Below are positions 1 to 64,000 of a stretch of DNA of 64,000 nt, piece after piece. The translations under genes and the position numbers were made by a program. The notes below the pieces were generated by a model that worked only from the letters and a program-made list of their open reading frames with translations, was not told where the DNA came from and did no database searches. Every line of letters starts with the position of its first letter. The first letter of the stretch is position 1. The stretch comes from an uncultured Planctomycetia bacterium (GTDB lineage: Bacteria; Omnitrophota; Gorgyraeia; 2-02-FULL-51-18). Where the stretch lies: NCBI GenBank assembly GCA_964628355.1, contig CAZVNB010000033.1, positions 4,965-68,964 on the forward strand, in the 5' to 3' direction.

Positions 1-1175
1 ATTTTATCGTCGGTACGATTGTCTGTTTGCCGGATTAGTCCTCCGATGACAAGAGTCTCGCCTTCTTTGATGCGCACCGTCGTGTCCGCTTCGCGCGTGT
101 CAATCTCGGGTCCTGCGTCGAGCGCATGGGCAAGGGATGAAACTTCCGGATGCAGACTCATCGTGATGTAGCCATCGTCGTTTATCTGAGGACTGACCTT
201 TAAAGTCGTTCCGATATCGACAAATTTGGTCGTTTCCGTAGTGCCCGAAGTTGTTTGTGTTCTTTCCTTGTAAGGGAATCGCTTTCCAATGACAATTCTG
301 GCCTCTTGGCCGTTGATAACCGCAATGGAAGGAGAAGCTAAAAGATGCGCTTTCCCGCTACGCACTAAAGCATCTATCGTGGCGGTTATAGTCATGCCTT
401 TCACAACCAACTTAGTTAAATTAAGTTGGCCTGCAGGAAGCGTCGCAGATGATGTTGGCAACCTGATACCGCCATTTAATTCTTCGGCGATGAGCGAGTT
501 GCGGCCAAACAATCCTGAGCCGGGCGCATAATCCGCATTCCAGGTCACACCCAGAGATTTCAGGTCACTTGACGAAATATCCAGGATCTTCGCTTCAATC
601 AACACCTGTTTCGGCGCCAAATCGATTTGACTTATAAGGTTCTTGATCTTATCAATGTTCTCCCGATAATCCGTGATGATAATACTGTTGGCAGTTTCGT
701 TGATTTTCATGTCCCCTTTGTTCGATAAAATTTTTCGGGTCATGTTCTGGGCTTGGGTAGCCGTCAAATATTTGAGTTGAATCACCTCGGTAAAGATATC
801 CACCAAAGAAGCATCCCCGGTGCTGATATAAATCACGCCTTCTTTTTTTGAATAATTGAGCCCGTTTGCTTTTAAAATCGCTTTCAGGGCTTTTTCGACC
901 GTGATCTCTTGCAGATTGATCGTAACTTTTCCTTTGATGTCGGGTCCGGTAAGAAGATTAAGGCGATAGGTGAGAGCTAATGATCGCAGCACATTGGCCA
1001 AATCCGCGTCTTTGTATTCAACGGTGATCGTCTGCTGCAAACGCTCTTCCATTGTGGAAATTCCGCCGGCACTGGCGCCGGGAGTCAACTGATCGACTGC
1101 CCAACCAAGGTTCAGCCCAGACAACAAAAACCCGATCAAGACACCCAATGCCACAAGCCTGCCGCTGAGATTCAT
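1..1175 (-). CDS. pilQ: Type IV pilus secretin PilQ. N-terminal ~390 aa only; the C-terminus lies beyond the window edge
   Basis: Manual reverse-complement translation from the ATG at 1173-1175: MNLSGRLVALGVLIGFLLSGLNLGW (signal/TM), then a secretin-N region, then PKQVLIEAKILD, the canonical start of the secretin domain. The start overlaps the pilO/P stop (ATGA). No stop before coordinate 1. Confidence 0.8.
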   Translation of the reverse strand, partial: MNLSGRLVALGVLIGFLLSGLNLGWAVDQLTPGASAGGISTMEERLQQTITVEYKDADLANVLRSLALTYRLNLLTGPDIKGKVTINLQEITVEKALKAILKANGLNYSKKEGVIYISTGDASLVDIFTEVIQLKYLTATQAQNMTRKILSNKGDMKINETANSIIITDYRENIDKIKNLISQIDLAPKQVLIEAKILDISSSDLKSLGVTWNADYAPGSGLFGRNSLIAEELNGGIRLPTSSATLPAGQLNLTKLVVKGMTITATIDALVRSGKAHLLASPSIAVINGQEARIVIGKRFPYKERTQTTSGTTETTKFVDIGTTLKVSPQINDDGYITMSLHPEVSSLAHALDAGPEIDTREADTTVRIKEGETLVIGGLIRQTDNRTDDK

Positions 1176-2035
1176 TTTTTAAACTCCGCTTGAGAGCCTT
1201 TCAAACTAAGCACATGATCCACGGTGCCATCGGACAAAATGACGCTATCGCTCAATATTTTTTTTACCTTATAGCCGCCTACTGTCGAATTGACTTGAAA
1301 CACGTCCCCGTTGATAATGGCGCTGGAATTTTTTAGGTCAAAGGTGATCCCTTCGAGCGAAAATTGAGATTCCGGCAGCAACTCCACCGGCCTGGCATTC
1401 GAGGCAAGAATATCGCGCTGTCCCGGTAAATTGTCCGGTGTTTGTGCTCCTTTCAGCGCGCCTCCCTCCGGATTGTCAGACAACAAACAAGACACCAGCA
1501 GTCTCACCGACGAGCCGCCAATCTCGATTTTTTTTTCTTTGGGTTCCAAAATCTCCATTTCCTCCACCCGTAAAAATGGGGAAATCGACTCAATGGCCGC
1601 AATGTATTTGATCGCATTCAAGTACGTTGAAAAAAACTTCACTTCCAAAAATATTTTGGAATAGCCCTGCTCCTTGGCGATCCGTTGTTTCACGGAATCA
1701 AGCTTGATTTCTTTTGCCAATCGCGTGAATTCGCCCACCAACTGCGCCATGTTAAACCGCGAAGGAATTTGATTTTCAAGCAATTCAATCTGATTCGACA
1801 AAAGTTTGTCCTCTTCTTCCAGGGATTGAATTTTATCAGCCACCTGTTTATCCTGCGGTTCTTTGGACATTAAACCTTTCAGTTGCGCTTGTGATTTCAG
1901 GATCTGCGCCTTGTAGGACGTGACCTTTTTCGCCACCGGTTCCCGGACAATTCTCCAATACAAACCAAAGAAAAAAACCCCGGCGAGGACCGCAAGCGCC
2001 GCTTTTTCTCTGAACTTCAGCCTGCTCCAGTCCAC
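1172..2035 (-). CDS. Type IV pilus assembly protein, PilO-like N-terminus fused to a PilP-like C-terminus
   Basis: 287-aa ORF with an N-terminal TM segment and a coiled-coil (PilO-like). The C-terminal beta-rich part (GITFDLKNSSAIINGDVFQVNSTVGGYKVKKI) is PilP-like. It sits between the pilM/N and pilQ genes. Confidence 0.6.
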   Translation of the reverse strand: MDWSRLKFREKAALAVLAGVFFFGLYWRIVREPVAKKVTSYKAQILKSQAQLKGLMSKEPQDKQVADKIQSLEEEDKLLSNQIELLENQIPSRFNMAQLVGEFTRLAKEIKLDSVKQRIAKEQGYSKIFLEVKFFSTYLNAIKYIAAIESISPFLRVEEMEILEPKEKKIEIGGSSVRLLVSCLLSDNPEGGALKGAQTPDNLPGQRDILASNARPVELLPESQFSLEGITFDLKNSSAIINGDVFQVNSTVGGYKVKKILSDSVILSDGTVDHVLSLKGSQAEFKK

Positions 2036-2036
2036 T

Positions 2037-3836
2037 TCACTTCACATTCATCATGATTTCAAAACTATATACAGCCGAGTCCACGTCTCGCTGGGTATAA
2101 TTGAAAACCACGTCGCTGAAATCATTGGGTTTTTTTAAATTTTCTAGAAAACTTACGATAAGTTCGTTTTTTGAAGTGGCGCCCACCACCGTTAATTTTT
2201 TATCAGCGTATGAAAGCTTCGTCACCCAGATTTCCTCGGGCATCAGCGAAGCAAGTTTTGACAAAATCTTCGAAAAATCCCTGTCCTCGCGCCCGGATTG
2301 ATGAAAAAGAGACAGCTTTTCATCTAGAGAATTTTTTTTCTCAAGAAGTACTTTTTCTTTTGCGGCTAATTCCATCTGGCTGGACTGACGACGTGTAAGT
2401 TCCAAACGTGCGTTCTTTACTTGTTGGTTTAACGAATCCGCCTGCTTTTTGTAATAAAATACGTCCCATAGTTGTGGTACTACCAACGCCAAGGCCGCCA
2501 AACTGACGGCAACACCCACCCAATACACATTAATTTTTGGAAGATTTATCCGAGTGGCGGAAGTTTTTTTCTTTTCAACGGCAATTAGATTGACCACGCG
2601 TTCCTTGTCGATAAGTGGCGTCAAAGCCAAGCCGATCGCGGAAGCAAAAATCATAGCATCTTCGGCGATATTTTTTCGCTGGTTTTTAAGCACCTCCTGA
2701 ATGCGCAAGGTCGCAAACGGTTCCACCCTTTCCACAGGTACCGCCAGACGATCGCTCAGAAAATTTTCCAAGCGTTTTAAACTTGCGGAACCTCCGGAAA
2801 GAACGACACGGTCAAATTTCGGAATCTGGGATTGCGTCACTTGGTAAGAAAAATATTTGAAAGAATGCTCGATATCGACCACTAGATTCTCTAACATCGA
2901 AATAAGCGCGTAACAAACTCCGATGGCCGGGTTTTTGGTTTTTTGCTCTTCAGACGGCACGTTCGCTTGAAGTTCGGGCGTCCAAAATTCTAGACCGTAT
3001 TTCCTTTTTAAAGCCTCAGCTTCCTCTTCTTGTACCTGACAGGCTTGCGCGATTTGTTTGGTGAGCAATTTTCCGGTCACAGAAAGATTTCTCATAAAAT
3101 ATACGATACCGCCCTTTTCGACGATAAATACGCTTTCCTCCGCCCCAAGATCCAGCCACAAAACGACCTCATCGGAGTTGCGCGGCACTGTGCCGAATCT
3201 TCGCACATTGACAAGCCCCAACGGCGACACATGCACAGAAATAGGTTTTAAACCGACTTCGTTTAGCGCGACGCTTTTTTGCGTCAGGTTATCCATGGAT
3301 ACACAAACAACTGTCACGCGCTGTTGGCCGCCCATGGGCGCTTGGGCAGCCGGTCCCTCCCAACGAAAAAGCGCATACTTAACCTTGTCTTCATCTAAAT
3401 CAAACGGCCGTAGCTGCCGGATTTTCCAACGGACGGCTTCCCTCAAATCTTCTTCCGACATGGGAGGAAACGTGAAATTGTAAGTCTGGGTTTCCTTGGC
3501 CGGAAGACCCATGATGACGTTCGGGCCCACCGGATTACGGCTTAAAATTTTCTCTAACGCCTGTTTGGTCTGACCCGGCTCCTCGTCCATCAAAACAACC
3601 TCGAAAAACCCGTTGGCGTCCTGGGCTAGTTGCACGAGTTTGATGCGGGTGCTTCCAAAATCAATCGCCACGGGAAGTCGCCGCGAACGCGATTGGTTTT
3701 CTACTACTTTGGCGGGTTTTGTTTTGGCTTTTTTAGGATTTTTATAATGAGTAAAAAGTGGTGAAACACGTTCCTGTCGAGCCGCCGAGCGCTCGAAAAC
3801 TTTTTTAACGATATTATCTTGTTTTTTTTCGCTCAT
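2037..3836 (-). CDS. pilM: Type IV pilus assembly PilM (actin-like ATPase) fused to PilN
   Basis: 599 aa. N-terminal AIDFGSTRIKLVQL with an actin/FtsA-like fold typical of PilM. The C-terminal ~170 aa has a TM segment (VYWVGVAVSLAALALVV) plus a coiled-coil, typical of PilN. Confidence 0.75.
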   Translation of the reverse strand: MSEKKQDNIVKKVFERSAARQERVSPLFTHYKNPKKAKTKPAKVVENQSRSRRLPVAIDFGSTRIKLVQLAQDANGFFEVVLMDEEPGQTKQALEKILSRNPVGPNVIMGLPAKETQTYNFTFPPMSEEDLREAVRWKIRQLRPFDLDEDKVKYALFRWEGPAAQAPMGGQQRVTVVCVSMDNLTQKSVALNEVGLKPISVHVSPLGLVNVRRFGTVPRNSDEVVLWLDLGAEESVFIVEKGGIVYFMRNLSVTGKLLTKQIAQACQVQEEEAEALKRKYGLEFWTPELQANVPSEEQKTKNPAIGVCYALISMLENLVVDIEHSFKYFSYQVTQSQIPKFDRVVLSGGSASLKRLENFLSDRLAVPVERVEPFATLRIQEVLKNQRKNIAEDAMIFASAIGLALTPLIDKERVVNLIAVEKKKTSATRINLPKINVYWVGVAVSLAALALVVPQLWDVFYYKKQADSLNQQVKNARLELTRRQSSQMELAAKEKVLLEKKNSLDEKLSLFHQSGREDRDFSKILSKLASLMPEEIWVTKLSYADKKLTVVGATSKNELIVSFLENLKKPNDFSDVVFNYTQRDVDSAVYSFEIMMNVK

Positions 3837-4798
3837 TCCTTGATCTTACTTTCTTGGCCTAGAGCTTCCTCAATTCTCGACAAACTCGCGGACGGCTTTG
3901 TCAGCCGAATCACTTCGTCCACCAGCTGCCTATAGTCTTTGGCGCCGTTGCAATAGGGATTGAAATCAAAAATACACTGACCATGAGAAGAGGATTCCGC
4001 CAACGTGATATTCATCCGGATCACGGTTTGAAGCATTTTTTCTTTGAAATAGTCTTTAAGCTGATCCAACATCTCGCGGGTCAATTTCTTCCGCATGTCC
4101 ACGATGCATGGAAGAATGCCGAGAATTTCCAGTTCCGAATTAATGCGGTCTCGAACAACCTTGAGCGTCGAAAAAAGTTCCTTCATTCCTTCTAATGAAA
4201 AATAATGAGCTTGAATCGGCACCAGCACGCATTGAGCGGCCACCAGCCCGTTGATAGTCAAAAGATTCAATGAGGGCGAGCAATCCATTAAAATATAATC
4301 GTAAAAGCGAATATGGGCATTGAGCATTTTCCAAACACTGGTGCGAAGAAGCCTCTCACGGCCGAGAAGATCGGCAATCTCCAGCTGCGCTCCGGTCAAC
4401 AACGAGGAAGCAGGCGCAATATCTAAATTTTTGACGTAGGTCGGTACAATCGCTTGCTCGAGGTCCAGATTATTCACCATCACGTCATAAATTGAAGAAG
4501 AAAATTGATCCACATTGACGTTTAGACCCAAGGAAGCATTCGACTGCGGATCAAGATCGATGATGAGTACCTTGAAATTCTTGCGAGCCAAACCTGAGGC
4601 TAGATTAATGCAAGTGGTGGTTTTTCCAACCCCTCCTTTTTGATTCACGATGGCAACGATCGTCGTCTTATTCGCGGGCTTATCGTTGAGAATATCGGCT
4701 GATAGTTGGCGACCGTTCAAGCGATAGCTTTCCAGTGAATTTCGCGTGAAGAAAGCTTTTAAATCCTCAAACATGTTAGATCCCCCAAACACGGCCAT
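3833..4798 (-). CDS. ParA/MinD-family P-loop ATPase
   Basis: Deviant Walker A KGGVGKTT, DLDPQ motif and ParA-like length (321 aa). Its start overlaps the stop of the upstream MerR gene. Confidence 0.8.
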   Translation of the reverse strand: MAVFGGSNMFEDLKAFFTRNSLESYRLNGRQLSADILNDKPANKTTIVAIVNQKGGVGKTTTCINLASGLARKNFKVLIIDLDPQSNASLGLNVNVDQFSSSIYDVMVNNLDLEQAIVPTYVKNLDIAPASSLLTGAQLEIADLLGRERLLRTSVWKMLNAHIRFYDYILMDCSPSLNLLTINGLVAAQCVLVPIQAHYFSLEGMKELFSTLKVVRDRINSELEILGILPCIVDMRKKLTREMLDQLKDYFKEKMLQTVIRMNITLAESSSHGQCIFDFNPYCNGAKDYRQLVDEVIRLTKPSASLSRIEEALGQESKIKE

Positions 4799-5037
4799 CA
4801 GATTCTGTATCCTTTGCTTTGCAAACGTTCTTGAATAATTCGGAGCGAATAACCTTCTTTTCTCATCTTCCGAATCTGATCATGCAATTCACGGACCTCA
4901 TTTTTTTCGTACAATCGCCGATTGCCACGGCGGTCTTTGATTTTAAAAAGACCGAGATTGGTGTAATAGTTCACGGTGGCGGAAGACACACCCAATAACT
5001 TCACGAGTTCCTCCAAGGTGACCAGATTCTCACTCAT
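4798..5037 (-). CDS. MerR-family transcriptional regulator (small, HspR-like size)
   Basis: HTH: LVTLEELVKLLGVSSATVNYYTNLGL. The likely start is the internal ATG at 5037 (MSENLVT) with GAGGGA 7 nt upstream; the ORF track begins at 5070. Confidence 0.75.
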   Translation of the reverse strand: MSENLVTLEELVKLLGVSSATVNYYTNLGLFKIKDRRGNRRLYEKNEVRELHDQIRKMRKEGYSLRIIQERLQSKGYRI

Positions 5038-5273
5038 AAAACATCCCTCGGCCGATAGATTTATTCCCAAACAGTAAATATTTCATATAAAAGTATTTAC
5101 ATTATATAAAGTACTTGATAACATACGCTATTAATTAATACTTTTACTTTACATTAAAATTAGATACTATTGATAAAATAATATAACTAATGGCCTTTAA
5201 GATCAACAAATAAATAAAAGGGCAGTGATATGGCTAGAGTTGATACTGGGAAAAGGCCGGCTAACCTCTGGGT

Positions 5274-5831
5274 CTATTTTAGAGGAATAGCGACTTCTTT
5301 GGACGCGATTTTTTGTATTTTGAGCATTAAAACGCCATCCCTATAAGTAGCCTTTGCCCCGTTAGGCTCAACCGCAGAGGGCAATTCGATGGATTTGTGA
5401 ATAGTTTTAGCAGGAGTTTGGTTTTTCTTCTGGGCGGAAATGTTCAATTTTTTGTTGTCCTGAATGACTATTTTAATGGAATCCCGATTAACCCCCGGTA
5501 GATTCATAGCCACGGTCATATCGCTGGCGTTTTCCTTTATGACCACGCCCGGTTCTGAATCTAAAACTGTTTCCTCGACTATTGGCTCTTCCGTTTGCCA
5601 ACTCGGCACCCCTTCCTCCTTCATCACTTTCGTGATTTCTCCTGTAATTTGCTTATACTGACTATTCAGTTGCTTTAATTTCTGCAAAAAAAGTCTATAA
5701 TCCTCTTTAACCTCTTGAGTGTTGATATTGCCTTGGTTGTTCGGGTCCGTAGCACCGCTGAACTGTGGGGTCCCAAGAGAACACGTCAATAAGACCACAA
5801 ATACAAAAAATGTCTTTAATATCTTCGACAT
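5274..5831 (-). CDS. Secreted Hsp20/alpha-crystallin-family small heat-shock protein
   Basis: Signal peptide MSKILKTFFVFVVLLTCSLG. C-terminal alpha-crystallin-like domain (MTVAMNLPGVNRDSIKIVIQDNKKLNISAQ ... ATYRDGVLMLKIQK). Confidence 0.6.
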   Translation of the reverse strand: MSKILKTFFVFVVLLTCSLGTPQFSGATDPNNQGNINTQEVKEDYRLFLQKLKQLNSQYKQITGEITKVMKEEGVPSWQTEEPIVEETVLDSEPGVVIKENASDMTVAMNLPGVNRDSIKIVIQDNKKLNISAQKKNQTPAKTIHKSIELPSAVEPNGAKATYRDGVLMLKIQKIASKEVAIPLK

Positions 5832-5842
5832 GGCGGCTCCTG

Positions 5843-6424
5843 CTAGACCTTCAATTCCCGACTACCCGGCTTTATAAGAGGAATTTTTCTCTCTCGACAT
5901 AACGGGCATTCGGAAGGACGATAGGTCTTGATGTGAATCTTAAGAAGCGGGTGAAAATCCTGGGAAAAGATGGCAGCGCCATTGCTTCGGTCCACCAAAG
6001 ACGCAACCGCCTCGATCTTGGCTCCCAACCCTTCGGCCAAATCGATGACTTCATAAATGGACTTCCCGGTCGTCACTACATCTTCCACCACCAGCAATTT
6101 TTCGTTTTTTTTGAGGCTGAAGCCGCGGCGCAGCACAAACGAACCATCCACACGCTCCGCAAATAGTGATTTCGCCTTGAGAGCGCGACCCATTTCATAA
6201 GAAACAACCATGCCCCCCAGCGCCGGACCAATCACGGTATCGATTTGGTGACCTTTGAGTTTCTTGGTCAGCGCCTTGCATAGCTTCTGAGCAACCCAAG
6301 GCTTTTGAAGCACCAGCGCGCACTGCATGTAATTGGGACTGTGAAGGCCACTGGAAAGAAGAAAATGACCTGTCAGGTACGCATTTTCTTTCTTAAATAT
6401 TTTTAAGATGTCGTTTTCGTTCAT
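5843..6424 (-). CDS. pyrE: Orotate phosphoribosyltransferase
   Basis: 193 aa; GHFLLSSGLHSPNYMQCALVLQ and the PRPP-binding LLVVEDVVTTGKS motif. Confidence 0.85.
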   Translation of the reverse strand: MNENDILKIFKKENAYLTGHFLLSSGLHSPNYMQCALVLQKPWVAQKLCKALTKKLKGHQIDTVIGPALGGMVVSYEMGRALKAKSLFAERVDGSFVLRRGFSLKKNEKLLVVEDVVTTGKSIYEVIDLAEGLGAKIEAVASLVDRSNGAAIFSQDFHPLLKIHIKTYRPSECPLCRERKIPLIKPGSRELKV

Positions 6425-6463
6425 GACGGCACATGCATAAGGGGCTTTTTTATAATTATTTCC

Positions 6464-7399
6464 TTAAACTTGTTCAACTAATCCCAATCTCTCGGATGGG
6501 ACATGTAATCTTACTTGCTGAGAAATAATTCCAAAATTTCTTAAAGAAATGTTCACTGCTATCCTCTTAGCTTCCTTCCGAATACGATTTGAGGCTGTTG
6601 AGCAATATTCCTTATTGTTATCCACTAAAATTGAATTTCGGCCAAGCTGTAAAGCTGCAATGGCTGTTTGCCCGGACCCGCCAAATGGATCAAGAACTAA
6701 ACCACCCTTAGAAGTCAGCAACCTAATAAAGAAAGATGGCAGCCCTATAGGATAAACGGCTGGATGACCAAAATTTTTTCCCACCAGCGGTAAACTCAAA
6801 ATATTAGACGGTAATACCTTTTTTTTACCTACCCACTTCCTTAAATCTCTGCCAAAGCCACTATTGTTTTCAGAATTATGCCGTATCGCCGATTTGCCGT
6901 TCAAATTTGCCAAACGAACATCCGCCCATCTTCCCATAGGAACTTTAACAGCGCTTTGATTCATGTAAGGAGAATTACATTTTGCCAAATGGAAGCAATA
7001 TTCCCACCCGTCCCGAAGTCTTGTAGGCCAAAAACCCGGCATAGGGTTGGTTTTATGCCATATATAATCATCAATAGCATACCAACCTAACTCAGAAAGT
7101 CTCTGTATCGTTTTCCAAACATAACGATGCCTTACTCCGTTTACAACCTTATCTTTAATATTTATAACAAGGCTACCTTTTGGTTTCAAAATATCGTAAA
7201 AAGCTTGATGAAAACTAGAAAACCAATCCACAAAAACATCGGGAGGGATACTGTCGTAATGTTTTTTTCTAGCATCAGCATACGGAGGAGATGTTACTAT
7301 CAAATCGGCTATTTGACCCAGAGGAGGCAAAACGCTTCTACTATCACCATAAATTATCTGATAGTTTAAAACCTTACCTTTAGATTTTTTCTTATCCAC
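6464..7399 (-). CDS. DNA methyltransferase, beta-class amino-MTase (N6-adenine or N4-cytosine) of a type II R-M system
   Basis: Motif IV SPPY near the N-terminus and motif I DPFGGSGQT near the C-terminus (beta-class order). The local GC is markedly lower than in flanking core genes. Confidence 0.8.
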   Translation of the reverse strand: MDKKKSKGKVLNYQIIYGDSRSVLPPLGQIADLIVTSPPYADARKKHYDSIPPDVFVDWFSSFHQAFYDILKPKGSLVINIKDKVVNGVRHRYVWKTIQRLSELGWYAIDDYIWHKTNPMPGFWPTRLRDGWEYCFHLAKCNSPYMNQSAVKVPMGRWADVRLANLNGKSAIRHNSENNSGFGRDLRKWVGKKKVLPSNILSLPLVGKNFGHPAVYPIGLPSFFIRLLTSKGGLVLDPFGGSGQTAIAALQLGRNSILVDNNKEYCSTASNRIRKEAKRIAVNISLRNFGIISQQVRLHVPSERLGLVEQV

Positions 7400-7413
7400 T
7401 TTTCTTTCTCTGT

Positions 7414-8199
7414 TTATTTTTCTGTTATAAATTTAACAAATTTTGTTTGATCCAATTTCCCGTGGGTATCAACAAGCCCCATCTTAACGAATTCTTCTTT
7501 TAGTAAAAGGGCGCATTCTTTTTTATGTTCAATAGTATAAAATGGAAAAAAATTTCCTACTCTTGTTATTGCGAATTTATAAATATCAACCGGAGGCCTA
7601 CCGCAAATAAAAGGAAATATAAACCCAGGTTCCCATGATTCGCAATTATCAGAAAATGGATAACCTTCGTTATTGCATCGCACACTCCGACTATCTTCAT
7701 AGCTCCTAATAACACCGCCAGGTGGGGTTGCTTTTTCGGCTTTTGCCAAGCCCTCTAACCTCCGAATAACCCCTGGAACGTCTTGTCCGCCAACGGTATC
7801 TGACGATTTCTTGACAGAGGTGTAAATGCGAACGCCAGGTTTAAATCCAGGAGTTTTAATTTCAGCTACAACATCGCCTTCACGCGCCCCGTCCCAAACA
7901 GCTTCGATATTGCATTTCTTGCCTTTTAAAGATTTTCTCATCAATTCAACCGTTAAATACTGGTAGAAAACACCCATGTTCATTCTCTGTCTTTGCATTT
8001 CATAAGGAATTGCATCTAATTCAAAAATTTCTTCGACATTGCATTGCGAATAAAAATATACTCCTAAAATTGGGTCCGTTCTCTTTTTTAAATGTTTTAT
8101 GCATAACTTAACCAATTCGTGAGGATTTTTGGTAACTTTTCTGATACTTCCAACTCGATCTCTGCACGTTCTGTCAAAAGCGGCATCAATCGCTTTCAT
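7414..8199 (-). CDS. Candidate restriction endonuclease (PD-(D/E)xK) paired with the upstream methyltransferase
   Basis: Immediately 5' of and co-directional with the MTase; AT-rich like the MTase. WDGAREGDVVAEIK fits a PD...ExK nuclease core. The listed ORF extends to 8322, but its 5' extension is GC-rich flank, so the likely start is MKAIDAAF at 8199. Confidence 0.5.
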   Translation of the reverse strand: MKAIDAAFDRTCRDRVGSIRKVTKNPHELVKLCIKHLKKRTDPILGVYFYSQCNVEEIFELDAIPYEMQRQRMNMGVFYQYLTVELMRKSLKGKKCNIEAVWDGAREGDVVAEIKTPGFKPGVRIYTSVKKSSDTVGGQDVPGVIRRLEGLAKAEKATPPGGVIRSYEDSRSVRCNNEGYPFSDNCESWEPGFIFPFICGRPPVDIYKFAITRVGNFFPFYTIEHKKECALLLKEEFVKMGLVDTHGKLDQTKFVKFITEK

Positions 8200-8371
8200 T
8201 ATTATTTGGTCCGGTAAGGGGGGTTTATGAGGCGGGAATAGTGCATGAGCCGCTAGCAAACTGCCTGCCTGTCTTGGATAAGGTTGGCGATGCGATTGTA
8301 CCCCGCGAGGTGTCATCACCATGCAATATATAACTTTAAAATTAGATAATCAAACTTAATTTCTATTAAAT

Positions 8372-10381
8372 TTATAATTCCCAGGCTGTTTTGTACGCAT
8401 TGACGGATTCGGCGTATTGGATGAACTCTTTGTAAAATGGAAGCGAGGACAACGTAGCGCCGTCACCGATCACGATTAATTTTCGTCGGGCGCGCGTCAT
8501 GGCCACGTTCATCCGCCGCGTGTCGTTTAAAAAGCCAAGTTCCCCCGTGAGATTGGAGCGCACCAACGAAACAATCACCAGCTCTTTCTCCCGCCCTTGA
8601 AATCCATCCACGCTGTCAATCTCGAGCTCCGGCATGGGAAACAGATTTGAAAGCAAGCGAACTTGCGCGCTGTAAGGACTGATCACGGCAATTTCACTCT
8701 CGGGAACGCCGAAGTCGATCATTTTTTTTAGCTCGCCAATCACCAGTTCGGCCTCTTCAGGGTTGTAACGACTCTCGGATCCGGTTTCAAGTCTTTCCTC
8801 AAATCCTTTTCCGGCAGTATCGATAAAAAGAAGTGGCTCGGTGGTGTCCAAATTTTTTTGCACGCCGGACAGGGTAGAAAGCGTTTGAGATTTCACGGAC
8901 GGGTCGGCCACTAGCAGATTTTTATAAAACATTTTTGATGAAAAACCCATGATTTTCTCATTCATCCGGTATTGACGATTCAGCAGCGTTCGAAATTCCG
9001 GCGCGAGAACTTTGTAAAAACGTTCGAAAAGCGTAATCCCCAGCCCTTTTTGCTCGGCTTCTTTTGAACGCACCGTGGGCGGAAGCTGGAAATGATCCCC
9101 TGCCATTACCAATTTGTTCGCATGCGTAACCGGAATCCAACTGATCGGCTCGGTCGCCTGAGTCGCTTCATCGATTATCACCCAGTCAAATTGTTTTTCA
9201 CGCACGGCGTGGTCTTGTATGGCTGTCAAAGTTCCAATGAATACTTGAGCCTCTTTCATAACAACTTTAAATATCTCTTTGTGTAACGTTTGGATTTCCT
9301 GCTTTAGAAGCGAAATTTCACGTCCAAGCGCCTGCTCTTCTTTTCGCCCGGGACTTCGTCTTTCCTTGTATCGGGTTTTCTTTTTCTTGAGCCGTGAAAA
9401 CTCGGCTTCCGCCCGGTGAATGTCCTTGGTAAGTGGATGCAATGCTAATTTAAAATCAAGTGTATGTTCCCTCAAATGGCCGGCAATACGTGCAGGATGA
9501 CCAAGTCTTAAAACATTGATTCCTTTTTCCACGGCCCGTTCTAAAATATTGTCACAGGCCGTATTGCTGGGAGCCGCCACAAATACAGATTCTTTTTTCG
9601 CCAGTGCCTGGCGAATGATTTCTATCAAAACGGTGGTTTTGCCGGTTCCTGGCGGTCCATGCACCAGCGCAACGTCTTTGGCTGAAAGCGCGTTTAGCAC
9701 GGCTTGTTTCTGCGAAACATTCAGACCGTTGTCAAACCAGTGAATTTTTTCTGGGTCGACGTTTTCAAGAGCGGGTTTTTTAATTTCCAGAGAAATATCC
9801 CGAAGCCAGGCCAAGCGCGTATTTTGAGTTTGATACAGAGCTTCCATGGTTTCGTTGATGCGTTTGTACGTGCCACGGTTTACCGAACGATGCAGCTGGA
9901 AATTTCCATCGTCCAACCAATCAGGCAACTGGTCATAAAACGCCACTGTAATCGTCTGGGCTGATTTTTCGTAAACCGTGCCGGAAGGGTACTCTTCAAA
10001 ATTGGCGGATTCAGGAACTAAATTCACTCTATCCCCGACTTCCAGCGAAAAAATAGGAAGCGGCATGTCGTTTTTTCGGATGAATGTGGCCAACACATGG
10101 CCGGCAGGGCTATAATGACGCTCATGAAGTTCCAAATGCAATAGCGCCTTTCCGCGCAACTCACGTTCGGCGGGGCCCAGATTCGTGAATTCTTTGCGAA
10201 TCTCTTCAAATTCTTCGCGCTCCTCGATTTGAACCAGACTTTTTAAGAAAAGGAAGTATTCTTTATCCAGTGGAGGGAGTCCCAAAAGATCCAGATTCTT
10301 CGTTGATAATCTGAACGGCCTTGCGGTTGTTGGTAGTGGAGAAAACGCCGATAATTTTAAATCCGTCGCTGCTGGTGCCAT
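8372..10381 (-). CDS. Superfamily 1 (Upf1/IGHMBP2-like, AAA_11/AAA_12) DNA/RNA helicase
   Basis: Walker A LVHGPPGTGKTT, DEAT (VIIDEATQA) and C-terminal GFQGREKELVIVSLVRSN ... AMTRARRKLIVIGD motifs. An N-terminal ~230-aa beta-barrel-like region is typical of Upf1-like helicases. The true start is probably downstream of the listed M, reducing the overlap with the ACT gene. Confidence 0.8.
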   Translation of the reverse strand: MAPAATDLKLSAFSPLPTTARPFRLSTKNLDLLGLPPLDKEYFLFLKSLVQIEEREEFEEIRKEFTNLGPAERELRGKALLHLELHERHYSPAGHVLATFIRKNDMPLPIFSLEVGDRVNLVPESANFEEYPSGTVYEKSAQTITVAFYDQLPDWLDDGNFQLHRSVNRGTYKRINETMEALYQTQNTRLAWLRDISLEIKKPALENVDPEKIHWFDNGLNVSQKQAVLNALSAKDVALVHGPPGTGKTTVLIEIIRQALAKKESVFVAAPSNTACDNILERAVEKGINVLRLGHPARIAGHLREHTLDFKLALHPLTKDIHRAEAEFSRLKKKKTRYKERRSPGRKEEQALGREISLLKQEIQTLHKEIFKVVMKEAQVFIGTLTAIQDHAVREKQFDWVIIDEATQATEPISWIPVTHANKLVMAGDHFQLPPTVRSKEAEQKGLGITLFERFYKVLAPEFRTLLNRQYRMNEKIMGFSSKMFYKNLLVADPSVKSQTLSTLSGVQKNLDTTEPLLFIDTAGKGFEERLETGSESRYNPEEAELVIGELKKMIDFGVPESEIAVISPYSAQVRLLSNLFPMPELEIDSVDGFQGREKELVIVSLVRSNLTGELGFLNDTRRMNVAMTRARRKLIVIGDGATLSSLPFYKEFIQYAESVNAYKTAWEL

Positions 10382-10694
10382 AGACGTATCGCACTTCGAT
10401 ATTATTCGACCCGAGCAGCCGAGCGACGGGCGCTAATGTGCCCACTTTGTTTTCAAATTCGACCACGACCACGTCGCGCGCGACAGCTTTCGGCGCCAGG
10501 TGTTTCAAAGCCGTTTTCGCCTTTTTCGCATCGCGCGTGATAATTTGAAAGTACCCCCTATTTTTTACCGCGTACGCACAAAGATGGATGATATAAACAC
10601 CGGCCATCGCCAAGGTCGCCGTGATTTGACCCAGTAGACCCGTTTCATTTTTGATTTCGAAATAAAGTTCTTTTTCGAGAGTGGCTCTAGCCAT
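10263..10694 (-). CDS. ACT-domain pair protein
   Basis: Two tandem ~65-aa units with the ACT-like pattern (EIKNETGLLGQITATLAMAGVYI ... and EFENKVGTLAPVARLLGSNNIEV ...). Located between pyrF and the helicase. Confidence 0.5.
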   Translation of the reverse strand: MARATLEKELYFEIKNETGLLGQITATLAMAGVYIIHLCAYAVKNRGYFQIITRDAKKAKTALKHLAPKAVARDVVVVEFENKVGTLAPVARLLGSNNIEVRYVYGTSSDGFKIIGVFSTTNNRKAVQIINEESGSFGTPSTG

Positions 10695-11403
10695 GAGATA
10701 TCTCCTTCAATATTTTCTCAGCCGCAACCAGGGGCTGAGGATGTTGCGTGATCGGGCGACCCACCACGATATAATCAGCCCCAAAAGCTATTGCCTCTTT
10801 GGGCGTCACGATGCGTTTTTGGTCCCCATGAGGCGCCCAAACAGGACGAACGCCCGGTGTTACGATAAGAAAATTTTTTCCTGTCACGCCTCGGATCAAT
10901 TTAATCTCCTGACCGGAGGCCACCACGCCGTCCAAGCCACAGCGCTGCACCAACACCGCCAAATCCTGTGCTTCTCGTTTCACTTTTTTTTTGATGCCGA
11001 TCTCTTTTAAATCCATATCCGTTAAACTTGTCAGAACCGTTACACCGAGAACTTTGGGAGGCGGAATTTTCTTTTCACTGGCGATTTTATGCACCGCCTG
11101 CATGGAAGTGTACATCATTGTTTTTCCACCCAGCGCGTGCACGTTCATCATAAAAACACCCATTTTCGTCGCCGCCTCGCAGGCCGAACCCACCGTGTTC
11201 GGGATATCGTGAAATTTGAGGTCAAGAAATACGCGGCATTGATAGGAATGAATCATCTCGACAGCCGCAGGTCCTACGGATGTGAAAAGCTCCTTGCCAA
11301 CCTTGAAAATTTTGACCAGGGGGGAAATTTTTTTGACGATTTTCTCCGCTTCGGTCAAATCTGAAAAATCGAGCGCGACCATGAGCACGTCTTCTTTTTT
11401 CAT
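10687..11403 (-). CDS. pyrF: Orotidine 5'-phosphate decarboxylase
   Basis: 238 aa; LMVALDF, FKVG, DLKFHDIPNTV and GADYIVVGRPI motifs. Confidence 0.9.
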   Translation of the reverse strand: MKKEDVLMVALDFSDLTEAEKIVKKISPLVKIFKVGKELFTSVGPAAVEMIHSYQCRVFLDLKFHDIPNTVGSACEAATKMGVFMMNVHALGGKTMMYTSMQAVHKIASEKKIPPPKVLGVTVLTSLTDMDLKEIGIKKKVKREAQDLAVLVQRCGLDGVVASGQEIKLIRGVTGKNFLIVTPGVRPVWAPHGDQKRIVTPKEAIAFGADYIVVGRPITQHPQPLVAAEKILKEISHG

Positions 11404-11439
11404 GGGGTTGCCTCCTTCATTGCCGGCGATTGACCATTT

Positions 11440-12378
11440 TTAAACCTTGATCGATCCGATCAGCTCTTTGAGATTTTTTAATTTTTCCTTTTTCATGAAA
11501 TTCTCCAAACCTTCAAGCAGTTCAAGTGTAATCGAAGGATTCATGAAATTAGCCGTGCCGACCTGCACCGCCGAAGCGCCTGCGATCAAAAACTCGAGCA
11601 TATCTTCGGTCCGAACGATTCCGCCCATTCCTAGCACCGGAATTTTGATCTTTTTACAGACTTCCCACGTCATTCGCACCGCAATCGGCCTCACACACGG
11701 TCCAGATAAACCCCCGGTTTTGTTCGCTAAAACGGGTCTGCGGGTTTTCACGTCAATAGCCATGGCAATAAAAGTATTGATCAGAGAAACCGCGTCCGCG
11801 CCGGCGCGTTCTGCGGCTATCGCCATTTTGCTGATGTCCGATACATCGGGCCCCAATTTTGCAATCAACGTTTTATCTGTCACCTGCCGCGTCGCCGAGA
11901 CGACTTTTTCGATCATGCCCTCGTCATGCGCGAACATTTTAACAAGAGTCAATGCTTCGGACTTCACGCTATAAGGAACGTTCGGACAAGATAAATTTAA
12001 TTCAAATCCATCAATGCCTTCGGCTTGATTCAAAATTTCGACAACCGAAACAAATTCTTCGGTGCTATAACCCATCACGCTCACAATAATCGGAATGTTC
12101 AGCTTCCGCAGATAAGGAAGTTTCTCTTCGATAAATTTTTCAGCTCCGGGATTTTGTAAACCAATCGCGTTCAGCATGCCAGAGGGCGTCTCGACAATGC
12201 GAGGAGGAGGGTTCCCGAGTCGGGGTTTGAGAGTAATGGTTTTGGTGACAATTCCGCCCAATCGTTTTAAATCGAAGAAATTTTCAAATTCTTTCGCGTG
12301 GCCGAATGTGCCAGAAGCCGCCAGCACAGGGTTTAGAAGCTTAATTTTCCCTATTTGTACGGAGATATCTAATCCCAT
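11440..12378 (-). CDS. pyrD: Dihydroorotate dehydrogenase catalytic subunit (class 1B)
   Basis: NPLVLASGTFG-like N-terminus, GLQNPG, NLSCPNV and GGI motifs. The likely start is MGLDISVQ (12378), not the listed upstream M. Confidence 0.9.
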   Translation of the reverse strand: MGLDISVQIGKIKLLNPVLAASGTFGHAKEFENFFDLKRLGGIVTKTITLKPRLGNPPPRIVETPSGMLNAIGLQNPGAEKFIEEKLPYLRKLNIPIIVSVMGYSTEEFVSVVEILNQAEGIDGFELNLSCPNVPYSVKSEALTLVKMFAHDEGMIEKVVSATRQVTDKTLIAKLGPDVSDISKMAIAAERAGADAVSLINTFIAMAIDVKTRRPVLANKTGGLSGPCVRPIAVRMTWEVCKKIKIPVLGMGGIVRTEDMLEFLIAGASAVQVGTANFMNPSITLELLEGLENFMKKEKLKNLKELIGSIKV

Positions 12379-13253
12379 AATATCTCCGAAGATTTGAACA
12401 CGGGACCTTCCGTGCATGCAATCGCAAAACGAAAACCAGACTGGAGACTGGAGGCTGGGGACTGGAGGCTATTTTCTTTGGTCTGCAGTCTGCCGTCTGC
12501 GGTCTGTTGTCTTACTTTGATCGCACATCCCAGACACGCCCCGAACCCGCAAGCCATCGGCACTTCCACGGATACTTCGCAAGGCACTTTGTATTTCTCG
12601 GAAATGGCAGAGACTGCTTTTAACATCTGGGTAGGACCACAACTATAGATTTGAGACTGGAGACTGGAGACTGGAGACTGGAGACTACGGTTCAAGAGCT
12701 CAGTAATAAATCCACGGTGACCTTTAGAACCATCGTCCGTGGCAATAAACACATTCACGCCAAGTTTTTTAAATTCTTTTTCGCAAAGCAAAAGCGTTTT
12801 ATGACGCGCTCCGAGCATCACATTCGTTTCCGCAATGTTGGCGGCCTTGTTTTTTATCAGAGTTTCAGCCAAATGGTAGAGTGGAGGAATCCCCACACCG
12901 CCGCCCACCAAAAAAATGTTTGTCTTCCGTCTCCTGTCTGCAGTCTGCGGTCTTGAGTTGAACCCCTTTCCCAAGGGCCCGATCACGTCAAGCGCATCCC
13001 CTTTTTTCACTTTCGACAAAAGTTCGGTGCCCTTGCCAACCATGTGGTAAAGAATTGAAAAAACGTCCTTTTTTGCGGCCAAAAAACTAAAAGGGCGTCC
13101 CAGAAGCGGGTCGTAGGAATTATGCGCGCAAAGAATTTGAACAAACTGGCCCGGACGGGCGGCTGCGGCAATATCCCGCGAGCGCAGTTTGAGCATCCAG
13201 TGGCCGGGAGCTATTTTTTCATTACCAATTACTGAACAATTTTTTTTATACAT
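12369..13253 (-). CDS. pyrK: Dihydroorotate dehydrogenase electron-transfer subunit (FAD / 2Fe-2S), carrying three in-frame repeat-encoded insertions
   Basis: FAD-binding RPFS, nucleotide-binding [11 protein letters not shown] and a C-terminal Cys cluster [10 protein letters not shown] ... C.EGPVF. At 294 aa it is ~40 aa longer than typical PyrK, owing to low-complexity inserts ([46 protein letters not shown]). Confidence 0.85.
12437..12954. repeat. Heptamer tandem repeats (AGACTGG)n and their inverted counterparts (GTCTGCN)n embedded in-frame in pyrK
   Basis: 12437-12469 (AGACTGG x4.5) faces 12481-12506 (GTCTGCN x3.5) as an inverted pair. 12654-12683 (AGACTGG x4) and 12922-12954 (GTCTNNN x4.5) form a second, distant pair. 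Confidence 0.8.
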
Positions 13254-16200
13254 GCGCCGGCAATGACGGGGTTGTGATGTTTTCGTGATACATCTGAAGC
13301 GAGGTCACTTTCATGGACTTTTCTTTCATCGCACGAATGCCGAGCACGGAGGCAATCGACCCCTCGATTGTCGTCACACACGGAACACCACGCGAAACAG
13401 CCAACGAACGAATCACAATTTCATCTTGCCGCGGTTTTTCTCCGCTGGGGGTGTTGATCACCAAATCCAGTTTCGATTGTTGCAGTAAATCAGTCGCGTT
13501 TGGACTTCCCTCTTTGATTTTTTTTAGCTCTTCGGCGGGCACGCCATTTTTCTTTAAGATATCCGCCGTTCCTTTTGTTGCCACTATTTTAAACTTCATC
13601 TCGTAAAGCGCTTTTGCAATCGGAACGATCGCGTTTTTGTCGCGGTCTTTCACGCTGACAAACACGGTGCCTGCCAGAGGCAATGTGGAATTGGCTGCCA
13701 TTTGTGCCTTGGCAAACGCCAACCCAAAATCCACGTCGATCCCCATCACTTCGCCGGTGGATTTCATTTCGGGTCCGAGTAGGATGTCTACGCCGCGAAA
13801 ACGCACAAAAGGAAGCACCACTTCTTTTACCGAATAGTAGAAAGGAGTGATTTCCTTGGTAAAATTCATGTCTTTTAGTTTTTGGCCCACCATGATTTTT
13901 GAAGCAAGTTTGGCCAATGGCACCCCAATGGCCTTGGAAACAAAAGGAATCGTACGCGAAGCGCGCGGATTAACCTCGAGCACGTACACGACGCCTGCTT
14001 TGACGGCAAACTGTACGTTCATAAGTCCGATAACGCCGAGTTCTTTGGCGATCGCGCGGGTCTGGCGTTTGATTTCTTCAATCACTTCTTTGTCCAGGGA
14101 ATACGGCGGAAGCGAACAAGCGCTATCCCCCGAATGAATTCCGGCCTGCTCGATATGTTCCATGACGCCGCCCACAACAAAGGTTTCTCCGTCTGCAATC
14201 ATATCCACGTCCACTTCTTTGGCGCCTTCTAAAAATTGATCCACCAAAATCGGACGATCGTATGAAATATCCGTGGAGCGTTTCATGTAATTTTCAAGAG
14301 ATATCTCGTCATAAATAACTTCCATGGCACGGCCGCCTAGCACATAGGACGGACGCACAAGTACGGGGTAACCGATAGCCGAGGCCTCTTTTTTTGCCTG
14401 TTCAAAATTGACCGCAGTGCCATTGACCGGCTGTTTGAACCCAAGTTTATCGAGCAGTTCTTTGAATTTCTTTCTGTCTTCGGCGCGGTCGATGGCCTCA
14501 GGGCTTGTCCCGATAATCGGGACACCCGCTTTTTTAAGTGATAAAGCGAGGTTGAGCGGCGTCTGCCCGCCAAATTGCACAATGACTCCGTTTGGTTTTT
14601 CCTTATCCACGATGTTCATAACATCTTCGAAGGTGACGGGCTCGAAATAAAGCCGGTCGGATGTGTCATAATCGGTCGAAACCGTTTCGGGATTGCAATT
14701 AACCATGATCGTTTCATATCCGATTTCTTTCAGAGCAAACGCCGCGTGGCAGCAGCAATAGTCGAATTCAATGCCTTGGCCGATGCGGTTGGGCCCTCCG
14801 CCCAAAATCATGATTTTTTTTCTTGAAGTCGTTCGGACTTCATCCTCGGCTTCGTAGGTCGAATAATAATAGGGAGTGAACGCCTCAAACTCCGCCGCGC
14901 AAGTATCGACCAGTTTATAGGAAGGGATAATATCCCATCCCTTTCTTTGTTGCCTGATTTCCGTTTCCGTCTTATGGAATATTTCACCCAATTGAATATC
15001 TGAAAAACCCAGTTCTTTCGCACGCCGCATGGTTTCTTTAGAAATGACGTCGCCGGCTTTGACCATCACCGTGATTTCTTTTTCAAATTCAACGATTTCA
15101 AATAAATTTTCCAAAAACCATCGGTCAATCTTGGTGATCTCGCACAATTTCTCCACGCTCATGCCTTCCAGCAAAGCGCGCTTCAAGTAAGCAAAACGTT
15201 CAGCATTGGGTGTTTTCAGATTTTCGATCAGATCGCCTGTGGCTTGCTTGGATTCGAAACCGGCCACCTTGATCTCAAGACCTCTTAAACCCTTTTGAAA
15301 GGCTTCCTTGAAAGTGCGTCCGATAGACATCACCTCACCCACCGATTTCATCTGCGTTGTCAGCGTGGTGTCTGCGCCCGGAAATTTTTCAAACGCGAAA
15401 CGTGGTATTTTTACGACACAATAATCAATGGCGGGTTCGAAACTCGCGGGCGTTTTTTTCGTGATATCATTCGGGATTTCATCCAGCGTATAACCCACGG
15501 CGAGTTTTGCCGCAATTTTTGCGATCGGAAAACCCGTGGCTTTGGAAGCCAGCGCCGAAGACCGGGACACACGCGGATTCATTTCGATCACGACCATGCG
15601 TCCATCTTTTGGATCGATCGCAAATTGAATGTTCGACCCGCCAGTCTCCACGCCGATTTCGCGGATACAAGCGATCGCCGCATCACGCATTTTTTGGTAT
15701 TCGCGATCGGTGAGCGTCTGAGCCGGGGCCACCGTAATTGAGTCACCCGTGTGCACGCCCATTGGATCAAAATTTTCTATTGAGCAGATAATAACTACGT
15801 TATCCTTTTTGTCGCGCATCAACTCCAGTTCAAATTCTTTCCAACCGACGATTGATTCTTCGATCAAAATTTCATGCGTCATCGAAAGCTGAAGTCCCAA
15901 CGCCGTGATTCTTTGAAATTCTTCCATCGTTGTGGCGATGCCGCCACCCGTGCCGCCCAGAGTAAAGCTGGGACGTATCACAAGAGGTAGCTTGATCTCC
16001 TCCAATACTTTCATGGCTTCTTGCGTGGAGTGCGCAAGGCCCGAGCGTGGAAGATCGAGCCCTATTTTCTGCATCGCTTTTTTAAAAAGTTGGCGATTCT
16101 CCGCTTTTTGAATGGATTCAATATTGACGCCGATCATTTGCACGCTGTATTTTTTGAAAATCCCCGCCTCGGTCGCCTTGACGGCAAGGTTGAGGCCCGT

Positions 16201-16479
16201 TTGTCCGCCAAGCGTCGGAAGCACCGCGTCCGGACGTTCTTCCTGAATGATTTTTTCCAAAAAATCTACCGTGATCGGCTCGATATAAGTGCAGTCTGCC
16301 GTCTGAGGATCCGTCATGATCGTCGCTGGGTTGGAATTAATCAACACAACCTCATAGCCGTCTTCGCGAAGCGCCTTACAAGCTTGCGTGCCGGAATAAT
16401 CGAACTCGCAGGCCTGCCCAATCACGATGGGGCCTGAGCCAATGATGAGAATTTTTTTAATGTCCGTGCGTTTTGGCAT
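13246..16479 (-). CDS. carB: Carbamoyl-phosphate synthase large subunit
   Basis: 1077 aa with two ATP-grasp halves and an MGS-like C-terminal domain. Confidence 0.95.
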
Positions 16480-17578
16480 CCGCGCCTTTCTTAAAATCCG
16501 TCATCATCTCAATAAACTTATCGAAGTGGTGCACAGCATCATGCGGCCCGGGAGCAGCCTCCGGATGGTATTGCACCGAAAATATGGGTAGTTTTTTATG
16601 CTGCATCCCTTCACAGGTGTTGTCATTTAAATTAACGTGGGTCATCATAACATTTTTGTCGGTGATCGAATCCATGTCCACCGCAAAACCATGATTCTGG
16701 GCCGTGATGTGCACACAACCTGACTTAAGATCTTTCACCGGTTGATTGCCGCCATGATGGCCAAATTTGAGTTTGAAAGTTTTTCCGCCAAAAGCCTGGC
16801 CCAAGATTTGATGCCCCAAACAAATTCCGAAGATCGGTATTTCATCCAGCAGCCCTTTTACGGTGTTCACCATGTAAGGAAGCGCTTCCGGGTCGCCGGG
16901 CCCGTTGGATAGAAAAAGTCCATCCGGTTGATAAGATAGAATCTCATTTTTTGTGGTCGTAGCCGGAACAACCTTTACTTGGCAATTTCTCGAAGCCAAA
17001 TTTCTCAAGATATTGAGTTTGATCCCCGAGTCGATGGCTACGACATTAAACTTTCCCTCCCGGTTCCAATCATAAGGCCTTGCGCACATCACTTCCTTGA
17101 TTAAATCACGCCCTAGTAGCCCCGGGGATGAAACCGTTTTTCTCACTAAATTTTTTTCGTTCAGATCCTGGGTAGAAATCGCGCCTTTTTTCGCGCCTTG
17201 TTCGCGCAAATGTTTGGTCAATTTTCGCGTGTCAATGCCTTCGATGCCCACGACGCGATTTCTTTTTAAATAAGAGCCTAACTCTTCGCTCGCGCGCCAG
17301 TTGGAATAAATACGGCTCAGCTCTTTGACGATGAAACCTTCGACAAAAGGCCGCGTCGACTCGACATCCTCTTGGTTGACGCCATAATTGCCAATCAAGG
17401 GGTAAGTCATGCACACCATCTGCCCCTTATAGGAAGGGTCTGTAAGAATTTCCTGATAGCCGGTCATGCTGGTGTTGAATACGACTTCCCCGTAGGCTTC
17501 ACCCTCGGCCCCAAAAGAATACCCGCGAAATGTAAGTCCGTCCTCCAATGCCAGGACTGCTTCTTTTCGCCTCAACAA
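16457..17578 (-). CDS. carA: Carbamoyl-phosphate synthase small subunit (glutamine amidotransferase)
   Basis: CPSase small-chain N-terminal domain plus a class I GATase (GICLGHQ, H..E). The likely start is TTG at 17578, preceded by AGGAGG at a 6-nt spacing; the listed ORF start at 17704 would overlap pyrC extensively. Confidence 0.9.
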
Positions 17579-18855
17579 ATCTTTCCTCCTTGCAATACAT
17601 GGCGGCCTTCGCAAAATACGTCCGTGGCCATTCCTTTCATTTTCCAACCTAAGAATGGCGAATTGGTGGACTTGGATTCCAATTTTCCTTTTTCCACCAC
17701 CCACTCGGCATTCGGATCAAACACAGTCACGTCCGCCAAAGTTCCTTCGGATAAATGTCCGCGGTCGATTTTTAAAATCTCTGCGGGGGCAAGTGACATT
17801 TTTTTCACAAGATCGGAAAAACCAAGCACTTTTTCCTCGACAAGTCGAAGCGACAACGAAAGCGAGGTCTCCAGGCCAATAATGCCAAAAGGCGCTTTGT
17901 CAAATTCTGCATCTTTTTCATTGTCCGTATGTGGCGCATGATCAGTGGATATAATATCCAGCGTCCCGTCTTTCAAAGCTTCCTTGATGGCCTGCACATC
18001 GCTGTCGGTGCGCAGCGGCGGGTTCATTTTAGCGTACGTATTATAGTGTAAAACCGCCTCATCGGTGAGATGAAAATAATGGGGACAAGTCTCGGCCGTC
18101 ACGTGCGAACCTTGACGTTTTGCTTGACGAATAATTTCAATCGATTTTTTGCTCGAGATGTGGCAAAAATGTAGCCGTCCACCCGTAAGGTCCGCCAATT
18201 GAATGTCCCGGGCAACTTCAACGCTTTCGGCCTCCACCGGAATTCCAGGAAGACCGAGTTTTGTGGATACAAAACCTTCATTCATACAGCCACCGCAGAA
18301 AAGTCCTTCATCCTGACAATGAACCATCAGCACCAAATCAAATTTTTTTGAATACTCCAGGGCGCGTCTTAAAATATTGGAATCGGTGATTGGCCTGCCA
18401 TCATCGGAAAGCGCAACAGCCCCTCCTTTTTTAAGTTCACCAAATTCCGTAAGTTCTTTTCCCTCCTGTTTTATCGTCACAGCACCCACGGGCCAAAGAC
18501 GGATCAAATGCAGCCTTTGAGCTTCCTGACGCATAAATTCCATATCTGACCGCCTATCTGCCACAGGATTGGTGTTTGGCATCGGGCAAACGCCGGTGAA
18601 ACCGCCTTTAAGTGCCGCCCGCAGCCCCGTTTCGATTGTTTCTTTGTATTCATAACCAGGCTGCCTTAGGTGTACATGCACATCAATGAGACCGGGACAC
18701 ACCACTTTACCTTTAGCATCAATTTCCTTATCTGTTTTTTCTGAAATCGACTTCGCCACCTTCTTGACTTTTTCATTTTCAATTAAAAGATCGAGGATAT
18801 CATCCACTTTATTTTTAGGATCCACCACACGCCCATTCTTGATCAAAATTCTCAT
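17572..18855 (-). CDS. pyrC: Dihydroorotase
   Basis: 427 aa; metal-binding DVHVHLRQPG and the downstream DHAPH signature. Confidence 0.9.
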   Translation of the reverse strand: MRILIKNGRVVDPKNKVDDILDLLIENEKVKKVAKSISEKTDKEIDAKGKVVCPGLIDVHVHLRQPGYEYKETIETGLRAALKGGFTGVCPMPNTNPVADRRSDMEFMRQEAQRLHLIRLWPVGAVTIKQEGKELTEFGELKKGGAVALSDDGRPITDSNILRRALEYSKKFDLVLMVHCQDEGLFCGGCMNEGFVSTKLGLPGIPVEAESVEVARDIQLADLTGGRLHFCHISSKKSIEIIRQAKRQGSHVTAETCPHYFHLTDEAVLHYNTYAKMNPPLRTDSDVQAIKEALKDGTLDIISTDHAPHTDNEKDAEFDKAPFGIIGLETSLSLSLRLVEEKVLGFSDLVKKMSLAPAEILKIDRGHLSEGTLADVTVFDPNAEWVVEKGKLESKSTNSPFLGWKMKGMATDVFCEGRHVLQGGKIC

Positions 18856-18883
18856 TTTAAATTCCCTGTCATTGACAATGGCA

Positions 18884-19846
18884 TCATCTTTCCACCAAAG
18901 TCGTTAAAAATAAAACGGCCATCCGCACCGCAACGCCATTGGTCACCTGATCCAAAATCACCGATTGCGCCCCGTCCGCGACTTCGGCTGAAAGTTCAAC
19001 ACCGCGGTTGATGGGACCCGGATGCATGATGACCACGTCCTTCTTGGCCTTTTTCATCCGCTCGTTGGAAATACCGTATTCGGCCGCATACTCCCTCAAG
19101 GAAGGAAAAAAAGCACCTTGCTGCCGTTCCAGCTGGATTCTTAAAATATTGAGCACATCCTGTTTTTCAATGATGCTGTCCAAATCATAGGCCACCTCTA
19201 CCCCCAGTGCTTCGATTTTTTTGGGGATCAGCGTCGGAGGTCCGCATACCGTCACCTTAGCGCCAAGTTTTTTGAGACCCCAAATGTTGGAACGCGCCAC
19301 GCGGGAATGAAGAATGTCGCCGATCAGACAAATGTTCAGTCCTTTAATTTCCTTTTTCTTTTCACGAATGGTAAAAATATCAAGCAATCCCTGAGTGGGG
19401 TGTTCATGAATGCCGTCTCCGGCATTAATCACACCGGTTTTAAGAGTGCGCGCGAGATATTCAGCCGAACCCGAAGAGGAGTGCCGCATCACAATCGTAT
19501 CCACTTGCATGGCTTCGATGTTTCTTGCCGTATCGCGCAAGCTTTCTCCTTTTGAAGTGCTGGACCCTGCGGATTGAAAATTGAGTATGTCGGCCGACAA
19601 ACGCTTGGCGGCTAGTTCAAAACTCGTGCGTGTTCTAGTGGAGGACTCAAAAAAAAGATTCGCCACGGTTTTACCTCGCAAAGCCGGAACTTTTTTTATC
19701 TCACGAGTCGACACTTCTTTGAACGATTCTGCCGTCTGAAGAATAAGCTCGATTTCTTCTTTTGAGAGCTCCTCTACCGATAAAAGATCTTTTCTATTCC
19801 ACCGGAGCTGTCCTTCTTCCATCTTCTGCGTTCTATTTTCTATCAT
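18884..19846 (-). CDS. pyrB: Aspartate carbamoyltransferase catalytic subunit
   Basis: STRTR and HPTQ motifs; 320 aa. Confidence 0.9.
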
Positions 19847-20373
19847 TTGCCGATGACCACCACTTCTTCAGTGCTGTCGGTTTCTGACAGCCGCACGTGC
19901 ACGATTTCCTCATCACTGGTGGGAATGTTTTTCCCGATGAAATCCGCGCGGATAGGCAGCTCCCGATGGCCGCGGTCGATCAACACCGCAAGCTCTATTT
20001 TTTTTGGACGGCCAAAATCCACGAGCGCGTCCAGTGCCGATCGTACCGTCCGGCCCGTGTACAACACATCATCCACCAACACAATGGTTTGTCCGTCCAA
20101 ATTGAAATTAATTTCGGTTTTACGAATCACCGGTTGTTCGGCCACACGCGTCAAATCGTCGCGATAAAGATTGATGTCAAGAATACCGTTTGGCACTTTG
20201 CGGCCGGAAATGAATTCGATAGCTTTACCGATACGCTCGGCGAGAATCACACCGCGAGTCTGAATCCCTATCAGAGCAAGCCCCTCCACCCCTTTATTTT
20301 TTTCGAGAATCTCATGGGCCATGCGGGTGAGCGTGCGTTCGATGGATGCGCCGTCGAGAACAAGTTTCAGCAT
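19843..20373 (-). CDS. pyrR: PyrR, bifunctional pyr operon attenuation regulator / uracil phosphoribosyltransferase
   Basis: PRT-fold [12 protein letters not shown]. The true start is ATG 20373 (MLKLVLDG). The listed upstream MGFFLPEIRP is the translated poly-U tract of the attenuator terminator. Confidence 0.9.
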
Positions 20374-20389
20374 GGGGCGAATTTCGGGC

Positions 20390-20420
20390 AGAAAAAATCC
20401 CACGACAGCGTGGCGTGGGA
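20390..20420 (-). terminator. Intrinsic terminator of the pyr leader (attenuator)
   Basis: Minus-strand RNA UCCCACG-CCACGCUGU-CGUGGGA followed by UUUUUUCU, ~15 nt upstream of the pyrR ATG. Confidence 0.75.
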
Positions 20421-20458
20421 TTCAATATTTTGGATAATTTTCATGTATCTCCTTTTTG

Positions 20459-20473
20459 AGCCTCTCAGGACCC
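20459..20473 (-). promoter_or_regulatory. PyrR RNA-binding loop in the pyr leader
   Basis: Minus-strand RNA GGGUCCUGAGAGGCU matches the conserved PyrR binding-loop consensus (UCCNGNGAGG core). Confidence 0.75.
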
Positions 20474-20504
20474 ATTTAAAAGGTGGAAGTTTAAAGCTTT
20501 CGAG

Positions 20505-20533
20505 AGTATACCCGCAAATTTTGGTCGTGTCAA
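20505..20533 (-). promoter_or_regulatory. Sigma70-type promoter of the pyr operon
   Basis: Minus strand TTGACA, a 17-nt spacer, then TATACT. Confidence 0.6.
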
Positions 20534-20547
20534 CGGCCTTTTTTAAA

Positions 20548-21429
20548 CTATTTTTGGCTCGACACTACCGCGTAGGCCCTAAATTTGGAAGTTAGGTTCT
20601 CCAAATCCATATCATATATCTCTTTAAGAGCCTCCTTCAATGAAACGCCGGACGCCGTTTTTTGCAGAAACGAATAAAATTTCTTTTCATCGTTATTAAG
20701 AATCAGGTATCGAACAAAAAGTTCGCTTTCATGGTAAAAAATACCCTTCGCTTCCGGCGTTTCGGGATAATTTTTCATCGCAACCAATTGATCCAGCGGA
20801 ATGAAATCTTTCTCCGGAACCCTAGCAATAGTCCGAAAGTTGTATTCATTGCCATCTGCCTGCAACGCAATGGCCTTGTAAGACATGAACTCGGCAAAGC
20901 CTTCATTCAAATAAAGAGGCACTGTGCCTTTTAAAAATCGATAAACAACAATGTGTGTAATTTCATGAGCCAGCACTTTTTGAGGTGTTAGATAAAACGG
21001 CTCTCGATAAATAAAAAGTTCGGTACCGTTCGTATAGGCTTCGGCGCCTGGCAACCGCTCGCCGGGTTGTTTATTAAATTCCTGCCAAGATATTTTATTT
21101 TCAAAAATATAAATATGACATTTCGTGGACCAATGGTCTTCGGAAACACCAAACATATCCTTGATCCATCGGTAAGCGACTTCCGCGTGAACATAAACGG
21201 TTTCGGCTTCTTTTTCGTCACGAAAGTGATAAACAAAATGTTCCGTTTCTGCGTGCTTCCAGAGATCGCGATCTATTTGCAACGCCGCACGTCCATCTGC
21301 GCTCACACTTCGGTCGGAGAGATCGCGCCAGTCAACGATTTTAACTAAGGATTGGGAAAACGACGAGGGAACAACGAGGAATGAAATAAAAAAAGTTAAA
21401 AAAACAGTGCGCGAGACGCGCTCACACAC
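20548..21429 (-). CDS. Secreted putative zinc metallopeptidase (HExxH)
   Basis: N-terminal signal peptide; an HEITH motif with a downstream E (NEGFAEF). Confidence 0.45.
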   Translation of the reverse strand: MCERVSRTVFLTFFISFLVVPSSFSQSLVKIVDWRDLSDRSVSADGRAALQIDRDLWKHAETEHFVYHFRDEKEAETVYVHAEVAYRWIKDMFGVSEDHWSTKCHIYIFENKISWQEFNKQPGERLPGAEAYTNGTELFIYREPFYLTPQKVLAHEITHIVVYRFLKGTVPLYLNEGFAEFMSYKAIALQADGNEYNFRTIARVPEKDFIPLDQLVAMKNYPETPEAKGIFYHESELFVRYLILNNDEKKFYSFLQKTASGVSLKEALKEIYDMDLENLTSKFRAYAVVSSQK

Positions 21430-21435
21430 AGCGCG

Positions 21436-21927
21436 TCAAAACAACCTTCGCTTTTTTTGTTGTTTTTTTGGAAGCTCGATTCCTTCGGAACGGATCTGAT
21501 CCGACTGCGCGAGAAACAAGGACGCGTCTTCCGGTAGAAGAATCCAATCCGGCGTGCCTGTCACCACGTCCGTCTCTGACGAATGCTCGCGGGAATAATA
21601 AGAAATCAGCCGTTTGGCTTCCGTAAAACTGATTTTAACGCCATCCCATAGAATTTTTTTCACCGAACCACCGGCTTTGAATACACCTTCCACCCAATCA
21701 TAATAACCGCTGGCATAACTTCCGTTTTTTTGTTTCAAGACGTAAGCGGGAACTCCATAATAATTATAGTAGCCTTCGAGGCTTCTAAAATTTCTTCTGG
21801 GTTCACTCATAGCGCCGATGATCTCCGTTTGGTAAATCAATAATTGCAATATATCACTTCGTAAAACAAAGTCAATAGTACAAACATAATATTTTTTAAA
21901 AAAATTTTCCGTACAAGACGGATTCAT
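21436..21927 (-). CDS. Hypothetical protein
   Basis: ORF only. The more plausible start is the internal M (MSEPRR, ~21813). Confidence 0.35.
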   Translation of the reverse strand: MNPSCTENFFKKYYVCTIDFVLRSDILQLLIYQTEIIGAMSEPRRNFRSLEGYYNYYGVPAYVLKQKNGSYASGYYDWVEGVFKAGGSVKKILWDGVKISFTEAKRLISYYSREHSSETDVVTGTPDWILLPEDASLFLAQSDQIRSEGIELPKKQQKKRRLF

Positions 21928-22026
21928 CGTCTCGCGAAAAGTTTCATTTTTTAAATCATTCGGAGATAGAGAATTAAAAGAAGGAGGGAGAAAAAAAGAA
22001 GTAACATATTGATCCAGCGCAACAAC

Positions 22027-24798
22027 TCACCCCGTGCTTTTCATCCCAAACGCAATACCGTTTACGGTTAGAAGCAGGATTTCGTCAATTTTTCGGCGAT
22101 CTTCGTCACTCAGCGATGCAGTTTTGTTTTTTAACTCTTCTAAAAACCGGACTTGCAGGTAGTTCAACGGGTCGACGTACGGATTTCGCTGACGGATTGA
22201 GTCGCGTAAAACACGGTGCGTGTCCAAAAGCTCCTTCTGCGAACTGACTTCAAGCACCTTGGCTACGGCCCTTTCGTGTTCAGAAGCGATGAGCCCATGG
22301 ATTGATTTCCGAAGCGAAATATCTTGCGCAAGCTCGGCATATTGCGCGGCCATGGACAAATCTGTTTTGGCCAAAGACGTTTGCACGTTATTAATGAGAG
22401 AGCGAAAAAACGGCCACTCCTGGTACATTTCCTGTAGTTCGGCCGCACCATGCTCCCCTCGATCTTGCATGTACTGCTCCAGCGCGTAACCGATCCCATA
22501 CCAAGCCGAGATAATGTAGCGAGACTGGATCCAGCTAAACACCCAAGGGATCGCACGAAGTTCTTCAAACGTTTCTTTAGAACCACGCAGCGCCGGGCGT
22601 GAGCCAATCTTGGCCATTTTAAGAACGCGAATCGGCGTCACCTGGTTATAAAAATCAAGAAAATGCGGTGTATCGAATACCAGTTTCCTATAGTGCGCGT
22701 AGGAAAGATCTGAAAGAAGCTCCATGCGGTTTTCCCAGCCGGGTATCTTTTTATTTTTCTCGACTTCCTTTTTGCTGACGAGATTGGTCCATACAACCGC
22801 TGTGATCATTTGCTCGAGATTTCTCTCAGCGATCACGGGATTGGCATATTTTTGTGCCACCACTTCTCCTTGCTCAGTCACCTTAATACGTCCGGAAGAA
22901 GCCGCAAAAGGTTGGGCAAGAATTGCACGGTGAGATTCTCCACCCCCGCGATCGATGGTTCCGCCTTTTCCGTGAAAAAGGTCCAGTTTCACATGGTATC
23001 GCTCGGCTGTTTCATGCAATTTTTTCTGCGCCAAGTATAGTTTCCAATTCGCCGTGAGATACCCACCGTCCTTAGAACTGTCCGAATAACCGAGCATGAC
23101 TTCCTGCACGTTATTGCGTGATTTAAGATACGAACGATACACGGGAATTGAAAAAAGAGATTCCATCACCTCATGCGCACACTCTAGAGATCGGATCGAC
23201 TCAAAAAGCGGAATGAGGCCAATACAGCTTTTCTTAACCTCTTTTTTAGAAATGCGAATCAGTCCTTTTTGCTGTGCCAAATAAAAAAGTCCGAGAATGT
23301 CTTCGCTGCCCTCGGTCATGCTGACAATAAAATCTTCCACCACTTTTGAATCAACTCTTTCCTGAATAAAACGCATGGTCTCCAACTGCTGTAAAAATTC
23401 CCGCGAGACGGGAGACAAAAAAACATTGGGGCTGATTTTTGTATTCAACAATATTTTCTTGAGAATCGCGCCGGATTCGTAGGGAGCATCAGGGAAAATT
23501 TCTAAAAATACTTGTTTGATTTTTTTCGCATGGTCGCGGAAATCAAGACTCGCCAAATGGAAACCAAAAAAATGCACCTGATCGATCAGTTTGTCGAAAT
23601 CCGAGACAGACAAAGTCCCTTTGTGCGCCCGAAGACTTTCTCTGACAATCGTCAAATCCTTCAAAAACTCGGCCGGAGAGTAACCGGGCTTGCGATGGCG
23701 CATCAGATTATCAAGTTTTTGGTGCATAAACGAAAATTTCTTCCGGTAAATCTCGCTCGATTCAAACCGTTCAAGCTCAGCGGCAAGCGCTGGCATCGCT
23801 TTGGCGTCCTCCGCTACAGAATCCATAAGTTTTTTGCTGACTTTTACGACGTCCAGCGACTGACTGTGTTTGCGAATCAAGTCTTCAATGGCTGCCAAAT
23901 AAACTTTCAAAATGAGTTTTTTTTGTAAACCTGCCGTTTTTTTTGTGATTTCACACGTGACGAATGGATTGCCGTCGCGATCGGCTCCCACCCAGGAGCC
24001 GAAATAAACGAATGGATCGATCGCCAAATCATTTTTTCCGAAAAATCGGTTGAACTCATGACGCACATGTTGATGCAGCTCGGGCAGTAAACTCAAAATT
24101 GTCCGCTGAAAATAAAAAAGCGTCTGATCGACTTCGTCCATGACTTCCACACGTCGCTGACGGATTTCGGCAGTCTGCCACAAAATTTCCAATGTTTCCT
24201 TGATGCTATTCGTCGCTGCTTCACGTTCGAATAAGGTCAAATCGGCGCGATTCAAGTAATGGAGTTGCGCCGCGATTCGCAGCAAATGATCCAACACGGT
24301 GCGACGCTTGGCTTCGGTAGGATGCGCGGTCAAGACGAGTTCGATACGCATCTCGGACATAAATTTGGCCACATCTTCACCGGACAAACCCTGGCGTTTT
24401 AGATCAAAAAAAAGTTTTCGTAGCGACATTTCTTGCTGCATTGAGGGATCTTTTTCATATTCACGAATGCGGCGCACACGTTGCATTTCTTCGGCAATGT
24501 TGACCAGTTGAAAATAAATCGTGAAAGCCCGGGCAATCTTGTAAGCTTCATCCAAATCCAGCGAACCGATAAGTTTTTTTTGTTCTACGATCAAATCAGG
24601 ATTTGGATTCTGTCGGATGTTTTTAGCCAACACACGAATCTGCTCGATCTTAGAAAAAAGCTTCTCCCCCTCCTGTTCCCGAATCACGTCTCCTAGCAAT
24701 GTCGTCAAAAAACGAACGTCTTTTCGAAGCGGCGAAAAAACCGCATTTTTTTCGACTTCCTGACTTGTGGCGTTGTGGGTTTCTTTAACCATGGACAT
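22027..24798 (-). CDS. ppc: Phosphoenolpyruvate carboxylase
   Basis: 923 aa; VLTAHPTE motif and conserved C-terminal region. Confidence 0.95.
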   Translation of the reverse strand: MSMVKETHNATSQEVEKNAVFSPLRKDVRFLTTLLGDVIREQEGEKLFSKIEQIRVLAKNIRQNPNPDLIVEQKKLIGSLDLDEAYKIARAFTIYFQLVNIAEEMQRVRRIREYEKDPSMQQEMSLRKLFFDLKRQGLSGEDVAKFMSEMRIELVLTAHPTEAKRRTVLDHLLRIAAQLHYLNRADLTLFEREAATNSIKETLEILWQTAEIRQRRVEVMDEVDQTLFYFQRTILSLLPELHQHVRHEFNRFFGKNDLAIDPFVYFGSWVGADRDGNPFVTCEITKKTAGLQKKLILKVYLAAIEDLIRKHSQSLDVVKVSKKLMDSVAEDAKAMPALAAELERFESSEIYRKKFSFMHQKLDNLMRHRKPGYSPAEFLKDLTIVRESLRAHKGTLSVSDFDKLIDQVHFFGFHLASLDFRDHAKKIKQVFLEIFPDAPYESGAILKKILLNTKISPNVFLSPVSREFLQQLETMRFIQERVDSKVVEDFIVSMTEGSEDILGLFYLAQQKGLIRISKKEVKKSCIGLIPLFESIRSLECAHEVMESLFSIPVYRSYLKSRNNVQEVMLGYSDSSKDGGYLTANWKLYLAQKKLHETAERYHVKLDLFHGKGGTIDRGGGESHRAILAQPFAASSGRIKVTEQGEVVAQKYANPVIAERNLEQMITAVVWTNLVSKKEVEKNKKIPGWENRMELLSDLSYAHYRKLVFDTPHFLDFYNQVTPIRVLKMAKIGSRPALRGSKETFEELRAIPWVFSWIQSRYIISAWYGIGYALEQYMQDRGEHGAAELQEMYQEWPFFRSLINNVQTSLAKTDLSMAAQYAELAQDISLRKSIHGLIASEHERAVAKVLEVSSQKELLDTHRVLRDSIRQRNPYVDPLNYLQVRFLEELKNKTASLSDEDRRKIDEILLLTVNGIAFGMKSTG

Positions 24799-24811
24799 TG
24801 CGCCTAAAAGA

Positions 24812-25225
24812 TTAACCGCACTCTTTTAAAAGTTCGGGATGTTCATATTCGTTGCCGAGTACTTCCATTTTTAGATTATCAGGGTTGCCGGTAATGCCAT
24901 GCTTTTTCAAAAGCTCAATAAGCGGATGAAGCTTGCGCGAACCAAACATGTCCGGCACCGACCCCACCAAACCCACAAACCTCTGATCGCGATGCTGGAT
25001 CCGGACGACATCCCCTTCATAGATTTCTTTCCTATTTTGGTCCTCCAGTCCGGTGCTTTCAAGCAAAAAACAGTCGTTATAATGTACACGTTTCACCGGG
25101 CGATCGTTTCCGTCTTCATCTGATGGATCCTTTTCGCACAAAAGCACATGGAACAGTTTTTGATACCCACGATAATACATTTTATTTTCTTTGTGATGCC
25201 ACGCGCGAAACTTGAGTTCTTTCAT
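24812..25225 (-). CDS. YopX-like (phage-associated) domain protein
   Basis: N-terminal MKELKFRAW...YY matches the characteristic YopX-family start; 137 aa. Confidence 0.45.
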   Translation of the reverse strand: MKELKFRAWHHKENKMYYRGYQKLFHVLLCEKDPSDEDGNDRPVKRVHYNDCFLLESTGLEDQNRKEIYEGDVVRIQHRDQRFVGLVGSVPDMFGSRKLHPLIELLKKHGITGNPDNLKMEVLGNEYEHPELLKECG

Positions 25226-25341
25226 CAGATTGTGCAGTCTGCTGGTTTTTTATCAAACTATTAATCTCTGCAACGACAAGTCCTTAACAGGGATAATGAT
25301 TTTGCGCAGGGCATGCGCCGTCATCCCAATTAAGGGCTGGC

Positions 25342-26043
25342 CTATTTCGTCTGTGGATCGGAACACTGAACATACAACAAATTTAATAGTACCACAAACT
25401 CCCCCAAAACCTTCTTGTTCGAGAAATAACCGACAACCTCGCTCAAGGGTCCGCGACGAAGTTCTTCGAACTTTTTCGTCAACTCTCGCGCCACCACTAC
25501 CGGCACGTCGCCGAATACCTGGCGCATGGCCTCGAGCGTTTTTAAAAGACGGTGCGGAGATTCATAAAAAATAAGCGTGCGAGTTTCGTTTTTCAGGGAC
25601 TGGAGCCACTTTTTACGCGCACCCGGCTTCACAGGCGCGAATCCTTCGAATATAAAACGATTCATCGGCAACCCCGACAGAACAAGCGCCGTCAAAAAAG
25701 CGGCGGCTCCCGGCACCGTTTCCAAACGAATGTTCCGGCGAATTGCCTCCTGAATCAGGCGAAAACCAGGATCTGCGATGCCCGGAGTGCCGGCATCGGA
25801 AATCAACGCGGCTTTCGCACCTTCTTCGATTTTTTGAATTAGCTCTGGCGCGCGTTTTTTTTCAGAGAAATCGAAATAACTGACCAAAGGTTTTCGGATG
25901 CCATAGTGATCGAGTAAAATTTTCGAATGACGCGTGTCTTCACACGCAATCCAATCAACGCTTTTAAGCACTTCAACGGCACGATGGGAAAAATCGCCGA
26001 GATGGCCGATCGGGGTGGCGACTAAATAAAGAACCCCGTTCAT
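25342..26043 (-). CDS. rsmI: 16S rRNA (cytidine1402-2'-O)-methyltransferase
   Basis: Tetrapyrrole-methylase fold; LYLVATPIGHLGD and ACEDTR motifs. Confidence 0.85.
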   Translation of the reverse strand: MNGVLYLVATPIGHLGDFSHRAVEVLKSVDWIACEDTRHSKILLDHYGIRKPLVSYFDFSEKKRAPELIQKIEEGAKAALISDAGTPGIADPGFRLIQEAIRRNIRLETVPGAAAFLTALVLSGLPMNRFIFEGFAPVKPGARKKWLQSLKNETRTLIFYESPHRLLKTLEAMRQVFGDVPVVVARELTKKFEELRRGPLSEVVGYFSNKKVLGEFVVLLNLLYVQCSDPQTK

Positions 26044-26047
26044 GGGG

Positions 26048-28000
26048 TCACTCGACCGTTACGGACTTTGCCAGGTTTCGTGGCTGATCAATGTCCTCCC
26101 CAAACTCGCGAGCCACGCAATAAGCCAACAGCTGCAACGGGAGTATGGTCACCAGCGGTGAAAAAATTTCGGCTACGCGAGGCACCTCGATGACGTAAGC
26201 TGGATTTAATTTACGTATCTCTTCATTTCCTTCGGTGACAATGGGGATCAAATATCCTTTGCGCGCTCTGATTTCTTGTATATTTGAAATCATTTTTTCG
26301 TAGGTTTTTGAATCGGGCGCGAGGCAGATCACCCAAGGGTTTTCGTCGATCAGCGCAATCGGACCATGCTTCATTTCCCCCGCCGGATAACCTTCGGCGG
26401 GAATGTAGGAAATTTCTTTCAACTTCAATGCCCCTTCGATTGCGTTAGGATAATTAATGTTGCGCCCGAGATAAAGAAAAAAACCATTGGGCGCGCGTTT
26501 ACGTTTGTCTGGATCCGCCGAAAAATATTTCTCGAGTTGCTCATGATAACGCACGTTAAAATCATGCGCGTTTTTCTTCCAATTATCCTCGTCTTTTTTA
26601 TAATCGTCCAAAAACCGCTGCATTAGGGCCGGCACACGAAAAAATTCCTTGAGCAACGCCGTTTGCCGGGTTCCCGGCAATGTTTTTCGGAGCGCGCCAA
26701 GATAAAGCGCCAAAAGATACAAAATCGCAAGTTGCGCCGTGTACGCTTTCGTAGAAGCCACGGCAATTTCAGGCCCGGCATGCGTGTAAATAACGCCCTT
26801 AGCCTCGCGAGCGAGCGAACTGCCCAACACATTGCAAATAGTAAGAGTCAGAGCTTTTTTTCGGTTGGCTTCACGCACCCCGGCTAATGTGTCGGCAGTT
26901 TCGCCGCTTTGTGAAATCGCAATCACGAGTGTGCCGGGCCCAATTTTTGGATCCCGGTAACGAAATTCGGATGAGGTATCCACACTCACGGCCAGATCGC
27001 TGAATTCCTCAAAAATATATTTTCCCACAAGTCCCGCGTGATGCGCCGTGCCACAGGCAATTATGACAATGTTTTTTATTTTTTTGAGTGCTGGGGCCGT
27101 AATTTTAAGTTCATCAAAATGAATTTGGCAGCCACCTGCAGGGCCTTTTCGGACACGCGCCGACTTGCCGGTATGGGCGGAATTTACACGTTCTTTGAGA
27201 ATCGCGCTTAAAATGTCTGGCTGCTCAAAAATTTCCTTCAGCATGAAATGAGGAAAGCCGCCTTTTTTTGCCTGCGCCAAGTCCCAATCAATTTTAGTGG
27301 GAGCTCGTGAAATTGTTTTGCCGGAAAAATCGGTGATCACGCACTGATCGCGCGTCAGTATCACGATTTCGCCGTTCTCGATAAAAAGAATGTGATTGGT
27401 GTAGTCCAAAACAGCAGAAATGTCGCTGGCCAGAAAATTTTCATGATCGGCTTTCCCGACAACCAGCGGACTGTCGAGCTTGGCCGCCACAATCTTGCCG
27501 GGCTCGCGTGAACAAAGTGCGGCAATGGCATAAGTGCCTTTCAAATCACGCAATGCTCGTCGCACGGCATTTTCTAAATTTCCTTTATAATATTTCGAAA
27601 TCAAATGAACGATCACCTCTGTGTCAGTCTCTGAACGGAAATGGATGCCTTCCTGCTCAAGGCTTTTTCTCAAATCAAAATTATTTTCGATAATTCCGTT
27701 ATGAACCACGGCGATCTGATTTTGGTTGTCCAAATGCGGATGCGCATTCGCCTCGGAAGGAACCCCGTGGGTGGCCCATCGTGTGTGGCCAAGGGCTGTC
27801 TGCCCTTTTAAAGGATGACGCTTTAAAATCTCCTCGAGATTGCATATTTTGCCGCGGGTTTTCACCACCTGAAGCGTGTTCAAACCGTTTTGCATGGCAA
27901 TACCAGAAGAGTCATAACCCCGGTATTCCAGGTGCTTTAGTCCTTGAATTACAAGGTCTTGCGCTTCCTTGCTTCCTGTATATCCAAAAATTCCACACAT
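26048..28000 (-). CDS. glmS: Glutamine--fructose-6-phosphate aminotransferase
   Basis: Starts MCGIFGY (Ntn Cys) at ATG 28000, followed by two SIS domains. The listed ORF start at 28084 is an upstream extension. Confidence 0.95.
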   Translation of the reverse strand: MCGIFGYTGSKEAQDLVIQGLKHLEYRGYDSSGIAMQNGLNTLQVVKTRGKICNLEEILKRHPLKGQTALGHTRWATHGVPSEANAHPHLDNQNQIAVVHNGIIENNFDLRKSLEQEGIHFRSETDTEVIVHLISKYYKGNLENAVRRALRDLKGTYAIAALCSREPGKIVAAKLDSPLVVGKADHENFLASDISAVLDYTNHILFIENGEIVILTRDQCVITDFSGKTISRAPTKIDWDLAQAKKGGFPHFMLKEIFEQPDILSAILKERVNSAHTGKSARVRKGPAGGCQIHFDELKITAPALKKIKNIVIIACGTAHHAGLVGKYIFEEFSDLAVSVDTSSEFRYRDPKIGPGTLVIAISQSGETADTLAGVREANRKKALTLTICNVLGSSLAREAKGVIYTHAGPEIAVASTKAYTAQLAILYLLALYLGALRKTLPGTRQTALLKEFFRVPALMQRFLDDYKKDEDNWKKNAHDFNVRYHEQLEKYFSADPDKRKRAPNGFFLYLGRNINYPNAIEGALKLKEISYIPAEGYPAGEMKHGPIALIDENPWVICLAPDSKTYEKMISNIQEIRARKGYLIPIVTEGNEEIRKLNPAYVIEVPRVAEIFSPLVTILPLQLLAYCVAREFGEDIDQPRNLAKSVTVE

Positions 28001-28082
28001 CGTTTGACCCCCATATGACCGTTGATTGTACCCCAAAAACTGTGTTTCTTCCAGAAAAGGGGCTCTGTGGTATAATCGGCGC

Positions 28083-28859
28083 ATGAATTGGATTCATGCT
28101 GTTATTTTCGGGGCTGTGGAAGGCATCACGGAATTTCTTCCTATCTCATCCACCGGACATCTCATTTTGACCGCACGACTTTTGGGCCTGCCCCAAACAG
28201 AAGCGATGAAATCCTTCGAGATTGCAATCCAGCTCGGGGCAATTCTCGCCGTGGTTTGGCTTTACTGGCGCTCATTGTTAGTAGAATGGGAAATATTAAA
28301 ACGCGTGCTTGCGGCGTTTTTTCCAACAGCCGTCATTGGATTTTTACTCTATCGTTTGATAAAAAAATTTCTTTTTTCTGGTGAAGCTGCCGTGCTTTGG
28401 GCGTTGGCGGTGGGCGGTTTTATCCTCATCTTTTTTGATCTGTTCCATAGAGAAAAAAGTAGCGACACCCACAACATCGCGCACGTCTCTTTTCCCAAAG
28501 CAGTGGGAATCGGCATGATCCAGTCTGTGGCCGTCATTCCGGGTGTTTCACGTTCCGCCGCAACAATTGTGGGAGGCCTTCTTTTGGGAATCGATCGAAA
28601 AAAAGCGGTGGAGTTTTCATTTTTACTCGCGGTCCCGACTATCCTTGCTGCCACGGCGTTTGATCTTCTAAAAAATAAATCAGTGTTCGCGCAAAGTGAC
28701 TGGGGGATGCTTTTATTAGGCGGTTTTGTGTCATTTATCGTCGCTATTTTTAGCATCCAATTTTTTCTTGGCTTTATTCAACAACAAAAACGCGGGCTGC
28801 TATTTTTTGGCGTTTATCGCATTCTTCTTGCCATTGTTTTTTGGAGTTTCGTGAAATGA
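28083..28859 (+). CDS. uppP: Undecaprenyl-diphosphatase
   Basis: MNWIHAVIFGAVEGITEFLPISSTGHL signature of the BacA/UppP family; multi-TM. Confidence 0.9.
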   Translation: MNWIHAVIFGAVEGITEFLPISSTGHLILTARLLGLPQTEAMKSFEIAIQLGAILAVVWLYWRSLLVEWEILKRVLAAFFPTAVIGFLLYRLIKKFLFSGEAAVLWALAVGGFILIFFDLFHREKSSDTHNIAHVSFPKAVGIGMIQSVAVIPGVSRSAATIVGGLLLGIDRKKAVEFSFLLAVPTILAATAFDLLKNKSVFAQSDWGMLLLGGFVSFIVAIFSIQFFLGFIQQQKRGLLFFGVYRILLAIVFWSFVK

Positions 28860-29977
28860 CCCCACCACTGAAAACATCCAGGACTCCGCGCCGCTGGGTA
28901 CTGATGAACCCGGGACCCGTGAACGTCACGTCTCGCGTGCGCCAAGCGCTGCTTGGCCCTGATATTTGCCATCGAGAAAAAGAATTTTCGGACGTGCTTT
29001 CCAATATCCGGAGAAAAATATTGAAAATATTTGGAATCCCTAGCACACACACGGTGGCACTGATTAGCGGTTCCGGCACAGCAGCCCTGGAGTCGATGTT
29101 ATGTTCATTCGCGGAAAAAGGAAAAAAAATCCTCGTCCTGACAAACGGGGTGTACGGCGAACGTATTCGGCGCATCCTTGAAATCCATGACACCACGGTG
29201 AACGTGCTTTCAAGCGGTGCGGGAGATTTTCCCACCGACGATCAAATAGAATCTTTTTTAAAAAGAGACTCTGCAATCCATGGAATCGCCATGGTTCATC
29301 ATGAAACGTCCACTGGTATGCTGAATCCTCTACTCAGAGTATCCGAGCTGGCAAAAAAATACGACAAAACATTGCTCGTGGATGCCATAAGCTCCCTCGG
29401 GGGCGAATCCATCAACTTCAAGAACATCGGGTTCCTTGCCGGTAGCGCAGGAAAATGTCTGCACGGATATCCAGGACTTTCATTTATCATTCTCTCGAAA
29501 AAAGAAGCCAATAGGCTGGCGGAAAAAAAACCGAGATCTCTTTATCTTGACTTGCATCATATATTGGAACTGGAGGAAAAAAACGACACACCCTTTACGC
29601 CGGCCGTGCAACTTTTCTACGCATTTGATGAAGCGCTGGATGAACTTTCTGAAGAGGGCCTCCAAAATCGCCTTCATCGCTATGAGCAGAGAAGCCGCCT
29701 GCTCGAAGAGGGTTTTATGAAGCTAGGTCTTCGTTTCTTGGTGCAGAAAGAACGGCGCTCTCATGTCCTAACCGCTCTGTGGCTACCTGAACGGCTTTCT
29801 TATAAAAAACTGCATGAGGAACTCAAAAAAGCGGGATTTGTAATTTACGCCGGACAATCACGATTCTCCGAAAAAATTTTCCGCATTTCCAACCTTGGTG
29901 AGTTGTCAAAGCGCGATATTGACAGGTTTTTAGAGGAGCTGAAAAAAATCCTGCAGCGTCATTCACGCTCCGTATGA
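28841..29977 (+). CDS. Class V aminotransferase (AGXT / 2-aminoethylphosphonate-pyruvate transaminase-like)
   Basis: N-terminal LMNPGPVNVTSRVRQAL; PLP-fold length of 378 aa. Confidence 0.7.
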   Translation: MEFREMTPPLKTSRTPRRWVLMNPGPVNVTSRVRQALLGPDICHREKEFSDVLSNIRRKILKIFGIPSTHTVALISGSGTAALESMLCSFAEKGKKILVLTNGVYGERIRRILEIHDTTVNVLSSGAGDFPTDDQIESFLKRDSAIHGIAMVHHETSTGMLNPLLRVSELAKKYDKTLLVDAISSLGGESINFKNIGFLAGSAGKCLHGYPGLSFIILSKKEANRLAEKKPRSLYLDLHHILELEEKNDTPFTPAVQLFYAFDEALDELSEEGLQNRLHRYEQRSRLLEEGFMKLGLRFLVQKERRSHVLTALWLPERLSYKKLHEELKKAGFVIYAGQSRFSEKIFRISNLGELSKRDIDRFLEELKKILQRHSRSV

Positions 29978-30636
29978 GAGATCTGCGTTTAAATCGCTTT
30001 TTCTCGAGACCGCTCACCCTACTTCTTCTCAAAACGCCGCTCACACCCAATCAAATCACTTTGATCAGCCTTGCTTTCGGAGTTGTAGCCGGAGTTCTCT
30101 TCTCCAAAGGAACCTACGGATTCTCGGTCGCGGGCGCCCTCAGTTATCAATTAGCCGTCGTGCTCGACAATTGTGACGGTGAAGTCGCCCGTGCCAAAAA
30201 CAAGCGTAGCGTGATCGGAGGATGGCTCGATGTCGGCGCAGACGTTTTGACTGATATTTGCCTTTTTCTTGGAATCGGCCTGGGGATGATAAAGCAAGGT
30301 ACAAATGGTCCGGTGCGACTTTTTATGATTCTCTGTGTGATCGGATCCCTCGCGCATTTTTTTCTTGTCGTGCTCGAAAAACTAAAAGGTTTCGGCCCAG
30401 CCGTATTTGAGGCGCCCCACCCCGAACATGAAGAAAGAAAAAGCATCCTCTTGAATATTTTTGACGCATTTCGCGAGGGCGATACCTCATGGTTTGTTGT
30501 TTTTTTCGCTGGAGTCGGCCAAACATCCGTTCTTCTATGGGCAGGCGGCATTTACATGCAACTTCTTTGGATCAGTGCCACTTTTGTCAATTTCCGCTGG
30601 CTTTTTCAAAGCACATGTATCAGGAGTCAAAAGTGA
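29974..30636 (+). CDS. CDP-alcohol phosphatidyltransferase family protein
   Basis: D-x2-DGxxAR...G...D...D motif (DNCDGEVARAKNKRSVIGGWLDVGADVLTD); multi-TM. Confidence 0.8.
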   Translation: MRDLRLNRFFSRPLTLLLLKTPLTPNQITLISLAFGVVAGVLFSKGTYGFSVAGALSYQLAVVLDNCDGEVARAKNKRSVIGGWLDVGADVLTDICLFLGIGLGMIKQGTNGPVRLFMILCVIGSLAHFFLVVLEKLKGFGPAVFEAPHPEHEERKSILLNIFDAFREGDTSWFVVFFAGVGQTSVLLWAGGIYMQLLWISATFVNFRWLFQSTCIRSQK

Positions 30637-31631
30637 GGCTGTTAAAGTTTTTTCTTATTGCACTTGGATTTTACATCCTATTCATAACCGTGAAAGTGGT
30701 TGGTATGGAAAAAATCTGGCAAAATCTTTCGGGACTACGTTGGAAACTGTTGCCGCTTGTTATATTTTATCCGATTATCTTTGCATTCGACACTCTTGGT
30801 TGGAACTATGCCTTTCCGCAAAAACTTCCGAAACAGGTGCCGTTTTTTCATCTTTATTTCATCCGCATCATCGGAGAAACATTGAATGCCGTGATCCCAT
30901 TTTCTGCTTCGCTGGGAGGCGAACCTATCAAAGCAGAGCTTTTGAAACGAAAACACGGCATTCCTCTCGCGGAAGGTTACGCCTCAATTCTAATCGTTCA
31001 CACAACGTTCTGGATATCGCTCAATTTGTTCGTGATTGGCGGCATTCTCGCGACGCTCAAAACCCTCCCACTCACGCCGATCCTTTGGAACAGCGTTTTA
31101 GTGTTTTTGGTCACGCTGGGGCTCGTGGCAGTGCTTCTTATCATTGGATTGCATTTGGGAATCTTCAAACATGTTTATGCGATCGGCGACAAATGGAAAT
31201 GGTGGGGAACAATGTCGCAGGACAAAAGTCAACGGTTTCTCAAACTCGACCACCAAATAAAAAAATTTTACACCACCCACCCGAAACAATTTTTCCTTTC
31301 AATTTTTTTCAATTTCCTAGGCTGGTTTGCGGGAAGTTTCGAGGTGTATTACATCGCAAAAATTCTCGGAATGAATATCGGCTTCGCGGAAGCCTGGCTT
31401 TTGGAAGCGCTGATCCAAGTTCTTCGTATTATCACATTTTTCATTCCGTCCAGCGTCGGCGCGCAGGAAGGTGGAATCGTCCTTATTTTCTCACAGTTTG
31501 GCTTTGGAAATCCGGTCAGCTTGGCCTTTGCGCTAATCCGGCGCTTGCGTGAGATTTTGTGGATAGGGTTGGGTTTGTTTCTGTGGTCGCTGGTTGAGGA
31601 TCGACCTAAAATTCAAGCTGAACGGGTTTGA
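30612..31631 (+). CDS. Lysylphosphatidylglycerol-synthase-like transmembrane (flippase-like) domain protein
   Basis: ~8 TM segments with the layout of the UPF0104 / MprF N-terminal domain. Start taken as ATG 30612 (MYQESKVRLLKFF) or GTG 30633. Confidence 0.55.
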   Translation, partial: HMYQESKVRLLKFFLIALGFYILFITVKVVGMEKIWQNLSGLRWKLLPLVIFYPIIFAFDTLGWNYAFPQKLPKQVPFFHLYFIRIIGETLNAVIPFSASLGGEPIKAELLKRKHGIPLAEGYASILIVHTTFWISLNLFVIGGILATLKTLPLTPILWNSVLVFLVTLGLVAVLLIIGLHLGIFKHVYAIGDKWKWWGTMSQDKSQRFLKLDHQIKKFYTTHPKQFFLSIFFNFLGWFAGSFEVYYIAKILGMNIGFAEAWLLEALIQVLRIITFFIPSSVGAQEGGIVLIFSQFGFGNPVSLAFALIRRLREILWIGLGLFLWSLVEDRPKIQAERV

Positions 31632-32506
31632 AGGTCCGCGATTTGCCCGTCTTTGCTTAGATTATCCTGAATCAGTAACTCGGCGCGGCCGCTGAGTTCT
31701 TTATTTTTATTTTCCAATTCCTTAATTCGATATTCCATCTCGTCAATTTTTTCACGGCCCGCATTGCGCCAGCCGATGTTTTGCTGCTTGAGCTCTTCAA
31801 TTTTATCTTCATAATCTTGTTTTAAGCTCGCTGCTTTTTTAAAAAGTTCATCGCGCTCCGCTTGCACTGCAGCCAATTCCATCCGCGAATCCTGCCCGTT
31901 CTTCTCGGCCTGTTTCCTGGATTCAACACGCATTTTACCGTAATAGGCCGATAGACTTCCATAGCCGGCACCAATCAAAATCACGGCCAAAAGCACGGGC
32001 CACCAAAAACTGAGTGTTTTGGGCGTGCGTTCCGTGCGAAGCTGTTGACTCAAATACGAATAAACATTTTTGATTTGTCCGTTAGTCTGTTCGTGGGCAT
32101 CTTGGATAAACTTACGATCCGCCGCGGGAGGGGATGAACGCTGGCTGAGAATTCCTTTGATCTCGGCAAGTTCACGGTTTACTTTTGCGAGATTTTCGTG
32201 ACTTGCCTTGAGCGCAGCGATTTTCTTAAGGAATTCGTCTCCCTCTGCCAGAAAAGCGCACACTTTATCCCATTCGGCAAAAGCGCGGGGCCATTCTTTT
32301 TTGATGTAATAGTTTCTGGCACGTGACAAACATTCTTCAATGATCTGCTCACGATTTTTTAAAGAATCGATTGGATTATTTTCCTGCTGCTGGGACTTTT
32401 GGGTCTCCGTCTCAAGTTCCCGTTGAATCAAAGAAAGGGTTCTCTCAAGCTCCGCCGCAGGCTGGAATTGAGGGACGTTTGACAGAGTCTCTTGTGTGTC
32501 GCTCAT
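31613..32506 (-). CDS. Coiled-coil membrane protein, hypothetical
   Basis: ORF with long heptad-rich segments and one TM segment (WWPVLLAVILIGAGYG). Confidence 0.4.
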   Translation of the reverse strand: MSDTQETLSNVPQFQPAAELERTLSLIQRELETETQKSQQQENNPIDSLKNREQIIEECLSRARNYYIKKEWPRAFAEWDKVCAFLAEGDEFLKKIAALKASHENLAKVNRELAEIKGILSQRSSPPAADRKFIQDAHEQTNGQIKNVYSYLSQQLRTERTPKTLSFWWPVLLAVILIGAGYGSLSAYYGKMRVESRKQAEKNGQDSRMELAAVQAERDELFKKAASLKQDYEDKIEELKQQNIGWRNAGREKIDEMEYRIKELENKNKELSGRAELLIQDNLSKDGQIADLQTRSA

Positions 32507-32586
32507 AAGGGGACTGGAGGCCGCACGTTAGTGCTAGAGTAACTGAAACAGCCGCACGTTTCAAGAAAATTGAGTCTTTGAAGTTT

Positions 32587-33897
32587 TTAAAACTTTCGGC
32601 GGTCAACCAGGCGTGAAAGTTTGCGGCCCTTCCGTAGGCTGCCTTTTTGAAAAATTTTGACGTCCAGTTTGCAAAGATCCATCTGGTATAAATTCCAGGC
32701 GTCTGGAAGATGTGATTGAAGGCCGGTAAAGATATTTTCTTTGATTTCTTGATCGCTTTTTCCGTTCGTCGATTCGACATGCAATTCAACAAGGTCTTTA
32801 TTTCCTTCTTTATCGACTACAATTTGCCAATCCTCCCCGAGTCCCGGTACGCTGCCCAATACCGGTTCGAACATCCAGGGAGCCAGATTGCCAAATCCCG
32901 TGGCCGTCCATTCATTCACGCGGCCTTTTAGTTTTTCAATGCGACGTCCCGGCAAACCGGCTTTAGACCTTCCTTCGATAAAACGCGTGATATCCCCGGA
33001 TTTATAACGAACCAGCGGCATCACACGGCGATTGAGCGTCGTGTAAACCAGCTCTCCATAACCCTCTTGGTTCCGATTCACTATTTCGAATAAATTGTGA
33101 AATTCATTCAAATGATAACCATCTTTCGCGCGCGACTCCATGCCGATCGCGCCAAACGCCTCCGTCTGTCCATAACTCAAAATAAAATCCGCTTTCCATA
33201 CCCCTTCGATATATCGGCGCGTCTGGTCCATCATATTTTCACCGCCGCCTATCATGAGTTTGATCGGCCAAGCGCCTTTTTTTTCGGCGATTTCCGTGAC
33301 GGCCAGCAACCACGAAGGATCTCCCACGATCACGCTGACACGATAATCCAAAAGACGGTCATAGAATTCCAAGGGGGAAATGCGTCCTGCTTCCACATGA
33401 AAACAATCAAGCACCTTGCAAGAAGCCGTAAGCACCGGTCCCGACACCCAAAAAGAGTAATCAAAAGAGCTGACCACACGGTCTTCAGGCCTCACGCCAA
33501 TACCCCATAAACCCACAGCACCGGCCCATCCCGCGTCCTCGATTTCATTCCTTGAAAAATAAACCCTTTTTGGTTTCTTGGAAGTCGTGCCCGTAGTCTC
33601 GTAGGCAGTGTCCGGACGCATACAAATAAATTCTTCCGGATTTTCCCGAATATCCTCGGCTGTCGTGAAAAAATCACCAAGATCCTCTGGTGATTTTACT
33701 TGGGCTACATCGATAGACCGCTCTTTAAATTTCCTCTTGTAAAACTTCGAATGCCGCGCAACAAACTGAATGGTTTTCCTGAAATTACTCTCTTCCATTT
33801 TTTTAAAAAGATTCGGCGGAAGTTTTGTGTAAAGATAAAAACCTTTTTCAGCGGAATTCCCGAATGGAATTTTATTGATGAGCGAAGCGATCGACAT
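32587..33897 (-). CDS. PaaK / coenzyme F390 synthetase-like adenylate-forming enzyme (aryl/acyl-CoA or acyl-ACP ligase)
   Basis: AMP-binding motif TTGTTSKKPKRVYFS; PaaK-family size (436 aa). Confidence 0.65.
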   Translation of the reverse strand: MSIASLINKIPFGNSAEKGFYLYTKLPPNLFKKMEESNFRKTIQFVARHSKFYKRKFKERSIDVAQVKSPEDLGDFFTTAEDIRENPEEFICMRPDTAYETTGTTSKKPKRVYFSRNEIEDAGWAGAVGLWGIGVRPEDRVVSSFDYSFWVSGPVLTASCKVLDCFHVEAGRISPLEFYDRLLDYRVSVIVGDPSWLLAVTEIAEKKGAWPIKLMIGGGENMMDQTRRYIEGVWKADFILSYGQTEAFGAIGMESRAKDGYHLNEFHNLFEIVNRNQEGYGELVYTTLNRRVMPLVRYKSGDITRFIEGRSKAGLPGRRIEKLKGRVNEWTATGFGNLAPWMFEPVLGSVPGLGEDWQIVVDKEGNKDLVELHVESTNGKSDQEIKENIFTGLQSHLPDAWNLYQMDLCKLDVKIFQKGSLRKGRKLSRLVDRRKF

Positions 33898-33900
33898 GCC

Positions 33901-35295
33901 TTAACGTCCTATCCTTTCTCTTGCGCATCTTTTAATTAATTGTTCGAACAAATCAGCGGCCAAATCCATTTCTGCTTCCGTAATGTCAAAACACGGCGCG
34001 ATCGTAAACACATTTTTGTAATAACCACCCACATCAAGCACTAGGCCGATTTTTTTTCCTTGAAAGTCTTTTAAATTACCTTTCATGCCCTCGGCGAATA
34101 TTTTATCCGCCAAGTTCCGATCAGGCGCATAGCCGTCCGCTTGCACGATTTCCATGCGCAGGGCAAGACCGATCCCGTCCACGTCCCCGATCACCTTGGG
34201 GTATTTTTTCTTCAACTTCTTAAGACGTGCCAGCAAAGATTTCCCTTTTTGCGTGACTGATTTTTCATAATCTTTTTCTTCCAACATTTTCATGAGCTCC
34301 AGGCCCACGGCTGTGCCGAGCGTGTTGGATGAAAACGTCGAATGAGTCGAGCCGGGAGGAAAAATTTTCGGCTGAATTAACTCTTCTTTCGCCCAGATTC
34401 CCGAAAGCGGATTTAGGCCATTCGTCAGCGCTTTGCCAAACACCACGATATCGGGCACAACATTGAAATTGGCCATCGACCATAATTTTCCGGCACGGTG
34501 AAAACCCATTTGAATTTCATCGTCCACCAAAAGAATTTTATGTCGATCAAGAATCTTCTTCAACATCGGAAAGTATTCTTTCGGCGGAATGACATACCCG
34601 CCGGTTCCCTGAATTGATTCGACGTAAAAAGCTCCGTACTCGGACTGGCCGGTTTTGGTGTCCAGCACGCCGTTGTACTCCGTCTCAAATAATTTCTCAA
34701 ACTGCTTCACACAGTACATTTTGCAATCAGGATATTTTTTATCATACGGACAGCGATAGCAATAAGGATATGGCACGAATTGAGCGCGATCCGAAAAGTG
34801 GCCGTAGCGACGACGGTAACGATAGCTTGACGTAATCGCCGAAGCACCCAACGTGCGGCCGTGATAACCACCCATAAATGCAAATACGAGGTTTTTGTGT
34901 GTATGATTTCGAACAAGTTTCAATGAATCCTCAACGGCCTGCGCACCGCCAACGTTGAAATGGACACGGCCTTTCTCCCCAAAAAGACGCTCCATGGACT
35001 TTGCGATTTTTTCGGCAAGCTCCACTTTTTCTTCATGTAGGTACTGGCAGGCCAACTGCGGCAGCTTGTCTATTTGTTTTTTGAGTGCCTGGCCAAGCCG
35101 CGGATTGGCATAACCAAAACTGGCCGCCGAATACCACATCTGTAAATCCAAAAATCGCATTCCCTGCCGGTCATAAAGATAACTTCCTTCACAGCGGTCA
35201 AAAAACTTCGGCGGTTCCAAATAATGCACGGTATCGCCGTATGAACAGTATTTACTCTCTTTTTCTAAAAGTTTTTTTTCATGAGCATCCATCGA
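33901..35295 (-). CDS. Class III (omega) aminotransferase
   Basis: PLP fold-type I AT-III; LVDDEIQMGFHRAGKLWS (DEIQ motif) and FGKALTNG (Lys in the GKAL context). Likely start MDAHEKKLL. Confidence 0.75.
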   Translation of the reverse strand, partial: SMDAHEKKLLEKESKYCSYGDTVHYLEPPKFFDRCEGSYLYDRQGMRFLDLQMWYSAASFGYANPRLGQALKKQIDKLPQLACQYLHEEKVELAEKIAKSMERLFGEKGRVHFNVGGAQAVEDSLKLVRNHTHKNLVFAFMGGYHGRTLGASAITSSYRYRRRYGHFSDRAQFVPYPYCYRCPYDKKYPDCKMYCVKQFEKLFETEYNGVLDTKTGQSEYGAFYVESIQGTGGYVIPPKEYFPMLKKILDRHKILLVDDEIQMGFHRAGKLWSMANFNVVPDIVVFGKALTNGLNPLSGIWAKEELIQPKIFPPGSTHSTFSSNTLGTAVGLELMKMLEEKDYEKSVTQKGKSLLARLKKLKKKYPKVIGDVDGIGLALRMEIVQADGYAPDRNLADKIFAEGMKGNLKDFQGKKIGLVLDVGGYYKNVFTIAPCFDITEAEMDLAADLFEQLIKRCARERIGR

Positions 35296-35324
35296 AAGAC
35301 CTTTCTTGAAAAGAAAAATTCCAT

Positions 35325-36017
35325 TTAAGAACGAACAAAACGTGTTTTTTTTAGCAGAGGGTGATTTTCCGCTAACCATTCCTCCACTTTTTTGAAATCC
35401 TTATAAGCTATGTGATCAATCGCATTTTCGCGGCAATGGTCCAACAACTTTCCCTTCGCAAACGTTAGGTGGGCCTGCTCAGCGGCATAACGGTCGGAGA
35501 ATCCGTCTCCGACAAAAAAAATGTGGTCATCCACAGACGTGATTTTTTTTATGAGAAGCGCCTTGCAATTAGCGCAGCCATGCACACAAGGCGCTTCGGT
35601 GCCAAAAATCACCTCAAAACCCGATTTAGTTTTTTGAAGTTTGTTGGAATAGATTGGAAGTCCCTTTAATAAACCGGGTTTTTCCTGCAAGTTGTTTTTC
35701 AACACCTGCTCAATGAAAACATCAAAACCGTCACTGACAATAGTGACAAGCACTCCGAGCTCCTCAGCTTTTTTAAGAAACGACACAAAATACGGATCCA
35801 ATTTGACTTTCGAAACCGTAGACCATAGCTCCTGGGGTGTGGCTTGGACTAATTTGATTTGACGCGATAAGCACTCACGCGAACCGATCCGACCAGCCAG
35901 CCATTCTTTTTCAACATCCTTCCAGGCTTTGTCGGCGAAACGTTCGAGCACCAAGTCTACGACGTCGTCCGCCGCGATGGTGCCGTCAAAATCCAAAAAA
36001 AAGTGTATGGTTTTCAA
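35325..36017 (-). CDS. HAD-superfamily phosphatase (subfamily IB / MtnX-like)
   Basis: Motif I FLDFDGTI, a downstream SDGF, and GDGFSD. Confidence 0.7.
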   Translation of the reverse strand: MKTIHFFLDFDGTIAADDVVDLVLERFADKAWKDVEKEWLAGRIGSRECLSRQIKLVQATPQELWSTVSKVKLDPYFVSFLKKAEELGVLVTIVSDGFDVFIEQVLKNNLQEKPGLLKGLPIYSNKLQKTKSGFEVIFGTEAPCVHGCANCKALLIKKITSVDDHIFFVGDGFSDRYAAEQAHLTFAKGKLLDHCRENAIDHIAYKDFKKVEEWLAENHPLLKKTRFVRS

Positions 36018-37294
36018 ACCTGTCTCACAATCAGAGTAATATTCTGGCCACCAAACCCAAACGAATTGCTTAAAATTGTTTTCACTTTCTGCCGGCGTGC
36101 CACGTTCGGCACGTAATCCAAGTCGCAGGAGTCATCGGGTGTTTCATAATTAATCGTGGCAGGAATCACACCCTGGCGAATCGTCAAAACACTTGCGATA
36201 AGTTCAACCGCGCCTGCCGCCGCAATCATATGCCCCAACATGGACTTGATCGAACTCATTGGAATTTTTTTAGCATTGATGCCAAAAACTTTTTTCACCG
36301 AATGAGTTTCAATTTGGTCGTTTAATTGCGTGGAAGTGCCATGAGCATTGATATAATCAATGTCCTTTGAACTCAACCGGGCGTCGCAAAGCGCCGCACA
36401 CATGGCCTGTATCGCGCCGCGGCCTTCCGGGTGCGGATCCGTGAGACGATAGGCGTCGGCACTGCCACCGTAACCGGCGAGTTCTGCCAAAATAGTCGCT
36501 TTTCTTTTTTGGGCATGTTCGAGACTTTCCAAAATCAAAACCCCGGCGCCCTCTGATAAAACAAACCCATCCCGATTTTTATCAAAGGGTCTTGAGGCTT
36601 TTTGTGGCGCATCATTTCGAGTGGAAAGTGCGGTCAGTAAATTGAAACCCGCCAGCCCCAGAGGGTGAATCATGGAATGAGCGCCGCCCGTGATCATCAC
36701 GTCCGCATCTCCGCGACGGATAATCTCAGCCGCCTCGCCAATGGCTTGGCTGGAGGCCGCACAAGCAGTCAAGCAATTCGAAACAACCCCTTGCGCATTG
36801 AACGCTTGCGACAAATGATTGACGACTTGAAATGGTTCCTGTTCCAAAAGTTTCTGCGGATTGATGCGCAACAAACTGTTGGACAAATACCGCGACGGAC
36901 TAACCGACTCGTTTTCCTCGAGCGAATCCACCAAAATAGACGCATATTCTTCGAAATCAAATCCCCCATCGCCGGCCCCGAAATACACGCCTACGCGAGC
37001 CGGATCCAAGCGATGATTTTCAAGACCAGCCTGGTGGAGAGCTTCGCCAGCTGCTTCCAGGGCAAATAAACTATTGCGTCCGAGTTTTGTTTCTGTTTTT
37101 TGCCAACGGGAAAAATTAGCTTTTTTTACTTCGCCGGCAATTTTTGTAGGAAAACTTTCAGCATTAAAAAGGGTGATGCGCCCAATGCCGGATTTTCCTT
37201 CACAAAGTGCCTTCCAAGTATCGCGCACATTATTGCCCAAGGGCGTCAGCGCTCCCATTCCTGTAATGACCGCGCGGTTAGACATATTTTTCAT
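36014..37294 (-). CDS. Beta-ketoacyl-ACP synthase II-type ketosynthase, catalytically competent
   Basis: Active-site Cys in CLTACAASS, then HGTSTQLND and GHMIAAAG (Cys-His-His triad). Confidence 0.85.
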   Translation of the reverse strand: MKNMSNRAVITGMGALTPLGNNVRDTWKALCEGKSGIGRITLFNAESFPTKIAGEVKKANFSRWQKTETKLGRNSLFALEAAGEALHQAGLENHRLDPARVGVYFGAGDGGFDFEEYASILVDSLEENESVSPSRYLSNSLLRINPQKLLEQEPFQVVNHLSQAFNAQGVVSNCLTACAASSQAIGEAAEIIRRGDADVMITGGAHSMIHPLGLAGFNLLTALSTRNDAPQKASRPFDKNRDGFVLSEGAGVLILESLEHAQKRKATILAELAGYGGSADAYRLTDPHPEGRGAIQAMCAALCDARLSSKDIDYINAHGTSTQLNDQIETHSVKKVFGINAKKIPMSSIKSMLGHMIAAAGAVELIASVLTIRQGVIPATINYETPDDSCDLDYVPNVARRQKVKTILSNSFGFGGQNITLIVRQV

Positions 37295-37295
37295 T

Positions 37296-38543
37296 TTATT
37301 TTCCTGAATAAATTTTAGTAATAATGGAAACGGCCTGGCCGTTAAAACCAAAAGCATTTGTCATCGCATATGACATCTGTTTTTTAAGCGCATTTCCAGA
37401 AACTATTTGAAAGCCCCAGTCACGCTCTGATTTCGAAAAATTTGCAACCGCCGGAATCATTTGATGCTGCAGTGCAAGTGTCGACACAATCAAATCCAGC
37501 GATCCCGCCGAAAAGCCGGTAAAACCGGTAATGGGTTTGGATGCGCTGACAAATAAATTTTTACCGGTGCCATTAAAAACCTCGGAAATCGCCTGCGCCT
37601 CACGTCGATCCTCGTCTTTTAAACCGAGACCCGTTGCCTGTAAATAATGAACATCCGAAGCCTTAAGACCGGCCTCTTTTATCGCCGCTTCCATTGCTTT
37701 TTTTCTTCCACAGTTCGATGCAGAACCAAATCCCATCACTTCCGCGTAAATTTTCGCGCCTCTTTTTTTGGCATGCTCCAGCTCTTCCAAAAGCAAAAAA
37801 CCGGCACCCTCGCCCACCACAAACCCATTTGCTGCGGCATCAAATGGACGAAAATTTGCGCTACCCGTGTGATTGAGAGCTCCCAGCAGCTGATACTGCG
37901 ACATCCCGACGGGATTCACTTTGGATTCGGCTCCGCCGGCCAACATGAGATCCGCACCTCCTCGCTCGATAATGCGAAAAGCTTCTCCCACCGCCTGCAA
38001 TCCCGCCGAAGCTCCCGTCGTAATGGTGTTGTTCATCCCCTGCAAATCAAACAAAATAGAAATATGACAAGCAGACATGTTTGGCAAATATTTGAGCAGC
38101 CACAGAGGAAATAACGTTGAAAGTCCGCTGTCTCCGAACCGCGCCAGATTCATTTTTCCTGAATCATCCAGCGAATTTTGAACGCTGTAGGCCAACTCAT
38201 CCAACTCGTGATTTAAAACACCCGATCCTACGATCACGCCAAAACGTTCATGATTAAAAGACCAGGTCTCTACGTTGGAATCATCGATCGCAAGGCGCGC
38301 GCCGGCCACAGCCAATTGAATATCGCGCGCCATGACCTTGAGAGCTTTCTTCTGTGTCACGTATTTTTCAGGGGAAAAGTCGCGAATCACGGCCGCCAAA
38401 ACTTTGCGTTCGTACGATCCGCCAAATTCATCCAAAAAACTTATCCCGGAGCGACCTTCGATTGCCGCGGCCCAAAGAGCGTCAGTTCCTTCTCCAACAG
38501 CCGTGATCGCTCCCAATCCCGTAATAACCACGCTTTTTTTCAA
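37296..38543 (-). CDS. KAS-like protein lacking the catalytic triad (chain-length-factor-like partner)
   Basis: Thiolase fold, but ITTGASAG replaces TACSS (Cys to Ala), LQATGLG replaces HGT (His to Gln), and the second His is absent (ITGFTG). Confidence 0.8.
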   Translation of the reverse strand: MKKSVVITGLGAITAVGEGTDALWAAAIEGRSGISFLDEFGGSYERKVLAAVIRDFSPEKYVTQKKALKVMARDIQLAVAGARLAIDDSNVETWSFNHERFGVIVGSGVLNHELDELAYSVQNSLDDSGKMNLARFGDSGLSTLFPLWLLKYLPNMSACHISILFDLQGMNNTITTGASAGLQAVGEAFRIIERGGADLMLAGGAESKVNPVGMSQYQLLGALNHTGSANFRPFDAAANGFVVGEGAGFLLLEELEHAKKRGAKIYAEVMGFGSASNCGRKKAMEAAIKEAGLKASDVHYLQATGLGLKDEDRREAQAISEVFNGTGKNLFVSASKPITGFTGFSAGSLDLIVSTLALQHQMIPAVANFSKSERDWGFQIVSGNALKKQMSYAMTNAFGFNGQAVSIITKIYSGK

Positions 38544-39022
38544 ATGACGATTCCTTCACTTTTTTTTGCGATTTTATAAACGTCATAGTGGTTTAAAAAA
38601 TGATCGTTAAAAACCACTGTTTTGTCCGATGAACCCGTTAAGGGGTCCATCGTGACCAAAAGCATTCTCGCCGTCGCGATACATTCGCTCCCCTGCTTTA
38701 CCTCACCGGAAATCCAAGCGCCTTCTTCACGCTCATTTTCGATGCGCGCCACAATCGTCAATTGACAAGGCGGTAGCACTGTTTTTTCGAAGCGCGCCAT
38801 CTCTATTTTTGCCAAAATAACCTCTTTTTTGAAATCAGTTCCCAAACCAAATAAAACGCCGCCAGCCTGCGCGATCATTTCAATAAAGAGTGGTTCCGGC
38901 ACACGCGGATGTCCCGGTTCATGTTCAGCAAAAAAATCCTCATTCCCATCAAAAGCTTTGATGGCTCTTGAAAAATCACCTTTCTTGAGCACCTCGAAAC
39001 GATCGACTAAATCCCAGCGCAT
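38540..39022 (-). CDS. Hotdog-fold 3-hydroxyacyl-ACP dehydratase (FabA/FabZ-like)
   Basis: HEPGHPRVPEPLFIEMIAQAG resembles the FabZ His-containing motif; 160 aa. Confidence 0.6.
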   Translation of the reverse strand: MRWDLVDRFEVLKKGDFSRAIKAFDGNEDFFAEHEPGHPRVPEPLFIEMIAQAGGVLFGLGTDFKKEVILAKIEMARFEKTVLPPCQLTIVARIENEREEGAWISGEVKQGSECIATARMLLVTMDPLTGSSDKTVVFNDHFLNHYDVYKIAKKSEGIVI

Positions 39023-39399
39023 GGGGCCTGCTCACGGGGATAGCAATAGGCAATGACATAAAAACGGCTTTTGGCGAACAAAATTTCAAGCGGGTTTTTT
39101 CTGGAAATCTTTTTGTGAAATATTCCTTTTAGGCGAAGAGAAAATCGGTTTTTTCCGGGTAAAATTTCAATGCACTTAAATCCCGAAACGCCCATCCAAG
39201 AAACGCCAAGCGCTTTAAACACGGCCTCTTTCGCAGACAAAATCATCGCAAGTGCTTGATAAGGTTTGTTGGAGGTTTCTACGTACGTGACTTCGGCAGA
39301 ACATAAAAAACTACCGAGTTTTTCGCGATGTGCTTTATAAAACGTCTTGGCTTTCTTCCATTCAAACATATCCACCCCAAGGGGCCAGGCGGCATTCAT
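39007..39399 (-). CDS. Holo-ACP synthase / 4'-phosphopantetheinyl transferase (AcpS-like)
   Basis: ~125 aa; SAKEAVFKALG matches the AcpS motif. Confidence 0.55.
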   Translation of the reverse strand: MNAAWPLGVDMFEWKKAKTFYKAHREKLGSFLCSAEVTYVETSNKPYQALAMILSAKEAVFKALGVSWMGVSGFKCIEILPGKNRFSLRLKGIFHKKISRKNPLEILFAKSRFYVIAYCYPREQAPCAGI

Positions 39400-39406
39400 T
39401 GGAAAA

Positions 39407-39802
39407 CTACTTGTGGGCGATTTGGAGCTTTCCCGAGAGATAATCCACGATCATACCGACCGTGAAAAGATTGCCCAGGTTGGACACTTGCGGATGTTTC
39501 GTGAATTCGTCCCAATTGACATTGGACATTTTTGGTTTCAATTCTTCGATGCCAGCCGGCGTGACAAGACCATTTTTTACGAAACGCGCATCGGTGAGAA
39601 TTTTTTCCGGAAAAAGTTCTCCTTTAGGTATTTTGATTTTGAACGCTTTTTCCAAGCGAAATACGATATCAAGAAAGTCGATGGATTCCGCGCCCAGGTC
39701 CTTAATCAATGAAGAATTTAAAGCTATTTTTCCTTCATCGACTTTTAGCGCTTGTGAAATTATGCTCTTGACGTTTTTAACAATGTTATCTTTTTCATGC
39801 AT
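39407..39802 (-). CDS. Acyl carrier protein with a C-terminal extension
   Basis: DLGAESIDFLDIVFRLEKAF (phosphopantetheine Ser in a DSL-like context); 131 aa. Confidence 0.65.
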   Translation of the reverse strand: MHEKDNIVKNVKSIISQALKVDEGKIALNSSLIKDLGAESIDFLDIVFRLEKAFKIKIPKGELFPEKILTDARFVKNGLVTPAGIEELKPKMSNVNWDEFTKHPQVSNLGNLFTVGMIVDYLSGKLQIAHK

Positions 39803-39833
39803 ATCCGTTTCTTAAGACTCCTTCTTTAATTCT

Positions 39834-40292
39834 TTAATTCCGCGCCGCAACCAGTGAAAAACTGGCCGTGAGCACCCGGCCAATGGGATTTCCACTATCG
39901 CCCATCAAATCCATGCGACCTTCCAAAAATGCCCGAGGTCCTTCTTTCTTCATCAATCGCGCGAAAATCCGCAACAAATTACCTGGTTTTACAAATTGAC
40001 CGAACTTTACCTCATGCACCTGTTCCAACCTCAGGAGCTGCGTGTCCGAGTTTTCCCAACCACCCAGAAGAAGCATGGCTGCTTGTTTGAGCGATTCCAA
40101 GAGTAAAACCCCTGGCATCACCGGAAAATTTTCGAAATGATCTTGCAGGAATTCTTCATTTCCTTTCAACGTGAAAAAAGCCGTAATACTCTGGTTCTTT
40201 TCTACTTCCGAAATTTTATCAATAAAAGAGAATGCACCCAAATGTTTTTTTATCCCTGAAAAAAGAGCAATTTTAACTCCGTAATATAGCAT
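39834..40292 (-). CDS. FabZ-like 3-hydroxyacyl-ACP dehydratase
   Basis: HFENFPVMPGVLLLESLKQ is the classic FabZ active-site motif. Confidence 0.75.
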   Translation of the reverse strand: MLYYGVKIALFSGIKKHLGAFSFIDKISEVEKNQSITAFFTLKGNEEFLQDHFENFPVMPGVLLLESLKQAAMLLLGGWENSDTQLLRLEQVHEVKFGQFVKPGNLLRIFARLMKKEGPRAFLEGRMDLMGDSGNPIGRVLTASFSLVAARN

Positions 40293-40328
40293 GAAAGTGG
40301 AGAAAATACCAAGCAGTTAGTCCGAAGG

Positions 40329-41619
40329 GGTGACGTCAATCAAATTGGGTAAATTGCTTTAAGGGTTTGTTCTTCCAGTTGTTGTTTAAGTGCGTAAAGA
40401 TGGCGTAAATGATGCGTTCACTTGAGGCGATATTCGAGAAGCAGGAGAACACTCTCGTTCTACGCCTAACCTCTCGGAAGGCCCGTTCAATGGCGTTGGT
40501 TGTCCGGATTTTGATCTGGTGCGACTTCGGACAGTCCAGGAAGGCGAGCATCTCTTCCAGGTCCTTTTCAAGACAATGAACCGCTTGGGGCGCCCTCTTC
40601 TGCCAGTCCCTCTTCCAGGCCTTGAACTCGGCGACGGCCTTGAGTCGGTTTGGTGCTTGGTAGATTCCTCGCGCCTGGTCAATCAACTCTTCTTCGTAGG
40701 CCTTCTTGCAGTAATTGGAGACATTCCTGAGCTTGTGAGCCCAACAGCGTTGGATCTTGGAGTGAGGATAGACGAGTTCAGCGGCTGTTTTTAAACCGGC
40801 TGATCCGTCCATGGCGATGAGTTTTAGGTTCTCCCCTTTAAGGCCTCTCCGATAAAGAGAATTCAAAAGAGACTCCCATGAAGCTTGGGACTCCCCCTTG
40901 GCGGTCATGAACCCGATGAGTTTCCTTTCTCCAAAGACTGTGATGCCGTAAGCTACAAGGATCTTTCGGTTGTGATACCTGCCGTTGTAGAGGGTTTTCA
41001 AGGTAATGCCGTCCAGGATGAGATATTGGTATTCATCAAGAATGGGCGCTCTGTGGAATTGTGCGACTTTTTTATCCAGTCTCTTTGTGATATTGGAGAC
41101 CGTGCCGTGGGAGACTTTTGTGTCTAGGAGCTTAGAGATGGCCTCTCCCACACGGCGGGTTGAGACTCCGGCGAGGAAGATGCCTTCTATCGGGTCTAGC
41201 ACCAGATCCTGATGGCGGTGGTATCTTTTAAAGACTCTTGTTTTAAATTCAGCTCCACGGGCTCTTGGGACCTGAATGTCTTCGACTAGACCAAACTGGG
41301 TCACAAGACCACGGGAGTAATAGCCATGCCGGTAGACGGAGGCCTTGCGGTCGTAAGGAGCGCGTTTTAGTTCCTGGGTCATCTCTTCGGCCATGGTTGA
41401 TTCCATCAGTTCCTTCAAGAGTGTTTTTACCTTTTCTTTGGCATTTTCCTGCCAGAAGTTTTCTTTGACCTCTACCCACCAATCTTTTAGAATCTGGGAT
41501 TGTGGGAGTGTTCTTCCGTGTGCTTCCATGGGCGTATTCCTCCTTTGTGTGATAACTAGAAGGATACGCCCTTTTCTTTTCCTACCTACTTGAATTTACC
41601 CAATTTATTTTACGCTACC
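40329..41619 (-). mobile_element. IS256-family (Mutator-type) insertion sequence, ~1291 bp
   Basis: A single transposase ORF flanked by imperfect ~27-bp terminal inverted repeats sharing the core AAATTGGGTAAATT (40342-40355 and 41594-41607 as the reverse complement). No clean target-site duplication detected. Confidence 0.8.
40336..41529 (-). CDS. IS256-family transposase (Transposase_mut)
   Basis: 397 aa; DDE region with conserved LILDGITLK ... MDGSAGL ... CWAHKLRN ... AIERAFREVRRR blocks. Confidence 0.9.
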   Translation of the reverse strand: MEAHGRTLPQSQILKDWWVEVKENFWQENAKEKVKTLLKELMESTMAEEMTQELKRAPYDRKASVYRHGYYSRGLVTQFGLVEDIQVPRARGAEFKTRVFKRYHRHQDLVLDPIEGIFLAGVSTRRVGEAISKLLDTKVSHGTVSNITKRLDKKVAQFHRAPILDEYQYLILDGITLKTLYNGRYHNRKILVAYGITVFGERKLIGFMTAKGESQASWESLLNSLYRRGLKGENLKLIAMDGSAGLKTAAELVYPHSKIQRCWAHKLRNVSNYCKKAYEEELIDQARGIYQAPNRLKAVAEFKAWKRDWQKRAPQAVHCLEKDLEEMLAFLDCPKSHQIKIRTTNAIERAFREVRRRTRVFSCFSNIASSERIIYAIFTHLNNNWKNKPLKQFTQFD

Positions 41620-42140
41620 TTTTCTGTAGAATTATCGAAGAACATCCAGCTGTCAACTTTATCTTTATAGATAAGTTGAAAATTATCGAGCGATCTTTGG
41701 AATCTCCTTCTCACGTCTTTTTCCGGAACGTTATGGCCTCCTTTTGAGACTCTCTGCTTTATTCGAGCCAGAGAAAGATGGGCATCAGGCACCCATAGAA
41801 AAAATAAAAAAATCTGATACCCCTCAGCCCTAAGCTGCGAAAATAATCGAGCGTTGGTTTTACCTGAAAGAGTGGTTTCAAACCCAAAATCCTTTAAGTG
41901 CGTAGCATATTCACGTATTCTCTTCAGAACTGTCCGACACGCCTGCATCGCTTCTCCTTCTGGGGAAAAGGGAGACAGCCCTTGGGCAACAAAATCTGCA
42001 TTAATAAAATTCGGGCAATGCACATAACTATGCAAAAACTCTTTAGCAAAAGTAGTTTTGCCCGAGCCGTTCGGGCCAGCGATGATGTAGAGGTTTTTAG
42101 GGTTCAAGTATTGCGTCCAACCTGTTCGATACTTTCCCAT
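41610..42140 (-). CDS. Zeta-toxin / COG4185-like P-loop kinase; the 3' end lies inside the IS terminal repeat
   Basis: Walker A IIAGPNGSGKTT with INADFVAQ downstream. The last codons (..VA-stop) are encoded by IS right-end sequence (41610-41619). Confidence 0.6.
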   Translation of the reverse strand: MGKYRTGWTQYLNPKNLYIIAGPNGSGKTTFAKEFLHSYVHCPNFINADFVAQGLSPFSPEGEAMQACRTVLKRIREYATHLKDFGFETTLSGKTNARLFSQLRAEGYQIFLFFLWVPDAHLSLARIKQRVSKGGHNVPEKDVRRRFQRSLDNFQLIYKDKVDSWMFFDNSTEKVA

Positions 42141-42500
42141 ACAATAGCGTAGGCCGCGTTCCATAATCGACTGAAATTATCATATTCATCCTTATTCGAA
42201 GGTAGCCCTATTTGTGTAAATGATGATTTGAGGATCTCTCCCTTGTAACTGACTTCTATCGATATCATGGACGCATCCAGGCCCACATAATCAAGTTTCC
42301 CCGTCTTTTGAAGCTCAGTCAGTTTTGCATAAACATCCGAGACAATTCTCTGGCCTTCACCAAACGGTTTTATTGACACTTCCGTAACTTTCCCTGTACG
42401 AATGCGGCCCGGATAATAACTTACTTTAACATAATCCTCACCAGCCCAGACTGACCTGCAAACTAATAAAAAAATGACGACTAAAAAACATTTCTTCATG
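42104..42500 (-). CDS. Secreted hypothetical protein
   Basis: Start ATG 42500 with GGAGA RBS. Signal peptide MKKCFLVVIFLLVCRSVWA. The listed 5' extension is leader sequence. Confidence 0.5.
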
Positions 42501-42514
42501 TTTTTCTCCTGGAA

Positions 42515-42710
42515 TTTAAAAAATAAACACCCCGCCTCCAAACTGGAAGCGAGGCGTCTTCTTTATTTTGTTACGCTTAACTACCCAGATTTGGGGTGCG
42601 AATGAGCGTCCAAATTGGCTCCCCGGCTTTGGACGCCATTCGAACCACAGAATCCCGCCAGGAAGTGGTGCTTTTGATCAAACTCTATAGGGTCCGTCGA
42701 AAGGGTCTTT
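42515..42710 (-). repeat. Repeat family A, copy 1 (full length): a structured ~190-bp element with a long hairpin and a terminator adjacent to the downstream gene's RBS
   Basis: Near-identical to 44786-44920 and to 46545-46636 (truncated). Hairpin 42599-42642: ~16-19 bp stem, 13-nt loop. Minus-strand terminator 42527-42557 (10-bp GC-rich stem) followed by UGUUUAUUUUUU. Confidence 0.8.
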
Positions 42711-42748
42711 TAGTATCTTTGGGGTGAAAATCCAATAAAAAGCGAGCT

Positions 42749-43189
42749 TTACCTTGCAACAGGAGGAGCTGACGAAGTCTCTTGCCTTTTTCCTAGTTCT
42801 TTTCTTTGAGTCTTAGTATTATTTACAGCCACCCACACAAGACCGCCCAAATCTAAAGCGGCGACAATTCCGGCAGTAGCGGGATTACCGTTAATTGCAA
42901 TTTCCTTGGCAACATACAAACCAAAAATCGCGATCGAAGTCCCTGCTATCATTCCCAAATAGGACTTCACAAGGTTTGAATTAACAACCTTGTTTTCTAG
43001 GCCCATTCTGTGATCGGATTGCTTCTCAGCCATGCGAATTATTCGTTCGGCCGAGCCGGGAACAATATTATTATACTGCTGTAGAATCTGTGGAGCCGGA
43101 ATGGGGCCGCTGATTTCCGTATAGGTTGCTACGCGTGCTGGCGGAGGATTGCTGGGATTATTTCGGGCAGGGGGATTATTATCTGGCAT
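42749..43189 (-). CDS. DUF2335-like membrane protein
   Basis: Pro-rich N-terminus, conserved PAPQILQQYNNIVPGSAERII.MAEKQ block, and two C-terminal TM segments. Confidence 0.45.
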   Translation of the reverse strand: MPDNNPPARNNPSNPPPARVATYTEISGPIPAPQILQQYNNIVPGSAERIIRMAEKQSDHRMGLENKVVNSNLVKSYLGMIAGTSIAIFGLYVAKEIAINGNPATAGIVAALDLGGLVWVAVNNTKTQRKELGKRQETSSAPPVAR

Positions 43190-43442
43190 CCGACGCTAAC
43201 TCTTGAGACGCCAAAATCAAATGATCGCCAACCGATGCCCAGTCGCTGTAAAGAGCTTGATTATCAGCTTCCTGCGGGGTCAAATTTTCATTATAAACAT
43301 CCTGGTTGCCGAGGATATCCAAAACCCTAGACATCCCTTCGGTCAGCGAAGGATTGGCAAACAAACGGCCCGATCTAAAAAACAGTGTGCTATTCATAGT
43401 TATATTATGCCATATGAAAACGAAGGCTGACTAATTAAAAGA

Positions 43443-43471
43443 TCCCGGCTCCACGGGAAGCCGGGGCCAGC
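43443..43471 (-). terminator. Intrinsic-terminator-like hairpin 3' of the 43608-44054 gene
   Basis: Minus strand CCCGGCU-UCCCGUGG-AGCCGGG followed by AUCUUUUAAUU. A related but degenerate sequence lies at 45670-45698. Confidence 0.45.
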
Positions 43472-43607
43472 AAAACACGAGGTCTTGCTGGGATGATGTT
43501 GCAAGCATACCATCCACAACAAAGCTTAGTCAAGAAATTGAGTTTCAAAAAACTGCCTGTGAAAATGAACAAATCGCGTAGGCTGAGAAATTCGTGCCGA
43601 TATCCGC

Positions 43608-44054
43608 TTATTGCTTAATCTCGCTCTTCATCTTTTGTGGGAACTCAGCGATAATCTCTGGTTTCTTAAATAATCTGTAAATATAAAAGAAAATTAGTCC
43701 CATAATGATAAACATTGCCAACATTCCTACCCAAACCACCAAAAGCTTCATATCCACCTCGTGACCAGATTGTTTATTCGTCACTGCAGGGACAACAGTA
43801 GCCAACAAAAACCCAAAGAAACCCAGAATTGCCATGCATATGCTCAAGAAAGATAAGTAGACGAGAGCTACACGCGCAATATTTTTTCGCAATAGAATTC
43901 CCACACCTAATGGCACAAGAATTAGAGGTAAATAAACCCCTCTCAACAACCCAAGTAATCCCCACAAAACGAGTACCCAGCTAATAATATTGATTTTAGT
44001 TTTTGATTTCATAGGGGATCTTTGATACAAGAGAACTTTTATATTTACGTACAA
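43608..44054 (-). CDS. Small integral membrane protein, hypothetical
   Basis: Four predicted TM helices; 148 aa. Confidence 0.4.
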   Translation of the reverse strand: MYVNIKVLLYQRSPMKSKTKINIISWVLVLWGLLGLLRGVYLPLILVPLGVGILLRKNIARVALVYLSFLSICMAILGFFGFLLATVVPAVTNKQSGHEVDMKLLVVWVGMLAMFIIMGLIFFYIYRLFKKPEIIAEFPQKMKSEIKQ

Positions 44055-44700
44055 ATTCCAGAGCTATATTCGCGACGGTTAAACCAATTTGAAATAGATA
44101 TTCATGCACTACCGGTACAATCAGCTTCTGATCTTTTAAAGAGTACTCCATTGTGAGGCTTTCCACCGGAGATCCAAAAACTCCGTGAGTTGAATCTGCA
44201 TGTGCCGCCTCTTGCCCAGCATATCTTTCGATAAGAAATCTCGGTGTGAAACTTCTCATCTTGGGAGTACGGCCTTCGTCAGGAACTTCCCAATCAAGTA
44301 AAAACCCGTTTTCCAGCCACTCACTTAAATCAATGGATGAATATAGTGATTGGCCGTCTTTTTCAGCAAACACAATTGGTAAACGACCTCCGGCTAATTG
44401 GGTAAATAATGCTCTTTTCTTAACTTGTTGGACAATCTTTCCGGTTGTAGAATCCATTTCTGTAATTTGTATAAAGCCGTTTTGATTAAGTTTCATCACA
44501 GAAAATATATCTTTGGTTTCTGCCGCTAATTCAGACATCAGTCCATCACCACTTTGTGATCCAACCAGAACTCTGAGTCTTATTCCGATGTTCTTTACTT
44601 CGTCAAAATTGTGATCGACAGCAAACCTATCGCAACTGTCCAACAATAATTGCGCATGGCTTCTGAGATCTTCTAATCTTTGTTGAAAATCCTTTTTCAT
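43996..44700 (-). CDS. Hypothetical protein
   Basis: ORF. The likely start is ATG 44700 (MKKDFQQRLEDL); the upstream part of the listed ORF overlaps repeat copy 2. Confidence 0.4.
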   Translation of the reverse strand: MKKDFQQRLEDLRSHAQLLLDSCDRFAVDHNFDEVKNIGIRLRVLVGSQSGDGLMSELAAETKDIFSVMKLNQNGFIQITEMDSTTGKIVQQVKKRALFTQLAGGRLPIVFAEKDGQSLYSSIDLSEWLENGFLLDWEVPDEGRTPKMRSFTPRFLIERYAGQEAAHADSTHGVFGSPVESLTMEYSLKDQKLIVPVVHEYLFQIGLTVANIALEFVRKYKSSLVSKIPYEIKN

Positions 44701-44785
44701 TTGATTCCATTTCCTAAGTAAGATACCCGCCCCTAACCGGGAGCGAGGTGTTAAGCATACAAACACAACGTTCAATACTCACTCG

Positions 44786-44920
44786 AACTGGGGTTCGAAT
44801 GAGCGTCCAAATTGGCTCCCCGGCTTGGACGCCATTCGAACCACAGAATCCAGCCAGGAAGTGCTACTTTTAGTCAAACTCTATAGGGTCCGGCGAAAGG
44901 GACTTTTGGTGTCTTTCGAG
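44786..44920 (-). repeat. Repeat family A, copy 2 (core conserved; gene-proximal terminator segment divergent)
   Basis: 44786-44920 aligns with 42592-42708 at >90% identity, including hairpin 44796-44838. Confidence 0.8.
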
Positions 44921-44947
44921 AAACCTTTCACCTAAAAAGAACAGAAA

Positions 44948-45268
44948 TCAAACGAATTGCAAAACCTGCTCGCTTCGCTTTCTATGCACCGCTTTGACTT
45001 TGAAGACAATGCCCAAGACGTTAAGAAACCGGATCAACGTTTCAAGCGTAATGTTTGATCCGTTTTCTATCCTGGCAACCACTTGCTGTTTGATTCCCAG
45101 TTTACCTGCAAGCTGTTTTTGGGTCAGGCCTTTTTTTTCTCTATATTCTACAAGATGTTCTAAAAGCTCAAGCTTTGAGGCTTCAAGCTCTATGCGGGCC
45201 TCTCTTTTCTTATCTTGGCCGATGAGCTTTTTTCTAACTTCTTCGTAACTTTCTCCGATATGTTTCAT
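44948..45268 (-). CDS. higA: HigA-like XRE-family antitoxin
   Basis: HTH_XRE: LTQKQLAGKLGIKQQVVARIENG. Sits immediately downstream of the toxin with a 4-nt overlap. Confidence 0.75.
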   Translation of the reverse strand: MKHIGESYEEVRKKLIGQDKKREARIELEASKLELLEHLVEYREKKGLTQKQLAGKLGIKQQVVARIENGSNITLETLIRFLNVLGIVFKVKAVHRKRSEQVLQFV

Positions 45269-45609
45269 GATAGCGCCTCTCTTTCCAAATAATCTGCTTT
45301 TCTTTTTAAAGCGATTTCAAGCTCTCTTTGCGGTATGTCACTCGTTCTTTTCAAAAAAGCGTGCAGCAATAGAACCTGTGTTCGCCTGTGAAAGCAACAT
45401 AAGATCCTGTTCCGATCAGGCCTAAGTTCATACAAGCCAAGCCCACCTCCAAGGCTATCCGTTATGGGTCTTCTAAGACCAAAACCAAACTGTGCCAACC
45501 TGTCCAAATAGGCGATCGCTTTATCTTGCTGCCTTTTTGGCGCTGAACTTAGATACTCGTGGACAGGAGAATTACCCTTTTCATCCTTGTAGAAGATTAT
45601 TTCAAACAC
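45265..45609 (-). CDS. higB: HigB-like (Gp49 / RelE-ParE superfamily) toxin
   Basis: Gp49-family pattern: FL..L....QAKI..L...G, then GLYELR, then LLHAF.K. Toxin-first gene order is typical of higBA. GTG start with GGAGA RBS. Confidence 0.7.
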   Translation of the reverse strand: MFEIIFYKDEKGNSPVHEYLSSAPKRQQDKAIAYLDRLAQFGFGLRRPITDSLGGGLGLYELRPDRNRILCCFHRRTQVLLLHAFLKRTSDIPQRELEIALKRKADYLEREALS

Positions 45610-45630
45610 TTGTTCTCCGGTCTTATCTCA

Positions 45631-45658
45631 AGTATACAGCATATAAGCTGTATGTCAA
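45631..45658 (-). promoter_or_regulatory. higBA promoter with palindromic operator
   Basis: Minus strand TTGACA, a 16-nt spacer, then TATACT. The spacer contains the perfect palindrome ACAGC-TTATAT-GCTGT, overlapping -10. Confidence 0.6.
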
Positions 45659-45708
45659 GTGGGTAAAAACCCGACTCCACAGGAAGCAGAGGCCAGCACT
45701 TACTTGGG

Positions 45709-46506
45709 CTATTTATTTTCAGGTTCTATCTTTGCCGGTTGAAATACGGTGCCAGGAACGTAGCGATAACCTTGTGGAATTGTCGGAAACTTTTGTTGAT
45801 TGAAAGCCTTAAGCTCTCCCTCGGTGATAACGTGCTTATCAATATCAGGAACGTTAACCTTATTGCTTTCGCGCCATTCCCATTTAAGTTGATTAATGGC
45901 AGTTTCGGCTGCATAGAGAGCGCCCATAAGTTCTTCTTGTTTTTTGGTAATAATCTCCCCGGTGTCGGTATCAAAGATTAGCGTACGATCATCGATCATC
46001 TGAGCCTCAAAGAGAAGCTTATTTCCATAGGACCGAGAAAAACCCAGTATATTTTTAATAACCGTATAATGGCTCTCGCTTGATGACACATTATTAGCAG
46101 ACCCAGCAGTATCCAACGTTGAGTAAGACTTCAGAAGTTTACCGGTTTTGTAGAAGGCTAGCGCGAGTTCTCCCGCTGAGGCTTCATGTCCTCTAGACCA
46201 CGCTCCGGTTTGAACCACACAAACTGTATCAGGACTCGCAGCAAAACCATCAAGAAAAATATTCGGTGAGTACCAATCATATTGGTGCACAAGGAGATCA
46301 TCTTTGTCTGTAACCTGATAAATTTTAGTTTTACCTTTCAAACCATAACTTTCGGCAGGGATTGATTTGGCGTAGAAACCGCCCCATTCGTTCGATTTGA
46401 CATATGGTCGATTACCCGCTTCATCATCAGCAAAAGAAAGCTGGGTTAAAGAAATAGATATTCCAAATACGAAAATAATTGCGAATAATTTTTTCATGTC
46501 AATCAT
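45709..46506 (-). CDS. Secreted hypothetical protein
   Basis: Signal peptide MKKLFAIIFVFGISISLTQLSFA; 265 aa. Confidence 0.45.
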   Translation of the reverse strand: MIDMKKLFAIIFVFGISISLTQLSFADDEAGNRPYVKSNEWGGFYAKSIPAESYGLKGKTKIYQVTDKDDLLVHQYDWYSPNIFLDGFAASPDTVCVVQTGAWSRGHEASAGELALAFYKTGKLLKSYSTLDTAGSANNVSSSESHYTVIKNILGFSRSYGNKLLFEAQMIDDRTLIFDTDTGEIITKKQEELMGALYAAETAINQLKWEWRESNKVNVPDIDKHVITEGELKAFNQQKFPTIPQGYRYVPGTVFQPAKIEPENK

Positions 46507-46544
46507 TAAAATCGATTCCTTAACATTAGACTCCGGAACAATAC

Positions 46545-46636
46545 GCCCCGCCTCTAAACTGGGAGCGAGGCGTCTTCTTTATTTTGTTACGCTTAACTAC
46601 CCCGACTTGGGATGCGAATGAGCGTCCAAATTGGTA
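46545..46636 (-). repeat. Repeat family A, copy 3 (truncated within the long hairpin at the GIY-YIG junction)
   Basis: 46545-46636 matches 42528-42617 (terminator segment plus the left half of the hairpin). Homology stops at ...CGTCCAAATTGG and is followed by the palindrome GATCAAT-CACGTG-ATCGAC. Confidence 0.75.
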
Positions 46637-46640
46637 TCGA

Positions 46641-46916
46641 TCAATCACGTGATCGACTTAAGCTTCTTAAAGAATAAAAATCACCATGAATCAGTGCCAA
46701 CTTCTTGGCGCGACTCCAGCACTTAATCTGTGCTTCACGCTTTTTAGCGTCTACTTTGGATCGATGTTCTTCTTGATAAACCAAGCGAGCGGGTGGATTG
46801 TAGCCGGTATAATGCGACGTGCCTTCTCGATGTTCCCTCAGCCGCCGATTAAGATCGTTCGTTACACCTGTATAAAATGATCCGTCTGCGCATTCTAAAA
46901 TATAAACCGTCCACAT
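46641..46916 (-). CDS. GIY-YIG nuclease-family protein
   Basis: VYILECADGSFYTGVTNDLNRRLREH is the GIY-(x10)-YIG motif; 91 aa. Confidence 0.75.
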   Translation of the reverse strand: MWTVYILECADGSFYTGVTNDLNRRLREHREGTSHYTGYNPPARLVYQEEHRSKVDAKKREAQIKCWSRAKKLALIHGDFYSLRSLSRSRD

Positions 46917-47190
46917 TGATATTGTCCTTCGACGCGTTCGCTTCGCTCACTTGCTCAGGATGGATTCGGTGGTGAGCAAGGCGGATGGCCAAAAGGCCAT
47001 CCGCCGCGTCGAATCCACTCCACGAGCAGATATCCCAGGGAACCTTAATCTGCTCAAAAAGCACTGTTAAATTTCAAAAAGCACTCAAAAACACCACCCG
47101 ACTTACCCGGGCCAGTCAATTCTCCCACGCCGAAGAGATGGCCGCGCTTTGGAGCGATTCTCCAGAGTTGTTGCGGTGGGTGAAGGTGTC

Positions 47191-47709
47191 TTAAAAAACA
47201 CTATTATAAGGCAACACAAAGTGAGGTTCTTTAGCTTGCCTCCATAAAACCTCGACTGCCTGATTTAACACATTGCTCCAAAAAGTCATTTGACCACTGA
47301 TGTCTTCAATTTGACCGCTTTCGGACATTTTTATCCATACATTGATATTCCTGGTGGATTTAGGATCCAAGATGTAAGGGGCCGGTACAATGGTGAAGGT
47401 GCAAGTATTATCGTTGTTCATGACAAAGTTTTGTATCGTGTTATCCGTCGTTGAAAAAGTTTCGATTTTTAAAGCAACATCCTTCTGTTGGGGAAATGGA
47501 GTCATATAAATATGCTTCCATGCAATCTCGGACTTTCCATCAACATTTCTAATAAAAATATTTGCTATAATCTTAGTCCCTGGCATCTTCCCATTTTCGT
47601 ATACATCTAAATATTCCGTACCACCAACTCCTAAATCATCATGTAAGCCGGCATAAGCACAAGCTGTAAGAGTTAAAAATAATAAAACTACTAACACAAC
47701 GCGCTTCAT
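47191..47709 (-). CDS. Secreted hypothetical protein
   Basis: Signal peptide MKRVVLVVLLFLTLTACAYA; 172 aa. Confidence 0.45.
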   Translation of the reverse strand: MKRVVLVVLLFLTLTACAYAGLHDDLGVGGTEYLDVYENGKMPGTKIIANIFIRNVDGKSEIAWKHIYMTPFPQQKDVALKIETFSTTDNTIQNFVMNNDNTCTFTIVPAPYILDPKSTRNINVWIKMSESGQIEDISGQMTFWSNVLNQAVEVLWRQAKEPHFVLPYNSVF

Positions 47710-47735
47710 GAATAATCCTTTAATTTAATCTCGCT

Positions 47736-48524
47736 TTACTCAAAAGTAAAAGTACCGTCCGAAGTGATTCCCAATCGGTCTCGTCGTTCGGCGCGCAAGT
47801 CACGTACCGGATTGCCCCCCCAAGCCCCCTTGGCAGGAATTTTAGTGCCCTTAGGTAGATAGCTGCAAGGAGCAATGGAGGCCCCGTCTCCGATTTCGCA
47901 GTCGGGCATGATCACCGAGCCAAGACCAACTGAGGCGTTATTGCCTATTTTGGTGGGTGCCAAGCGCAAAAAACCACGTTCCGAGGCATGACAAATTAGC
48001 GCTACACCTCCACCGATCAGCACATTGTTGCCTATTTCAAGCATCGATAGATCCGCAAGACCAGCTGTATTTATATTCACTCCTTCCCCTACCTTGGCTC
48101 CCATGAGACGATAAAACAACGTTTGAAACGGCGAAAGACGTAAAACATCCAAAAAGGCGCTATTGGCGATTAAAATCATAGAGTTGTATCCCATCCACCG
48201 AAGGGCTTCTGGGGAATGAATGGCGTAAAGACCCGATGCAATCTTAAATCTGAAAATATTCTTTGTGAGAACGCAAAGAAAAATCAGTGTTGTGCCAAAA
48301 ATAAAATAACCCAATGAAATTGAAAAAGAAAATGCCAGCACTCTGAGCCAAAGTGCGTATGCCACTGTCAATTTCCACGTGCCGATAAGAAAAAAGACCA
48401 TGGGAAAAAGAGAAAAACCTAGCACAAAAATAGCTATAAAATGCAGAAAAATAATCCAAAGCTCAAAACGCGTGGCTTCCCACTTGGCTTTTTTACTTTT
48501 ATCATTCGGACTAGCTTCAGTCAT
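47736..48524 (-). CDS. Membrane-anchored hexapeptide-repeat (left-handed beta-helix) acyl/acetyltransferase
   Basis: N-terminal ~4 TM helices. C-terminal hexapeptide repeats (GAKVGEGVNINTAGLADLSMLEIGNNVLIGGGV...IGNNASVGLGSVI...IGDGASIA). Confidence 0.6.
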   Translation of the reverse strand: MTEASPNDKSKKAKWEATRFELWIIFLHFIAIFVLGFSLFPMVFFLIGTWKLTVAYALWLRVLAFSFSISLGYFIFGTTLIFLCVLTKNIFRFKIASGLYAIHSPEALRWMGYNSMILIANSAFLDVLRLSPFQTLFYRLMGAKVGEGVNINTAGLADLSMLEIGNNVLIGGGVALICHASERGFLRLAPTKIGNNASVGLGSVIMPDCEIGDGASIAPCSYLPKGTKIPAKGAWGGNPVRDLRAERRDRLGITSDGTFTFE

Positions 48525-48604
48525 GCCGCTAATTTAACATTCTTATCTACACTGTGCAAAGGTAAATACAGCAACACTGTGCATAATCGCCTTTACTAAG
48601 TAAA

Positions 48605-48839
48605 GGTTACCAGCACCCTTACTTGTGCCCTTACACATCTAGTTGGCAGGACACTTTTTTCTTTTAAGCAAGACAGAGTATGCAAGTGCAGTTTCTTGGT
48701 AACTAATTCCATCTCCTTGTGTCCCCTCCACTGATTAGGGTATGTGCGTACGTGCTTTTAATGTCTTGCTTAAAAGAAAAAAGTGTCCTGCCAACGTGAG
48801 TTTGAGTGGATAGCTTTACCGAGAATAAGGGTGCTGGCA
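48605..48839. repeat. Compound inverted-repeat element (inverton- or MITE-like)
   Basis: A perfect 32-bp inverted repeat (48643-48674 and 48763-48794) flanks an 88-bp core. An outer 16-bp inverted repeat (48605-48620 and 48824-48839) has one mismatch. The element lies in the divergent intergenic region between 47736-48524 (minus) and 48928-49677 (plus). Confidence 0.8.
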
Positions 48840-48927
48840 ACTGAGTATAGCTCAGTTAATGAGATATTCTTAATGCTGGTTCGTGAAATTCTTAATTAAA
48901 AGAACATGAGTATGCTAAACTCACCGC

Positions 48928-49677
48928 ATGAGTCAAACACAAAAGTTTATTTTGGTAACTGGAGGCACCCGGGGAATCGGAAAAGCGATCACCCTGTCGC
49001 AGGTAAAAAAGACTTGTACGATTTTTTTAAATTACCTACGTGACGATGCTTCCGCGATGAAGGTGAAAAAAACCGCCGAAAAAAAAGGTTCCCGTGTCGT
49101 TCTTCTGCCAGGCAATGTCGGTGATGCGGAAACGGTATCCTGCCTATTTCAGTCAATTCAAAAAGAAACAAACCGCCTAGATGCCCTGATTCACAGCGCG
49201 GCACTCGGGGTTTTTAAACCCGTCCATCAATTGCGCGTGAAAGATTGGGATATTTCACTCGACGTGAATGCGAAGGCATTTTTGCTCCTCACGCAGGCAA
49301 CGTTGCCATTGATGAAAAAATACGGTGGTAAAATCCTTGCAATCTCAAGCCTCGGATCACGGCGTTTCACACCCAATTACGGAGCCATCGGCATTTCGAA
49401 AGCAGCGCTAGAAAACCTGGTGCGTTATCTTGCTGTTGAACTGGCACCGCATAAAATTCATGTAAATGCGGTGTCAGGGGGACTGGTCGAGACCGATTCT
49501 CTCAAGATGTTCCCCAATTTTGAGTCAATGAAGAAAGCTTACCTTTCTCGAACGCCGGGAGCTCGTCTGGGAAAACCACAAGATATTGCGGATATCGTTT
49601 CCTTTCTTTTAAGTCCTCAGGCTAACTGGATTTACGGTCAGACGATTATCGCGGATGGCGGCTATTCTCTCTTTTAA
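48928..49677 (+). CDS. SDR-family oxidoreductase (FabG-like)
   Basis: TGGTRGIGKAI Rossmann motif, NAA and S...Y..K catalytic elements. Confidence 0.8.
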   Translation: MSQTQKFILVTGGTRGIGKAITLSQVKKTCTIFLNYLRDDASAMKVKKTAEKKGSRVVLLPGNVGDAETVSCLFQSIQKETNRLDALIHSAALGVFKPVHQLRVKDWDISLDVNAKAFLLLTQATLPLMKKYGGKILAISSLGSRRFTPNYGAIGISKAALENLVRYLAVELAPHKIHVNAVSGGLVETDSLKMFPNFESMKKAYLSRTPGARLGKPQDIADIVSFLLSPQANWIYGQTIIADGGYSLF

Positions 49678-50836
49678 TTCTCTGGCTTTTTTCTATTCAT
49701 TCCTGGTCATCGCGGTTTGGACACGACGTGTTTTTTGGATGTCAAAGTTCCGAAAAACCAACCCACCTCTCAAACCCATCGAGCAGTCCAATATCCGGGT
49801 GAACGAGAAAATTTCCGTTATTGTTCCTGCGCGCAATGAGGAAAAAAATATTGCACGTTGTCTTTTTCATCTTTTAAGGCAAAATTATAAGAATTTTGAA
49901 ATTATTGTGGTGGATGACCGTTCCGATGACCGCACGGGACACCTTTTACAAAACTTCAAAGGGCTGTCCGAACTACCGTTTAAAATAATCCGTATCGAAA
50001 AACTCCCTTCAGGCTGGACAGGGAAAAACCATGCCATGTTCGTGGGATCAAAAGCGGCAACAGGATCCTGGCTCCTTTTCACGGACGCGGACACAACGCA
50101 CCAACCGGCATCACTTGGCACAGCCATTAGTTGTGCGGTTGAAAATAAAATCGATTTCCTAACACTTGCACCGGAAACTGAATGTCGTACGTTTTGGGAA
50201 AAAACGGTGCAACCTCTCGCCGTTTCGAGCCTCGCGCTGTGGTTTAACACAGTAGAAGTGAACAATCCACTTTCAAAAATTGTGCTTGCCAATGGTCAGT
50301 ATATTTTGATCCGGAAAAATATCTATGAAGCGGTGGGAGGAAATGAGTCCGTAAAATCAGAAGTGGTGGAAGATGTGGAACTGGCCAAAAAAGTAAAAGC
50401 CGCGGGTTACGCGATTCGCTTTCTTAACGGCACCGAGCTTTATTCGACACGCATGTACAGCTCGCTAAAAGAAATTAAGACCGGCTGGACGCGTATCTAC
50501 ACTTATCTATTCAATAAAAAAGTTCCGCTGATCCTGCATAAAATATTTCTATTTTTATTTTTTTCTATCCTCCCTTTCATTGTTTTAGGTCTTGAAAAAT
50601 TCTGGTTTTTTTCCGGGTCGGCGCTTTATAATCCGACGGTTTGCGTAATATCTCTTTTTGCCTGCACATGGATAATTCTTATTCGTTTTTTTGGAAACAA
50701 GCTTCTAAAATGCAATCCTTGGTACGCCCTGCTTCACCCCGTCGGGTCGCTGGTGATGTTGTGGGTTCTTGCCTCTTGCCTGGGAAGAATAATTTTCAAC
50801 CAACCGTCGGTGTGGCGCGGGGATTCTTACCGTTAA
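49655..50836 (+). CDS. Family 2 glycosyltransferase with C-terminal TM region
   Basis: VIVPARNEE, IIVVDDRSDD and LFTDADT (DXD) motifs. An alternative start at ATG 49739 is possible. Confidence 0.7.
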   Translation: MAAILSFNSLAFFYSFLVIAVWTRRVFWMSKFRKTNPPLKPIEQSNIRVNEKISVIVPARNEEKNIARCLFHLLRQNYKNFEIIVVDDRSDDRTGHLLQNFKGLSELPFKIIRIEKLPSGWTGKNHAMFVGSKAATGSWLLFTDADTTHQPASLGTAISCAVENKIDFLTLAPETECRTFWEKTVQPLAVSSLALWFNTVEVNNPLSKIVLANGQYILIRKNIYEAVGGNESVKSEVVEDVELAKKVKAAGYAIRFLNGTELYSTRMYSSLKEIKTGWTRIYTYLFNKKVPLILHKIFLFLFFSILPFIVLGLEKFWFFSGSALYNPTVCVISLFACTWIILIRFFGNKLLKCNPWYALLHPVGSLVMLWVLASCLGRIIFNQPSVWRGDSYR

Positions 50837-51644
50837 AATTATTGGACGCCACAGTAACTTTCGTGGATGGCCAATAGAGTTGATAAATCTTTTGTTGGGC
50901 AAATTTTTTAAATTCCGCATCTTGGCTACCGACATTTAGCTTTAAATTTTCATACGCGTACACCCCCATCGGCTGGTTTTGCCAGTCAAAAAGCGCCATC
51001 TGATCTGGTAATGCCGTTTCTTGATCAAAGTGAACTATCGCGCGATGCGAAAAAAAACCATCGTCCGGCTTCGATCCGGAAAATATAACATCCACCGTTT
51101 CGCCACCACCCAACTTCTGAGACGCAATCACTTGAAGCTTATTTTCTCTGGCGCCTTTCAGCACGGCTTGAGTAAAATCATTGAGGAAAGAACCAATGCC
51201 AGCATCCTCGATATTATAAGATTCACTTCCCTCGCGCACCCAGGGACTTGTCGGATCGAGAAATATTACGGGCGCCAGTCCCAACAGCAGCCCTGGCTTG
51301 TGAATTGCAAGCTTCCCGTCATGTTTTCCCCGTTCATATAAAACCTGCAGTCCTTTTTTTGGCAGGTTTGTCCAACCCATGAATATTTTGAATGGCTTTT
51401 CAAATTTAAGAAAAATTGTTTCCTTAGGCCCTAAAACATCCCCAGATTTTTCCTGCTTTTGGAACATCGCTTTATAATCCTGAATGGTTCCGTAGGCCTT
51501 TAAGCTCTTCTCCAACACTGCCCCTAGACGCACACGATTAGAATCCGGATCCTTGCTGAGATCTTTGAGTTGAAATATTTCTGTCGCGTGAAGCACAGGC
51601 AAAAATAAAAAGAATAGTAGGAAAGTTAGAATGGTTTTCTTCAT
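50796..51644 (-). CDS. Secreted hypothetical protein
   Basis: Signal peptide MKKTILTFLLFFLFLPVLHA; 282 aa. Confidence 0.45.
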   Translation of the reverse strand: MKKTILTFLLFFLFLPVLHATEIFQLKDLSKDPDSNRVRLGAVLEKSLKAYGTIQDYKAMFQKQEKSGDVLGPKETIFLKFEKPFKIFMGWTNLPKKGLQVLYERGKHDGKLAIHKPGLLLGLAPVIFLDPTSPWVREGSESYNIEDAGIGSFLNDFTQAVLKGARENKLQVIASQKLGGGETVDVIFSGSKPDDGFFSHRAIVHFDQETALPDQMALFDWQNQPMGVYAYENLKLNVGSQDAEFKKFAQQKIYQLYWPSTKVTVASNNFNGKNPRATPTVG

Positions 51645-52567
51645 AGTTTCAAAGTTGTGTTTAAAAAATTAAGCACTTCTTTTTCGTATAAATCACGTTT
51701 TAATATTACCGCTTCGTTATGCCCGGCTTTAGGGACCACTAGATGGGCTCTCGGTGCACGTGACGCATCAAGACGCGCGAGAAATTTCTGGTGGCGGCTC
51801 GGAACATAGTCATCATTTTCACCATGAATCATGAGAAGGGGCACGTGTTTTTTCCGCAATAATTTTTCTACGTCGATAAATTTTTTTCCACTACGACGCT
51901 GGCAATGCCAAAAACCCAACTGCGTAAAAATATTGACCACCCAATCCGGGTAATGTTGGCCGAAAAGATTTGGCTTCACGAGAATCGGCGCCCACTTACG
52001 GATGTAATCACGAAAAATCTCTTTCATTGAAAAAAGACCATCAGCAACCACCGCGCTCACTGCGCTGGTTTTAAAAGACGCACCTAGAGCAATATTGGCT
52101 CCTTTGGAGACGCCAAATAACAGAATCGGGGAGACATCATACGCTTTTCTCACCCAGCGAATCACGGTAAGAAGCCGTTCAACATCCATTGCCTCCGGCC
52201 ATTGCATCAGAGCATTGGCCTCACCATCCTTGGTTTTCTCATCAAACTCGACGCTGAGCACGCAACACCCCGCCTCGGGAAGAAATGACACATATTTTTC
52301 CCACGATTCCTTCGTAGCGCCGGACTCATGGCAGAAAATAACAGTGCACCGTGGGTTTTTTTTCTCGACAATGAGCGCTTCAATCTCATTGTCGGAAGAA
52401 TCTAAAATGCTGATCTTCTCGCCACGCACCGGAATGTCGGACAAACCGGAAGGTTTGTACACCAATCCCATAAAAATATTGCTGATCATACGAGTGTATT
52501 TAAAAGCAGAGAACAAACCGTAGGCGATTAACGCTGCCGCCAGCGCGAACCAAATAAAATGAATCAT
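51641..52567 (-). CDS. Membrane-anchored alpha/beta hydrolase
   Basis: N-terminal TM segment; nucleophile elbow GVSKGAN (G-x-S-x-G) with downstream D/H candidates. Confidence 0.55.
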   Translation of the reverse strand: MIHFIWFALAAALIAYGLFSAFKYTRMISNIFMGLVYKPSGLSDIPVRGEKISILDSSDNEIEALIVEKKNPRCTVIFCHESGATKESWEKYVSFLPEAGCCVLSVEFDEKTKDGEANALMQWPEAMDVERLLTVIRWVRKAYDVSPILLFGVSKGANIALGASFKTSAVSAVVADGLFSMKEIFRDYIRKWAPILVKPNLFGQHYPDWVVNIFTQLGFWHCQRRSGKKFIDVEKLLRKKHVPLLMIHGENDDYVPSRHQKFLARLDASRAPRAHLVVPKAGHNEAVILKRDLYEKEVLNFLNTTLKL

Positions 52568-53307
52568 GACAATACCTTCTGACTTTTCCGGCCTTTGATT
52601 TTCTCCAGTATAACCGCGCCCACCACGCTGATTTCAAACAAAATGAAAAGCGGAATAGCCAATAAAAGTTGGCTTGCCACGTCCGGACCAGGGGTCAACA
52701 CCGCCGCCAAAATAAAAATTGACACAATCGCCCAACGCTGGAATTTATTTAATATTTTTGCATTCACCAGCCCCGAACCCACTAGGACAAGGATAAACAC
52801 GGGTAAATTGAATGCCACGCCGAAAGCAAACACCATGGAAGTTAAAAATGAAATATATTCGCTAGCGGATACTAGGGGTTTCATAAACTCACTCTGCATG
52901 CCGATCAGAAAATGAAGCGTGAGTGGTATGACTCCAAAAAATGAAAAAATCGCTCCCAGAATAAACAAAAAAGTTGAAATAACAATCAGGGGAAACAGAA
53001 CTTTTTTTTCATTGCTATATAGCGCAGGCAAAACAAAAAGCCACAGCTGCCCGAGAATCACTGGCGATGAAAACACTACCGCCGCCAGCAATGACACTTT
53101 GATTTTGACAATGAAAGCATCCGCGGGAGAAAAAAAGTAAACCGACGGCACTTCTCGCACCAAAGGCGTCACAAGCCAATTCAGTAAGTGGTCTGAATAA
53201 ACCATTGGCGGTAAGATACAGACAAAAAAAGCCGCGAGCGATATAATGAGTCGTTGCCTCAGCTCATCTAAATGCTCAAAAAACGTCCCGTAAAATTGTC
53301 GCGCCAT
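52564..53307 (-). CDS. tatC: Twin-arginine translocase subunit TatC
   Basis: FFEHLDELRQRLI start and six TM segments, typical of TatC. Confidence 0.9.
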   Translation of the reverse strand: MARQFYGTFFEHLDELRQRLIISLAAFFVCILPPMVYSDHLLNWLVTPLVREVPSVYFFSPADAFIVKIKVSLLAAVVFSSPVILGQLWLFVLPALYSNEKKVLFPLIVISTFLFILGAIFSFFGVIPLTLHFLIGMQSEFMKPLVSASEYISFLTSMVFAFGVAFNLPVFILVLVGSGLVNAKILNKFQRWAIVSIFILAAVLTPGPDVASQLLLAIPLFILFEISVVGAVILEKIKGRKSQKVLS

Positions 53308-53431
53308 TTATTTTAAAAAATTGCCAAATATGTAAGCCATGACATCATTGTAACATAACACTTTACTGTGACTTAGGGTGTGTTGCGTTGACTTCTGGTG
53401 GGCCATCTGCTACACTCCAATCTCAGTGCGC

Positions 53432-54355
53432 ATGAATAATATCAAAATCCGATCTGCACTACTTGGTGTTCTCATCAGCGTCCTTTCTTTGTACGCGTTG
53501 AGCCTGCTTTTCGATAAAAATTTACTACTCCGAAAAAACCGGAACCTGAACGAAGATTCCAGAAGACTTGCGCAAGTCTTCGACTTTATTCAACAAAAAA
53601 CCCGGAAGACTGCGCAAAACCTCCAAGAATTTGAAAAAGAAAAACAAACCCTCCTCGAAACATTGGACTTCCTCAAAAAAGAAAATGCGGCGCTTCAATC
53701 TTCGATAAAAAAAAATGAATCACGCCTTGAGTCGATCAAAGAGGAAAAATCCTATCTTGAAGAGATGTTGATCAATAAAACCAAGCAAATTGAAATCTTG
53801 AATAGCCAAAAACAAACAGCTGCCGCTTCGAATGCCGAAACAGCACCGCCCGAGGGCATGAATGCAACCCTTCAGCAAAAAGACGAGGAGTTGAAACGTC
53901 TCAACGATCAAAACCATATTTTACAGGAAAAGCTCGATCGTCTTTACAAAACTACCAACGACAAAATTAACGAGATCAATATCGCAAAGATCGCGCTCGC
54001 CGACACAGTATCGACCGCCCGCAAGAAAATTGAAGATGAATGGAACATGGTGAATCTCGGTTCCGTCGCAACCAGCGCCATATCCGAACGCAGTAAAACC
54101 CCGCTAGAGACTCCGCAACCCAAATCAGAAGGCCACGTACTTGCAATTAACAACGAGCACGGCTTTGTTGTGATTGATCTGGGGAAAGTGGACAACTTAT
54201 CTTCAGAGTCCACGTTGGAAGTGAAAAAGAACGGCCAGTCGATCGCAACTTTAAATATTCTTGAAATTCGTGATGTGATGGCCGCCTGCAATATCAAGGA
54301 AATCCAAACCGGTCAAAGAGTCGAAATCAACGATCCTGTTTCAATCCTACGCTGA
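53432..54355 (+). CDS. Membrane-anchored coiled-coil protein, hypothetical
   Basis: TM segment near the N-terminus and a long coiled-coil. Start taken at MNNIKIRS. Confidence 0.4.
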   Translation: MNNIKIRSALLGVLISVLSLYALSLLFDKNLLLRKNRNLNEDSRRLAQVFDFIQQKTRKTAQNLQEFEKEKQTLLETLDFLKKENAALQSSIKKNESRLESIKEEKSYLEEMLINKTKQIEILNSQKQTAAASNAETAPPEGMNATLQQKDEELKRLNDQNHILQEKLDRLYKTTNDKINEINIAKIALADTVSTARKKIEDEWNMVNLGSVATSAISERSKTPLETPQPKSEGHVLAINNEHGFVVIDLGKVDNLSSESTLEVKKNGQSIATLNILEIRDVMAACNIKEIQTGQRVEINDPVSILR

Positions 54356-56274
54356 TCAGACGTCTTTAAATTTTTTAAAATTTCATCGAAAATTTTAGGA
54401 ACACTCAAGCCCACCAAATCTAAAAGGAATTCTCGCTTTCCATGCTCGATAAAACGGTCAGGAATCCCGAAGATTTTAATTTTCGGAAACACTCCTGGTT
54501 GATTTTGAAAAAATTCCAGCACTGCCTCACCAAAACCACCAATCAAACTTCCCTCTTCGAGGGTGACAATCAGCTTTTTTCCTTCTGAAAGTTGGAAAAT
54601 CGTCTCTTGGTCCAAAGGTTTTGAAAAGCGCGCATTCACAACAGCCGTTTGAATGTTTTGAGTTTCTAATTGAGCAGCCACTTCCATAGCCGTATAAACA
54701 AGGCTTCCAAAAGAAAGAATCAGCACATCATTTCCTATACGCAAAATTTCAGATTTACCGTAAACGATCGGTATGGGAACGCGTTGCCCAAGCGTAGATT
54801 TTGTTTCTTCGGCAACGGCGCCGCGCGGATAACGCAGCGCAATCGGACCTCTGCGGTGGCTGTAGGCAAAATCTAACATGAGTTGCATCTCACGTCCATC
54901 ACGCGGCGCCATCAACGTAACACCAGGAATTTTCCGAAGATACGAGATATCAAAAACACCATGGTGCGTAGGCCCATCCTCACCTACCAGTCCCGCGCGG
55001 TCTATACAGAAAATAACAGGCAGATTCTGCAATGCCACATCATGAATGATCTGATCATGGGCACGCTGCAAAAAAGTGGAATAAATTGCCACCAAGGGGC
55101 GCATGCCGGATTTCACGAGTCCTGCCGCGAAAGAAACGCCATGCTCTTCGGCGATACCCACATCGAAAAAACGCTCCGGAAATCTATTTGAAAATTCGAT
55201 CAGGCCAGTCCCCTCGCACATGGCCGCTGTGACTGCAACAACATCCGGATATGTCGAGGCAAGCTGAATGGCAGATTCTCCAAACACCTTGGTGTATGTT
55301 TTTGACTTCGAAACGGCCTTGGGTTGACCGGTTCCGACGCAAAACGGCGTGGAAGCATGCCAACGCGCTGGGTCTTTTTCGGCGATTTTATAACCTTTGC
55401 CTTTTTTTGTGATCACATGCAAAAGAATGGGCCCTTCGATTTTTGAAATGTTTTGAAGAATTTTGACAAGTTCCGTTATATTGTGGCCGTCGAGCGGTCC
55501 AAAATAACGAAACCCCATTTCCTCAAACAAAAGCCCGGGAATAAAAAGATTTTTTAAACCTTCATCGATTTTCTTGGCTTTGGCGACCATTTGTTTTCCG
55601 ACACGGGGAATCTTCCGAATCAGCATTTCAACATCTTTGCGTAGGTGGTTATAAATTGGGTTGGAAATAATTTTATTAAGATATTTGCTGATCGCGCCCA
55701 CGGTGGGGGAAATACTCATTTCATTATCGTTTAATACGATGATCAGATTCTCATTTAAATGACCGGCATGATTCAGTGCTTCGAACGCCATGCCACTGAC
55801 TAGGGATGCATCCCCAATCACCGCAACAGTTTTGCGTGAACACGCATTCCATGGCTTTCCAGTTTTGGCTCCCGATAGAAGCCGGTTGCCGACAGCGATG
55901 CCAAGAGATGTTGAAATGGATGTGGCGGCATGCCCCGTGGTAAAAGGATCGTGCACGCTTTCATCTTTGTTAGAAAAACCGCTTAAACCCCCGCTCTGAC
56001 GAAAAGTTTTAAATGCCTCACGCCGGCCAGTCAGGATTTTGTGCGCATGCACTTGATGACCCACATCCCAGACAATCGTATCTTTTGGCGTATCAAAAAA
56101 ATAATGTAGGGCAACGGTTAGATCCACAGCACCTAGTGCTGCGCCAAGGTGGCCGCCGTTTTCTGACACAATGCTAAGAATATACTCGCGCACTTCCTCG
56201 GCAAGTTTTGGAAGCTCGGATTTGGACAGCGTTTTTAAATCCGACGGGTTGTTGATTTTTGAGAGAAGTTGCAT
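54313..56274 (-). CDS. dxs: 1-deoxy-D-xylulose-5-phosphate synthase
   Basis: 653 aa; TPP-binding GDG...N region and transketolase-like domains. Confidence 0.95.
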   Translation of the reverse strand: MQLLSKINNPSDLKTLSKSELPKLAEEVREYILSIVSENGGHLGAALGAVDLTVALHYFFDTPKDTIVWDVGHQVHAHKILTGRREAFKTFRQSGGLSGFSNKDESVHDPFTTGHAATSISTSLGIAVGNRLLSGAKTGKPWNACSRKTVAVIGDASLVSGMAFEALNHAGHLNENLIIVLNDNEMSISPTVGAISKYLNKIISNPIYNHLRKDVEMLIRKIPRVGKQMVAKAKKIDEGLKNLFIPGLLFEEMGFRYFGPLDGHNITELVKILQNISKIEGPILLHVITKKGKGYKIAEKDPARWHASTPFCVGTGQPKAVSKSKTYTKVFGESAIQLASTYPDVVAVTAAMCEGTGLIEFSNRFPERFFDVGIAEEHGVSFAAGLVKSGMRPLVAIYSTFLQRAHDQIIHDVALQNLPVIFCIDRAGLVGEDGPTHHGVFDISYLRKIPGVTLMAPRDGREMQLMLDFAYSHRRGPIALRYPRGAVAEETKSTLGQRVPIPIVYGKSEILRIGNDVLILSFGSLVYTAMEVAAQLETQNIQTAVVNARFSKPLDQETIFQLSEGKKLIVTLEEGSLIGGFGEAVLEFFQNQPGVFPKIKIFGIPDRFIEHGKREFLLDLVGLSVPKIFDEILKNLKTSDQRRIETGSLISTL

Positions 56275-56277
56275 GAG

Positions 56278-57114
56278 TTAATTTTTCCGGGTTGCTACAA
56301 AATCCGTGATGGTTTCGAGAAAACGACCCTTTTTTCCAAAGGGCAAAAGCTCACGTTTGGCTTTCGCAAGAAGCGAAATTGCTTCTTGCTTGGCCTTTTG
56401 GACGCCGATAGTCCTGGCATAGCCCTGTTCGTCCATTATATCATCCACAATTTGAAAAAGAAGTCCGACGTACTTCCCATAATGGTAAAGCGATCGCACC
56501 TGACGCATTGTGCCTCCGCCAAGGTAGGCTCCGACACGAGTGCAAACAGCAATAAGCGCGCCGGATTTATGTGCATTAATGTATGCCAGAGTCGGTAAAT
56601 CCATATTTTTTTCCTGAAACTGAATGTCCACGGCCTGACCTCCCACCATTCCTTGGTTTCCGATAGCATCGGAGATCCATTCAATCACCTGAAGGCGTTT
56701 TTTCTCGTAGGAAGAACTTTTACTTCCACCACTTTGGCTCAAAACTTTAAATGCCAGCGTGAGAAGCGCGTCCCCGGCCAACAACGCCGTGACCTCGCCA
56801 AATTTGGCATGACAACTCGGCTTTCCGCGCCGAACCATATCATTGTCCATGCAAGGTAAATCATCATGAACCAGAGAATAGCTATGAATAAGTTCAAGAG
56901 CGCAGGCAGCTTTGATCACATTCGTTTGTTTTCCGCCCACGGCCCGGCAGGCGCTCAACGTAAAAATGGGACGAATGCGCTTTCCGCCAGACAACACCGC
57001 ATAACGCATGGCTTGACTCAAAGCGCGCGGAGGCTCATTTTCCTTTGGTAAAAGAGAAAAAAGTGTCGTTTCGATCTTCCTAGCTTGCTTTTTAAGAAAA
57101 GTATGACTATTCAT
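56278..57114 (-). CDS. ispA: Farnesyl-diphosphate synthase / geranyltranstransferase
   Basis: First Asp-rich motif LVHDDLPCMDNDMVRRGKP and second motif QIVDDIMD. Confidence 0.85.
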   Translation of the reverse strand: MNSHTFLKKQARKIETTLFSLLPKENEPPRALSQAMRYAVLSGGKRIRPIFTLSACRAVGGKQTNVIKAACALELIHSYSLVHDDLPCMDNDMVRRGKPSCHAKFGEVTALLAGDALLTLAFKVLSQSGGSKSSSYEKKRLQVIEWISDAIGNQGMVGGQAVDIQFQEKNMDLPTLAYINAHKSGALIAVCTRVGAYLGGGTMRQVRSLYHYGKYVGLLFQIVDDIMDEQGYARTIGVQKAKQEAISLLAKAKRELLPFGKKGRFLETITDFVATRKN

Positions 57115-57132
57115 TAAGCCGTCAATAATTTC

Positions 57133-57405
57133 CTATCTCTTTTTTTTCGGTTTCGACACGGACTCTTCTTCTCCGGATTCGAACGAAGTTGCTTTGAATT
57201 TTCCGCCGCTTGTTTTCATCAATACTTCCACTTTTTTTTCAGCCTCGGTGAGACGCTTGGAACAAATATCCGCCATGCGCACTCCTTCCTCATATTGCTT
57301 AAGCGCTGCCTCGAGCGATAACTCTCCGTTCTCGAGATTCTCAACAATGGTTTCGAGGCGTTTTAGCGCCGACTCGAACTCTATTTCTTTTTTTTCATCC
57401 GCCAT
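57133..57405 (-). CDS. xseB: Exodeoxyribonuclease VII small subunit
   Basis: 90 aa; FE.AL.RLE.IV..LE.G.L.LE motif. Confidence 0.8.
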   Translation of the reverse strand: MADEKKEIEFESALKRLETIVENLENGELSLEAALKQYEEGVRMADICSKRLTEAEKKVEVLMKTSGGKFKATSFESGEEESVSKPKKKR

Positions 57406-58648
57406 TTTCCACCTCCGTCACGCGGCTCATAAAAAAGCCGTCTTGCACCTTTGTTTGCACCTGGTCTCCCACTTGAACTAACCGCACGGAACTCACAACC
57501 TTTCTCTCCGGATATTTGAGAGACACGCTGAAACCCCTTTTGAGCGTCGCCAACGGACCAAGCGCTTCAAGCTTTTCGATTAAAAAATGTGTTCGATCAC
57601 GTTTCAACACAAAAAAATGCTTAAAAATCATTACGAGATTTTTTTCCGTCTCGTCCAAGCGCTGGAAAAGAGCTTCAAACGCTGAAAGCGGGTCACGAAG
57701 CGCCTTGCTTTCGTTGAGTTTTTGCCACTGTTGGCGAGAATTTTTTAAAACAACGTCTATCGCCTGAAACAAGCTGCCCTTAAGCTCAGCGATTTTTTTC
57801 AACAAATCCTCGCGCAGAGGCAACACCAGTTCGGCTGCTGCCGACGGCGTTGGCGCTCTTAAGTCCGCCACAAAATCTGCGATAGTGAAATCTGTTTCAT
57901 GCCCCACCGCTGAAATCACGGGAATCCTGGACTGAAAAATAGCTCGAGCCACAACTTCTTCGTTGAACGCCCAAAGATCTTCCAAACTTCCTCCGCCGCG
58001 AGTCACAATCATGACGTCCGCAATATTATTTTGGTTCAAATCGTCAATCGCCCCGGCAATCGCGGATGCCCCTTGAGCTCCTTGCACCGGCACGGGGTAA
58101 ATCAAAAGATGCACATTCGCATACCGTCTGCCCAATACGTTCAAAATATCGTGCAACGCCGCTCCATCCATAGAAGTCACCAAAGCAATTTTTCTCGGAA
58201 GAAATGGAATTTGTTTTTTTCTTGCTTCCTCGAATAGTCCTTCCCGGCGCAATTTTTCTTTGAGCTCCTCGAAACGAAGCTGCAACAATCCCACACCCTT
58301 GGGCTCCACGCGCTCGACGTAAAGCTGATACTGACCTCTCAAAGCGTACACGCTAACACGTGCAAAACATAAAACCTGCATGCCGTCCTTCAATTCAAAT
58401 CCCAGGGAGGCATTTTCACGGCGAAACATCACGCAAGCGATCTGGGCGTTCTCATCCTTCAGAGAAAAATACATATGACCCGAACTGTGAAATTTGAAAT
58501 TACTGATCTCCCCTTCGACCCACAGTTCTTGAAAATTGCTCTCGAGCAACAACCGAATACTTCGCGTCAACTCCGAAATAGAAATTACTTTAGGTTGCCA
58601 CCTATTGTCTTGAATCAAAACAGCAGCCGCTGCTTTCACTGACGTCAT
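57395..58648 (-). CDS. xseA: Exodeoxyribonuclease VII large subunit
   Basis: 417 aa; OB-fold N-terminus, conserved central domain, overlaps xseB. Confidence 0.9.
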   Translation of the reverse strand: MTSVKAAAAVLIQDNRWQPKVISISELTRSIRLLLESNFQELWVEGEISNFKFHSSGHMYFSLKDENAQIACVMFRRENASLGFELKDGMQVLCFARVSVYALRGQYQLYVERVEPKGVGLLQLRFEELKEKLRREGLFEEARKKQIPFLPRKIALVTSMDGAALHDILNVLGRRYANVHLLIYPVPVQGAQGASAIAGAIDDLNQNNIADVMIVTRGGGSLEDLWAFNEEVVARAIFQSRIPVISAVGHETDFTIADFVADLRAPTPSAAAELVLPLREDLLKKIAELKGSLFQAIDVVLKNSRQQWQKLNESKALRDPLSAFEALFQRLDETEKNLVMIFKHFFVLKRDRTHFLIEKLEALGPLATLKRGFSVSLKYPERKVVSSVRLVQVGDQVQTKVQDGFFMSRVTEVENGG

Positions 58649-58654
58649 ATTTTC

Positions 58655-59446
58655 TCAGCCCACTTTTTTTTGAATACGTTCTATGGCACCGGCCTTGCCG
58701 CTCAGCGGATCGACCGTGATGATGGCACCGCAAAGCCGCACGTCATTCTTGGCCACGACTTTTTTTACATTCACTTGTGTCAAAAAACGCTGGATAATCA
58801 GTTCTTTTTCAGCGCCGATCACCGAGTCATAAGGACCAGTCATGCCAAGATCTGTGATGGCCGCCGTACCTTTGGCCGTCACACGCTCGTCAGCAGTTTG
58901 CACGTGCGTGTGTGTGCCTACCACGGCGGACACCCGACCATCCAAATACCAACTCATTGCCGATTTTTCGCTGGTTGCTTCGCAATGCATGTCCACGAGA
59001 ATAACTTGCGCACCGCTTTTTTTTACTTTTTCAATCTCTTCGTCCGCCGCCAGAAAAGGAGAGGTAAAGTGATAGCGCATGAACACTTGGCCGGCAATAT
59101 GAATCACGCCGATTTTGACACCTTTGCATTCCAGCACGCAGGACCCCACACCGGGCAGTATTTTTGGAAAATTTGCCGGGCGTAAAATCCGCACATCTTT
59201 TTTAAAAAGTTCTTCGATTTCTTTTCTTCGGTCAAACGAGTGGTCGCCGCAGGTCAAGACATCACAGCCGTTTTGAAAAAGTTCTTTCGCGATACTTTCG
59301 GTAATCCCTGAGCCGTCAGCGGCATTTTCGGCGTTACACACGACAAAATCTATCTCTCCAGTTTTTTTCATGTTGTTCACAAAAAGTTCGATAGCTTTTC
59401 GGCCCGGTTCGCCATACGTATCACCAATGGCAAGAATTTTAATCAT
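58655..59446 (-). CDS. ymdB: YmdB-like (TIGR00282) metallophosphoesterase
   Basis: MIKILAIGDTYGEPGR..., CNAENAADG and GDH motifs. Genomic linkage to rny as in Firmicutes. Confidence 0.85.
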   Translation of the reverse strand: MIKILAIGDTYGEPGRKAIELFVNNMKKTGEIDFVVCNAENAADGSGITESIAKELFQNGCDVLTCGDHSFDRRKEIEELFKKDVRILRPANFPKILPGVGSCVLECKGVKIGVIHIAGQVFMRYHFTSPFLAADEEIEKVKKSGAQVILVDMHCEATSEKSAMSWYLDGRVSAVVGTHTHVQTADERVTAKGTAAITDLGMTGPYDSVIGAEKELIIQRFLTQVNVKKVVAKNDVRLCGAIITVDPLSGKAGAIERIQKKVG

Positions 59447-61017
59447 TATTTCGCGAATTCTTCCACACGAGTCTCGCGGATGATCACCACCTTGATCTGT
59501 CCAGGAAAATCGAGAGCTTCTTCTATTTTCTTCGAAATTTCCCTCGCCAAAGCCGGCATACAGTCTTCCGGTACATGATTGGGTTTCACAATCACGCGCA
59601 CTTCACGGCCGCCTTGAATAACATAGGACTTGTCGACTCCCGGATGTTTATCTACGATCTCTTCGAGTTTTTTTACTCGTTTTAAATAATTTTCCAGCGA
59701 CTCACGGCGTGCACCCGGTCTTGCGGCGCTAACCGCGTCCGCTGCCTGCACCAGCATCGGCCATACAGACTGCATCTCGATGTCTTCATGATGCGCCTCG
59801 ACTCCATGAATCACATCGGGCCGTTCGCCGTATCGCCGACAAAGTTCTCCTCCAATCAAAGCGTGCGGACCTTCCGTGTCATGGCTTACTGCTTTTCCGA
59901 TATCATGTAAAAGTCCCGCGCGGCGCGCAAGTGCGGCATCCAGTCCCATTTCTCCTGCAATTACGTTCATCAGATACGCCACCTCCACCGAGTGGTCGAG
60001 CACATTTTGTCCGTAGCTCGTACGGTATTTAAGCCGCCCCAGGAGTTTCACGATTTCAGGATGCGTGTTGGTGAGATTGACATCTAACAGTGCCTTCTCA
60101 CCGGTTTCTTTGAGCACATTTTCCATGTTACGCTTGGTTTTCTGCACCACTTCTTCGATGCGTGCCGGCTGAATTCTGCCGTCCTGAATCAACTCTTCAA
60201 GCGCAAGCTTTGCCACTTCTCGCCTCACGCCGTCAAACGCCGAAAGCACCACCGATTCCGGCGTATCATCGATCACTAAATCAACACCCGTGAGCGTTTC
60301 AAAAGTTTTAATGTTACGCCCGTCTTTACCGATGATGCGTCCTTTCATTTCTTCATTGGGCAAATGCACCAGGGTCACAGTCGACTCCAATGAGTGTGGA
60401 GCGGCACAACGCATAATAGCCAAAGCTAAAATTTTTTTTGCTTTTTGTTCGGCCAATTCTTTCGCATCCTTCTCTATTTCAATGATCATCTTGCTGACAT
60501 CCGAGCGGATTTCGATTTCCATGCGTTTCATCAGTTGGGATTTAGCTTCGTCAGGGTCCAGTTTCGAGATTTTTTGCAACAACTCTCTTTCTTGAGCAAT
60601 TAATTTTTCGAACGATTTTTCTTTATCGAAAATGGTTTTTTCCCTAAGCGCGGCTTCTTGCAATTTAAAAAGCGCTTCACGTTCTATTTTCTGCGAGCTA
60701 TCAATTTTGTACTCGAGTTGTTCCTCTTTGTGCCGAAGCACTTTTTCTAAATTTTCCAGATCACGTTTTTGCTGAGCAATTTTATCTTCAAATTCACTTT
60801 GCGCGCGGGAAAGATAATTTTTTGACTCACGGTCATTACGTTTTAGCGTGTCTTCGGCTTCTCGCTTGGCTTTGACGAGAATTTCGCGCGCTTTGGACTC
60901 TGCGGTACGGATCAAACGTTCCGCGTAGCGCTTTCGCAGCACATACCCCAGAGCAAAAAACAAGCCCGCGATTCCGAACGATGCTAAAATTAGTAAAAAA
61001 ATTGTATTTCCGTCCAT
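59446..61017 (-). CDS. rny: Ribonuclease Y
   Basis: N-terminal TM, coiled-coil, KH domain (IIGKDGRNIKTFETLTGV) and HD domain (HSVEVAYL...LLHDIGK). Confidence 0.9.
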   Translation of the reverse strand: MDGNTIFLLILASFGIAGLFFALGYVLRKRYAERLIRTAESKAREILVKAKREAEDTLKRNDRESKNYLSRAQSEFEDKIAQQKRDLENLEKVLRHKEEQLEYKIDSSQKIEREALFKLQEAALREKTIFDKEKSFEKLIAQERELLQKISKLDPDEAKSQLMKRMEIEIRSDVSKMIIEIEKDAKELAEQKAKKILALAIMRCAAPHSLESTVTLVHLPNEEMKGRIIGKDGRNIKTFETLTGVDLVIDDTPESVVLSAFDGVRREVAKLALEELIQDGRIQPARIEEVVQKTKRNMENVLKETGEKALLDVNLTNTHPEIVKLLGRLKYRTSYGQNVLDHSVEVAYLMNVIAGEMGLDAALARRAGLLHDIGKAVSHDTEGPHALIGGELCRRYGERPDVIHGVEAHHEDIEMQSVWPMLVQAADAVSAARPGARRESLENYLKRVKKLEEIVDKHPGVDKSYVIQGGREVRVIVKPNHVPEDCMPALAREISKKIEEALDFPGQIKVVIIRETRVEEFAK

Positions 61018-61088
61018 AAATATCCTCTAAATGATCGCACAACTTACGTGACCGTAGAGAGCATCAAGTCGTCCGCGCGAATTTATAC

Positions 61089-61646
61089 TCAAGTTTCCGT
61101 CAAGACAATATCGACCCTCTGATCGTGATTTTCTTGAGGAATTTGTTGAAGCACTTGAAAAGAGAAAGCTAAGGCAATTTTTGGAATTCTTTCCGAAAGC
61201 TTCGAAAGAAAACGGTCATAAAAACCTGCGCCGCGGCCCAATCGCCGGCCTTTGACGTCAAACGCCAAACCCGGCACAATCACGCAATCCACTTCTTTCG
61301 GATCCGCAAGCCTTGTTTTCTCACGTCGAGGTTCCAAAACACCCAGAGTCCCCGCCTCTAAATCAGTAGCCAACTCACGAATTTCGTACAGTTTCAGCTC
61401 TTTATTTTCCATGTCGGCTAACGGCACCAACACTTTTTTTCCTATTTTCAAAGCCTCTTCGATCATGGGATGCGTATTGACCTCCGTAGGCAACCCCACG
61501 TAGAAGCACACGGACATTGCCTTGCAAAAAGCTTCCTGCTCAAACAGTTTTTTTTGAATTTGACGACTCTTTTGGTCTCGGTCGTGGCGGCTTTGAGTCA
61601 AAAGCAACGACTTTATCTCCTGCCTCAAGCTTTTTTTCTCATTCAC
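61089..61646 (-). CDS. 5-formyltetrahydrofolate cyclo-ligase
   Basis: 185 aa; characteristic GVLEP and VDCVIVPGLAFD.KGRRLGRGAGFYDR motifs. Confidence 0.8.
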   Translation of the reverse strand: MNEKKSLRQEIKSLLLTQSRHDRDQKSRQIQKKLFEQEAFCKAMSVCFYVGLPTEVNTHPMIEEALKIGKKVLVPLADMENKELKLYEIRELATDLEAGTLGVLEPRREKTRLADPKEVDCVIVPGLAFDVKGRRLGRGAGFYDRFLSKLSERIPKIALAFSFQVLQQIPQENHDQRVDIVLTET

Positions 61647-61656
61647 TCGGAGTGCC

Positions 61657-62115
61657 TTAGATATGAAACGTGGTCGCTGGAACGCGAATTTTAGATTTTT
61701 TCATTTGGCGCGCCTCATCGACCAACTCCTTGAGGGTGGTTTTGGAAAGACCATTTTGAATACAAGCTCCTAATTTTTGCCAAAAAAGAACGTTGCCAAT
61801 TGAAATTTCGTTCATGTCTGGCAAAAATGTACTCTGTCCGTCTTTTCCGACGAATGCTTTGTTTTCCATGCAATAAAAAAGATTTTCGAGCGTGATATCA
61901 GATGGTTTTTGCGCCAGCACATAACCACCCTGAGGACCCCGTACACTTTTAACCAACCCTTTTTTCTTGAGTGCATTTAAAATCTGCTCAAGATAAGAAA
62001 CAGAAATGCCTTCTTTTTTGGCGATTTGTGAAACCGACAACGAGCCTTCCCCATAACGCATTGCGAGCACCAAAATCGCCTTTAGCCCGTAGAGTGTCCT
62101 TGTGGAAAATTTCAA
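61657..62115 (-). CDS. Rrf2-family transcriptional regulator
   Basis: MKFSTRTLYGLKAILVLA start and wHTH; 152 aa. Confidence 0.8.
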   Translation of the reverse strand: MKFSTRTLYGLKAILVLAMRYGEGSLSVSQIAKKEGISVSYLEQILNALKKKGLVKSVRGPQGGYVLAQKPSDITLENLFYCMENKAFVGKDGQSTFLPDMNEISIGNVLFWQKLGACIQNGLSKTTLKELVDEARQMKKSKIRVPATTFHI

Positions 62116-62315
62116 CGGTCGCTCGCCCTCACCTTCACGATTTGAAGTTCACTTTTCAATTCTTCCAGCGACTGCATAATTTTTTCCTGGTTTTGCGTGA
62201 CTTGATTCAATTTTTTTAAAATTTCACCCGAAGTCTCATCCTCCGCACCGGAAATTACTGGCAAAGCGAAAATAGCCGCCCCAACGATCCACGCCATAAA
62301 AAAGTATTTTTTCAT
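62112..62315 (-). CDS. Small secreted protein, hypothetical
   Basis: 67 aa with a signal peptide. Overlaps the Rrf2 gene start. Confidence 0.3.
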   Translation of the reverse strand: MKKYFFMAWIVGAAIFALPVISGAEDETSGEILKKLNQVTQNQEKIMQSLEELKSELQIVKVRASDR

Positions 62316-62342
62316 AAATAATCCCTCCTGGAGTTTGACTTT

Positions 62343-62861
62343 CTATTTTGCGCTTTCTCCACTCACCGGTTCCACTTTCACGCCACGGGATTCGAGATAT
62401 TTTATTCCTTTTTCTAGGTTTTTTTCGTCGCCTTCTAATTCCAGCATCATCTCACCGACTGTTTCGGTCACACGGGCTTTGCGGATATTCGGCATGATGT
62501 TGAATTTTACCGCCATTGAAAAAACCACGGGCTCCTGAATTAGGTTCTGCGGAAAAACAAGCGTCACGCGTTTTTTTGAACTCTTGGCACCGCCGGCAAT
62601 CGCCGGAATAATTGAAATATCATCGCCCGCCTTCAACAAAGTCTCTTGACCTTGTAAAAAACGGATGTCTTCTTCATTGACATACACATTCACGAAACGA
62701 CGCAGTTTTCCTTCGGCATCGCACAAACGTTCCTGGATACCCGGATACTGTTTCTCGAGGCTTACGAACAATTCATTGATGTTTTTCGCTTCACAAGCAA
62801 CCTCGCTTTGATTGTTCGTCAGCTTTTGCAATGGCGTTGGAATTCTCACTTTGATTGACAT
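62343..62861 (-). CDS. MoaD/ThiS-family sulfur-carrier domain fused to a NIL-like ferredoxin-fold domain
   Basis: N-terminal ~90 aa ends in ...IIPAIAGG (Gly-Gly), like ubiquitin-like sulfur carriers. The C-terminal ~75 aa resembles the NIL domain. Confidence 0.5.
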
Positions 62862-62894
62862 ATTTTCTCTCCTCGTTAATGGGTAAGGTCGCCG

Positions 62895-64000
62895 TTATCT
62901 TGGCTGCCAAATATCTTGTTTAATTTTAGTTTCGCCCTTCAATGCTTTTTCGAATGAATCCACCGTGGGTTTAATGCGATAGGGTTTGCCGATGTGGTCG
63001 GTAACCGCTTCCTGCGTTTTAAGGCCGTTGCCCGTAATACAAATCACGCAGCTTTCGTTTTTCGGGATGACGCCGTTTTCAATCAATTTTTTCGCCGCGG
63101 CCACCGTAACACCTCCGGCTGTCTCCGTAAAAATACCCTCGGTGCGCGCAAGCAGTTTGATGCCCTCGATAATTTCATGATCACTCACCGCTTCACCGCT
63201 GCCTCCGCTTTCCTTGATGGCGTCCAGCGCATAAAGTCCATCGGCTGGATTTCCAATCGCAAGCGATTTTGCAATCGTGTTCGGTTTAACCGGCTTGACG
63301 ATGTCACTTTTTTCTCGCATGGCTGTAATGACGGGCGAACAACCCTGGGCCTGGGCCGCATACATTTTTGCGTTTACCGAATCGACAAGTCCGAGTTTTT
63401 TAAATTCATTGAATGCCTTCCAAATTTTCGTCAAAAGAGAACCACTGGCGACAGGGACTACCACGTGCTGTGGAACTCTCCATCCGAGCTGTTCCATGAT
63501 TTCATAGCCGTATGTTTTTGAACCCTCCGCGTAGTAGGGGCGAATGTTCACGTTCACAAACGCCCAACGATAGCGTGAGGCGATTTCCGCGCAAAGGCGA
63601 TTGACGTCATCATAATTTCCTTCAACAGCGATCAGATTAGGCGCATAAGTAAGAGAGCCCACTACTTTTCCGATTTCAAGGTCCGCGGGAATGAAAATAA
63701 AACGATTCAGACCCGCCCAAGCTGCTTGAGCGCTGACGGACCCTGCAAGATTTCCGGTAGAGGCGCAAGCCACCGTTTTAAATCCCAGTTCCTTCGCCCG
63801 CGTCAGAGCCACGGCAACCACACGGTCCTTAAAAGAAAGTGTAGGATGACAAACCGAATCATCCTTGATATAAAGCTCTTTCATTCCAAACTCGCGCGCC
63901 AGATTGTCCGCCTTAAAAAGCGGCGTAAACCCCGCGTGAAAACCCACGGTCGGTCGGTCCTCGATCGGCAACAGCTCCCGGTAGCGCCAAATACTAAATG
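62895..64000 (-). CDS. thrC: Threonine synthase; the 5' end lies beyond the window
   Basis: PLP-lysine motif SFKDR. The frame continues upstream of the listed start (...WRYRELLPIEDRP), so the true N-terminus is outside the window. Confidence 0.85.
   Translation of the reverse strand, partial: FSIWRYRELLPIEDRPTVGFHAGFTPLFKADNLAREFGMKELYIKDDSVCHPTLSFKDRVVAVALTRAKELGFKTVACASTGNLAGSVSAQAAWAGLNRFIFIPADLEIGKVVGSLTYAPNLIAVEGNYDDVNRLCAEIASRYRWAFVNVNIRPYYAEGSKTYGYEIMEQLGWRVPQHVVVPVASGSLLTKIWKAFNEFKKLGLVDSVNAKMYAAQAQGCSPVITAMREKSDIVKPVKPNTIAKSLAIGNPADGLYALDAIKESGGSGEAVSDHEIIEGIKLLARTEGIFTETAGGVTVAAAKKLIENGVIPKNESCVICITGNGLKTQEAVTDHIGKPYRIKPTVDSFEKALKGETKIKQDIWQPR

Follow-up and report, generated by a model that had tools for sequence, protein, structure and literature searches.

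An insertion sequence (IS) stands between the dehydratase-ACP-KS operon of a lipid cluster and a zeta-toxin-like gene in the window, the 64,000-nucleotide stretch of a contig from an uncultured Planctomycetia bacterium that we analyzed, and its position raises the question of how the element came to lie there and what its arrival did to the genes on either side. The IS occupies 40329..41619 on the minus strand (1291 bp) and carries one transposase gene (40336..41529, minus strand; 397 aa) that is full length relative to its homologues and reads towards the lipid operon. The transposase matches Pfam Transposase_mut (PF00872, E=4.6e-82) over profile positions 18-378 of 379, scores 303.8 bits against NCBIfam NF033543 (transpos_IS256; cut-off 150), and aligns by phmmer over nearly its full length with its distant relative, the TnpA transposase of the IS256-family member ISCth4 (PDB 6xg8, E=1.9e-41). 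Its homologues are 397 aa long and at most 92% identical. The right terminal inverted repeat (TIR), downstream of the transposase (40329..40355, plus strand), pairs with the left TIR (41593..41619, minus strand) at 22 of 27 positions, and a degenerate TIR pattern has two matches in the window versus 0 expected from shuffled sequences. The Mutator/IS256-type transposase, the length (family range about 1.2-1.5 kb) and the imperfect TIRs (about 20-40 bp) all agree with the IS256 family. We conclude that 40329-41619 is an intact IS256-family element with one DDE/Mutator-type transposase and 27-bp imperfect TIRs, and the family, the length of about 1291 bp and the imperfect repeats of about 27 bp given in the first-pass annotation are thereby borne out.

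Members of the IS256 family transpose by copy-out/paste-in. The window element shares with IS256 and ISCth4 (PDB 6xg8) one DDE transposase of the Mutator type, about 400 aa long, an overall size of about 1.3 kb and imperfect TIRs of about 27 bp, and it carries the family's subterminal core with GTAAA, here as GGTAAA in both TIRs (five of the six bases of the family motif TGTAAA). An outward-facing -35-like TTGACG lies at bp 6-11 of the right TIR (40334-40339, minus strand) and a TAAAAT at bp 8-13 of the left TIR (41607-41612); these would form the -35 and -10 halves, respectively, of a circle-junction promoter, and the TIR promoter halves of ISCth4 sit at the same positions (PMC7780238). In a stem-loop of the IS leader (41530..41571, minus strand) the ribosome-binding site of the transposase gene (GGAGG) is paired to an arm that lies upstream of it, and the consensus fold of four copies has 16 mostly invariant pairs and an energy of -19 kcal/mol.

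We then fixed the exact ends of the element by comparison with other copies, a check that the first-pass annotation had proposed. Related copies on two independently assembled contigs, whose transposases are 92% and 85% identical to that of the window, have a length of exactly 1291 bp and the gene at 91-1284, the same geometry as here, and in relatives four different flanks, two per end, diverge exactly at GGTAACG... and ...GACGTGACC. A repeat search had extended the TIRs to 32 nt (40324-41624), which we rejected in view of the GG...CC termini of the independent copies. Two Logan contigs (L012 and L013), one per sequencing run and both 100% identical to the window, start at 40358, exactly 30 nt (k-1) inside the IS, the mark of a repeat that has its boundary at 40329. 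The closest relatives are uncharacterized metagenomic copies of at most 92% identity, one of them in a Planctomycetia MAG; this copy, L001, is the only close one in a scan of genome contigs, and it is cut by the contig end, making a target-site duplication (TSD) unreadable there. A clean TSD was not recovered in the related IS copies, with none in L003, a short metagenomic contig, and scans of viral contigs found neither the transposase nor the TIR.

On its right side the IS faces the lipid operon, whose order is dehydratase-ACP-PPTase-dehydratase-KS-KS. Between the IS tip and the first gene lies the block ACTAACTGCTTGGTATTTTC...TTTCATGCTATATTG..TTAAAATT, which includes a promoter-like element (40283..40312, minus strand; TTGGTA, an 18-nt spacer and TGcTATATT) with its -35 at 40312-40307 and its extended -10 at 40291-40283. 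This block is conserved in four IS-free relatives (L014-L017; first-gene protein 56-79% identical), the promoter hexamers being conserved and the mid-spacer variable across the five loci, and a promoter scan predicted a sigma-70-like extended -10 promoter both in the window and at the homologous L014 site. The first-pass annotation had held that the IS displaced the native promoter; the block instead stands intact, with the IS tip 16 bp upstream of the operon's -35. The same annotation had placed the start codon of the first gene 37 bp from the IS. The distance to that codon, ATG 40292, is 36 bp, close to the figure given, whereas its role as a start is not supported: it falls within the conserved TGcTATATT element, it lies outside any open frame in L014 and L015, and most homologues of the first gene, including the 99%-identical P0241, are 135 aa long, matching TTG 40241. 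The first operon gene, encoding a FabZ/ApeI-like dehydratase, therefore likely spans 39834..40241 (minus strand; 135 aa from TTG 40241), and the 152-aa reading from ATG 40292 is unlikely.

Consensus match and conservation suggest that the promoter-like block is the active promoter of the operon, that the operon retains a promoter of its own, and that the cluster would be neither promoterless nor necessarily IS-driven. We weighed this against transcription mainly from an outward or hybrid promoter borne by the IS, or silencing through removal of the promoter. The TTGACG of the right TIR is placed as in ISCth4 and IS256, in which such TIR -35 boxes form hybrid promoters (PMC7780238). However, neither the flank sequence nor the promoter scan contained a -10-like hexamer 16-18 nt downstream of it, and we rejected a hybrid of TIR -35 and flanking -10 for want of a suitable -10. 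The intact and conserved native -35 and -10 likewise argue against IS-driven expression, and the native site was the only minus-strand promoter-like site that the scan found. The hybrid promoter suggested in the first-pass annotation is not supported. No terminator-like site was found between the transposase stop and the operon promoter, so the operon may receive read-through from the co-oriented transposase and island genes. Overall, we regard expression governed by the IS, or lost through it, as unlikely.

Comparison with IS-free loci, also proposed in the first-pass annotation, confirmed an insertion while speaking against promoter displacement, the promoter-like block being conserved, and it showed that more than the IS has been inserted. 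In L014, L016 and L017 a hexapeptide-repeat transferase homologue (70-86% amino acid identity) lies directly upstream of the dehydratase gene, its stop codon adjoins the promoter, and synteny further upstream (SDR and GT2 genes) is preserved. The native upstream neighbour of the window operon is likewise a transferase gene (47736..48524, minus strand), now separated from it by a 7428-bp unit (40329..47756, minus strand) that is absent from the IS-free relatives and consists of the IS, at the operon-proximal end, and 6.1 kb of accessory genes. They comprise the truncated zeta-like gene with a 145-aa partner ORF upstream of it, a DUF2335 gene, a GIY-YIG gene, an HTH_3/Gp49 toxin-antitoxin-like pair and a gene for a 259-aa protein of a rare family; the other three are ORFs of 148 aa (membrane-like), 265 aa (secreted-looking) and 172 aa (lipoprotein-like). 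In GC content (38-47%) the island does not stand out clearly from its surroundings. The insertion splits the lipid cluster between the transferase gene and the dehydratase-ACP-KS operon; the earlier placement of the IS upstream of the cluster does not fit the relatives, in which the transferase abuts the promoter and the insertion consequently lies within the cluster.

The boundaries of the unit are marked by an 8-bp direct repeat, CTTCGGAC, flanking 40329-47756. Only one base, G40328, separates its right copy (40320..40327, minus strand) from the IS tip. Its left copy (47757..47764, minus strand) is the stretch of 8 bases with which the coding sequence of the native hexapeptide-transferase gene closes; on the plus strand, GTCCGAAG occurs only at these two places. 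A 9-bp TSD reading that took in G40328 would carry one mismatch. No TSD was found directly around the 1291-bp IS, as the first-pass annotation had noted, and the repeat bounds the larger 7428-bp unit instead. Target-site duplications in the IS256 family measure 8-9 bp, and 8 bp is reported for its members ISCth4 (PMC7780238) and ISPaes3 (PMC3281130); here a repeat of that length flanks the IS plus 6.1 kb and not the IS alone. The last six codons and stop of the transferase gene (47736-47756) are now island sequence, so that the protein ends in ...ITSD+GTFTFE* versus ...ITSD*. Removal of 40329-47756 and one repeat copy yields a reconstructed empty site that aligns gap-free to L014, restoring ...ITSD-TAA and the protein length seen in L014. 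L019, a separate assembly, contains the far junction without a mismatch (100% identity), and both outer junctions of the 7.4-kb block are 100% identical in other assemblies. Exact-protein look-ups (transposase, P0241, zeta, DUF2335, HTH genes and P0019) returned no records, those for proteins from the island interior included, and the ACP look-up returned only two contigs already known.

The zeta-like gene (41610..42107, minus strand) probably starts at TTG 42107, its open frame reaching ATG 42164. Its protein matches Pfam Zeta_toxin (PF06414; 40.4 bits, cut-off 22.3) and contains the Walker A motif GPNGSGKT, invariant in the homologue alignment. The homologues are about 191 aa long; the window copy matches them through ...FFDNSTEK and then reads VA*, keeping 163 of 191 native residues and lacking the C-terminal 28, and it is accordingly not full length. 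The final base of the Lys codon and the Val, Ala and stop codons all come from the left TIR of the IS, and nucleotide homology to 88%-identical zeta copies (L008-L011) stops at 41619. The truncation claimed in the first-pass annotation, with the final codons and stop encoded by the IS, is therefore upheld by alignment to the 191-aa homologues, the last two codons and the stop being IS-supplied. The missing 28 residues are encoded nowhere in the 64 kb, including the 36 bp adjoining the IS. The four loci L008-L011 (zeta gene 91% identical) share no synteny with the window outside the zeta gene and so do not reveal the native downstream neighbour of the window copy. Upstream lies the 145-aa partner ORF, whose stop overlaps the zeta start (TTGA). 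The Walker A motif, the Pfam match and the upstream partner are shared with the Zeta/PezT family (PF06414), specifically with its 'predicted ABC-type ATPase' subgroup of about 191 aa; the window copy differs in the loss of the last 28 residues and the partner belongs to no recognizable antitoxin family, and the product is a putative toxin. The zeta-like gene occurs in many unrelated contexts, and here it is a truncated passenger and no neighbour of the lipid cluster.

We next asked whether the end of the unit opposite the IS resembles a TIR. This far end (47734..47756, minus strand), GGTACTTTTACTTTTGAGTAAAG, also given as GGTACTTTTACTTTTGAGTAAAGCGAG, has the tip GGTA and matches the TIR core TTGGGTAAA at eight of nine positions, 3 bp nearer the tip. 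A plain local alignment to the TIRs is not significant (p about 0.27), and we rejected the far end as a true TIR, its alignment to both TIRs being no better than that of shuffled sequences. A GGTA tip with at least eight of nine core positions at offset 10-23, a criterion devised after the far-end site was seen, occurs at only four sites in the 128,000 positions scanned; one of these sits exactly at the far junction and is correctly oriented. The core has a third exact copy, AATTGGGTAAAT (44396, with a GGTA tip at 44378), which was considered as the relic TIR of a composite element. We rejected this reading, since the copy is an in-frame part of a genuine conserved gene (43996-44775) and homologues of that gene, 32-77% identical, span the stretch; it is best read as a chance match. 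A site at 42201 is unsupported as a TIR relic and lies inside the 145-aa partner ORF. Searches of the window by blastn and tblastn found no second IS copy or transposase remnant.

These observations suggest the following history, which we consider probable as a whole. The IS would first have inserted into the zeta-like gene elsewhere, the last 28 codons being lost from the unit, and the transposase would later have moved the IS together with the 6.1 kb adjoining its left end. For this it would have relied on the right end of the IS and, at 47756, on a poor surrogate, and the zeta 3' end would have stayed behind at the donor site. The unit was inserted into the hexapeptide-transferase gene just after its final sense codon and before its stop, at a point 7 nt ahead of the next operon's -35; the insertion duplicated the 8 bp CTTCGGAC and left the promoter-like block in place. 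As consequences, the zeta-like kinase is C-terminally truncated, and the transferase has gained six foreign residues and lies 7.4 kb from the operon that it abuts in relatives. We infer both the one-step movement of the 7.4-kb unit by the IS transposase and the order of events. More specifically, and only tentatively, we propose that an IS256-family element mobilized 6.1 kb beyond its left end by way of the right TIR and the surrogate end (GGTAC...TTGAGTAAA).

To our knowledge, single-IS mobilization of flanking DNA has no documented IS256-family case. It is documented for the IS1380-family elements ISEcp1 and ISPme1. Mobilization of adjacent DNA by a single IS, in units termed transposable modules (TMos), is established for the IS1380 family, and TMo ends are definable only through landing in a conserved context (PMC3281130). 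Like TMos and ISEcp1-type units, the window unit has one terminal IS, a passenger of several kb, a candidate surrogate end of poor match and a repeat of the family's TSD length, and its features are those of a single-IS unit: one terminal IS, passenger DNA, an 8-bp repeat and both ends defined by context. It differs in that the IS1380-type units bypass the right end, downstream of the transposase, whereas the element here belongs to the IS256 family and carries its passenger past the left end, on the upstream side of the transposase; and its transposition would be deduced from one insertion. Tn4001-type IS256 composite transposons also carry a multi-kb segment and an 8-bp TSD at the outer ends, as here. 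Unlike these, the window unit has one IS copy, tblastn shows no second transposase remnant, and the far end is without a significant TIR.

Other histories were weighed against this one. In one, close to the view of the first-pass annotation, an island with a complete zeta gene could already have been present at this site, the IS entering zeta and an IS-associated adjacent deletion then reaching from the IS right end to the operon promoter and removing the zeta 3' end. The exact cut of zeta at the IS tip, the absence of its 3' end from the window and the lack of a TSD around the IS itself all agree with such a course. However, the deletion would have to end no more than 1 bp short of the second 8-bp repeat copy, which marks the boundary of island and target, and leave a reconstructed empty site perfectly colinear with L014, an end-point coincidence of roughly 1 in thousands, and we consider local insertion followed by deletion quite improbable. 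Alternatively, the assembly could have joined the zeta flank of one copy of a multi-copy IS to the operon flank of another. In each of two runs the De Bruijn contigs stop precisely at the IS boundary, which indicates that these samples contain the IS in repeated or polymorphic form; its evident repetition or polymorphism in the source community makes the assembly interior across the IS less secure than its outer junctions. Those assemblies have no record of the exact transposase protein, and no independent assembly reproduced the zeta-IS junction. Against such an artefact, synteny with single loci of IS-free relatives, order and orientation included, holds on both outer flanks, the 8-bp repeat ties the far island junction to the IS-operon junction, and both outer junctions recur at 100% identity in other assemblies. 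A chimera would need to recreate this geometry by accident, which leaves misassembly very improbable. Reverse polarity, with the 7.4-kb block ancestral and lost from relatives by slippage or recombination between the 8-bp repeats, is the most improbable history: precise deletions can occur via short direct repeats and the island GC is not distinctive, but L014, L016 and L017 (adjacent dehydratase protein 56-79% identical) are all compact, the block comprises the IS, toxin-antitoxin-type genes and a GIY-YIG gene, none of them related to the cluster, and the zeta gene inside it is itself broken by the IS.

Under the preferred reading, joint movement of the IS and its passenger into the cluster, the event is an ordinary kind of mobile-element insertion, and should the one-step move prove unconfirmed, it would be a routine one. 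On the far side of the insertion the lipid cluster goes on with the hexapeptide transferase gene and, divergent from it, the SDR and GT2 genes, and it is this conserved context that makes it possible to say where an IS-associated passenger unit begins and ends. If the one-step move is true, the widespread IS256 family could move passenger genes without a second IS copy.

The element at 40329-41619 contains a single long open reading frame (40336-41529, minus strand, 397 aa), which matches nearly the entire Pfam Transposase_mut profile (PF00872, E=4.6e-82), scores 303.8 bits against the NCBIfam IS256-family equivalog (curated cut-off 150 bits), and aligns over residues 30-386 with the solved transposase of ISCth4, an IS256-family member (E=1.9e-41). 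These matches bear out the family assigned in the first-pass annotation. The closest public transposases are 92% and 85% identical, the 64-kb window holds no further copy or remnant, and the IS is an additional member of a well-known family with an ordinary role. Its previously described ends (about 1291 bp, with terminal inverted repeats [TIRs] of about 27 bp) also hold, as independent copies break at the same bases. The right TIR (40329-40355, GGTGACGTCAATCAAATTGGGTAAATT) and left TIR (41593-41619, reverse complement of GGTAGCGTAAAATAAATTGGGTAAATT) agree at 22 of 27 positions, and the degenerate TIR pattern has two matches in the window, against none in 100 shuffles. Two 1291-bp contigs from different projects have the same geometry, with the transposase gene at 91-1284, and four unrelated flanks in other contigs (two per end) diverge exactly at GGTAACG... 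and ...GACGTGACC. A 32-nt inverted repeat (40324-41624) called by a repeat finder was rejected as over-extended by chance.

Logan assemblies use k=31, and at a repeat boundary in a de Bruijn graph a contig overlaps the repeat by k-1, or 30 nt. Logan contigs L012 and L013, which stem from separate sequencing runs and match the window at 100% identity along 2645 and 1291 bp, share a start at window position 40358, 30 nt inside the IS, which places the boundary at 40329. The junction between IS and operon is present in independent reads, and the IS sits in more than one context in these samples. In the IS leader (41530-41571, minus strand), the upstream arm of a stem-loop pairs with the transposase Shine-Dalgarno sequence (GGAGG); this structure was found in all four IS copies compared (about -19 kcal/mol), with minimal covariation because the arms are nearly invariant. 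Leaders of this sort are the usual way to keep read-in transcripts from being translated. A related copy in a Planctomycetia MAG (CAYZGM010000001.1, L001:2709-2943; transposase 90% identical) has the same left tip (100% over 30 nt). Its IS homology is then interrupted for about 205 bp by unrelated and strongly palindromic sequence (GATTTTTGAATTTGATGGGT...ACCCATCAAATTCAAAAATC), which resembles a small hairpin or MITE-like element embedded in the IS leader.

A metagenome scan with the first protein of the adjoining lipid operon (dehydratase-ACP-PPTase-dehydratase-KS-KS, minus strand) yielded four IS-free loci, in which that protein is 78-79% (L014 and L015) or 56-60% (L016 and L017) identical. 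A non-coding block 5' of the dehydratase start is common to all five loci and consists, in order, of TTGGTA (or TTGGCA, TTGTTA, TTGGTG), an 18-nt spacer with a variable middle, ATG(C/T)TATATTG, and TTAAAATT. A promoter scan of the window's minus strand called TTGGTA-18-TATATT with an upstream TG at 40312..40283, and the same call was made at the homologous place in L014. With 16 bp between the IS tip and this native -35 downstream of it, the promoter-like element is kept intact, contrary to the earlier suggestion that the IS had displaced it. The ATG at 40292, previously taken as the first start codon of the cluster, is the TG-containing part of the extended -10 element. Most homologues of this FabZ/ApeI-like dehydratase, including a 99%-identical NCBI protein, are 135 aa long, which fits TTG 40241 and not ATG 40292, and the frame upstream of the 135-aa start is closed in L014 and L015. 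Judged by these comparisons, the start codon is probably TTG 40241, and the seeming conservation of MLYY.VKIA in a few 152-aa gene calls reflects conserved promoter DNA. A short G/C-clamped hairpin (CCCCTTTTTTGGGG) stands in the 5' leader that separates the conserved promoter from the TTG start in L014 (1140-1160) and L015 (2975-2995), with a degenerate version in the window (~40245-40270); L016 and L017 are without this ~30-nt segment, their start codons lying ~17-24 nt past the -10 after a very short leader.

The right TIR carries an outward TTGACG (bp 6-11) and the left TIR a TAAAAT (bp 8-13), occupying the positions described for ISCth4, where a promoter arises at the circle junction from the -35 and -10 halves (PMC7780238). 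The proposed hybrid promoter from the outward -35 found no backing, the promoter scan detecting no -10-like hexamer 16-18 nt past it in the operon-side flank. The transposase and all genes of the inserted unit described below are oriented toward the operon, and read-through into the operon is possible, since the stretch from the transposase stop (40336) to the operon promoter contains no terminator-like site. IS-driven expression of the operon is doubtful, read-through being the only form left plausible.

In L014, L016 and L017, the gene directly upstream of the dehydratase encodes a hexapeptide-repeat transferase, whose window homologue (47736-48524, 70-86% identical) lies 7.4 kb from the operon. 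Synteny extends past the transferase to SDR and GT2 genes (48928-50836), and the content of 40329-47756 has no counterpart in these three loci. The 8-mer CTTCGGAC (minus strand) is found at both breakpoints (47757-47764 and 40320-40327) and nowhere else in that orientation within the window. Removal of 40329-47756 and one repeat copy reconstructs an empty site (...CGATTGGGAATCACTTCGGACTAACTGCTTGG) that aligns base for base to L014 (...CGACTGGCGGCTAACCAAGACTAACTGCTTGG), restoring a transferase that ends ...ITSD-TAA at the L014 length. From the paired 8-mer and this gap-free site, the insertion point therefore lies after the final sense codon of the transferase and before its stop, 7 nt upstream of the operon -35, with 8 bp duplicated. 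The perfect 8-mer stops one base (G40328) short of the IS tip; taken as 9 bp long, the duplication contains a single mismatch. Duplications of 8 bp are reported for the IS256-family elements ISCth4 (PMC7780238) and ISPaes3 (PMC3281130). The earlier statement that no duplication is evident holds for the IS by itself and fails for the IS plus 6.1 kb. Likewise, the IS does adjoin the operon, but it does not precede the cluster, to which the transferase beyond the island belongs; the insertion splits the cluster. An independent assembly, L019, also contains the far junction and is 100% identical to the window there (48653-47135). The transferase has lost its native stop and continues into island DNA (...ITSD GTFTFE*), with six island-encoded residues at 47736-47756. 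In L015, the operon's upstream neighbour is a ThyX-type (Thy1) gene (1310-2872) and not the hexapeptide transferase; because the promoter block begins at the same place despite this other neighbour, the boundary upstream of the operon appears to be a recurrent rearrangement point.

Beyond the IS left end, the zeta-like ORF (41610-42164, minus strand) matches Pfam Zeta_toxin above threshold, and nearly all of its thousands of homologues are 186-197 aa. It aligns with the five closest (82-91% identical) to ...WMFFDNSTEK and then ends VA-stop, whereas the homologues run 28 residues further (PHLIASSADGKL...). Ten bases at the very tip of the IS left end supply the G of the Lys codon, Val, Ala and the TAA stop, and nucleotide similarity to the 88%-identical copies in L008-L011 stops at 41619, in agreement with the C-terminal truncation originally proposed. 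No part of the window, the 36 bp across the IS included, encodes the missing 28 residues, a result that excludes simple IS insertion into this gene at its present site. Homologue comparison indicates TTG 42107, overlapping the stop codon of an upstream 145-aa ORF, as the real start. In L008-L011 (groundwater metagenome contigs), the full-length gene (91% identical) precedes a 53-aa ORF and a DnaJ-like gene; because similarity to the window begins and ends at the gene borders, the toxin gene itself seems to pass from one context to another.

Besides this gene and its partner ORF, the passengers are a DUF2335 gene, a membrane-like ORF, a 259-aa gene (43996-44775, minus strand), a Gp49/HTH_3 pair (44948-45609, minus strand), a secreted-looking ORF, a GIY-YIG gene encoding a stand-alone 91-aa nuclease domain (46641-46916, minus strand) and a lipoprotein-like ORF. 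The stop and start codons of the Gp49 (HigB/RelE-like) and HTH_3 (antitoxin-like) genes overlap. The 259-aa ORF has no Pfam or NCBIfam match and belongs to a rare but real family, with matches to 8 cluster representatives among 1.84 billion (best 77% identical, rest 32-46%) and a conserved GFLLDWEVP motif.

The IS right end borders directly on the duplication and so participated in the integration, with the end at 47756 as its likely partner. The simplest history would run in two stages: the IS would first have entered the zeta-like gene at a donor locus, and would then have transposed as a single unit with the 6.1 kb beyond its left end, the zeta 3' end staying at the donor. Adjacent deletion following a local IS insertion is unlikely, as its end point must fall within 1 bp of the repeat. 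An assembly chimera across the repeated IS is very improbable given that both outer flanks are syntenic and the 8-bp repeat matches at both breakpoints, although no independent assembly reproduced the zeta-IS junction. An ancestral island lost in the relatives is unparsimonious and can be almost wholly discounted.

For joint movement of the IS and its flank, the far end (GGTACTTTTACTTTTGAGTAAAG) has a GGTA tip and 8 of 9 bases of the TIR core TTGGGTAAA, with the core 3 bp nearer the tip and nothing else in common; a plain alignment test against the TIRs was not significant. The tip-plus-core combination occurs at only 4 of 128,000 window positions, one being the IS left end and one exactly the far junction; as this criterion was picked after the far-end site was seen, its rarity is no more than suggestive. 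The 12-nt TIR core recurs a third time, without mismatch, at 44396; because this copy falls in frame inside conserved coding sequence, it was rejected as a relic TIR. We know of no IS256-family example of a single IS moving adjacent DNA, and such mobilisation of flanking DNA is a mildly novel possibility for this family; movement of this kind with a surrogate end is established for IS1380-family transposable modules (PMC3281130). For the locus itself, the first-pass observation is confirmed and its functional interpretation is right in part only: the operon keeps its promoter and probably starts at TTG 40241, and the IS forms one edge of a 7.4-kb insertion that divides the lipid cluster and has an 8-bp duplication at its borders.

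Follow-up and report, generated by a model that had tools for sequence, protein, structure and literature searches.

A 7.4-kb block of foreign DNA interrupts a lipid-synthesis cluster in the 64-kb stretch of DNA analysed here (the window), whose source genome belongs to Candidatus Omnitrophota. We consider it probable, at roughly two chances in three, that this block is a mosaic islet: a tandem array, now decayed, of small integrative elements that lack an integrase and meet at att-type sites, with one end later truncated by an IS256-family insertion sequence. The islet is real but fairly ordinary. Its parts and the two markers that bound it are as follows.

40283-40312, minus strand: left boundary marker outside the insert, conserved promoter of the FabA-like sub-operon, CTTGGTA..N18..TGCTATATT, a promoter-like match with extended TG
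40324-41624, minus strand: IS256-family insertion sequence (Pfam Transposase_mut, E 4.6e-82), transposase 40336-41529, 32-nt terminal inverted repeats 40324-40355 and 41593-41624 (78% complementary)
41625-42164 (ORF 41610-42164), minus strand: zeta-toxin/AAA_33-like P-loop kinase pseudogene (Pfam Zeta_toxin, 40.4 bits; AAA_33)
42104-42499, minus strand: sp145, 131 aa, predicted signal peptide, one N-terminal hydrophobic segment; upstream of the zeta-like gene and overlapping it
42527-42720, minus strand: repeat A copy 1, full unit, with arm I (42625-42720), core GGGGAGCCAATTTGGACGCTCATTCGCACC (42595-42624) and trailer T1 (42525-42559), which holds a 16-bp terminator hairpin
42749-43594, minus strand: h72-DUF2335 module (PHROG 3996, E 9e-33), 92% nucleotide identity to L025:9593-10425; left end 43594, terminator-like hairpin 43444-43465, promoter-like site 43404-43433, h72 43179-43397, DUF2335 membrane protein 42749-43189 (Pfam E 4.7e-17)
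43608-44700, minus strand: h259-4TM pair, the cytoplasmic h259 (234 aa, 43996-44700) and a membrane protein with four helices (134 aa, 43608-44012)
44726-44916, minus strand: repeat A copy 2, arm I, core 44792-44821, diverged trailer with terminator hairpin 44726-44747; 91.5% identity over 129 nt (44789-44916, E 1e-47)
44948-45698, minus strand: HigBA module (Pfam matches), 81% nucleotide identity to L025:12910-13625; HigB/Gp49 45265-45609 (E 3e-19), HTH antitoxin 44948-45268 (E 8e-16), degenerate hairpin 45675-45691
45709-46506, minus strand: sp265, beta-rich, predicted secreted, single N-terminal hydrophobic segment
46543-46634, minus strand: repeat A copy 3, from the CCA of the core onward, with trailer T1 and terminator; 93.5% identity over 92 nt (E 9e-36)
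46641-46916, minus strand: GIY-YIG nuclease-domain protein, 91 aa (Pfam E 6e-16)
47065-47190, minus strand: non-coding block with terminator-like hairpin 47096-47112, 73% identity to L021:509-622
47191-47709, minus strand: sp172, predicted orphan lipoprotein (lipobox LTAC), single N-terminal hydrophobic segment
47736-48524, minus strand: right boundary marker outside the insert, membrane-anchored hexapeptide-repeat transferase of the lipid cluster (Pfam Hexapep)

Setting and composition of the islet

The hexapeptide transferase is present in all 13 related genomes (65-82% identity), and in nine of them (the Omnitrophota genomes L003, L005, L007 and L009-L014) the FabA-like/ACP/KAS genes, which in the window lie at or below position 40292, come within 50-200 nt after its gene. 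The order in those nine is hexapeptide transferase, FabA-like, ACP, PPT, FabA, KAS, KAS, HAD, aminotransferase and AMP ligase, and the short spacer before the FabA-like gene also carries the 40283-40312 motif. Since the flanks are adjacent in nine of 13 relatives, the foreign DNA can be delimited to ~40313-47735. The synteny comparison found none of the island genes, sp172 included, in the nine relatives, and their hexapeptide-transferase/FabA spacers contain no tRNA genes. In relatives, the genes on the right (hexapeptide transferase, SDR, GT2, DUF1571 and alpha/beta hydrolase) keep synteny with those on the left, and therefore the island splits a single conserved cluster. The cluster is type-II-FAS/PKS-like, and the foreign block lies in the very short gap that separates two of its transcription units. 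An earlier note had placed an island at 41610-48524, between a lipid locus and core genes. An island is indeed there, but its limits have to be moved to take in the IS256 element and to leave out the hexapeptide transferase gene, and because the flanks are syntenic in relatives it lies within the lipid cluster rather than beside it.

Neither outer junction has a recognisable att site; the left junction was destroyed by IS256, and the right one abuts the tail of the hexapeptide-transferase gene, whose final 14 codons differ from those of the relatives past ..AERR and whose stop codon is followed after 26 nt by the start of sp172. Even in the closest relatives the flanking protein is only 82% identical, and no genome of the same species lacking the island was found.

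No part of the window deviates more strongly in tetranucleotide composition than the island (z +2.0 to +2.6), whose GC content is 0.426 against 0.460 for the rest. Most island genes have a GC3 of 0.32-0.42 (HigA 0.44, h72 0.49) compared with 0.43-0.50 in the flanks. Absence from nine relatives, deviating composition and modules that recur in unrelated contexts all uphold the proposal of a horizontally acquired accessory island, and gene order conserved in distant relatives was not seen.

Cargo of the islet

The features listed in the earlier note, namely the zeta-like gene, three signal-peptide proteins, the DUF2335 and four-helix membrane proteins, HigBA, the GIY-YIG protein, three copies of repeat A and two hairpins, were all recovered. 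They form small, self-contained, co-oriented modules, several with a terminator hairpin and a promoter-like site of their own, which follow one another in the direction of transcription as sp172; GIY-YIG; sp265 and HigBA; h259-4TM and h72-DUF2335; and sp145 with the zeta-like kinase. Three of them (h72-DUF2335, the zeta-like kinase and HigBA) are found shuffled in unrelated chromosomal contexts of other metagenomes. For instance, L025/L026 carry, between genes for a peptidase M17 and an ADH, a 4-kb islet that has the core plus T1 and in which two of the junctions hold core copies; in L025 a core copy abuts the left end of h72-DUF2335. Amino-acid identities to the window are 98% and 95% for the h72-DUF2335 pair, 60% for the zeta module and 82-88% for HigBA, and these differing levels indicate separate histories. 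The h72-DUF2335 pair is also kept in L027-L030, including an element with relaxase, T4CP and tyrosine integrase. Its terminator-like hairpin (43444-43465) is related to that of the HigBA module. HigBA is preceded by a strong promoter-like site (TTGACA-16-TATACT, 45631-45658; 11 of 12 positions match).

The remaining cargo is more obscure. The proteins sp145, sp265 and sp172 had no matches in Pfam, NCBIfam, PADLOC or PHROG. Within the island, GC is lowest in the sp172 gene (0.37), and sp172 is near-orphan, with only three proteins among 5.8 billion. The h259 protein is likewise near-orphan (only eight relatives among 1.84 billion representatives), and its AF2 model (pLDDT 77) gave no informative fold matches. 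The GIY-YIG protein is 37% identical to one in L024 whose gene sits just upstream of tRNA-Asn, and the counterpart of the non-coding block in L021 lies upstream of a HigBA-like module.

At the other edge, the zeta-like gene aligns only to residues 1-158 of its 192-193-aa homologues in L017, L023 and L025 (58-60% identity), and its last codons lie within the right inverted repeat of IS256. By this alignment, ~34 C-terminal residues have been lost at the IS256 junction.

Repeat A and the tRNA-Asn gene end

No copies of repeat family A occur in the 64 kb beyond the three in the island. Copy 3 begins 6 nt after the stop codon of the GIY-YIG gene, the end of which replaces the left half of the unit. 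Sequence comparison showed that the 30-nt core corresponds to the last 9-12 nt of tRNA-Asn(GTT) followed by ~20 nt of the tRNA 3' trailer. The end of a tRNA gene is the usual docking site for such mobile elements. In other metagenomes, the core is found directly after tRNA-Asn, beside large serine recombinases and at junctions between the same modules. In L024, a tRNA-Asn gene split by a group I intron ends in ...GGGAGCCA, with ATTTGGACGCTCATTCG directly after it. In L023, the tRNA-Asn end CGGGGAGCCAAT recurs 1.5 kb downstream at a core copy, with a two-gene zeta module between the two. A 12.7-kb element with a family-A polymerase and two serine recombinases lies between tRNA-Asn and a core copy in L022, and its last recombinase gene ends within the core. 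In L021, a degenerate 26-nt tRNA-Asn 3' fragment plus core heads the HigBA-like module, which is flanked by ORFs resembling leuB and asd (assigned by eye), and in L017 the order is recombinase, core, T1, genes for 142 aa, 139 aa and zeta, and arm I. Which arm and which trailer occur together does not depend on the genes next to them. The tRNA-Asn identity of the repeat had not been recognised in the earlier reading.

Proposed history and alternative explanations

We infer a history in which the core would be the attachment sequence for site-specific integrative elements of this lineage. Integrase-less elements of ~2 kb, flanked by arm I on one side and by T1 with its terminator on the other, may have accreted in tandem via site-specific recombination at the core, and the array or its founding copy may have inserted at a secondary, non-tRNA site beside a GIY-YIG gene. 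IS256 would then have inserted, and a subsequent deletion next to it would have removed the zeta C-terminus, the small partner gene downstream of zeta and the outer junction. The left end of IS256 is ~11 nt upstream of the conserved FabA promoter, and with the deletion ending there the lipid genes retain their own promoter. Neither a recombinase or integrase gene nor a tRNA gene is present in the island or in the whole window, which counts against site-specific integration at this locus, as do the outer junctions without an att site. Serine recombinases adjoin the core in only two of six distinct outside loci, in opposite arrangements, and in L028/L029 a tyrosine integrase adjoins the h72-DUF2335 pair without a core; the enzyme responsible is therefore ambiguous. 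The ~200-nt long-armed unit could equally have spread by homologous recombination or be a regulatory or terminator cassette.

It is unlikely that repeat A is instead a functional RNA, such as a cis-regulatory leader or attenuator or a small RNA controlling downstream secreted-protein genes. Each copy does close with a terminator hairpin, 25-45 nt ahead of the start of an ORF (sp145, h259 and sp265), copy 1 folds better than its shuffles (z -3.55), and L021 and L023 have a different hairpin in the terminator's place, so a terminator function is kept. However, Rfam gave no matches even at E<=1, neither copy 3 nor the type II arm versions (L018 and L023) can form the long central hairpin seen in copy 1, the downstream genes are mutually unrelated, and elsewhere the core abuts recombinase, peptidase and GIY-YIG genes. 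What all versions share is only the core itself, whose sequence is that of the tRNA-Asn 3' end with its trailer. Similarly, a composite or one-ended transposition product of IS256, with the repeats as MITE- or REP-like sequences accumulating in the intergenic spacers of accessory DNA, appears improbable. The repeats are found in intergenic spacers exclusively, and one edge does carry an intact-looking IS256 that has rearranged the DNA around it, but it is the only copy in the window, leaving the other edge without one, and it has no target-site duplication, its flanks GTTAGTCC and TGTAGAAT being unlike each other. Its GC3 of 0.59, unlike that of the remaining island, suggests a later and separate arrival. 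Moreover, repeat A lacks terminal inverted repeats and flanking duplications, and the related islets L025/L026, L017 and L021 combine the same modules and core without IS256.

An integron-like cassette array without integrase (CALIN), in which repeat A would play the role of attC, is very unlikely, even though the ORFs are small, co-oriented and mostly without an assigned function, include a TA pair and are separated by related imperfect-palindrome repeats (88-93% identity). Neither the window nor the related loci contain an IntI-type tyrosine recombinase, the modules have their own promoters and multi-gene units, and repeat A, which by inspection lacks the R''/L''...L'/R' layout of attC, is ~200 nt long and marks only three of ~7 junctions. 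Integrons also have no feature like a core that is a tRNA gene end. We give still less credence to an ancestral block deleted in relatives or to an assembly chimera. The source is a metagenome-assembled genome, and in L002, L004, L006 and L008 other DNA follows the hexapeptide-transferase gene, so this junction is unstable. Against both, the tight junction and the promoter are the same in nine relatives that span 65-82% identity, and the block is compositionally foreign with modules that recur in unrelated contexts. Short contigs L001 and L031 (run ERR4904393), which may share reads with the assembly, match exactly the hexapeptide-transferase/sp172 and sp265/HigB junctions, respectively.

Comparison with known systems

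The mosaic islet resembles the composite SCC and pseudo-SCC arrays of staphylococci (large serine recombinase Ccr, rlmH 3' end), in which small cargo elements, many of them recombinase-less, likewise stand in tandem and the integration sequence, which lies at the 3' end of a conserved gene, recurs as direct repeats between them. The two serine recombinases and family-A DNA polymerase of L022 recall the ccrAB plus CCPol content of SCC. In contrast to SCC, tRNA-Asn, with its 3' end and trailer, takes the place of rlmH as the target, the host belongs to Omnitrophota, and the window copy is off the canonical site and without recombinase, the core being a putative recombinase substrate. Likewise, tRNA-targeting islands and CIMEs, formed by decay and accretion of ICEs and IMEs, share direct repeats from a tRNA 3' end, integrase-less elements bounded by att-type sites, a TA module, atypical composition and the h72-DUF2335 cargo pair of the element with relaxase, T4CP and tyrosine integrase. 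They differ in that the islet has no adjoining tRNA gene, its att-type repeats are internal rather than flanking, and it occupies the spacer of a lipid cluster. Complete Omnitrophota chromosomes are reported to carry hypervariable loci with mobile cargo, in which recombinases and IS transposases dominate and toxin-antitoxin genes are a minor cargo (bioRxiv 10.64898/2026.06.07.730766); the passages of that preprint that were searched describe neither a tRNA-Asn-derived junction sequence nor this lipid-cluster insertion site. As in HigBA type II modules, the Gp49/HigB toxin gene comes first, with a 4-nt overlap with the HTH_3 antitoxin gene, and the strong promoter overlaps a palindrome. The window pair differs as one cargo module of an islet; this putative TA system probably stabilises the islet.

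Position of the island

The accessory island is inserted in a lipid cluster whose gene order could be compared among related genomes. When species-representative genomes were searched for the hexapeptide transferase that bounds the island on the right, 13 relatives (65-82% identity) labelled Candidatus Omnitrophota or "Planctomycetia" MAGs were obtained, and the window genes were compared with the loci of these relatives by tblastn. The conserved block begins with DXS, h325, TatC, alpha/beta hydrolase, DUF1571, GT2, SDR, and hexapeptide transferase, and continues with FabA-like, (SDR), ACP, PPTase, FabA-like, KAS, KAS, HAD, class III aminotransferase, and AMP ligase. In nine relatives, the FabA-like gene lies only 50-200 nt after the hexapeptide-transferase gene, and no island genes were found by tblastn in these nine. 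Therefore, the foreign DNA is located at about 40313-47735, with the IS256 element inside and the hexapeptide transferase outside, and the transcription units on its two sides belong to a single cluster. The interval in the earlier note was shifted, as it left out IS256 and took in the hexapeptide transferase; moreover, its placement between a lipid locus and core genes has to be abandoned, because synteny in the relatives puts the island inside one lipid cluster. The comparison with relatives that it proposed as a check gave nine empty sites, and the gene order with the island is not conserved. The spacers of the nine share a promoter-like motif, CTTGG(T/C)A...TGCTATATT, which the window retains (40283-40312) and which is separated from the left end of IS256 by about 11 nt; none of these spacers contains a tRNA gene. 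The lipid cluster around the island is one conserved unit whose internal promoter was left intact by the insertion.

The composition of the island is also different. The strongest tetranucleotide outliers in the window are the 4-kb windows covering 40-49 kb (z +2.0 to +2.6), the GC content is 0.426 in the island vs 0.460 elsewhere in the window, and GC3 values range from 0.32 to 0.42 for most island genes (HigA 0.44, h72 0.49) vs 0.43-0.50 in the flanks. The k-mer check suggested earlier therefore shows a deviating island, and this, together with its absence from the locus of nine relatives, bears out the claim that it is a horizontally acquired accessory island. A second compositional outlier was found at 4000-9000 (GC 0.417, tetranucleotide z about +1.75), where an N6/N4 DNA methylase gene (6464-7399) lies beside a domain-less 302-aa ORF (7414-8322); it is probably a restriction-modification patch.

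The DNA following the hexapeptide-transferase gene is different and unrelated in L002, L004, L006, and L008, and two relatives have extra genes between the hexapeptide transferase and SDR, namely a PIN-domain gene in L008 and an 842-aa ORF in L004 (variable coordinates L008:3695-4688 and L004:1948-4923). Both sides of the gene are therefore recurrent breakpoints, and they look like a recurrent plasticity point of the lipid cluster. Alternative islands at the same site were considered for L004 and L006 and rejected, as the DNA there includes housekeeping-type genes and was read as cluster splits: L004 has MsrB, Ppx, thymidylate kinase, and a 1729-aa ORF without a Pfam match, and L006 has lipid A acyltransferase, ABC-F ATPase, and malic enzyme.

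The two parts of the split cluster in the window (28841-40292 and 47736-52567) encode two KAS, two FabA-like dehydratases, ACP, PPTase, AMP ligase, class III aminotransferase, HAD, membrane hexapeptide transferase, SDR, GT2, DUF1571, and alpha/beta hydrolase, with genes for a CDP-alcohol phosphatidyltransferase and for an LPG-synthase-like membrane protein upstream; conservation of the cluster extends across the Omnitrophota relatives. Five of them (L003, L005, L011, L013, and L014; e.g., L003:11230-11952) have an additional SDR/ketoreductase gene between FabA-like and ACP, which is missing from the window and four other relatives. The divergent hexapeptide-transferase/SDR spacer, 404 nt in the window vs about 50-340 nt in relatives, contains a perfect 34-nt inverted repeat (48642-48675 and 48762-48795, 86-nt spacer) that may represent an inserted MITE-like element or a palindrome with a regulatory role; no further copy was found among all sequences compared.

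Gene content of the island

Every gene from 40.3 to 48.5 kb is on the minus strand. The features listed in the earlier note, among them three copies of repeat A, were all present, and its two hairpins are real and related to each other.

Features of the island and of its right boundary. The ORFs sp145, h72, 4-TM, h259, sp265, and sp172 are without a match in Pfam, NCBIfam, PADLOC, and PHROGs.
40336-41529, minus: IS256/Mutator transposase (Pfam PF00872, E 4.6e-82)
41610-42164, minus: Zeta_toxin/AAA_33 P-loop protein (Pfam PF06414)
42104-42499, minus: sp145, secreted-type ORF
42527-42720: repeat A copy 1
42749-43189, minus: DUF2335 protein (Pfam)
43179-43397, minus: h72, hypothetical ORF
43608-44012, minus: 4-TM protein
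43996-44700, minus: h259, hypothetical ORF
44789-44916: repeat A copy 2 (91.5% identical, E 1e-47)
44948-45268, minus: HTH_3 antitoxin (PF01381, E 8e-16)
45265-45609, minus: Gp49/HigB toxin (PF05973, E 3e-19)
45709-46506, minus: sp265, secreted-type ORF
46543-46634: repeat A copy 3 (93.5% identical, E 9e-36)
46641-46916, minus: GIY-YIG protein, 91 aa (Pfam)
47191-47709, minus: sp172, secreted-type ORF
47736-48524, minus: hexapeptide-repeat transferase with N-terminal membrane helices (Pfam)

The toxin and HTH antitoxin genes overlap by 4 nt with the toxin gene first, which is the HigBA type II layout (PF05973, PF01381). A single hydrophobic segment was found at the N terminus of each of sp145, sp265, and sp172, and in sp172 a lipobox is present. 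The only PHROG annotation among the hypothetical proteins was that of the DUF2335 protein (phrog_3996, "membrane protein, moron"). When island proteins were compared with PADLOC defence-system models, the P-loop matches were weak (E above 1e-4) and none was significant.

The IS256 element (40324-41624) has 32-nt inverted repeats that are 78% complementary and no 8-9 bp target-site duplication, as its flanking octamers differ, which we ascribe to a later deletion or rearrangement. Its GC3 (0.59) differs from that of the rest of the island, and an exact database look-up of the transposase returned no record. The zeta-like ORF matches Zeta_toxin PF06414 with 40.4 bits (cut-off 22.3) and has the Walker A motif GPNGSGKT; it extends into the right inverted repeat of IS256, and its alignment to the homologues of 192-193 aa covers only their residues 1-158. 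The gene upstream of it encodes a secreted protein instead of the epsilon/PezA-type antitoxin expected for zeta/PezT pairing, and the partners of the zeta gene vary from locus to locus. In L025, zeta is followed by a 61-aa gene that is not present in the window. Based on the differing flanks, the truncated zeta gene, and the missing 61-aa gene, we infer that IS256 inserted and an adjacent deletion then removed the distal end of the island.

Repeat A and the tRNA-Asn end

Repeat A is confined to the island within the window. On the coding (minus) strand, copy 1 consists of an arm of ~95 nt (arm I), the core GGGGAGCCAATTTGGACGCTCATTCGCACC, and a trailer of ~70 nt (T1) with a 16-bp terminator hairpin at its end. 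A search of public metagenome and viral contigs with an invariant 20-mer led to eight loci, which correspond to six different places and whose alignment showed that only the core is universal; two further 20-mers, from trailer T1 and arm I, had no match in viral contigs. The core contains the 3' end of tRNA-Asn(GTT), GGGAGCCA. For instance, in L024 a tRNA-Asn with a group I intron ends in GGGAGCCA and is directly followed by ATTTGGACGCTCATTCG, and a gene for a 577-aa large serine recombinase abuts this site. In L022/L017, a 12.7-kb element (L022:85-12850) encoding a family-A polymerase, a Rep-like protein, and two serine recombinases (309 and 542 aa) lies between tRNA-Asn and a core copy, and the last recombinase gene ends within the core. 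In L023, the tRNA end CGGGGAGCCAAT recurs 1.5 kb downstream at a core copy and encloses a two-gene zeta module, and in L021 a HigBA-like module, flanked by ORFs that resemble leuB and asd as assigned by eye from sequence, is headed by a degenerate tRNA-Asn 3' fragment and the core. The tRNA-Asn(GTT) of L024 (4819-5438), which ARAGORN missed, is split after position 35 by the group I intron (Rfam 70 bits) with a 114-aa ORF inside, and a small GIY-YIG gene is located 55 nt upstream.

At least two unrelated types of arm and two or three types of trailer were found, in combinations independent of the neighboring genes. Copy 3 of the window retains only CCA and the trailer, beginning 6 nt past the GIY-YIG stop codon, and the arm copy in L017 breaks at GGAG, indicating that breakpoints cluster at the tRNA end. 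The possibility that arm I is a degenerate whole tRNA was rejected, as it aligns only weakly to tRNA-Asn except for the last 12 nt and a GGTTCGAAT motif. Three junctions in the window contain the core, as do junctions in L017, L021, L023, and L025. As judged from sequence comparison, the repeats are explained as relics of att sites derived from the tRNA-Asn end, and a candidate role of the core is that of an attachment site with a cognate recombinase. The enzyme may have been a large serine recombinase, as genes of this kind adjoin the core at two loci (L022/L017 and L024), or a tyrosine integrase, one of which adjoins the DUF2335 pair at another. The window has tRNA-Asn 3'-end relics only and no tRNA gene, and no recombinase is encoded among the island ORFs or in the rest of the window. 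The 30-nt junction of the tRNA-Asn end and trailer, GGGGAGCCAATTTGGACGCTCATTCGAACC, can be used as a search tag for such islets and their cargo in metagenomes.

Related modules in other genomes

L025 and L026, two assemblies of one genome, contain a 4-kb islet with a peptidase M17 gene on one side and ADH/glutamate synthase genes on the other, in the order h72-DUF2335, core and T1, three small ORFs, zeta, the 61-aa gene, and HigBA. Amino acid identity to the window is 98% for h72, 95% for DUF2335, 60% for zeta, and 82-88% for HigBA; core copies are present at two junctions of this islet, and neither a tRNA nor a recombinase was found in it. Elsewhere, the h72-DUF2335 pair stands by itself between glnA and lpxB in L027, adjoins leuA in L030, and is part of a T4CP-relaxase-...-h72-DUF2335-tyrosine-integrase element in L028/L029.

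There are 44 unannotated homologs of sp265, one of them among housekeeping genes beside a Y1 transposase, two relatives of sp172 among 5.8 billion proteins, and eight of h259 among 1.84 billion representatives. The predicted structure of h259 (pLDDT 77) matches generic helical folds only, and a sequence-profile search of the PDB gave no match. The three secreted-type proteins show no relationship among themselves or with the variable zeta partners in other loci; they are candidate cell-surface or host-interaction factors and may be of interest only as such.

Proposed assembly of the island

In coding-strand order, sp172 is followed by a spacer block with the GIY-YIG gene, then by core-T1-sp265-HigBA-arm I, core-T1'-h259-4TM-(h72-DUF2335)-arm I, core-T1-sp145-zeta', and IS256. 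This gives core-to-core units of ~1.8 kb (46634 to 44822) and ~2.2 kb (44821 to 42625) and a truncated third of at least 1.0 kb (42624 to IS256), whose ends are as in the L017/L025 units and whose cargo is different. Common ends with differing cargo are the pattern expected of tandem accretion, in which small integrase-less integrative elements would have accumulated at an att site that originated from the end of tRNA-Asn; CIMEs and composite SCC/pseudo-SCC arrays are known cases of a comparable kind. All three att-type repeats lie within the island; its left edge was erased by IS256, and its right edge is without a repeat. Because the array lies away from tRNA-Asn, secondary-site integration or translocation would also have to have occurred. 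Terminator hairpins and promoter-like sites were found in several modules, and the promoter of FabA is undamaged, so that the lipid genes would not have to be silenced by the insertion.

Other explanations were weighed against this accretion. We consider it unlikely that repeat A is a structured RNA or leader, as it has no Rfam match, its fold lacks conservation, and the sequence of its core is that of the end of a tRNA gene. Over the whole window, tRNA and Rfam scans at the gathering threshold found nothing, with only two sub-threshold matches at E<=1 (osmY RNA at 46914-47004 and GHRLOS). Acquisition as an IS256 composite is similarly improbable, since there is a single IS copy with a different composition and related islets are without an IS. 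An integron-like cassette array (CALIN) would account for gene modules separated by repeats, but it is very doubtful, as IntI was not found, the attC layout (R''-L''...L'-R') is lacking by inspection, and the repeat is a tRNA-end sequence. Least probable of all is an ancestral block lost in relatives or an assembly chimera, given the nine concordant empty sites and the foreign composition; furthermore, two island junctions are reproduced in short contigs of run ERR4904393, the only records returned for window proteins, which may come from the same reads.

Going beyond accretion, it is possible, with a probability of about 0.2, that repeat A is a functional attachment site of ~2-kb integrase-less Omnitrophota cassettes that would be mobilised in trans by large serine recombinases of SCC-like elements, with arrays seeded both at tRNA-Asn and in secondary locations, for instance the spacers within clusters of operons. 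The layout of the 12.7-kb element in L022 recalls that of staphylococcal SCC elements (ccrAB plus CCPol). Such cassette exchange would parallel integrons or SCC in function, yet be built on a tRNA-end mimic. If confirmed, it would be an additional cassette system, based on serine recombinases and a tRNA mimic, from a phylum that is uncultured; if it is not confirmed, the region is a routine genomic islet. The region clearly illustrates the entry of accessory DNA into the small genomes of Omnitrophota, for which variable mobile-cargo loci have already been reported (bioRxiv 10.64898/2026.06.07.730766).

The 275-nt spacer upstream of the GIY-YIG gene has two minor features. The osmY RNA match on its minus strand is at 22.7 bits (E 0.087), and the block at 47065-47179 shares 73% identity with L021:509-622. 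A short peptide similarity on the other strand of this block, FS.AEE.A.LW.DS, is suggestive of a gene remnant, although no family was assigned by Pfam.

Follow-up and report, generated by a model that had tools for sequence, protein, structure and literature searches.

In the 64-kb stretch of DNA analysed here (hereafter the window), a small GIY-YIG nuclease gene lies directly against a broken copy of a hairpin-forming repeat, and the question raised by this locus is how the two came to be joined. The initial annotation read the arrangement as a freestanding homing-endonuclease-like gene that had inserted into the repeat, with a palindrome at the junction. As described below, this homing interpretation was partly supported by our analysis, but the junction, although real, is not evidence that the gene homed into the repeat, and the word "inserted" is an interpretation and not an observation. 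The positions of all features are collected in Table 1.

Table 1. Positions of the features discussed in the text, in coordinates of the window.
Feature	Position	Strand	Remarks
GIY-YIG ORF, 91 aa	46641-46916	minus	ATG start, TGA stop
Structured 5' leader	46917-47021	minus	Common to the window, L001, L006, L007 and L012
Leader helix P1	47013-47005 with 46936-46928	minus	TTCGACGCG pairs with CGCGTCGAA
Leader helix P2	47004-46995 with 46990-46981	minus	G+C-rich hairpin
Leader helix P3	46980-46973 with 46957-46950	minus	CTTGCTCA pairs with TGAGCAAG
Leader alternative helix a	47017-47010 with 46968-46961	minus	Competes with P1
Repeat copy 1, full	42527-42720	minus	Small hairpin, long hairpin, terminator-like hairpin
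Copy 1 long hairpin	42592-42649	minus	18 bp, one bulged base; loop ...GCCGGGGAGCCA
Copy 1 terminator-like hairpin with T-run	42559-42525	minus	16 bp
Repeat copy 2	about 44777-44916; with distal hairpin 44726-44916	minus	Long hairpin intact, plus proximal module
Repeat copy 3, broken	46543-46643	minus	46543-46634 93% identical to copy 1
Imperfect palindrome	46637-46656		TCGATCA (46637-46643) and TGATCGA (46650-46656), 7+7 nt, 6-nt spacer
23-nt element GGTTCCCTGGGATATCTGCTCGT	47022-47045	minus	Directly upstream of the module
Accessory island with all three repeat copies	40336-47709	minus	Pfam scans

The 91-aa ORF was confirmed, and its product matched PF01541, and no other Pfam family, over residues 1-72 (E=6.2e-16); a Shine-Dalgarno sequence, AAGGA (46925-46929), is located 8 nt 5' of its ATG, and it is the only GIY-YIG gene within the 64 kb. 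The nearest structures in the PDB were the UPF0213 proteins BH0048 (1zg2, 5.6e-13) and EF2693 (1ywl, 5e-9), which consist, like the window protein, of a minimal GIY-YIG domain without auxiliary domains. YhbQ of E. coli is also a stand-alone GIY-YIG protein of UPF0213. Among 26 aligned homologues, residues Y5, Y15, G17, R25, H29 and E61 are invariant. UPF0213 proteins have been described as bacterial Slx1-like minimal GIY-YIG domains, belonging to a lineage that is paralogous to the UvrC-related one with the homing endonucleases (Dunin-Horkawicz et al., PMC1564403).

A second group of relatives came from a tblastn search against PLSDB, which returned matches in two N. gonorrhoeae chromosomes deposited as plasmids. 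A regular expression for the SRM consensus detected eight NTS copies around the gonococcal gene, and this setting identifies it as the orthologue of SsnA, the founder, from Neisseria meningitidis (cd10448), of the site-specific single-stranded DNA nucleases named Ssn (Chenal et al., 2025; PMC11893778). The window protein aligned with this orthologue end to end by BLASTP (42% identity, 2e-16) and with a probability of 98.6% by hhalign, although its bit scores for SsnA (54.7) and for UPF0213 BH0048 (52.3) were near-equal and do not separate cd10448 from cd10456; its C-terminal helix (RE.QIK.W.R.KK.ALI), compared by eye, resembles that of SsnA more than that of BH0048. It shares with the Ssn family the single GIY-YIG domain, the length of about 91-94 aa, the conserved catalytic Tyr/Tyr/Arg/Glu, and a gene placed beside hairpin-forming repeats in non-coding DNA. 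Judged from these comparisons, the 91-aa protein belongs to the bacterial Slx1-like/Ssn type of GIY-YIG nucleases; it has a single domain, its catalytic residues are all intact, and it is probably active as a nuclease of this type. SsnA cuts ssDNA at a point some 7 nt 5' to the stem of its hairpin, not in the loop, and hairpin repeats of 20-50 nt typically flank Ssn genes, as reported for 71% of the homologues (PMC11893778). By analogy with SsnA, the window enzyme would most likely cut ssDNA at a specific structured site. The published SRM consensus (HGTCWY N0-2 YYVSBRH N0-5 WNVSBRG N0-2 RNCYNB; PMC11893778) had no match in the 64-kb window, and around 81 homologue loci it was found once against 2.1 matches expected.

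These features do not agree with the description of the gene as homing-endonuclease-like. The I-TevI and Seg proteins of T4 have in common with it the GIY-YIG catalytic residues and varied genomic contexts, but they measure 200-300 aa, with a DNA-binding domain joined through a linker, and are of the UvrC-related lineage (PMC1564403). The window protein has neither linker nor DNA-binding domain, as at 91 aa it is too short to hold the latter, and a single domain of Slx1-like/Ssn type is therefore not of the homing-endonuclease type.

The limits of the unit to which the gene belongs were obtained from its closest homologue with DNA, which comes from a groundwater metagenome (L001-L004) and whose protein is 79% identical. 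The DNA shared by the window and L001 is confined to 47021-46643, that is, the ORF and about 105 nt 5' of it, and downstream of the GIY-YIG stop codon the sequences of 10 homologue loci are mutually unrelated. As delimited by these alignments, the gene and its leader make up a compact module, some 380 nt in length (47021-46641), which is a discrete unit and does not belong to the repeat; base composition did not set it apart. The 23-nt element that precedes it in the window is found in L001 on the 3' side of the GIY-YIG gene and in the opposite relative orientation, with an 18-nt exact match and an alignment score of 38 against 17.7 +/- 3.5 for shuffled sequences, none of 1000 of which scored as high.

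The leader is conserved and structured, with three nested helices and a further helix that competes with the one beside the ribosome-binding site. The minimum free energy fold of the window sequence contains the same three helices as the conserved model (-47.7 kcal/mol, z=-3.9); the 3' strand of P1 adjoins the Shine-Dalgarno AAGGA, and the P2 hairpin has conserved flanks. A covariance model recovered nine instances, eight of them directly before a GIY-YIG start codon and the ninth (L006:1832-1956) with no ORF behind it. In the alignment of the nine sequences, 92.5% of the cells were paired and 13 of 27 pairs had changed on both sides, compared with 28-41% of cells paired when the partners were slid by 1-3 columns, figures that are biased towards structure, since the model itself served to fit the alignment (n=9). 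Helix a forms when a conserved CGAATCCA-type segment within the P3 loop pairs with the 5' strand of P1; both duplexes are present in 9/9 leaders with similar energies, and helix a shows compensating changes (TGGATTCG/CGAATCCA, TGGTTCGAC/GTCGAACCA, CCATTCGAC/GTCGAATGG, TACTTC/GAAGTA and CACTTC/GAAGTG). The predicted folds suggest that the leader most likely controls translation by a switch, in which helix a would leave the ribosome site free and P1 would flank or occlude it, and the leader could also be an element of ssDNA rather than RNA. Neither this leader nor its homologues matched a family of Rfam 15 at the gathering threshold, the best sub-threshold match being osmY (RF03036, 22.7 bits against a threshold of 46.9). 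The leader was searched for in 80 homologue loci on viral contigs and found in none, which marks it as specific to one subclade.

The position of the module in its relatives is different from that in the window. In L006, L007 and L012, a tRNA-Gln(CTG) on the same strand precedes the module, and the first base of the leader comes next after its discriminator; in L001 the leader lies directly behind an Asn-like tRNA with a group I intron that carries an HNH ORF. Over the 81 homologue loci, all 17 tRNAs situated at most 600 nt from the gene share its strand, and the density of tRNAs is 0.19 per kb within this distance against 0.05 per kb further off. From these loci, the usual home of the module in the closest relatives is directly after a co-oriented tRNA gene and not in the repeat; in that normal setting, the leader transcript would be released from the tRNA precursor. 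Instead of the arrangement NTS-gene-NTS, the clade of the window protein has a multi-helix leader of 100-165 nt that is confined to the 5' side of the gene and, in the relatives, directly preceded by a tRNA gene, and it has no SRM/NTS consensus. In L006, the second, ORF-less leader is preceded by a pseudo tRNA-Gln 3' end, and more such pseudo-ends occur between small ORFs, a pattern in the sequence that points to rearrangement or mobility at tRNA ends. ARAGORN recognised no tRNA in the 64-kb window. In the literature searched, no paper ties GIY-YIG or Ssn genes to tRNA trailers or to a leader RNA.

The repeat occurs in exactly three copies in the 64 kb, all of them at most 4.2 kb from the GIY-YIG gene, and each copy is intergenic, between co-directional minus-strand genes; the full repeat is about 190 nt long. 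The long hairpin of copy 1 is stable as DNA (-20.4 kcal/mol, z=-5.3), and the RNA fold of this copy has z=-4.1; copy 2 carries a diverged terminator-like hairpin at 44747-44726. Copy 3 keeps a loop remnant (46635-46643), the distal arm of the long hairpin (46610-46630), a tRNA-trailer-like module B, and the terminator-like hairpin A (46545-46572). When viral contigs were scanned for exact words, L089 proved to hold a genuine intron-containing tRNA that ends in ...CCTTGGGAGCCA and is followed by ATTTGGACGCTCATTCGCACC, to which the repeat matches at 29 of 30 nt, over a segment limited to the last 8 nt of the tRNA and the trailer. By this match, the long-hairpin loop (...GGGGAGCCA) is similar to the acceptor-3'/CCA end of a tRNA, and the distal arm corresponds to tRNA-trailer sequence. 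A tRNA or tmRNA identity was rejected for the repeat, which neither ARAGORN nor Rfam RF00005 recognised; it has no match in Rfam, and no tRNA match at E<=5 was found over 42400-47300. Genomic islands that integrate at tRNA 3' ends leave pseudo-tRNA ends, which resemble both the repeat loop with its trailer arm and the pseudo tRNA-Gln ends of L006, but the stretches examined contain no integrase, and most of what is repeated is trailer and not tRNA body. An integron attC site was considered on account of the sense-strand GTTAAGC (core RYYYAAC...GTTRRRY) and rejected, as no complementary partner flanks the hairpin and none of the 17 neighbouring proteins scanned is a recombinase such as an IntI integrase. 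Copies 1 and 2 are not leader remnants that lost their ORF, as the leader model with filters off gave at most 3 bits.

Two further loci bear on the repeat. A related Omnitrophica MAG (L005) contains two partial copies with no GIY-YIG gene within 8 kb. In L086, a homologue 75% identical to the 265-aa gene that follows copy 3 has the repeat directly after it, and that repeat is broken right after ...GAGCCA, with the opposite arm kept (...GGTTCGAATGGCGTCCAAGCCGGGGAGCCA / GTCCAAAGGAG, the slash being the break), compared with GAT / TGATCGATACCAATTTGGACGC at the break of copy 3. By comparison of the two breaks, copy 3 and the copy in L086, which is from another metagenome, are independent copies broken at opposite edges of one loop.

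The junction itself was examined at the level of single bases. The break of copy 3 inside the long hairpin, noted in the initial annotation, was confirmed, but its end is not at 46636: against the copies in the window, homology stops at ...CCAAATTGG, which is 46634, and against L005:5044-5111 it runs to 46643. The TGA stop codon is therefore derived from the repeat loop, and the true junction is 46643/46644, where the last sense codon is joined to the copy 3 loop and everything on the gene side of the loop is missing. The sense-strand joint reads ...CGTGAT / TGATCGAT..., with a TGAT microhomology of just 4 nt. The palindrome is present as 7+7 nt and spans the junction; 1.6% of the 28-nt windows in the 64-kb sequence are as palindromic, and its right arm codes for S-R-S in the C-terminal SRSRD-stop, which is conserved in L001 without the palindrome, as is the C-terminal LSxSRD-stop among homologues that lack it. 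The palindrome is barely unusual, not clearly beyond chance, and partly conserved coding sequence.

Comparison with intact copies placed the 3' junction, which agrees with an insertion, but yielded no matching 5' side. A BLAST search 5' of the module gave no match to the missing arm or to the proximal part of the repeat. When the 90 nt preceding the module were aligned locally with the repeat body, the best score was 15, against 16.6 +/- 2.8 for shuffled sequences. A similarity seen by eye upstream (TTCCTGG..GATTCTG..TGG) was considered as the missing half and failed the shuffle test. With no missing half detected upstream, the module has neither a filled-versus-empty site nor a duplicated target around it; I-TevI and Seg insertions, by contrast, leave recognisable target halves on both sides. 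What stands of the proposed insertion is a discrete foreign unit that abuts a broken hairpin, and what does not stand is its upstream half and the duplication. A clean filled-versus-empty insertion between the discriminator and CCA was also rejected, because copy 3 retains the loop 5' of CCA, which is homologous to copy B of L005. An orthologous locus was sought and none was recovered: the genome scan found one related MAG only, the contig with the L086 homologue is 925 nt long, and the Logan contig L087 breaks within the repeat.

All three repeat copies and the module lie in a region of 40.3-47.7 kb that is an accessory island rich in mobile elements. Its genes include an IS256/Mutator-family transposase, a zeta-toxin-like NTPase, a DUF2335 protein, a HigB/HigA-like toxin-antitoxin pair, and lipoprotein-like ORFs without a family match, and it is flanked by a fatty-acid/polyketide-type cluster on one side and by housekeeping-type genes on the other.

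Taken together, we hypothesize, with an even chance of being right, that a tRNA-trailing Ssn-type module became joined to a fragile hairpin loop by illegitimate recombination inside the island. The module would have originated from a tRNA-trailing site and would have been already in the island, or been brought into it; the long hairpin probably favoured a break, with the TGAT microhomology at the joint, so that 46643/46644 would be a recombination endpoint, left by a deletion or a one-sided fusion and not by clean homing, and the terminator-like hairpin of the repeat would now be borrowed as the 3' end of the module. Under this recombination account, the three repeat copies would lie at most 4.2 kb from the gene by coincidence or through the history of the island. 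A true insertion whose upstream half was later lost is improbable, and so is the original proposal, in which a free-standing GIY-YIG homing endonuclease recognised and cut an intact repeat hairpin and copied itself in, with the palindrome as the mark of the junction. The module is indeed a discrete transferable unit found in unrelated contexts, its end coincides with the hairpin break, and targets that escaped cutting could be represented by copies 1 and 2. Against this, the second half of the target is missing upstream, the palindrome is weak and partly coding, and the 91-aa protein has no DNA-binding domain and belongs with the Slx1-like proteins instead of the homing-endonuclease/UvrC lineage (PMC1564403). 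The unrelated contexts themselves, which the initial annotation had named as an outcome that would speak against the repeat as the target, are what the relatives show: there the gene sits directly after tRNA genes and never in the repeat, and L005 has repeats without the gene.

Another reading, to which we assign a small probability, is that the repeat is the recognition motif of the enzyme itself, like the NTS/SRM around ssnA, so that the clustering would be functional and the broken hairpins by-products of ssDNA cutting. The flanking of most Ssn homologues by hairpin repeats of 20-50 nt (71%; PMC11893778), the full-length homology with SsnA, the confinement of all three copies to the vicinity of the gene and the two independent breaks at hairpin-loop edges are consistent with it. 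The SRM consensus, however, is absent from the window and was not above expectation in the 81 loci, the 79%-identical homologue of L001-L004 has no such repeat nearby, the repeat is present without the gene in L005, and SsnA cuts a few nt upstream of its hairpin and not in the loop (PMC11893778). It is likewise unlikely, to about the same degree, that the leader is an ssDNA recognition or mobility site and the module a small tRNA-trailing mobile element, moved by nuclease-initiated recombination at tRNA 3' ends. That idea would explain why the module starts at the same point, just after the discriminator, behind tRNAs as different as Gln-CTG and the intron-containing Asn-like one, and why L006 has an ORF-less leader after a pseudo tRNA-Gln 3' end and further pseudo-ends; the P2 hairpin with its conserved flanks is formally NTS-like, and the cut of SsnA about 7 nt 5' of the stem would be close to the 8 nt from the T arm to the tRNA end on the antisense strand. 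The fixed orientation of the leader and its fixed distance from the start codon, with a pairing adjacent to the Shine-Dalgarno sequence, fit RNA control better, and the leader is not duplicated on both sides of the gene, nor was a filled-versus-empty pair found for any tRNA. A broader and equally tentative view, improbable in our estimation, is that the leader represents a new class of structured element of this Ssn subclade and that leader and nuclease form a minimal selfish or domesticated module, which colonises the base after tRNA genes, is expressed by read-through from the tRNA and is freed by tRNA 3' processing; the nuclease would recognise tRNA-like ssDNA hairpins, the window repeat would be an off-site target, and copy 3 would be a captured cleavage or integration product.

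Small nuclease genes accompanied by extragenic hairpin repeats, as here, are also found in REP/BIME with RAYT and in IS200/IS605, although the fold of those nucleases is HUH and not GIY-YIG, and Ssn enzymes have been likened by the authors who described them to domesticated repeat-associated nucleases (PMC11893778). The first description of the Ssn nucleases dates from 2025, and how useful they become as tools will hinge on the discovery of enzyme/site pairs. What is new here is that both the element associated with an Ssn-type nuclease and its genomic niche are different: the locus and its relatives define an Ssn-type clade without the published motif, with a covarying multi-helix leader and a strict place behind tRNA genes. 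The leader hairpin, the tRNA-like hairpin repeat and the 23-nt element are candidate substrates of the enzyme, and the leader is in addition a candidate regulatory RNA. The main interest of this locus is therefore the covarying leader and its link with tRNA genes, and not the junction.

The GIY-YIG module, which comprises the 91-aa nuclease gene and its structured leader, is flanked by the 23-nt element GGTTCCCTGGGATATCTGCTCGT both in the window and in L001, the groundwater metagenome locus that encodes a 79%-identical nuclease, but in L001 it lies on the other side of the module and is inverted relative to the window. The core of this element, TCCCWGGGA, is palindromic and resembles a tRNA acceptor strand in L001, and the conservation of the element exceeds that of the coding sequence. 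The split tRNA genes of L001 and of the viral contig L089 each carry an HNH-type ORF inside the group I intron. In L089, a different GIY-YIG ORF of 79 aa (4524-4763) is located directly upstream of the split tRNA.

Further features of the window and of the comparison loci
Feature	Location	Strand	Remarks
Ketoacyl synthase, two FabA-like dehydratases, phosphopantetheinyl transferase, carrier protein	window 37296-40292	-	
IS256/Mutator-family transposase gene	window 40336-41529	-	PF00872, 4.6e-82
Zeta-toxin-like/AAA NTPase gene	window 41610-42164	-	downstream of repeat copy 1
HigB-like (Gp49, PF05973) and HTH antitoxin pair	window 44948-45609	-	between 265-aa gene and repeat copy 2
23-nt element	window 47022-47045		exact match to L001:1372-1389 over an 18-nt core
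Asn-like tRNA gene split by group I intron	L001:300-925		Rfam 76.7 bits
Asn-like tRNA gene split by group I intron	L089:4818-5438		Rfam 70 bits
tRNA-Gln, leader + GIY-YIG, two small ORFs, second leader (in this order)	L006:1-1960		

The arrangement in L006, a leader-bearing relative, is a cassette-like array, in which a degenerate tRNA-Gln 3' end precedes each small ORF (copies at 514-540, 1184-1210 and 1808-1836) and the second leader (1832-1956) has no ORF. No integrase was found in the 3.1 kb of L006.

The island that holds the repeats is bordered by the transposase gene, and the ketoacyl synthase/FabA-like cluster directly adjoins it. Since the repeat directly follows the homologous 265-aa gene in L086, the HigB-like/HTH pair looks like an insertion in the window or a loss in that relative. 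As for the NTPase gene, DNA 75% identical to its region occurs in L005, a related Omnitrophica genome (4608-4742), at the same position relative to a repeat copy; the repeat, the small ORF and the NTPase gene may therefore form a conserved unit.

Over the leader, the Rfam model of osmY RNA (RF03036) was matched along its full length, but below threshold, at window 46914-47004 on the minus strand (22.7 bits; E=0.055; gathering score, 46.9). This match was not reproduced by the homologous leaders and is therefore probably due to chance. The gonococcal SsnA orthologue used for comparison came from PLSDB records NZ_CP119142.1 and NZ_CP119140.1, 2.17-Mb Neisseria gonorrhoeae replicons with almost no annotation (17 features) that are filed as plasmids but are evidently chromosomes.

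Among more distant homologues, shorter related motifs, such as ...CACTTCGACnnGCTCAGTGCAAGC... and ...CCTGAGCnnGTCGAAGG..., recur within the 100 nt that precede the GIY-YIG start codons (L010, L011, L013, L015, L016, L029, L056, L061, L067 and L084), often directly 3' of a tRNA, as is observed for the leader. The leader may represent one form of a far wider motif family.

Follow-up and report, generated by a model that had tools for sequence, protein, structure and literature searches.

Invertons such as fimS, hin, the Bacteroides capsule promoters, and the C. difficile switches have short inverted repeats around a non-coding segment located next to surface-structure genes. The locus described here shares this arrangement; its arms are identical, and the region appears to have been inverted at least once in evolution. 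It differs from the described invertons in having no recombinase in the window (the whole 64-kb stretch of DNA that was analyzed), no inner promoter, and no dyad sub-sites in the arms, and in the position of the gene promoters, which lie outside the element. Promoters located between inverted repeats are frequently not invertons (PMC11602134).

Two groups of repeated elements also provide a natural comparison. MITEs and the Correia-type elements of Neisseria (about 100-160 bp, intergenic) resemble the window element in size, long terminal repeats, location next to a promoter, and hairpin potential. The window element differs from them in being present in a single copy without a clean target duplication, in having arms homologous to repeats resident at the same locus in a relative, and in having no family members in the searched collections. 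REP doublets (REPINs or BIMEs) similarly consist of two inverted copies of a short unit that form a hairpin. However, REPINs occur in tens to hundreds of copies together with a RAYT transposase, whereas the present case involves a single locus with four unit copies. No RAYT (IS200/IS605-like) gene was found in Pfam scans of the window open reading frames (ORFs).

Paired operator or activator sites of divergent promoters that work by looping (ara O2/I1, gal OE/OI, deo) are similar in another respect: in the window, too, two identical sites are located upstream of back-to-back promoters, at a distance of about 120 bp from each other. Moreover, the unit is conserved across lineages (the window and L063) and occurs in several copies. 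The window unit, a putative binding site, differs in its length of 34 bp and its lack of dyad symmetry. Finally, the correction of quasi-palindromes by intramolecular template switching is an established mutational mechanism in E. coli. The window resembles its products in having a perfect repeat within a larger imperfect palindrome and in the non-uniform divergence along it. This is an origin mechanism rather than a functional class, and it is suggested here by the identity pattern alone. As the evidence now stands, the intergenic inverted repeat described below is new in sequence and ordinary in concept. A literature search on inverted repeats in Omnitrophota gave nothing relevant.

The inverted repeat and its genomic setting

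The element is located between two back-to-back lipid/glycolipid-synthesis operons of an Omnitrophota-like bacterium (Table 1). Gene calls agree with the sequence-only reading of this DNA, which had placed the repeat between a divergent acyltransferase gene (start 48524) and an SDR/GT2 pair (start 48928). The nearest genomes are uncultured Omnitrophota or 'Planctomycetia' MAGs, with GT2 identity of 59-67%; the nearest acyltransferases are 86-88% identical, and hundreds of homologs are present in public data. In relatives, the acyltransferase gene is followed directly by genes for FabZ-like dehydratases, acyl carrier protein, phosphopantetheinyl transferase, and ketosynthases. In the window, a 7-kb mobile/toxin-antitoxin island (40324-47710) splits the acyltransferase gene from the FabZ/ACP/ketosynthase genes. 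The island contains an IS256-family transposase gene (40336-41529) with 32-nt terminal repeats, and also encodes a zeta toxin, DUF2335, a Gp49/HTH_3 pair, a GIY-YIG protein, and two secreted hypothetical proteins. The window has no tRNA, and the idea of a tRNA-associated att site was abandoned.

The repeat had been described as a pair of perfect 32-bp arms around an 88-bp core. It is real and perfect, but its arms measure 34 nt each, are 100% complementary, and lie 86 nt apart. The reported outer pair with one mismatch also exists, as a 16-nt inverted repeat that encloses the inner arms; its right arm starts at 48826 and not at 48824, two bases away from the position given, and the other earlier coordinates are likewise accurate to two bases or better. 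The centers of the inner arms are 120 bp apart, which is not an integral number of helical turns. The right arm is followed by GTGAGT, likewise in L063; the candidate conserved sequence is RTGYCCNGGCAAC-GTGAGT. The core is not palindromic, with 30% identity to its own reverse complement. An imperfect 11-nt direct repeat (9/11) is found at the outer arms, with a chance probability of roughly 1-5% by a rough estimate.

A chance origin of the repeat, considered improbable from the start, can be dismissed. The 34-mer occurs at two sites only in the 64-kb window, even if three mismatches are allowed, and no match with up to three mismatches to it was seen in 100 dinucleotide-preserving shuffles. 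In length, the arm pair far exceeds every other local inverted repeat of the 64-kb window. Single-strand folding of positions 48590-48860 (271 nt) yields -117.8 kcal/mol, with z = -12.4 relative to shuffles.

In an independent Logan assembly of run ERR4904393, both flanks were recovered, along with the outermost 12-14 nt of either arm. The Logan contigs (k = 31) stop inside the arms, at 48653/48654 (end of L002) and 48781/48782 (start of L001), and hence the interior, 48654-48781, comes from the window's assembly alone. Neither a 34-nt repeat at k = 31 nor inversion predicts these break points. They suggest either that coverage collapsed symmetrically within the stem or that a second allele exists in the interval 48654-48781.

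Table 1. Features of the divergent promoter region and the adjacent genes (window coordinates)
Feature	Positions	Strand	Remarks
Membrane hexapeptide-repeat acyltransferase (Pls/PosA terminal-domain-like)	47736-48524	-	
Promoter and leader module	48525-48561		Orthologous to the SDR-side module of L038; here it adjoins the acyltransferase gene and is thus in inverted orientation with respect to the genes
Extended -10 TGTTAAATT of the acyltransferase gene (predicted)	48531-48539	-	12.3 bits; 6 nt before ATG; outside the repeat
TGCATAATCGCC, putative degenerate relic similar to -10 and leader sequences of acyltransferase type in relatives	48580-48591	+	By eye against L038; below 6 bits
Small flanking hairpin CCTTTAC-TAA-GTAAAGG	48590-48606		Overlap with the left direct-repeat copy (9/11; ACTAAGTAAAG, 48595-48605)
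Outer left arm	48606-48621		16 nt; probable 3' part of a second, degenerate unit u', reverse orientation
Left inter-unit spacer	48622-48641		20 nt; poor complementarity to the right spacer
Inner left arm	48642-48675		34 nt; reverse-complement copy of repeat unit u; homologous to the L063 tandem unit
Core between the arms	48676-48761		86 nt, asymmetric; no promoter-like match or significant similarity to relatives
Inner right arm	48762-48795		34 nt; repeat unit u in + orientation
Right inter-unit spacer	48796-48825		30 nt
Outer right arm	48826-48841		Probable 3' part of u' (..GGTGCTGGCAAC); aligns with the second L063 unit
Small flanking hairpin AACTGAG-TATAG-CTCAGTT	48840-48858		Overlap with the right direct-repeat copy (9/11; ACTGAGTATAG, 48840-48850)
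Extended -10 TGCTAAACT of the SDR-GT2 operon (predicted)	48913-48921	+	10.3 bits; 6 nt before ATG; outside the repeat
SDR, FabL-like enoyl-ACP reductase	48928-49677	+	
GT2, HpnB/CruG-like	49655-50836	+	SDR-GT2 operon 48928-50836

Promoters of the divergent gene pair

The same divergent gene pair is present in about 20 relatives (L003-L007, L038, L043-L055), where the start codons are usually 40-75 bp apart. On both sides of these intergenic regions we observed a conserved TGnTAnAnT 6-9 nt before the ATG. No Shine-Dalgarno sequence precedes either divergent gene across about 20 related loci. We infer that TGnTAnAnT represents extended -10 promoters that give leaderless mRNAs for both genes throughout the clade.

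A clade-specific extended -10 matrix was built from 34 promoters of relatives, with the weakest training site scoring 8.5 bits. When the intergenic region of the window was scanned with this matrix, exactly two matches were obtained, one directly upstream of each gene (Table 1). Within the arms and core nothing reaches 6 bits on either strand, and a generic sigma-70 scan gave no promoter-like site in the core or arms and no terminator; these scans covered only sigma-70-type sites and the extended -10 of the clade. A promoter inside the core, as anticipated for an invertible switch, was therefore found in neither orientation by the sigma-70 scan or by the clade matrix. Readings of the arm as a sigma-54 promoter, an ECF-type promoter, or an integron attC site were rejected after a by-eye check only, as the key positions misfit.

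Since both predicted promoters adjoin the start codons and lie outside the element, the element is upstream of both inferred transcription starts. Hence, a flip of the core would neither connect nor disconnect these promoters. The element itself would not be transcribed from the two gene promoters. The degenerate relic at the acyltransferase side points towards the element. Short direct repeats occur near both promoters: ACACTGTGCA is found twice, 25 bp apart (48549-48558 and 48574-48583), and (A/T)ATTCTTAAT twice, 22 bp apart (48865-48874 and 48887-48896). These could be operator-like sites or footprints of rearrangement.

Repeat units and rearrangements in related genomes

In the sister lineage L038, the intergenic region measures 52 bp and lacks the element, and the promoter modules are arranged differently. 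Positions 48525-48561 of the window, next to the acyltransferase start, match leader and spacer sequence from the SDR side of L038, with 84% identity over 37 nt (E = 6e-5). The score of this match is 44 against a null maximum of 27, and it is significant in inverted orientation only. The types of -10 hexamers are exchanged between the window and L038 as well. Thus, in the window the acyltransferase gene has the SDR-type module and the SDR gene has the acyltransferase-type module (48913-48927), opposite to L038. This swap implies a probable evolutionary inversion with breakpoints at or beside both start codons. In this respect the earlier suspicion of a divergent promoter region subject to recombination is borne out, with an acyltransferase-side module that is inverted relative to the sister lineage. 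In the SDR-proximal flank there is one weak match in standard orientation (p = 0.003, uncorrected), which suggests that a part of this flank kept that orientation. The history of the locus is not reducible to one simple event. An attempt to explain the element flanks as relics of the 5' coding end of the acyltransferase gene gave no significant match.

The origin of the arms is best seen in L063. This metagenome contig encodes an acyltransferase 82% identical to that of the window and ends 170 bp upstream of the gene, inside a tandem array with a 49-bp period (1.9 copies and a partial one by TRF, 88% matches). Window positions 48772-48801 match L063 positions 26-54 with 26/29 identical nucleotides and a score of 43 against a null maximum of 26. 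The L063 units are tandem direct repeats upstream of the same gene, and the window arms would therefore be copies of a locus-resident unit and not imported DNA. The right half of the window element (u, spacer, u') is collinear with two L063 units; on this ground the outer arms would be the 3' parts of a second, degenerate unit. We infer, with considerable confidence, that the window holds two facing two-unit arrays, u'<- u<- core u-> u'->. A profile of four unit copies (nhmmer) found only those four in 403 kb. A clearly homologous unit is present in just one further lineage, L063, and conservation is thus judged from two genomes.

Comparison of these units reveals an uneven divergence along the palindrome. 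The inner arms are identical at 34/34 positions and the outer arms at 15/16, whereas the spacers agree in 12/31 aligned columns with a 9-nt indel (Fisher 1e-8). This pattern would mean either conversion of the units or constraint on them. The identity between the window and L063 units is about 74% overall and 90% over the 3' part. Because identity of the arms within the genome exceeds identity of the units between the lineages, gene conversion or a recent template-switch correction probably took place, and the pattern points to one of these processes as the likely cause of arm homogenization. The perfect identity over 34 bp is also expected from an active inversion system or from a very recent duplication. 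The remaining intergenic DNA is not alignable between the window and L063, and a 26/29 match amid such DNA suggests that the unit may be under constraint.

Other lineages contain different palindromes at the same location. L036 (34-241) and L050 (2222-2463) have a fully palindromic element of 210-240 bp in the same promoter spacer, with inner parts about 75% identical. The outer arms of this element differ between the two genomes and are perfect within each, a pattern that indicates probable concerted evolution. In L036 (1-26 and 307-332) and L005 (3025-3048 and 3230-3253), the promoter, leader, and start codon of one gene form with those of the other an inverted repeat of 24-26 nt with 88-96% identity. 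In some lineages, the two promoters seem to have been converted to each other. In L062 (170-279), the same spacer between the promoters contains yet another inverted repeat, unrelated in sequence, which is 32 nt long (30/32) and has a loop of 46 nt. Long inverted repeats of such kind are otherwise rare, with 12 in 403 kb. By eye, the window arm resembles the perfect arm of L036 (TTGG..CACTTTTCTTT), but shuffle-tested local alignment gave p = 0.45-0.8 for L036, L050, and L062, and this candidate homology was rejected. L062 has a further 26-nt repeat downstream of the acyltransferase gene (1233-1355).

Origin and possible role of the element

The explanation that we prefer, tentatively and at slightly less than even confidence, is that the element consists of paired inverted upstream repeats, resident at this locus and probably bound by a protein, which were homogenized by conversion within a bidirectional promoter prone to recombination. 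A unit of about 35-49 bp would be native to the upstream region of the bidirectional acyltransferase/SDR promoter in an Omnitrophota-like subclade, and the element would be neither imported mobile DNA nor a promoter cassette. In the window lineage, the array would be present in both orientations, and the acyltransferase-side promoter module would have been flipped relative to the sister lineage. The inner arms may have been kept, or recently made, identical by gene conversion, and the inter-unit spacers would have drifted apart. Conversion probably proceeded either through recombination of one arm with the other or through intramolecular template switching within a quasi-palindrome. The units are predicted to be binding sites for a regulator or an architectural protein, 85-320 bp upstream of the two putative leaderless extended -10 promoters; placed symmetrically, they would serve the divergent lipid/glycolipid operons on either side. 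The two promoters, which are close together in most relatives, would here be set apart by an additional 350 bp or so. The binding-site interpretation is weakened by the absence of dyad symmetry in the arm, by its length, as 34 bp is long for a single binding site, and by the 120-bp spacing of the arm centers, which does not correspond to whole helical turns.

The lack of dyad symmetry also fits an alternative with the same origin and no function. In this case, the divergent promoter region, quasi-palindromic and negatively supercoiled, would have undergone template switching or inverted duplication repeatedly and left the palindrome as a neutral by-product, and the 34-bp perfection would mark only the latest quasi-palindrome correction. 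Several lineages acquired long inverted repeats of unrelated sequence in this spacer, and the sister lineage L038 manages with a 52-bp intergenic region. The 100% identity of the arms within the genome, far above the identity of about 74% between lineages, is a signature of conversion and not of selection. However, the 3' part of the unit with its flank retains 26/29 identity with L063 amid unalignable intergenic DNA, and each of the two genomes retains several copies of the unit; we consider a purely neutral origin unlikely, although it deserves to be taken seriously. It is rather doubtful that a foldback or MITE-like element, non-autonomous and 154 or about 236 bp long, inserted between the promoters at what would be an insertion hot spot. 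Such an insertion would account for the terminal inverted repeats, the small size without an ORF, the absence from L038, and the imperfect direct repeat at the outer arms; in addition, genuine small MITEs occur in L055 and, within the SDR start codon, in L048, and the 7-kb island lies on the other side of the acyltransferase gene. Yet the element, for which the sequence-only reading had offered a MITE as one of its candidates, occurs once in 64 kb. No exact match to the arm 30-mer was found in GTDB species representatives, JGI metagenomes, or IMG/VR, the degenerate unit motif has no match in IMG/VR viral contigs, and a sensitive blastn search of plasmids and phages with the element gave none. 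A look-up of the 45-aa ORF inside the element for other core-carrying contigs also yielded none. The inner arms have no target duplication, and the termini are unlike those of the IS256-family element of the window. Although L038 lacks the element, the junctions give no clean scar, and L063 has homologous units, as direct repeats, at the locus itself.

In an inverton, the other candidate put forward from the sequence, recombination of the site-specific or homologous type would flip either the 86-bp core or the larger segment between the outer arms, and expression of one or both operons would change as a result (phase variation). Perfect, homogenized inverted repeats around an asymmetric core between divergent surface-lipid/glycolipid genes, the promoter module inverted at least once in evolution, and the Logan contig breaks in the arms are all in line with it. 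But the expected invertase is lacking from the window: Pfam scans of the ORFs of the 64-kb window gave no tyrosine or serine recombinase, and the sole transposase is of the IS256 family. The core and arms gave no promoter match in the sigma-70 and clade-matrix scans, and the fixed promoters of both genes are outside. The arm has no internal dyad of the lox, FRT, or hix type, the best half-site complementarity being 0.67, a value equaled by 65% of shuffles. For synapsis, a core of 86 bp counts as very short, and breaks 12-14 nt into the arms differ from the expectation for inversion of identical 34-nt arms. We therefore regard an inverton as distinctly unlikely. No discriminating feature that was tested backs the inverton and MITE readings, and they are not supported. 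A more general version, in which the nested inverted repeats (promoter arms, outer arms, and inner arms) drive a recombinational flip-flop that reversibly swaps the upstream regulatory modules of both operons, is improbable as well. If true, it would represent phase variation in the uncultivated phylum Omnitrophota via general recombination or an unlinked, unrecognized recombinase, with the putative second allele at the contig breaks as one of the states of the switch.

Two further readings concern the RNA and the assembly. The possibility that the element is transcribed throughout and acts as a long-hairpin sRNA, an attenuator, or a 5' leader, with processing by an RNase specific for double strands, draws on the very stable predicted hairpin and on the -10-like relic pointing into the element. 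An attenuator or sRNA had been listed among the alternatives; it is unlikely because the element is upstream of both inferred transcription starts, with the gene promoters downstream of it and adjoining the start codons. The relic scores below 6 bits, there is no terminator, and Rfam 15 at the gathering threshold gave no match; at E <= 10 the sole match was to a plant miRNA hairpin, with 40 bits against a gathering score of 245. The stem consists of 34/34 Watson-Crick pairs with zero wobble pairs, and the two mismatches of the L062 repeat are not wobble-compatible on either strand. Taken as a whole, a structured RNA is highly improbable. An assembly artifact inside the arms could be invoked for the interior 48654-48781, which the Logan contigs do not reproduce. 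Against this, both flanks and the outer parts of both arms were reproduced exactly, the core is unique and asymmetric and lies in the middle of a 91.5-kb contig, and the arm has an independent homolog in L063, which leaves an artifact barely credible. A retron msr-msd reading was rejected, as the neighbors are the acyltransferase and SDR genes and there is no adjacent reverse transcriptase gene.

The locus provides a lesson for annotation. When a perfect long inverted repeat is found in a divergent promoter, the positions of the promoters, the presence of a recombinase, and the same site in relatives should be checked before an inverton or a MITE is called. In several Omnitrophota lineages, a spacer of roughly 25 bp between putative back-to-back leaderless promoters has gained unrelated long palindromes. 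Probable concerted evolution of the arms, together with the flipped promoter module, would make this region a natural case for studying growth and homogenization of palindromes in uncultured bacteria with streamlined genomes. A first handle on the control of a conserved lipid gene cluster in Omnitrophota would be at hand, should the units prove to bind a regulator.

The small MITEs of related genomes form a genuine family of about 80 bp (L048, 128-213; L055, 5078-5157), with an empty site in L051 near position 1632. Their terminal repeats are CCCCACCACCTC(C/T)TT, and insertion is accompanied by a 3-bp duplication, TCA/TGA. In L048, the right end of the MITE located in the SDR start codon provides GGAGG and a GTG start.
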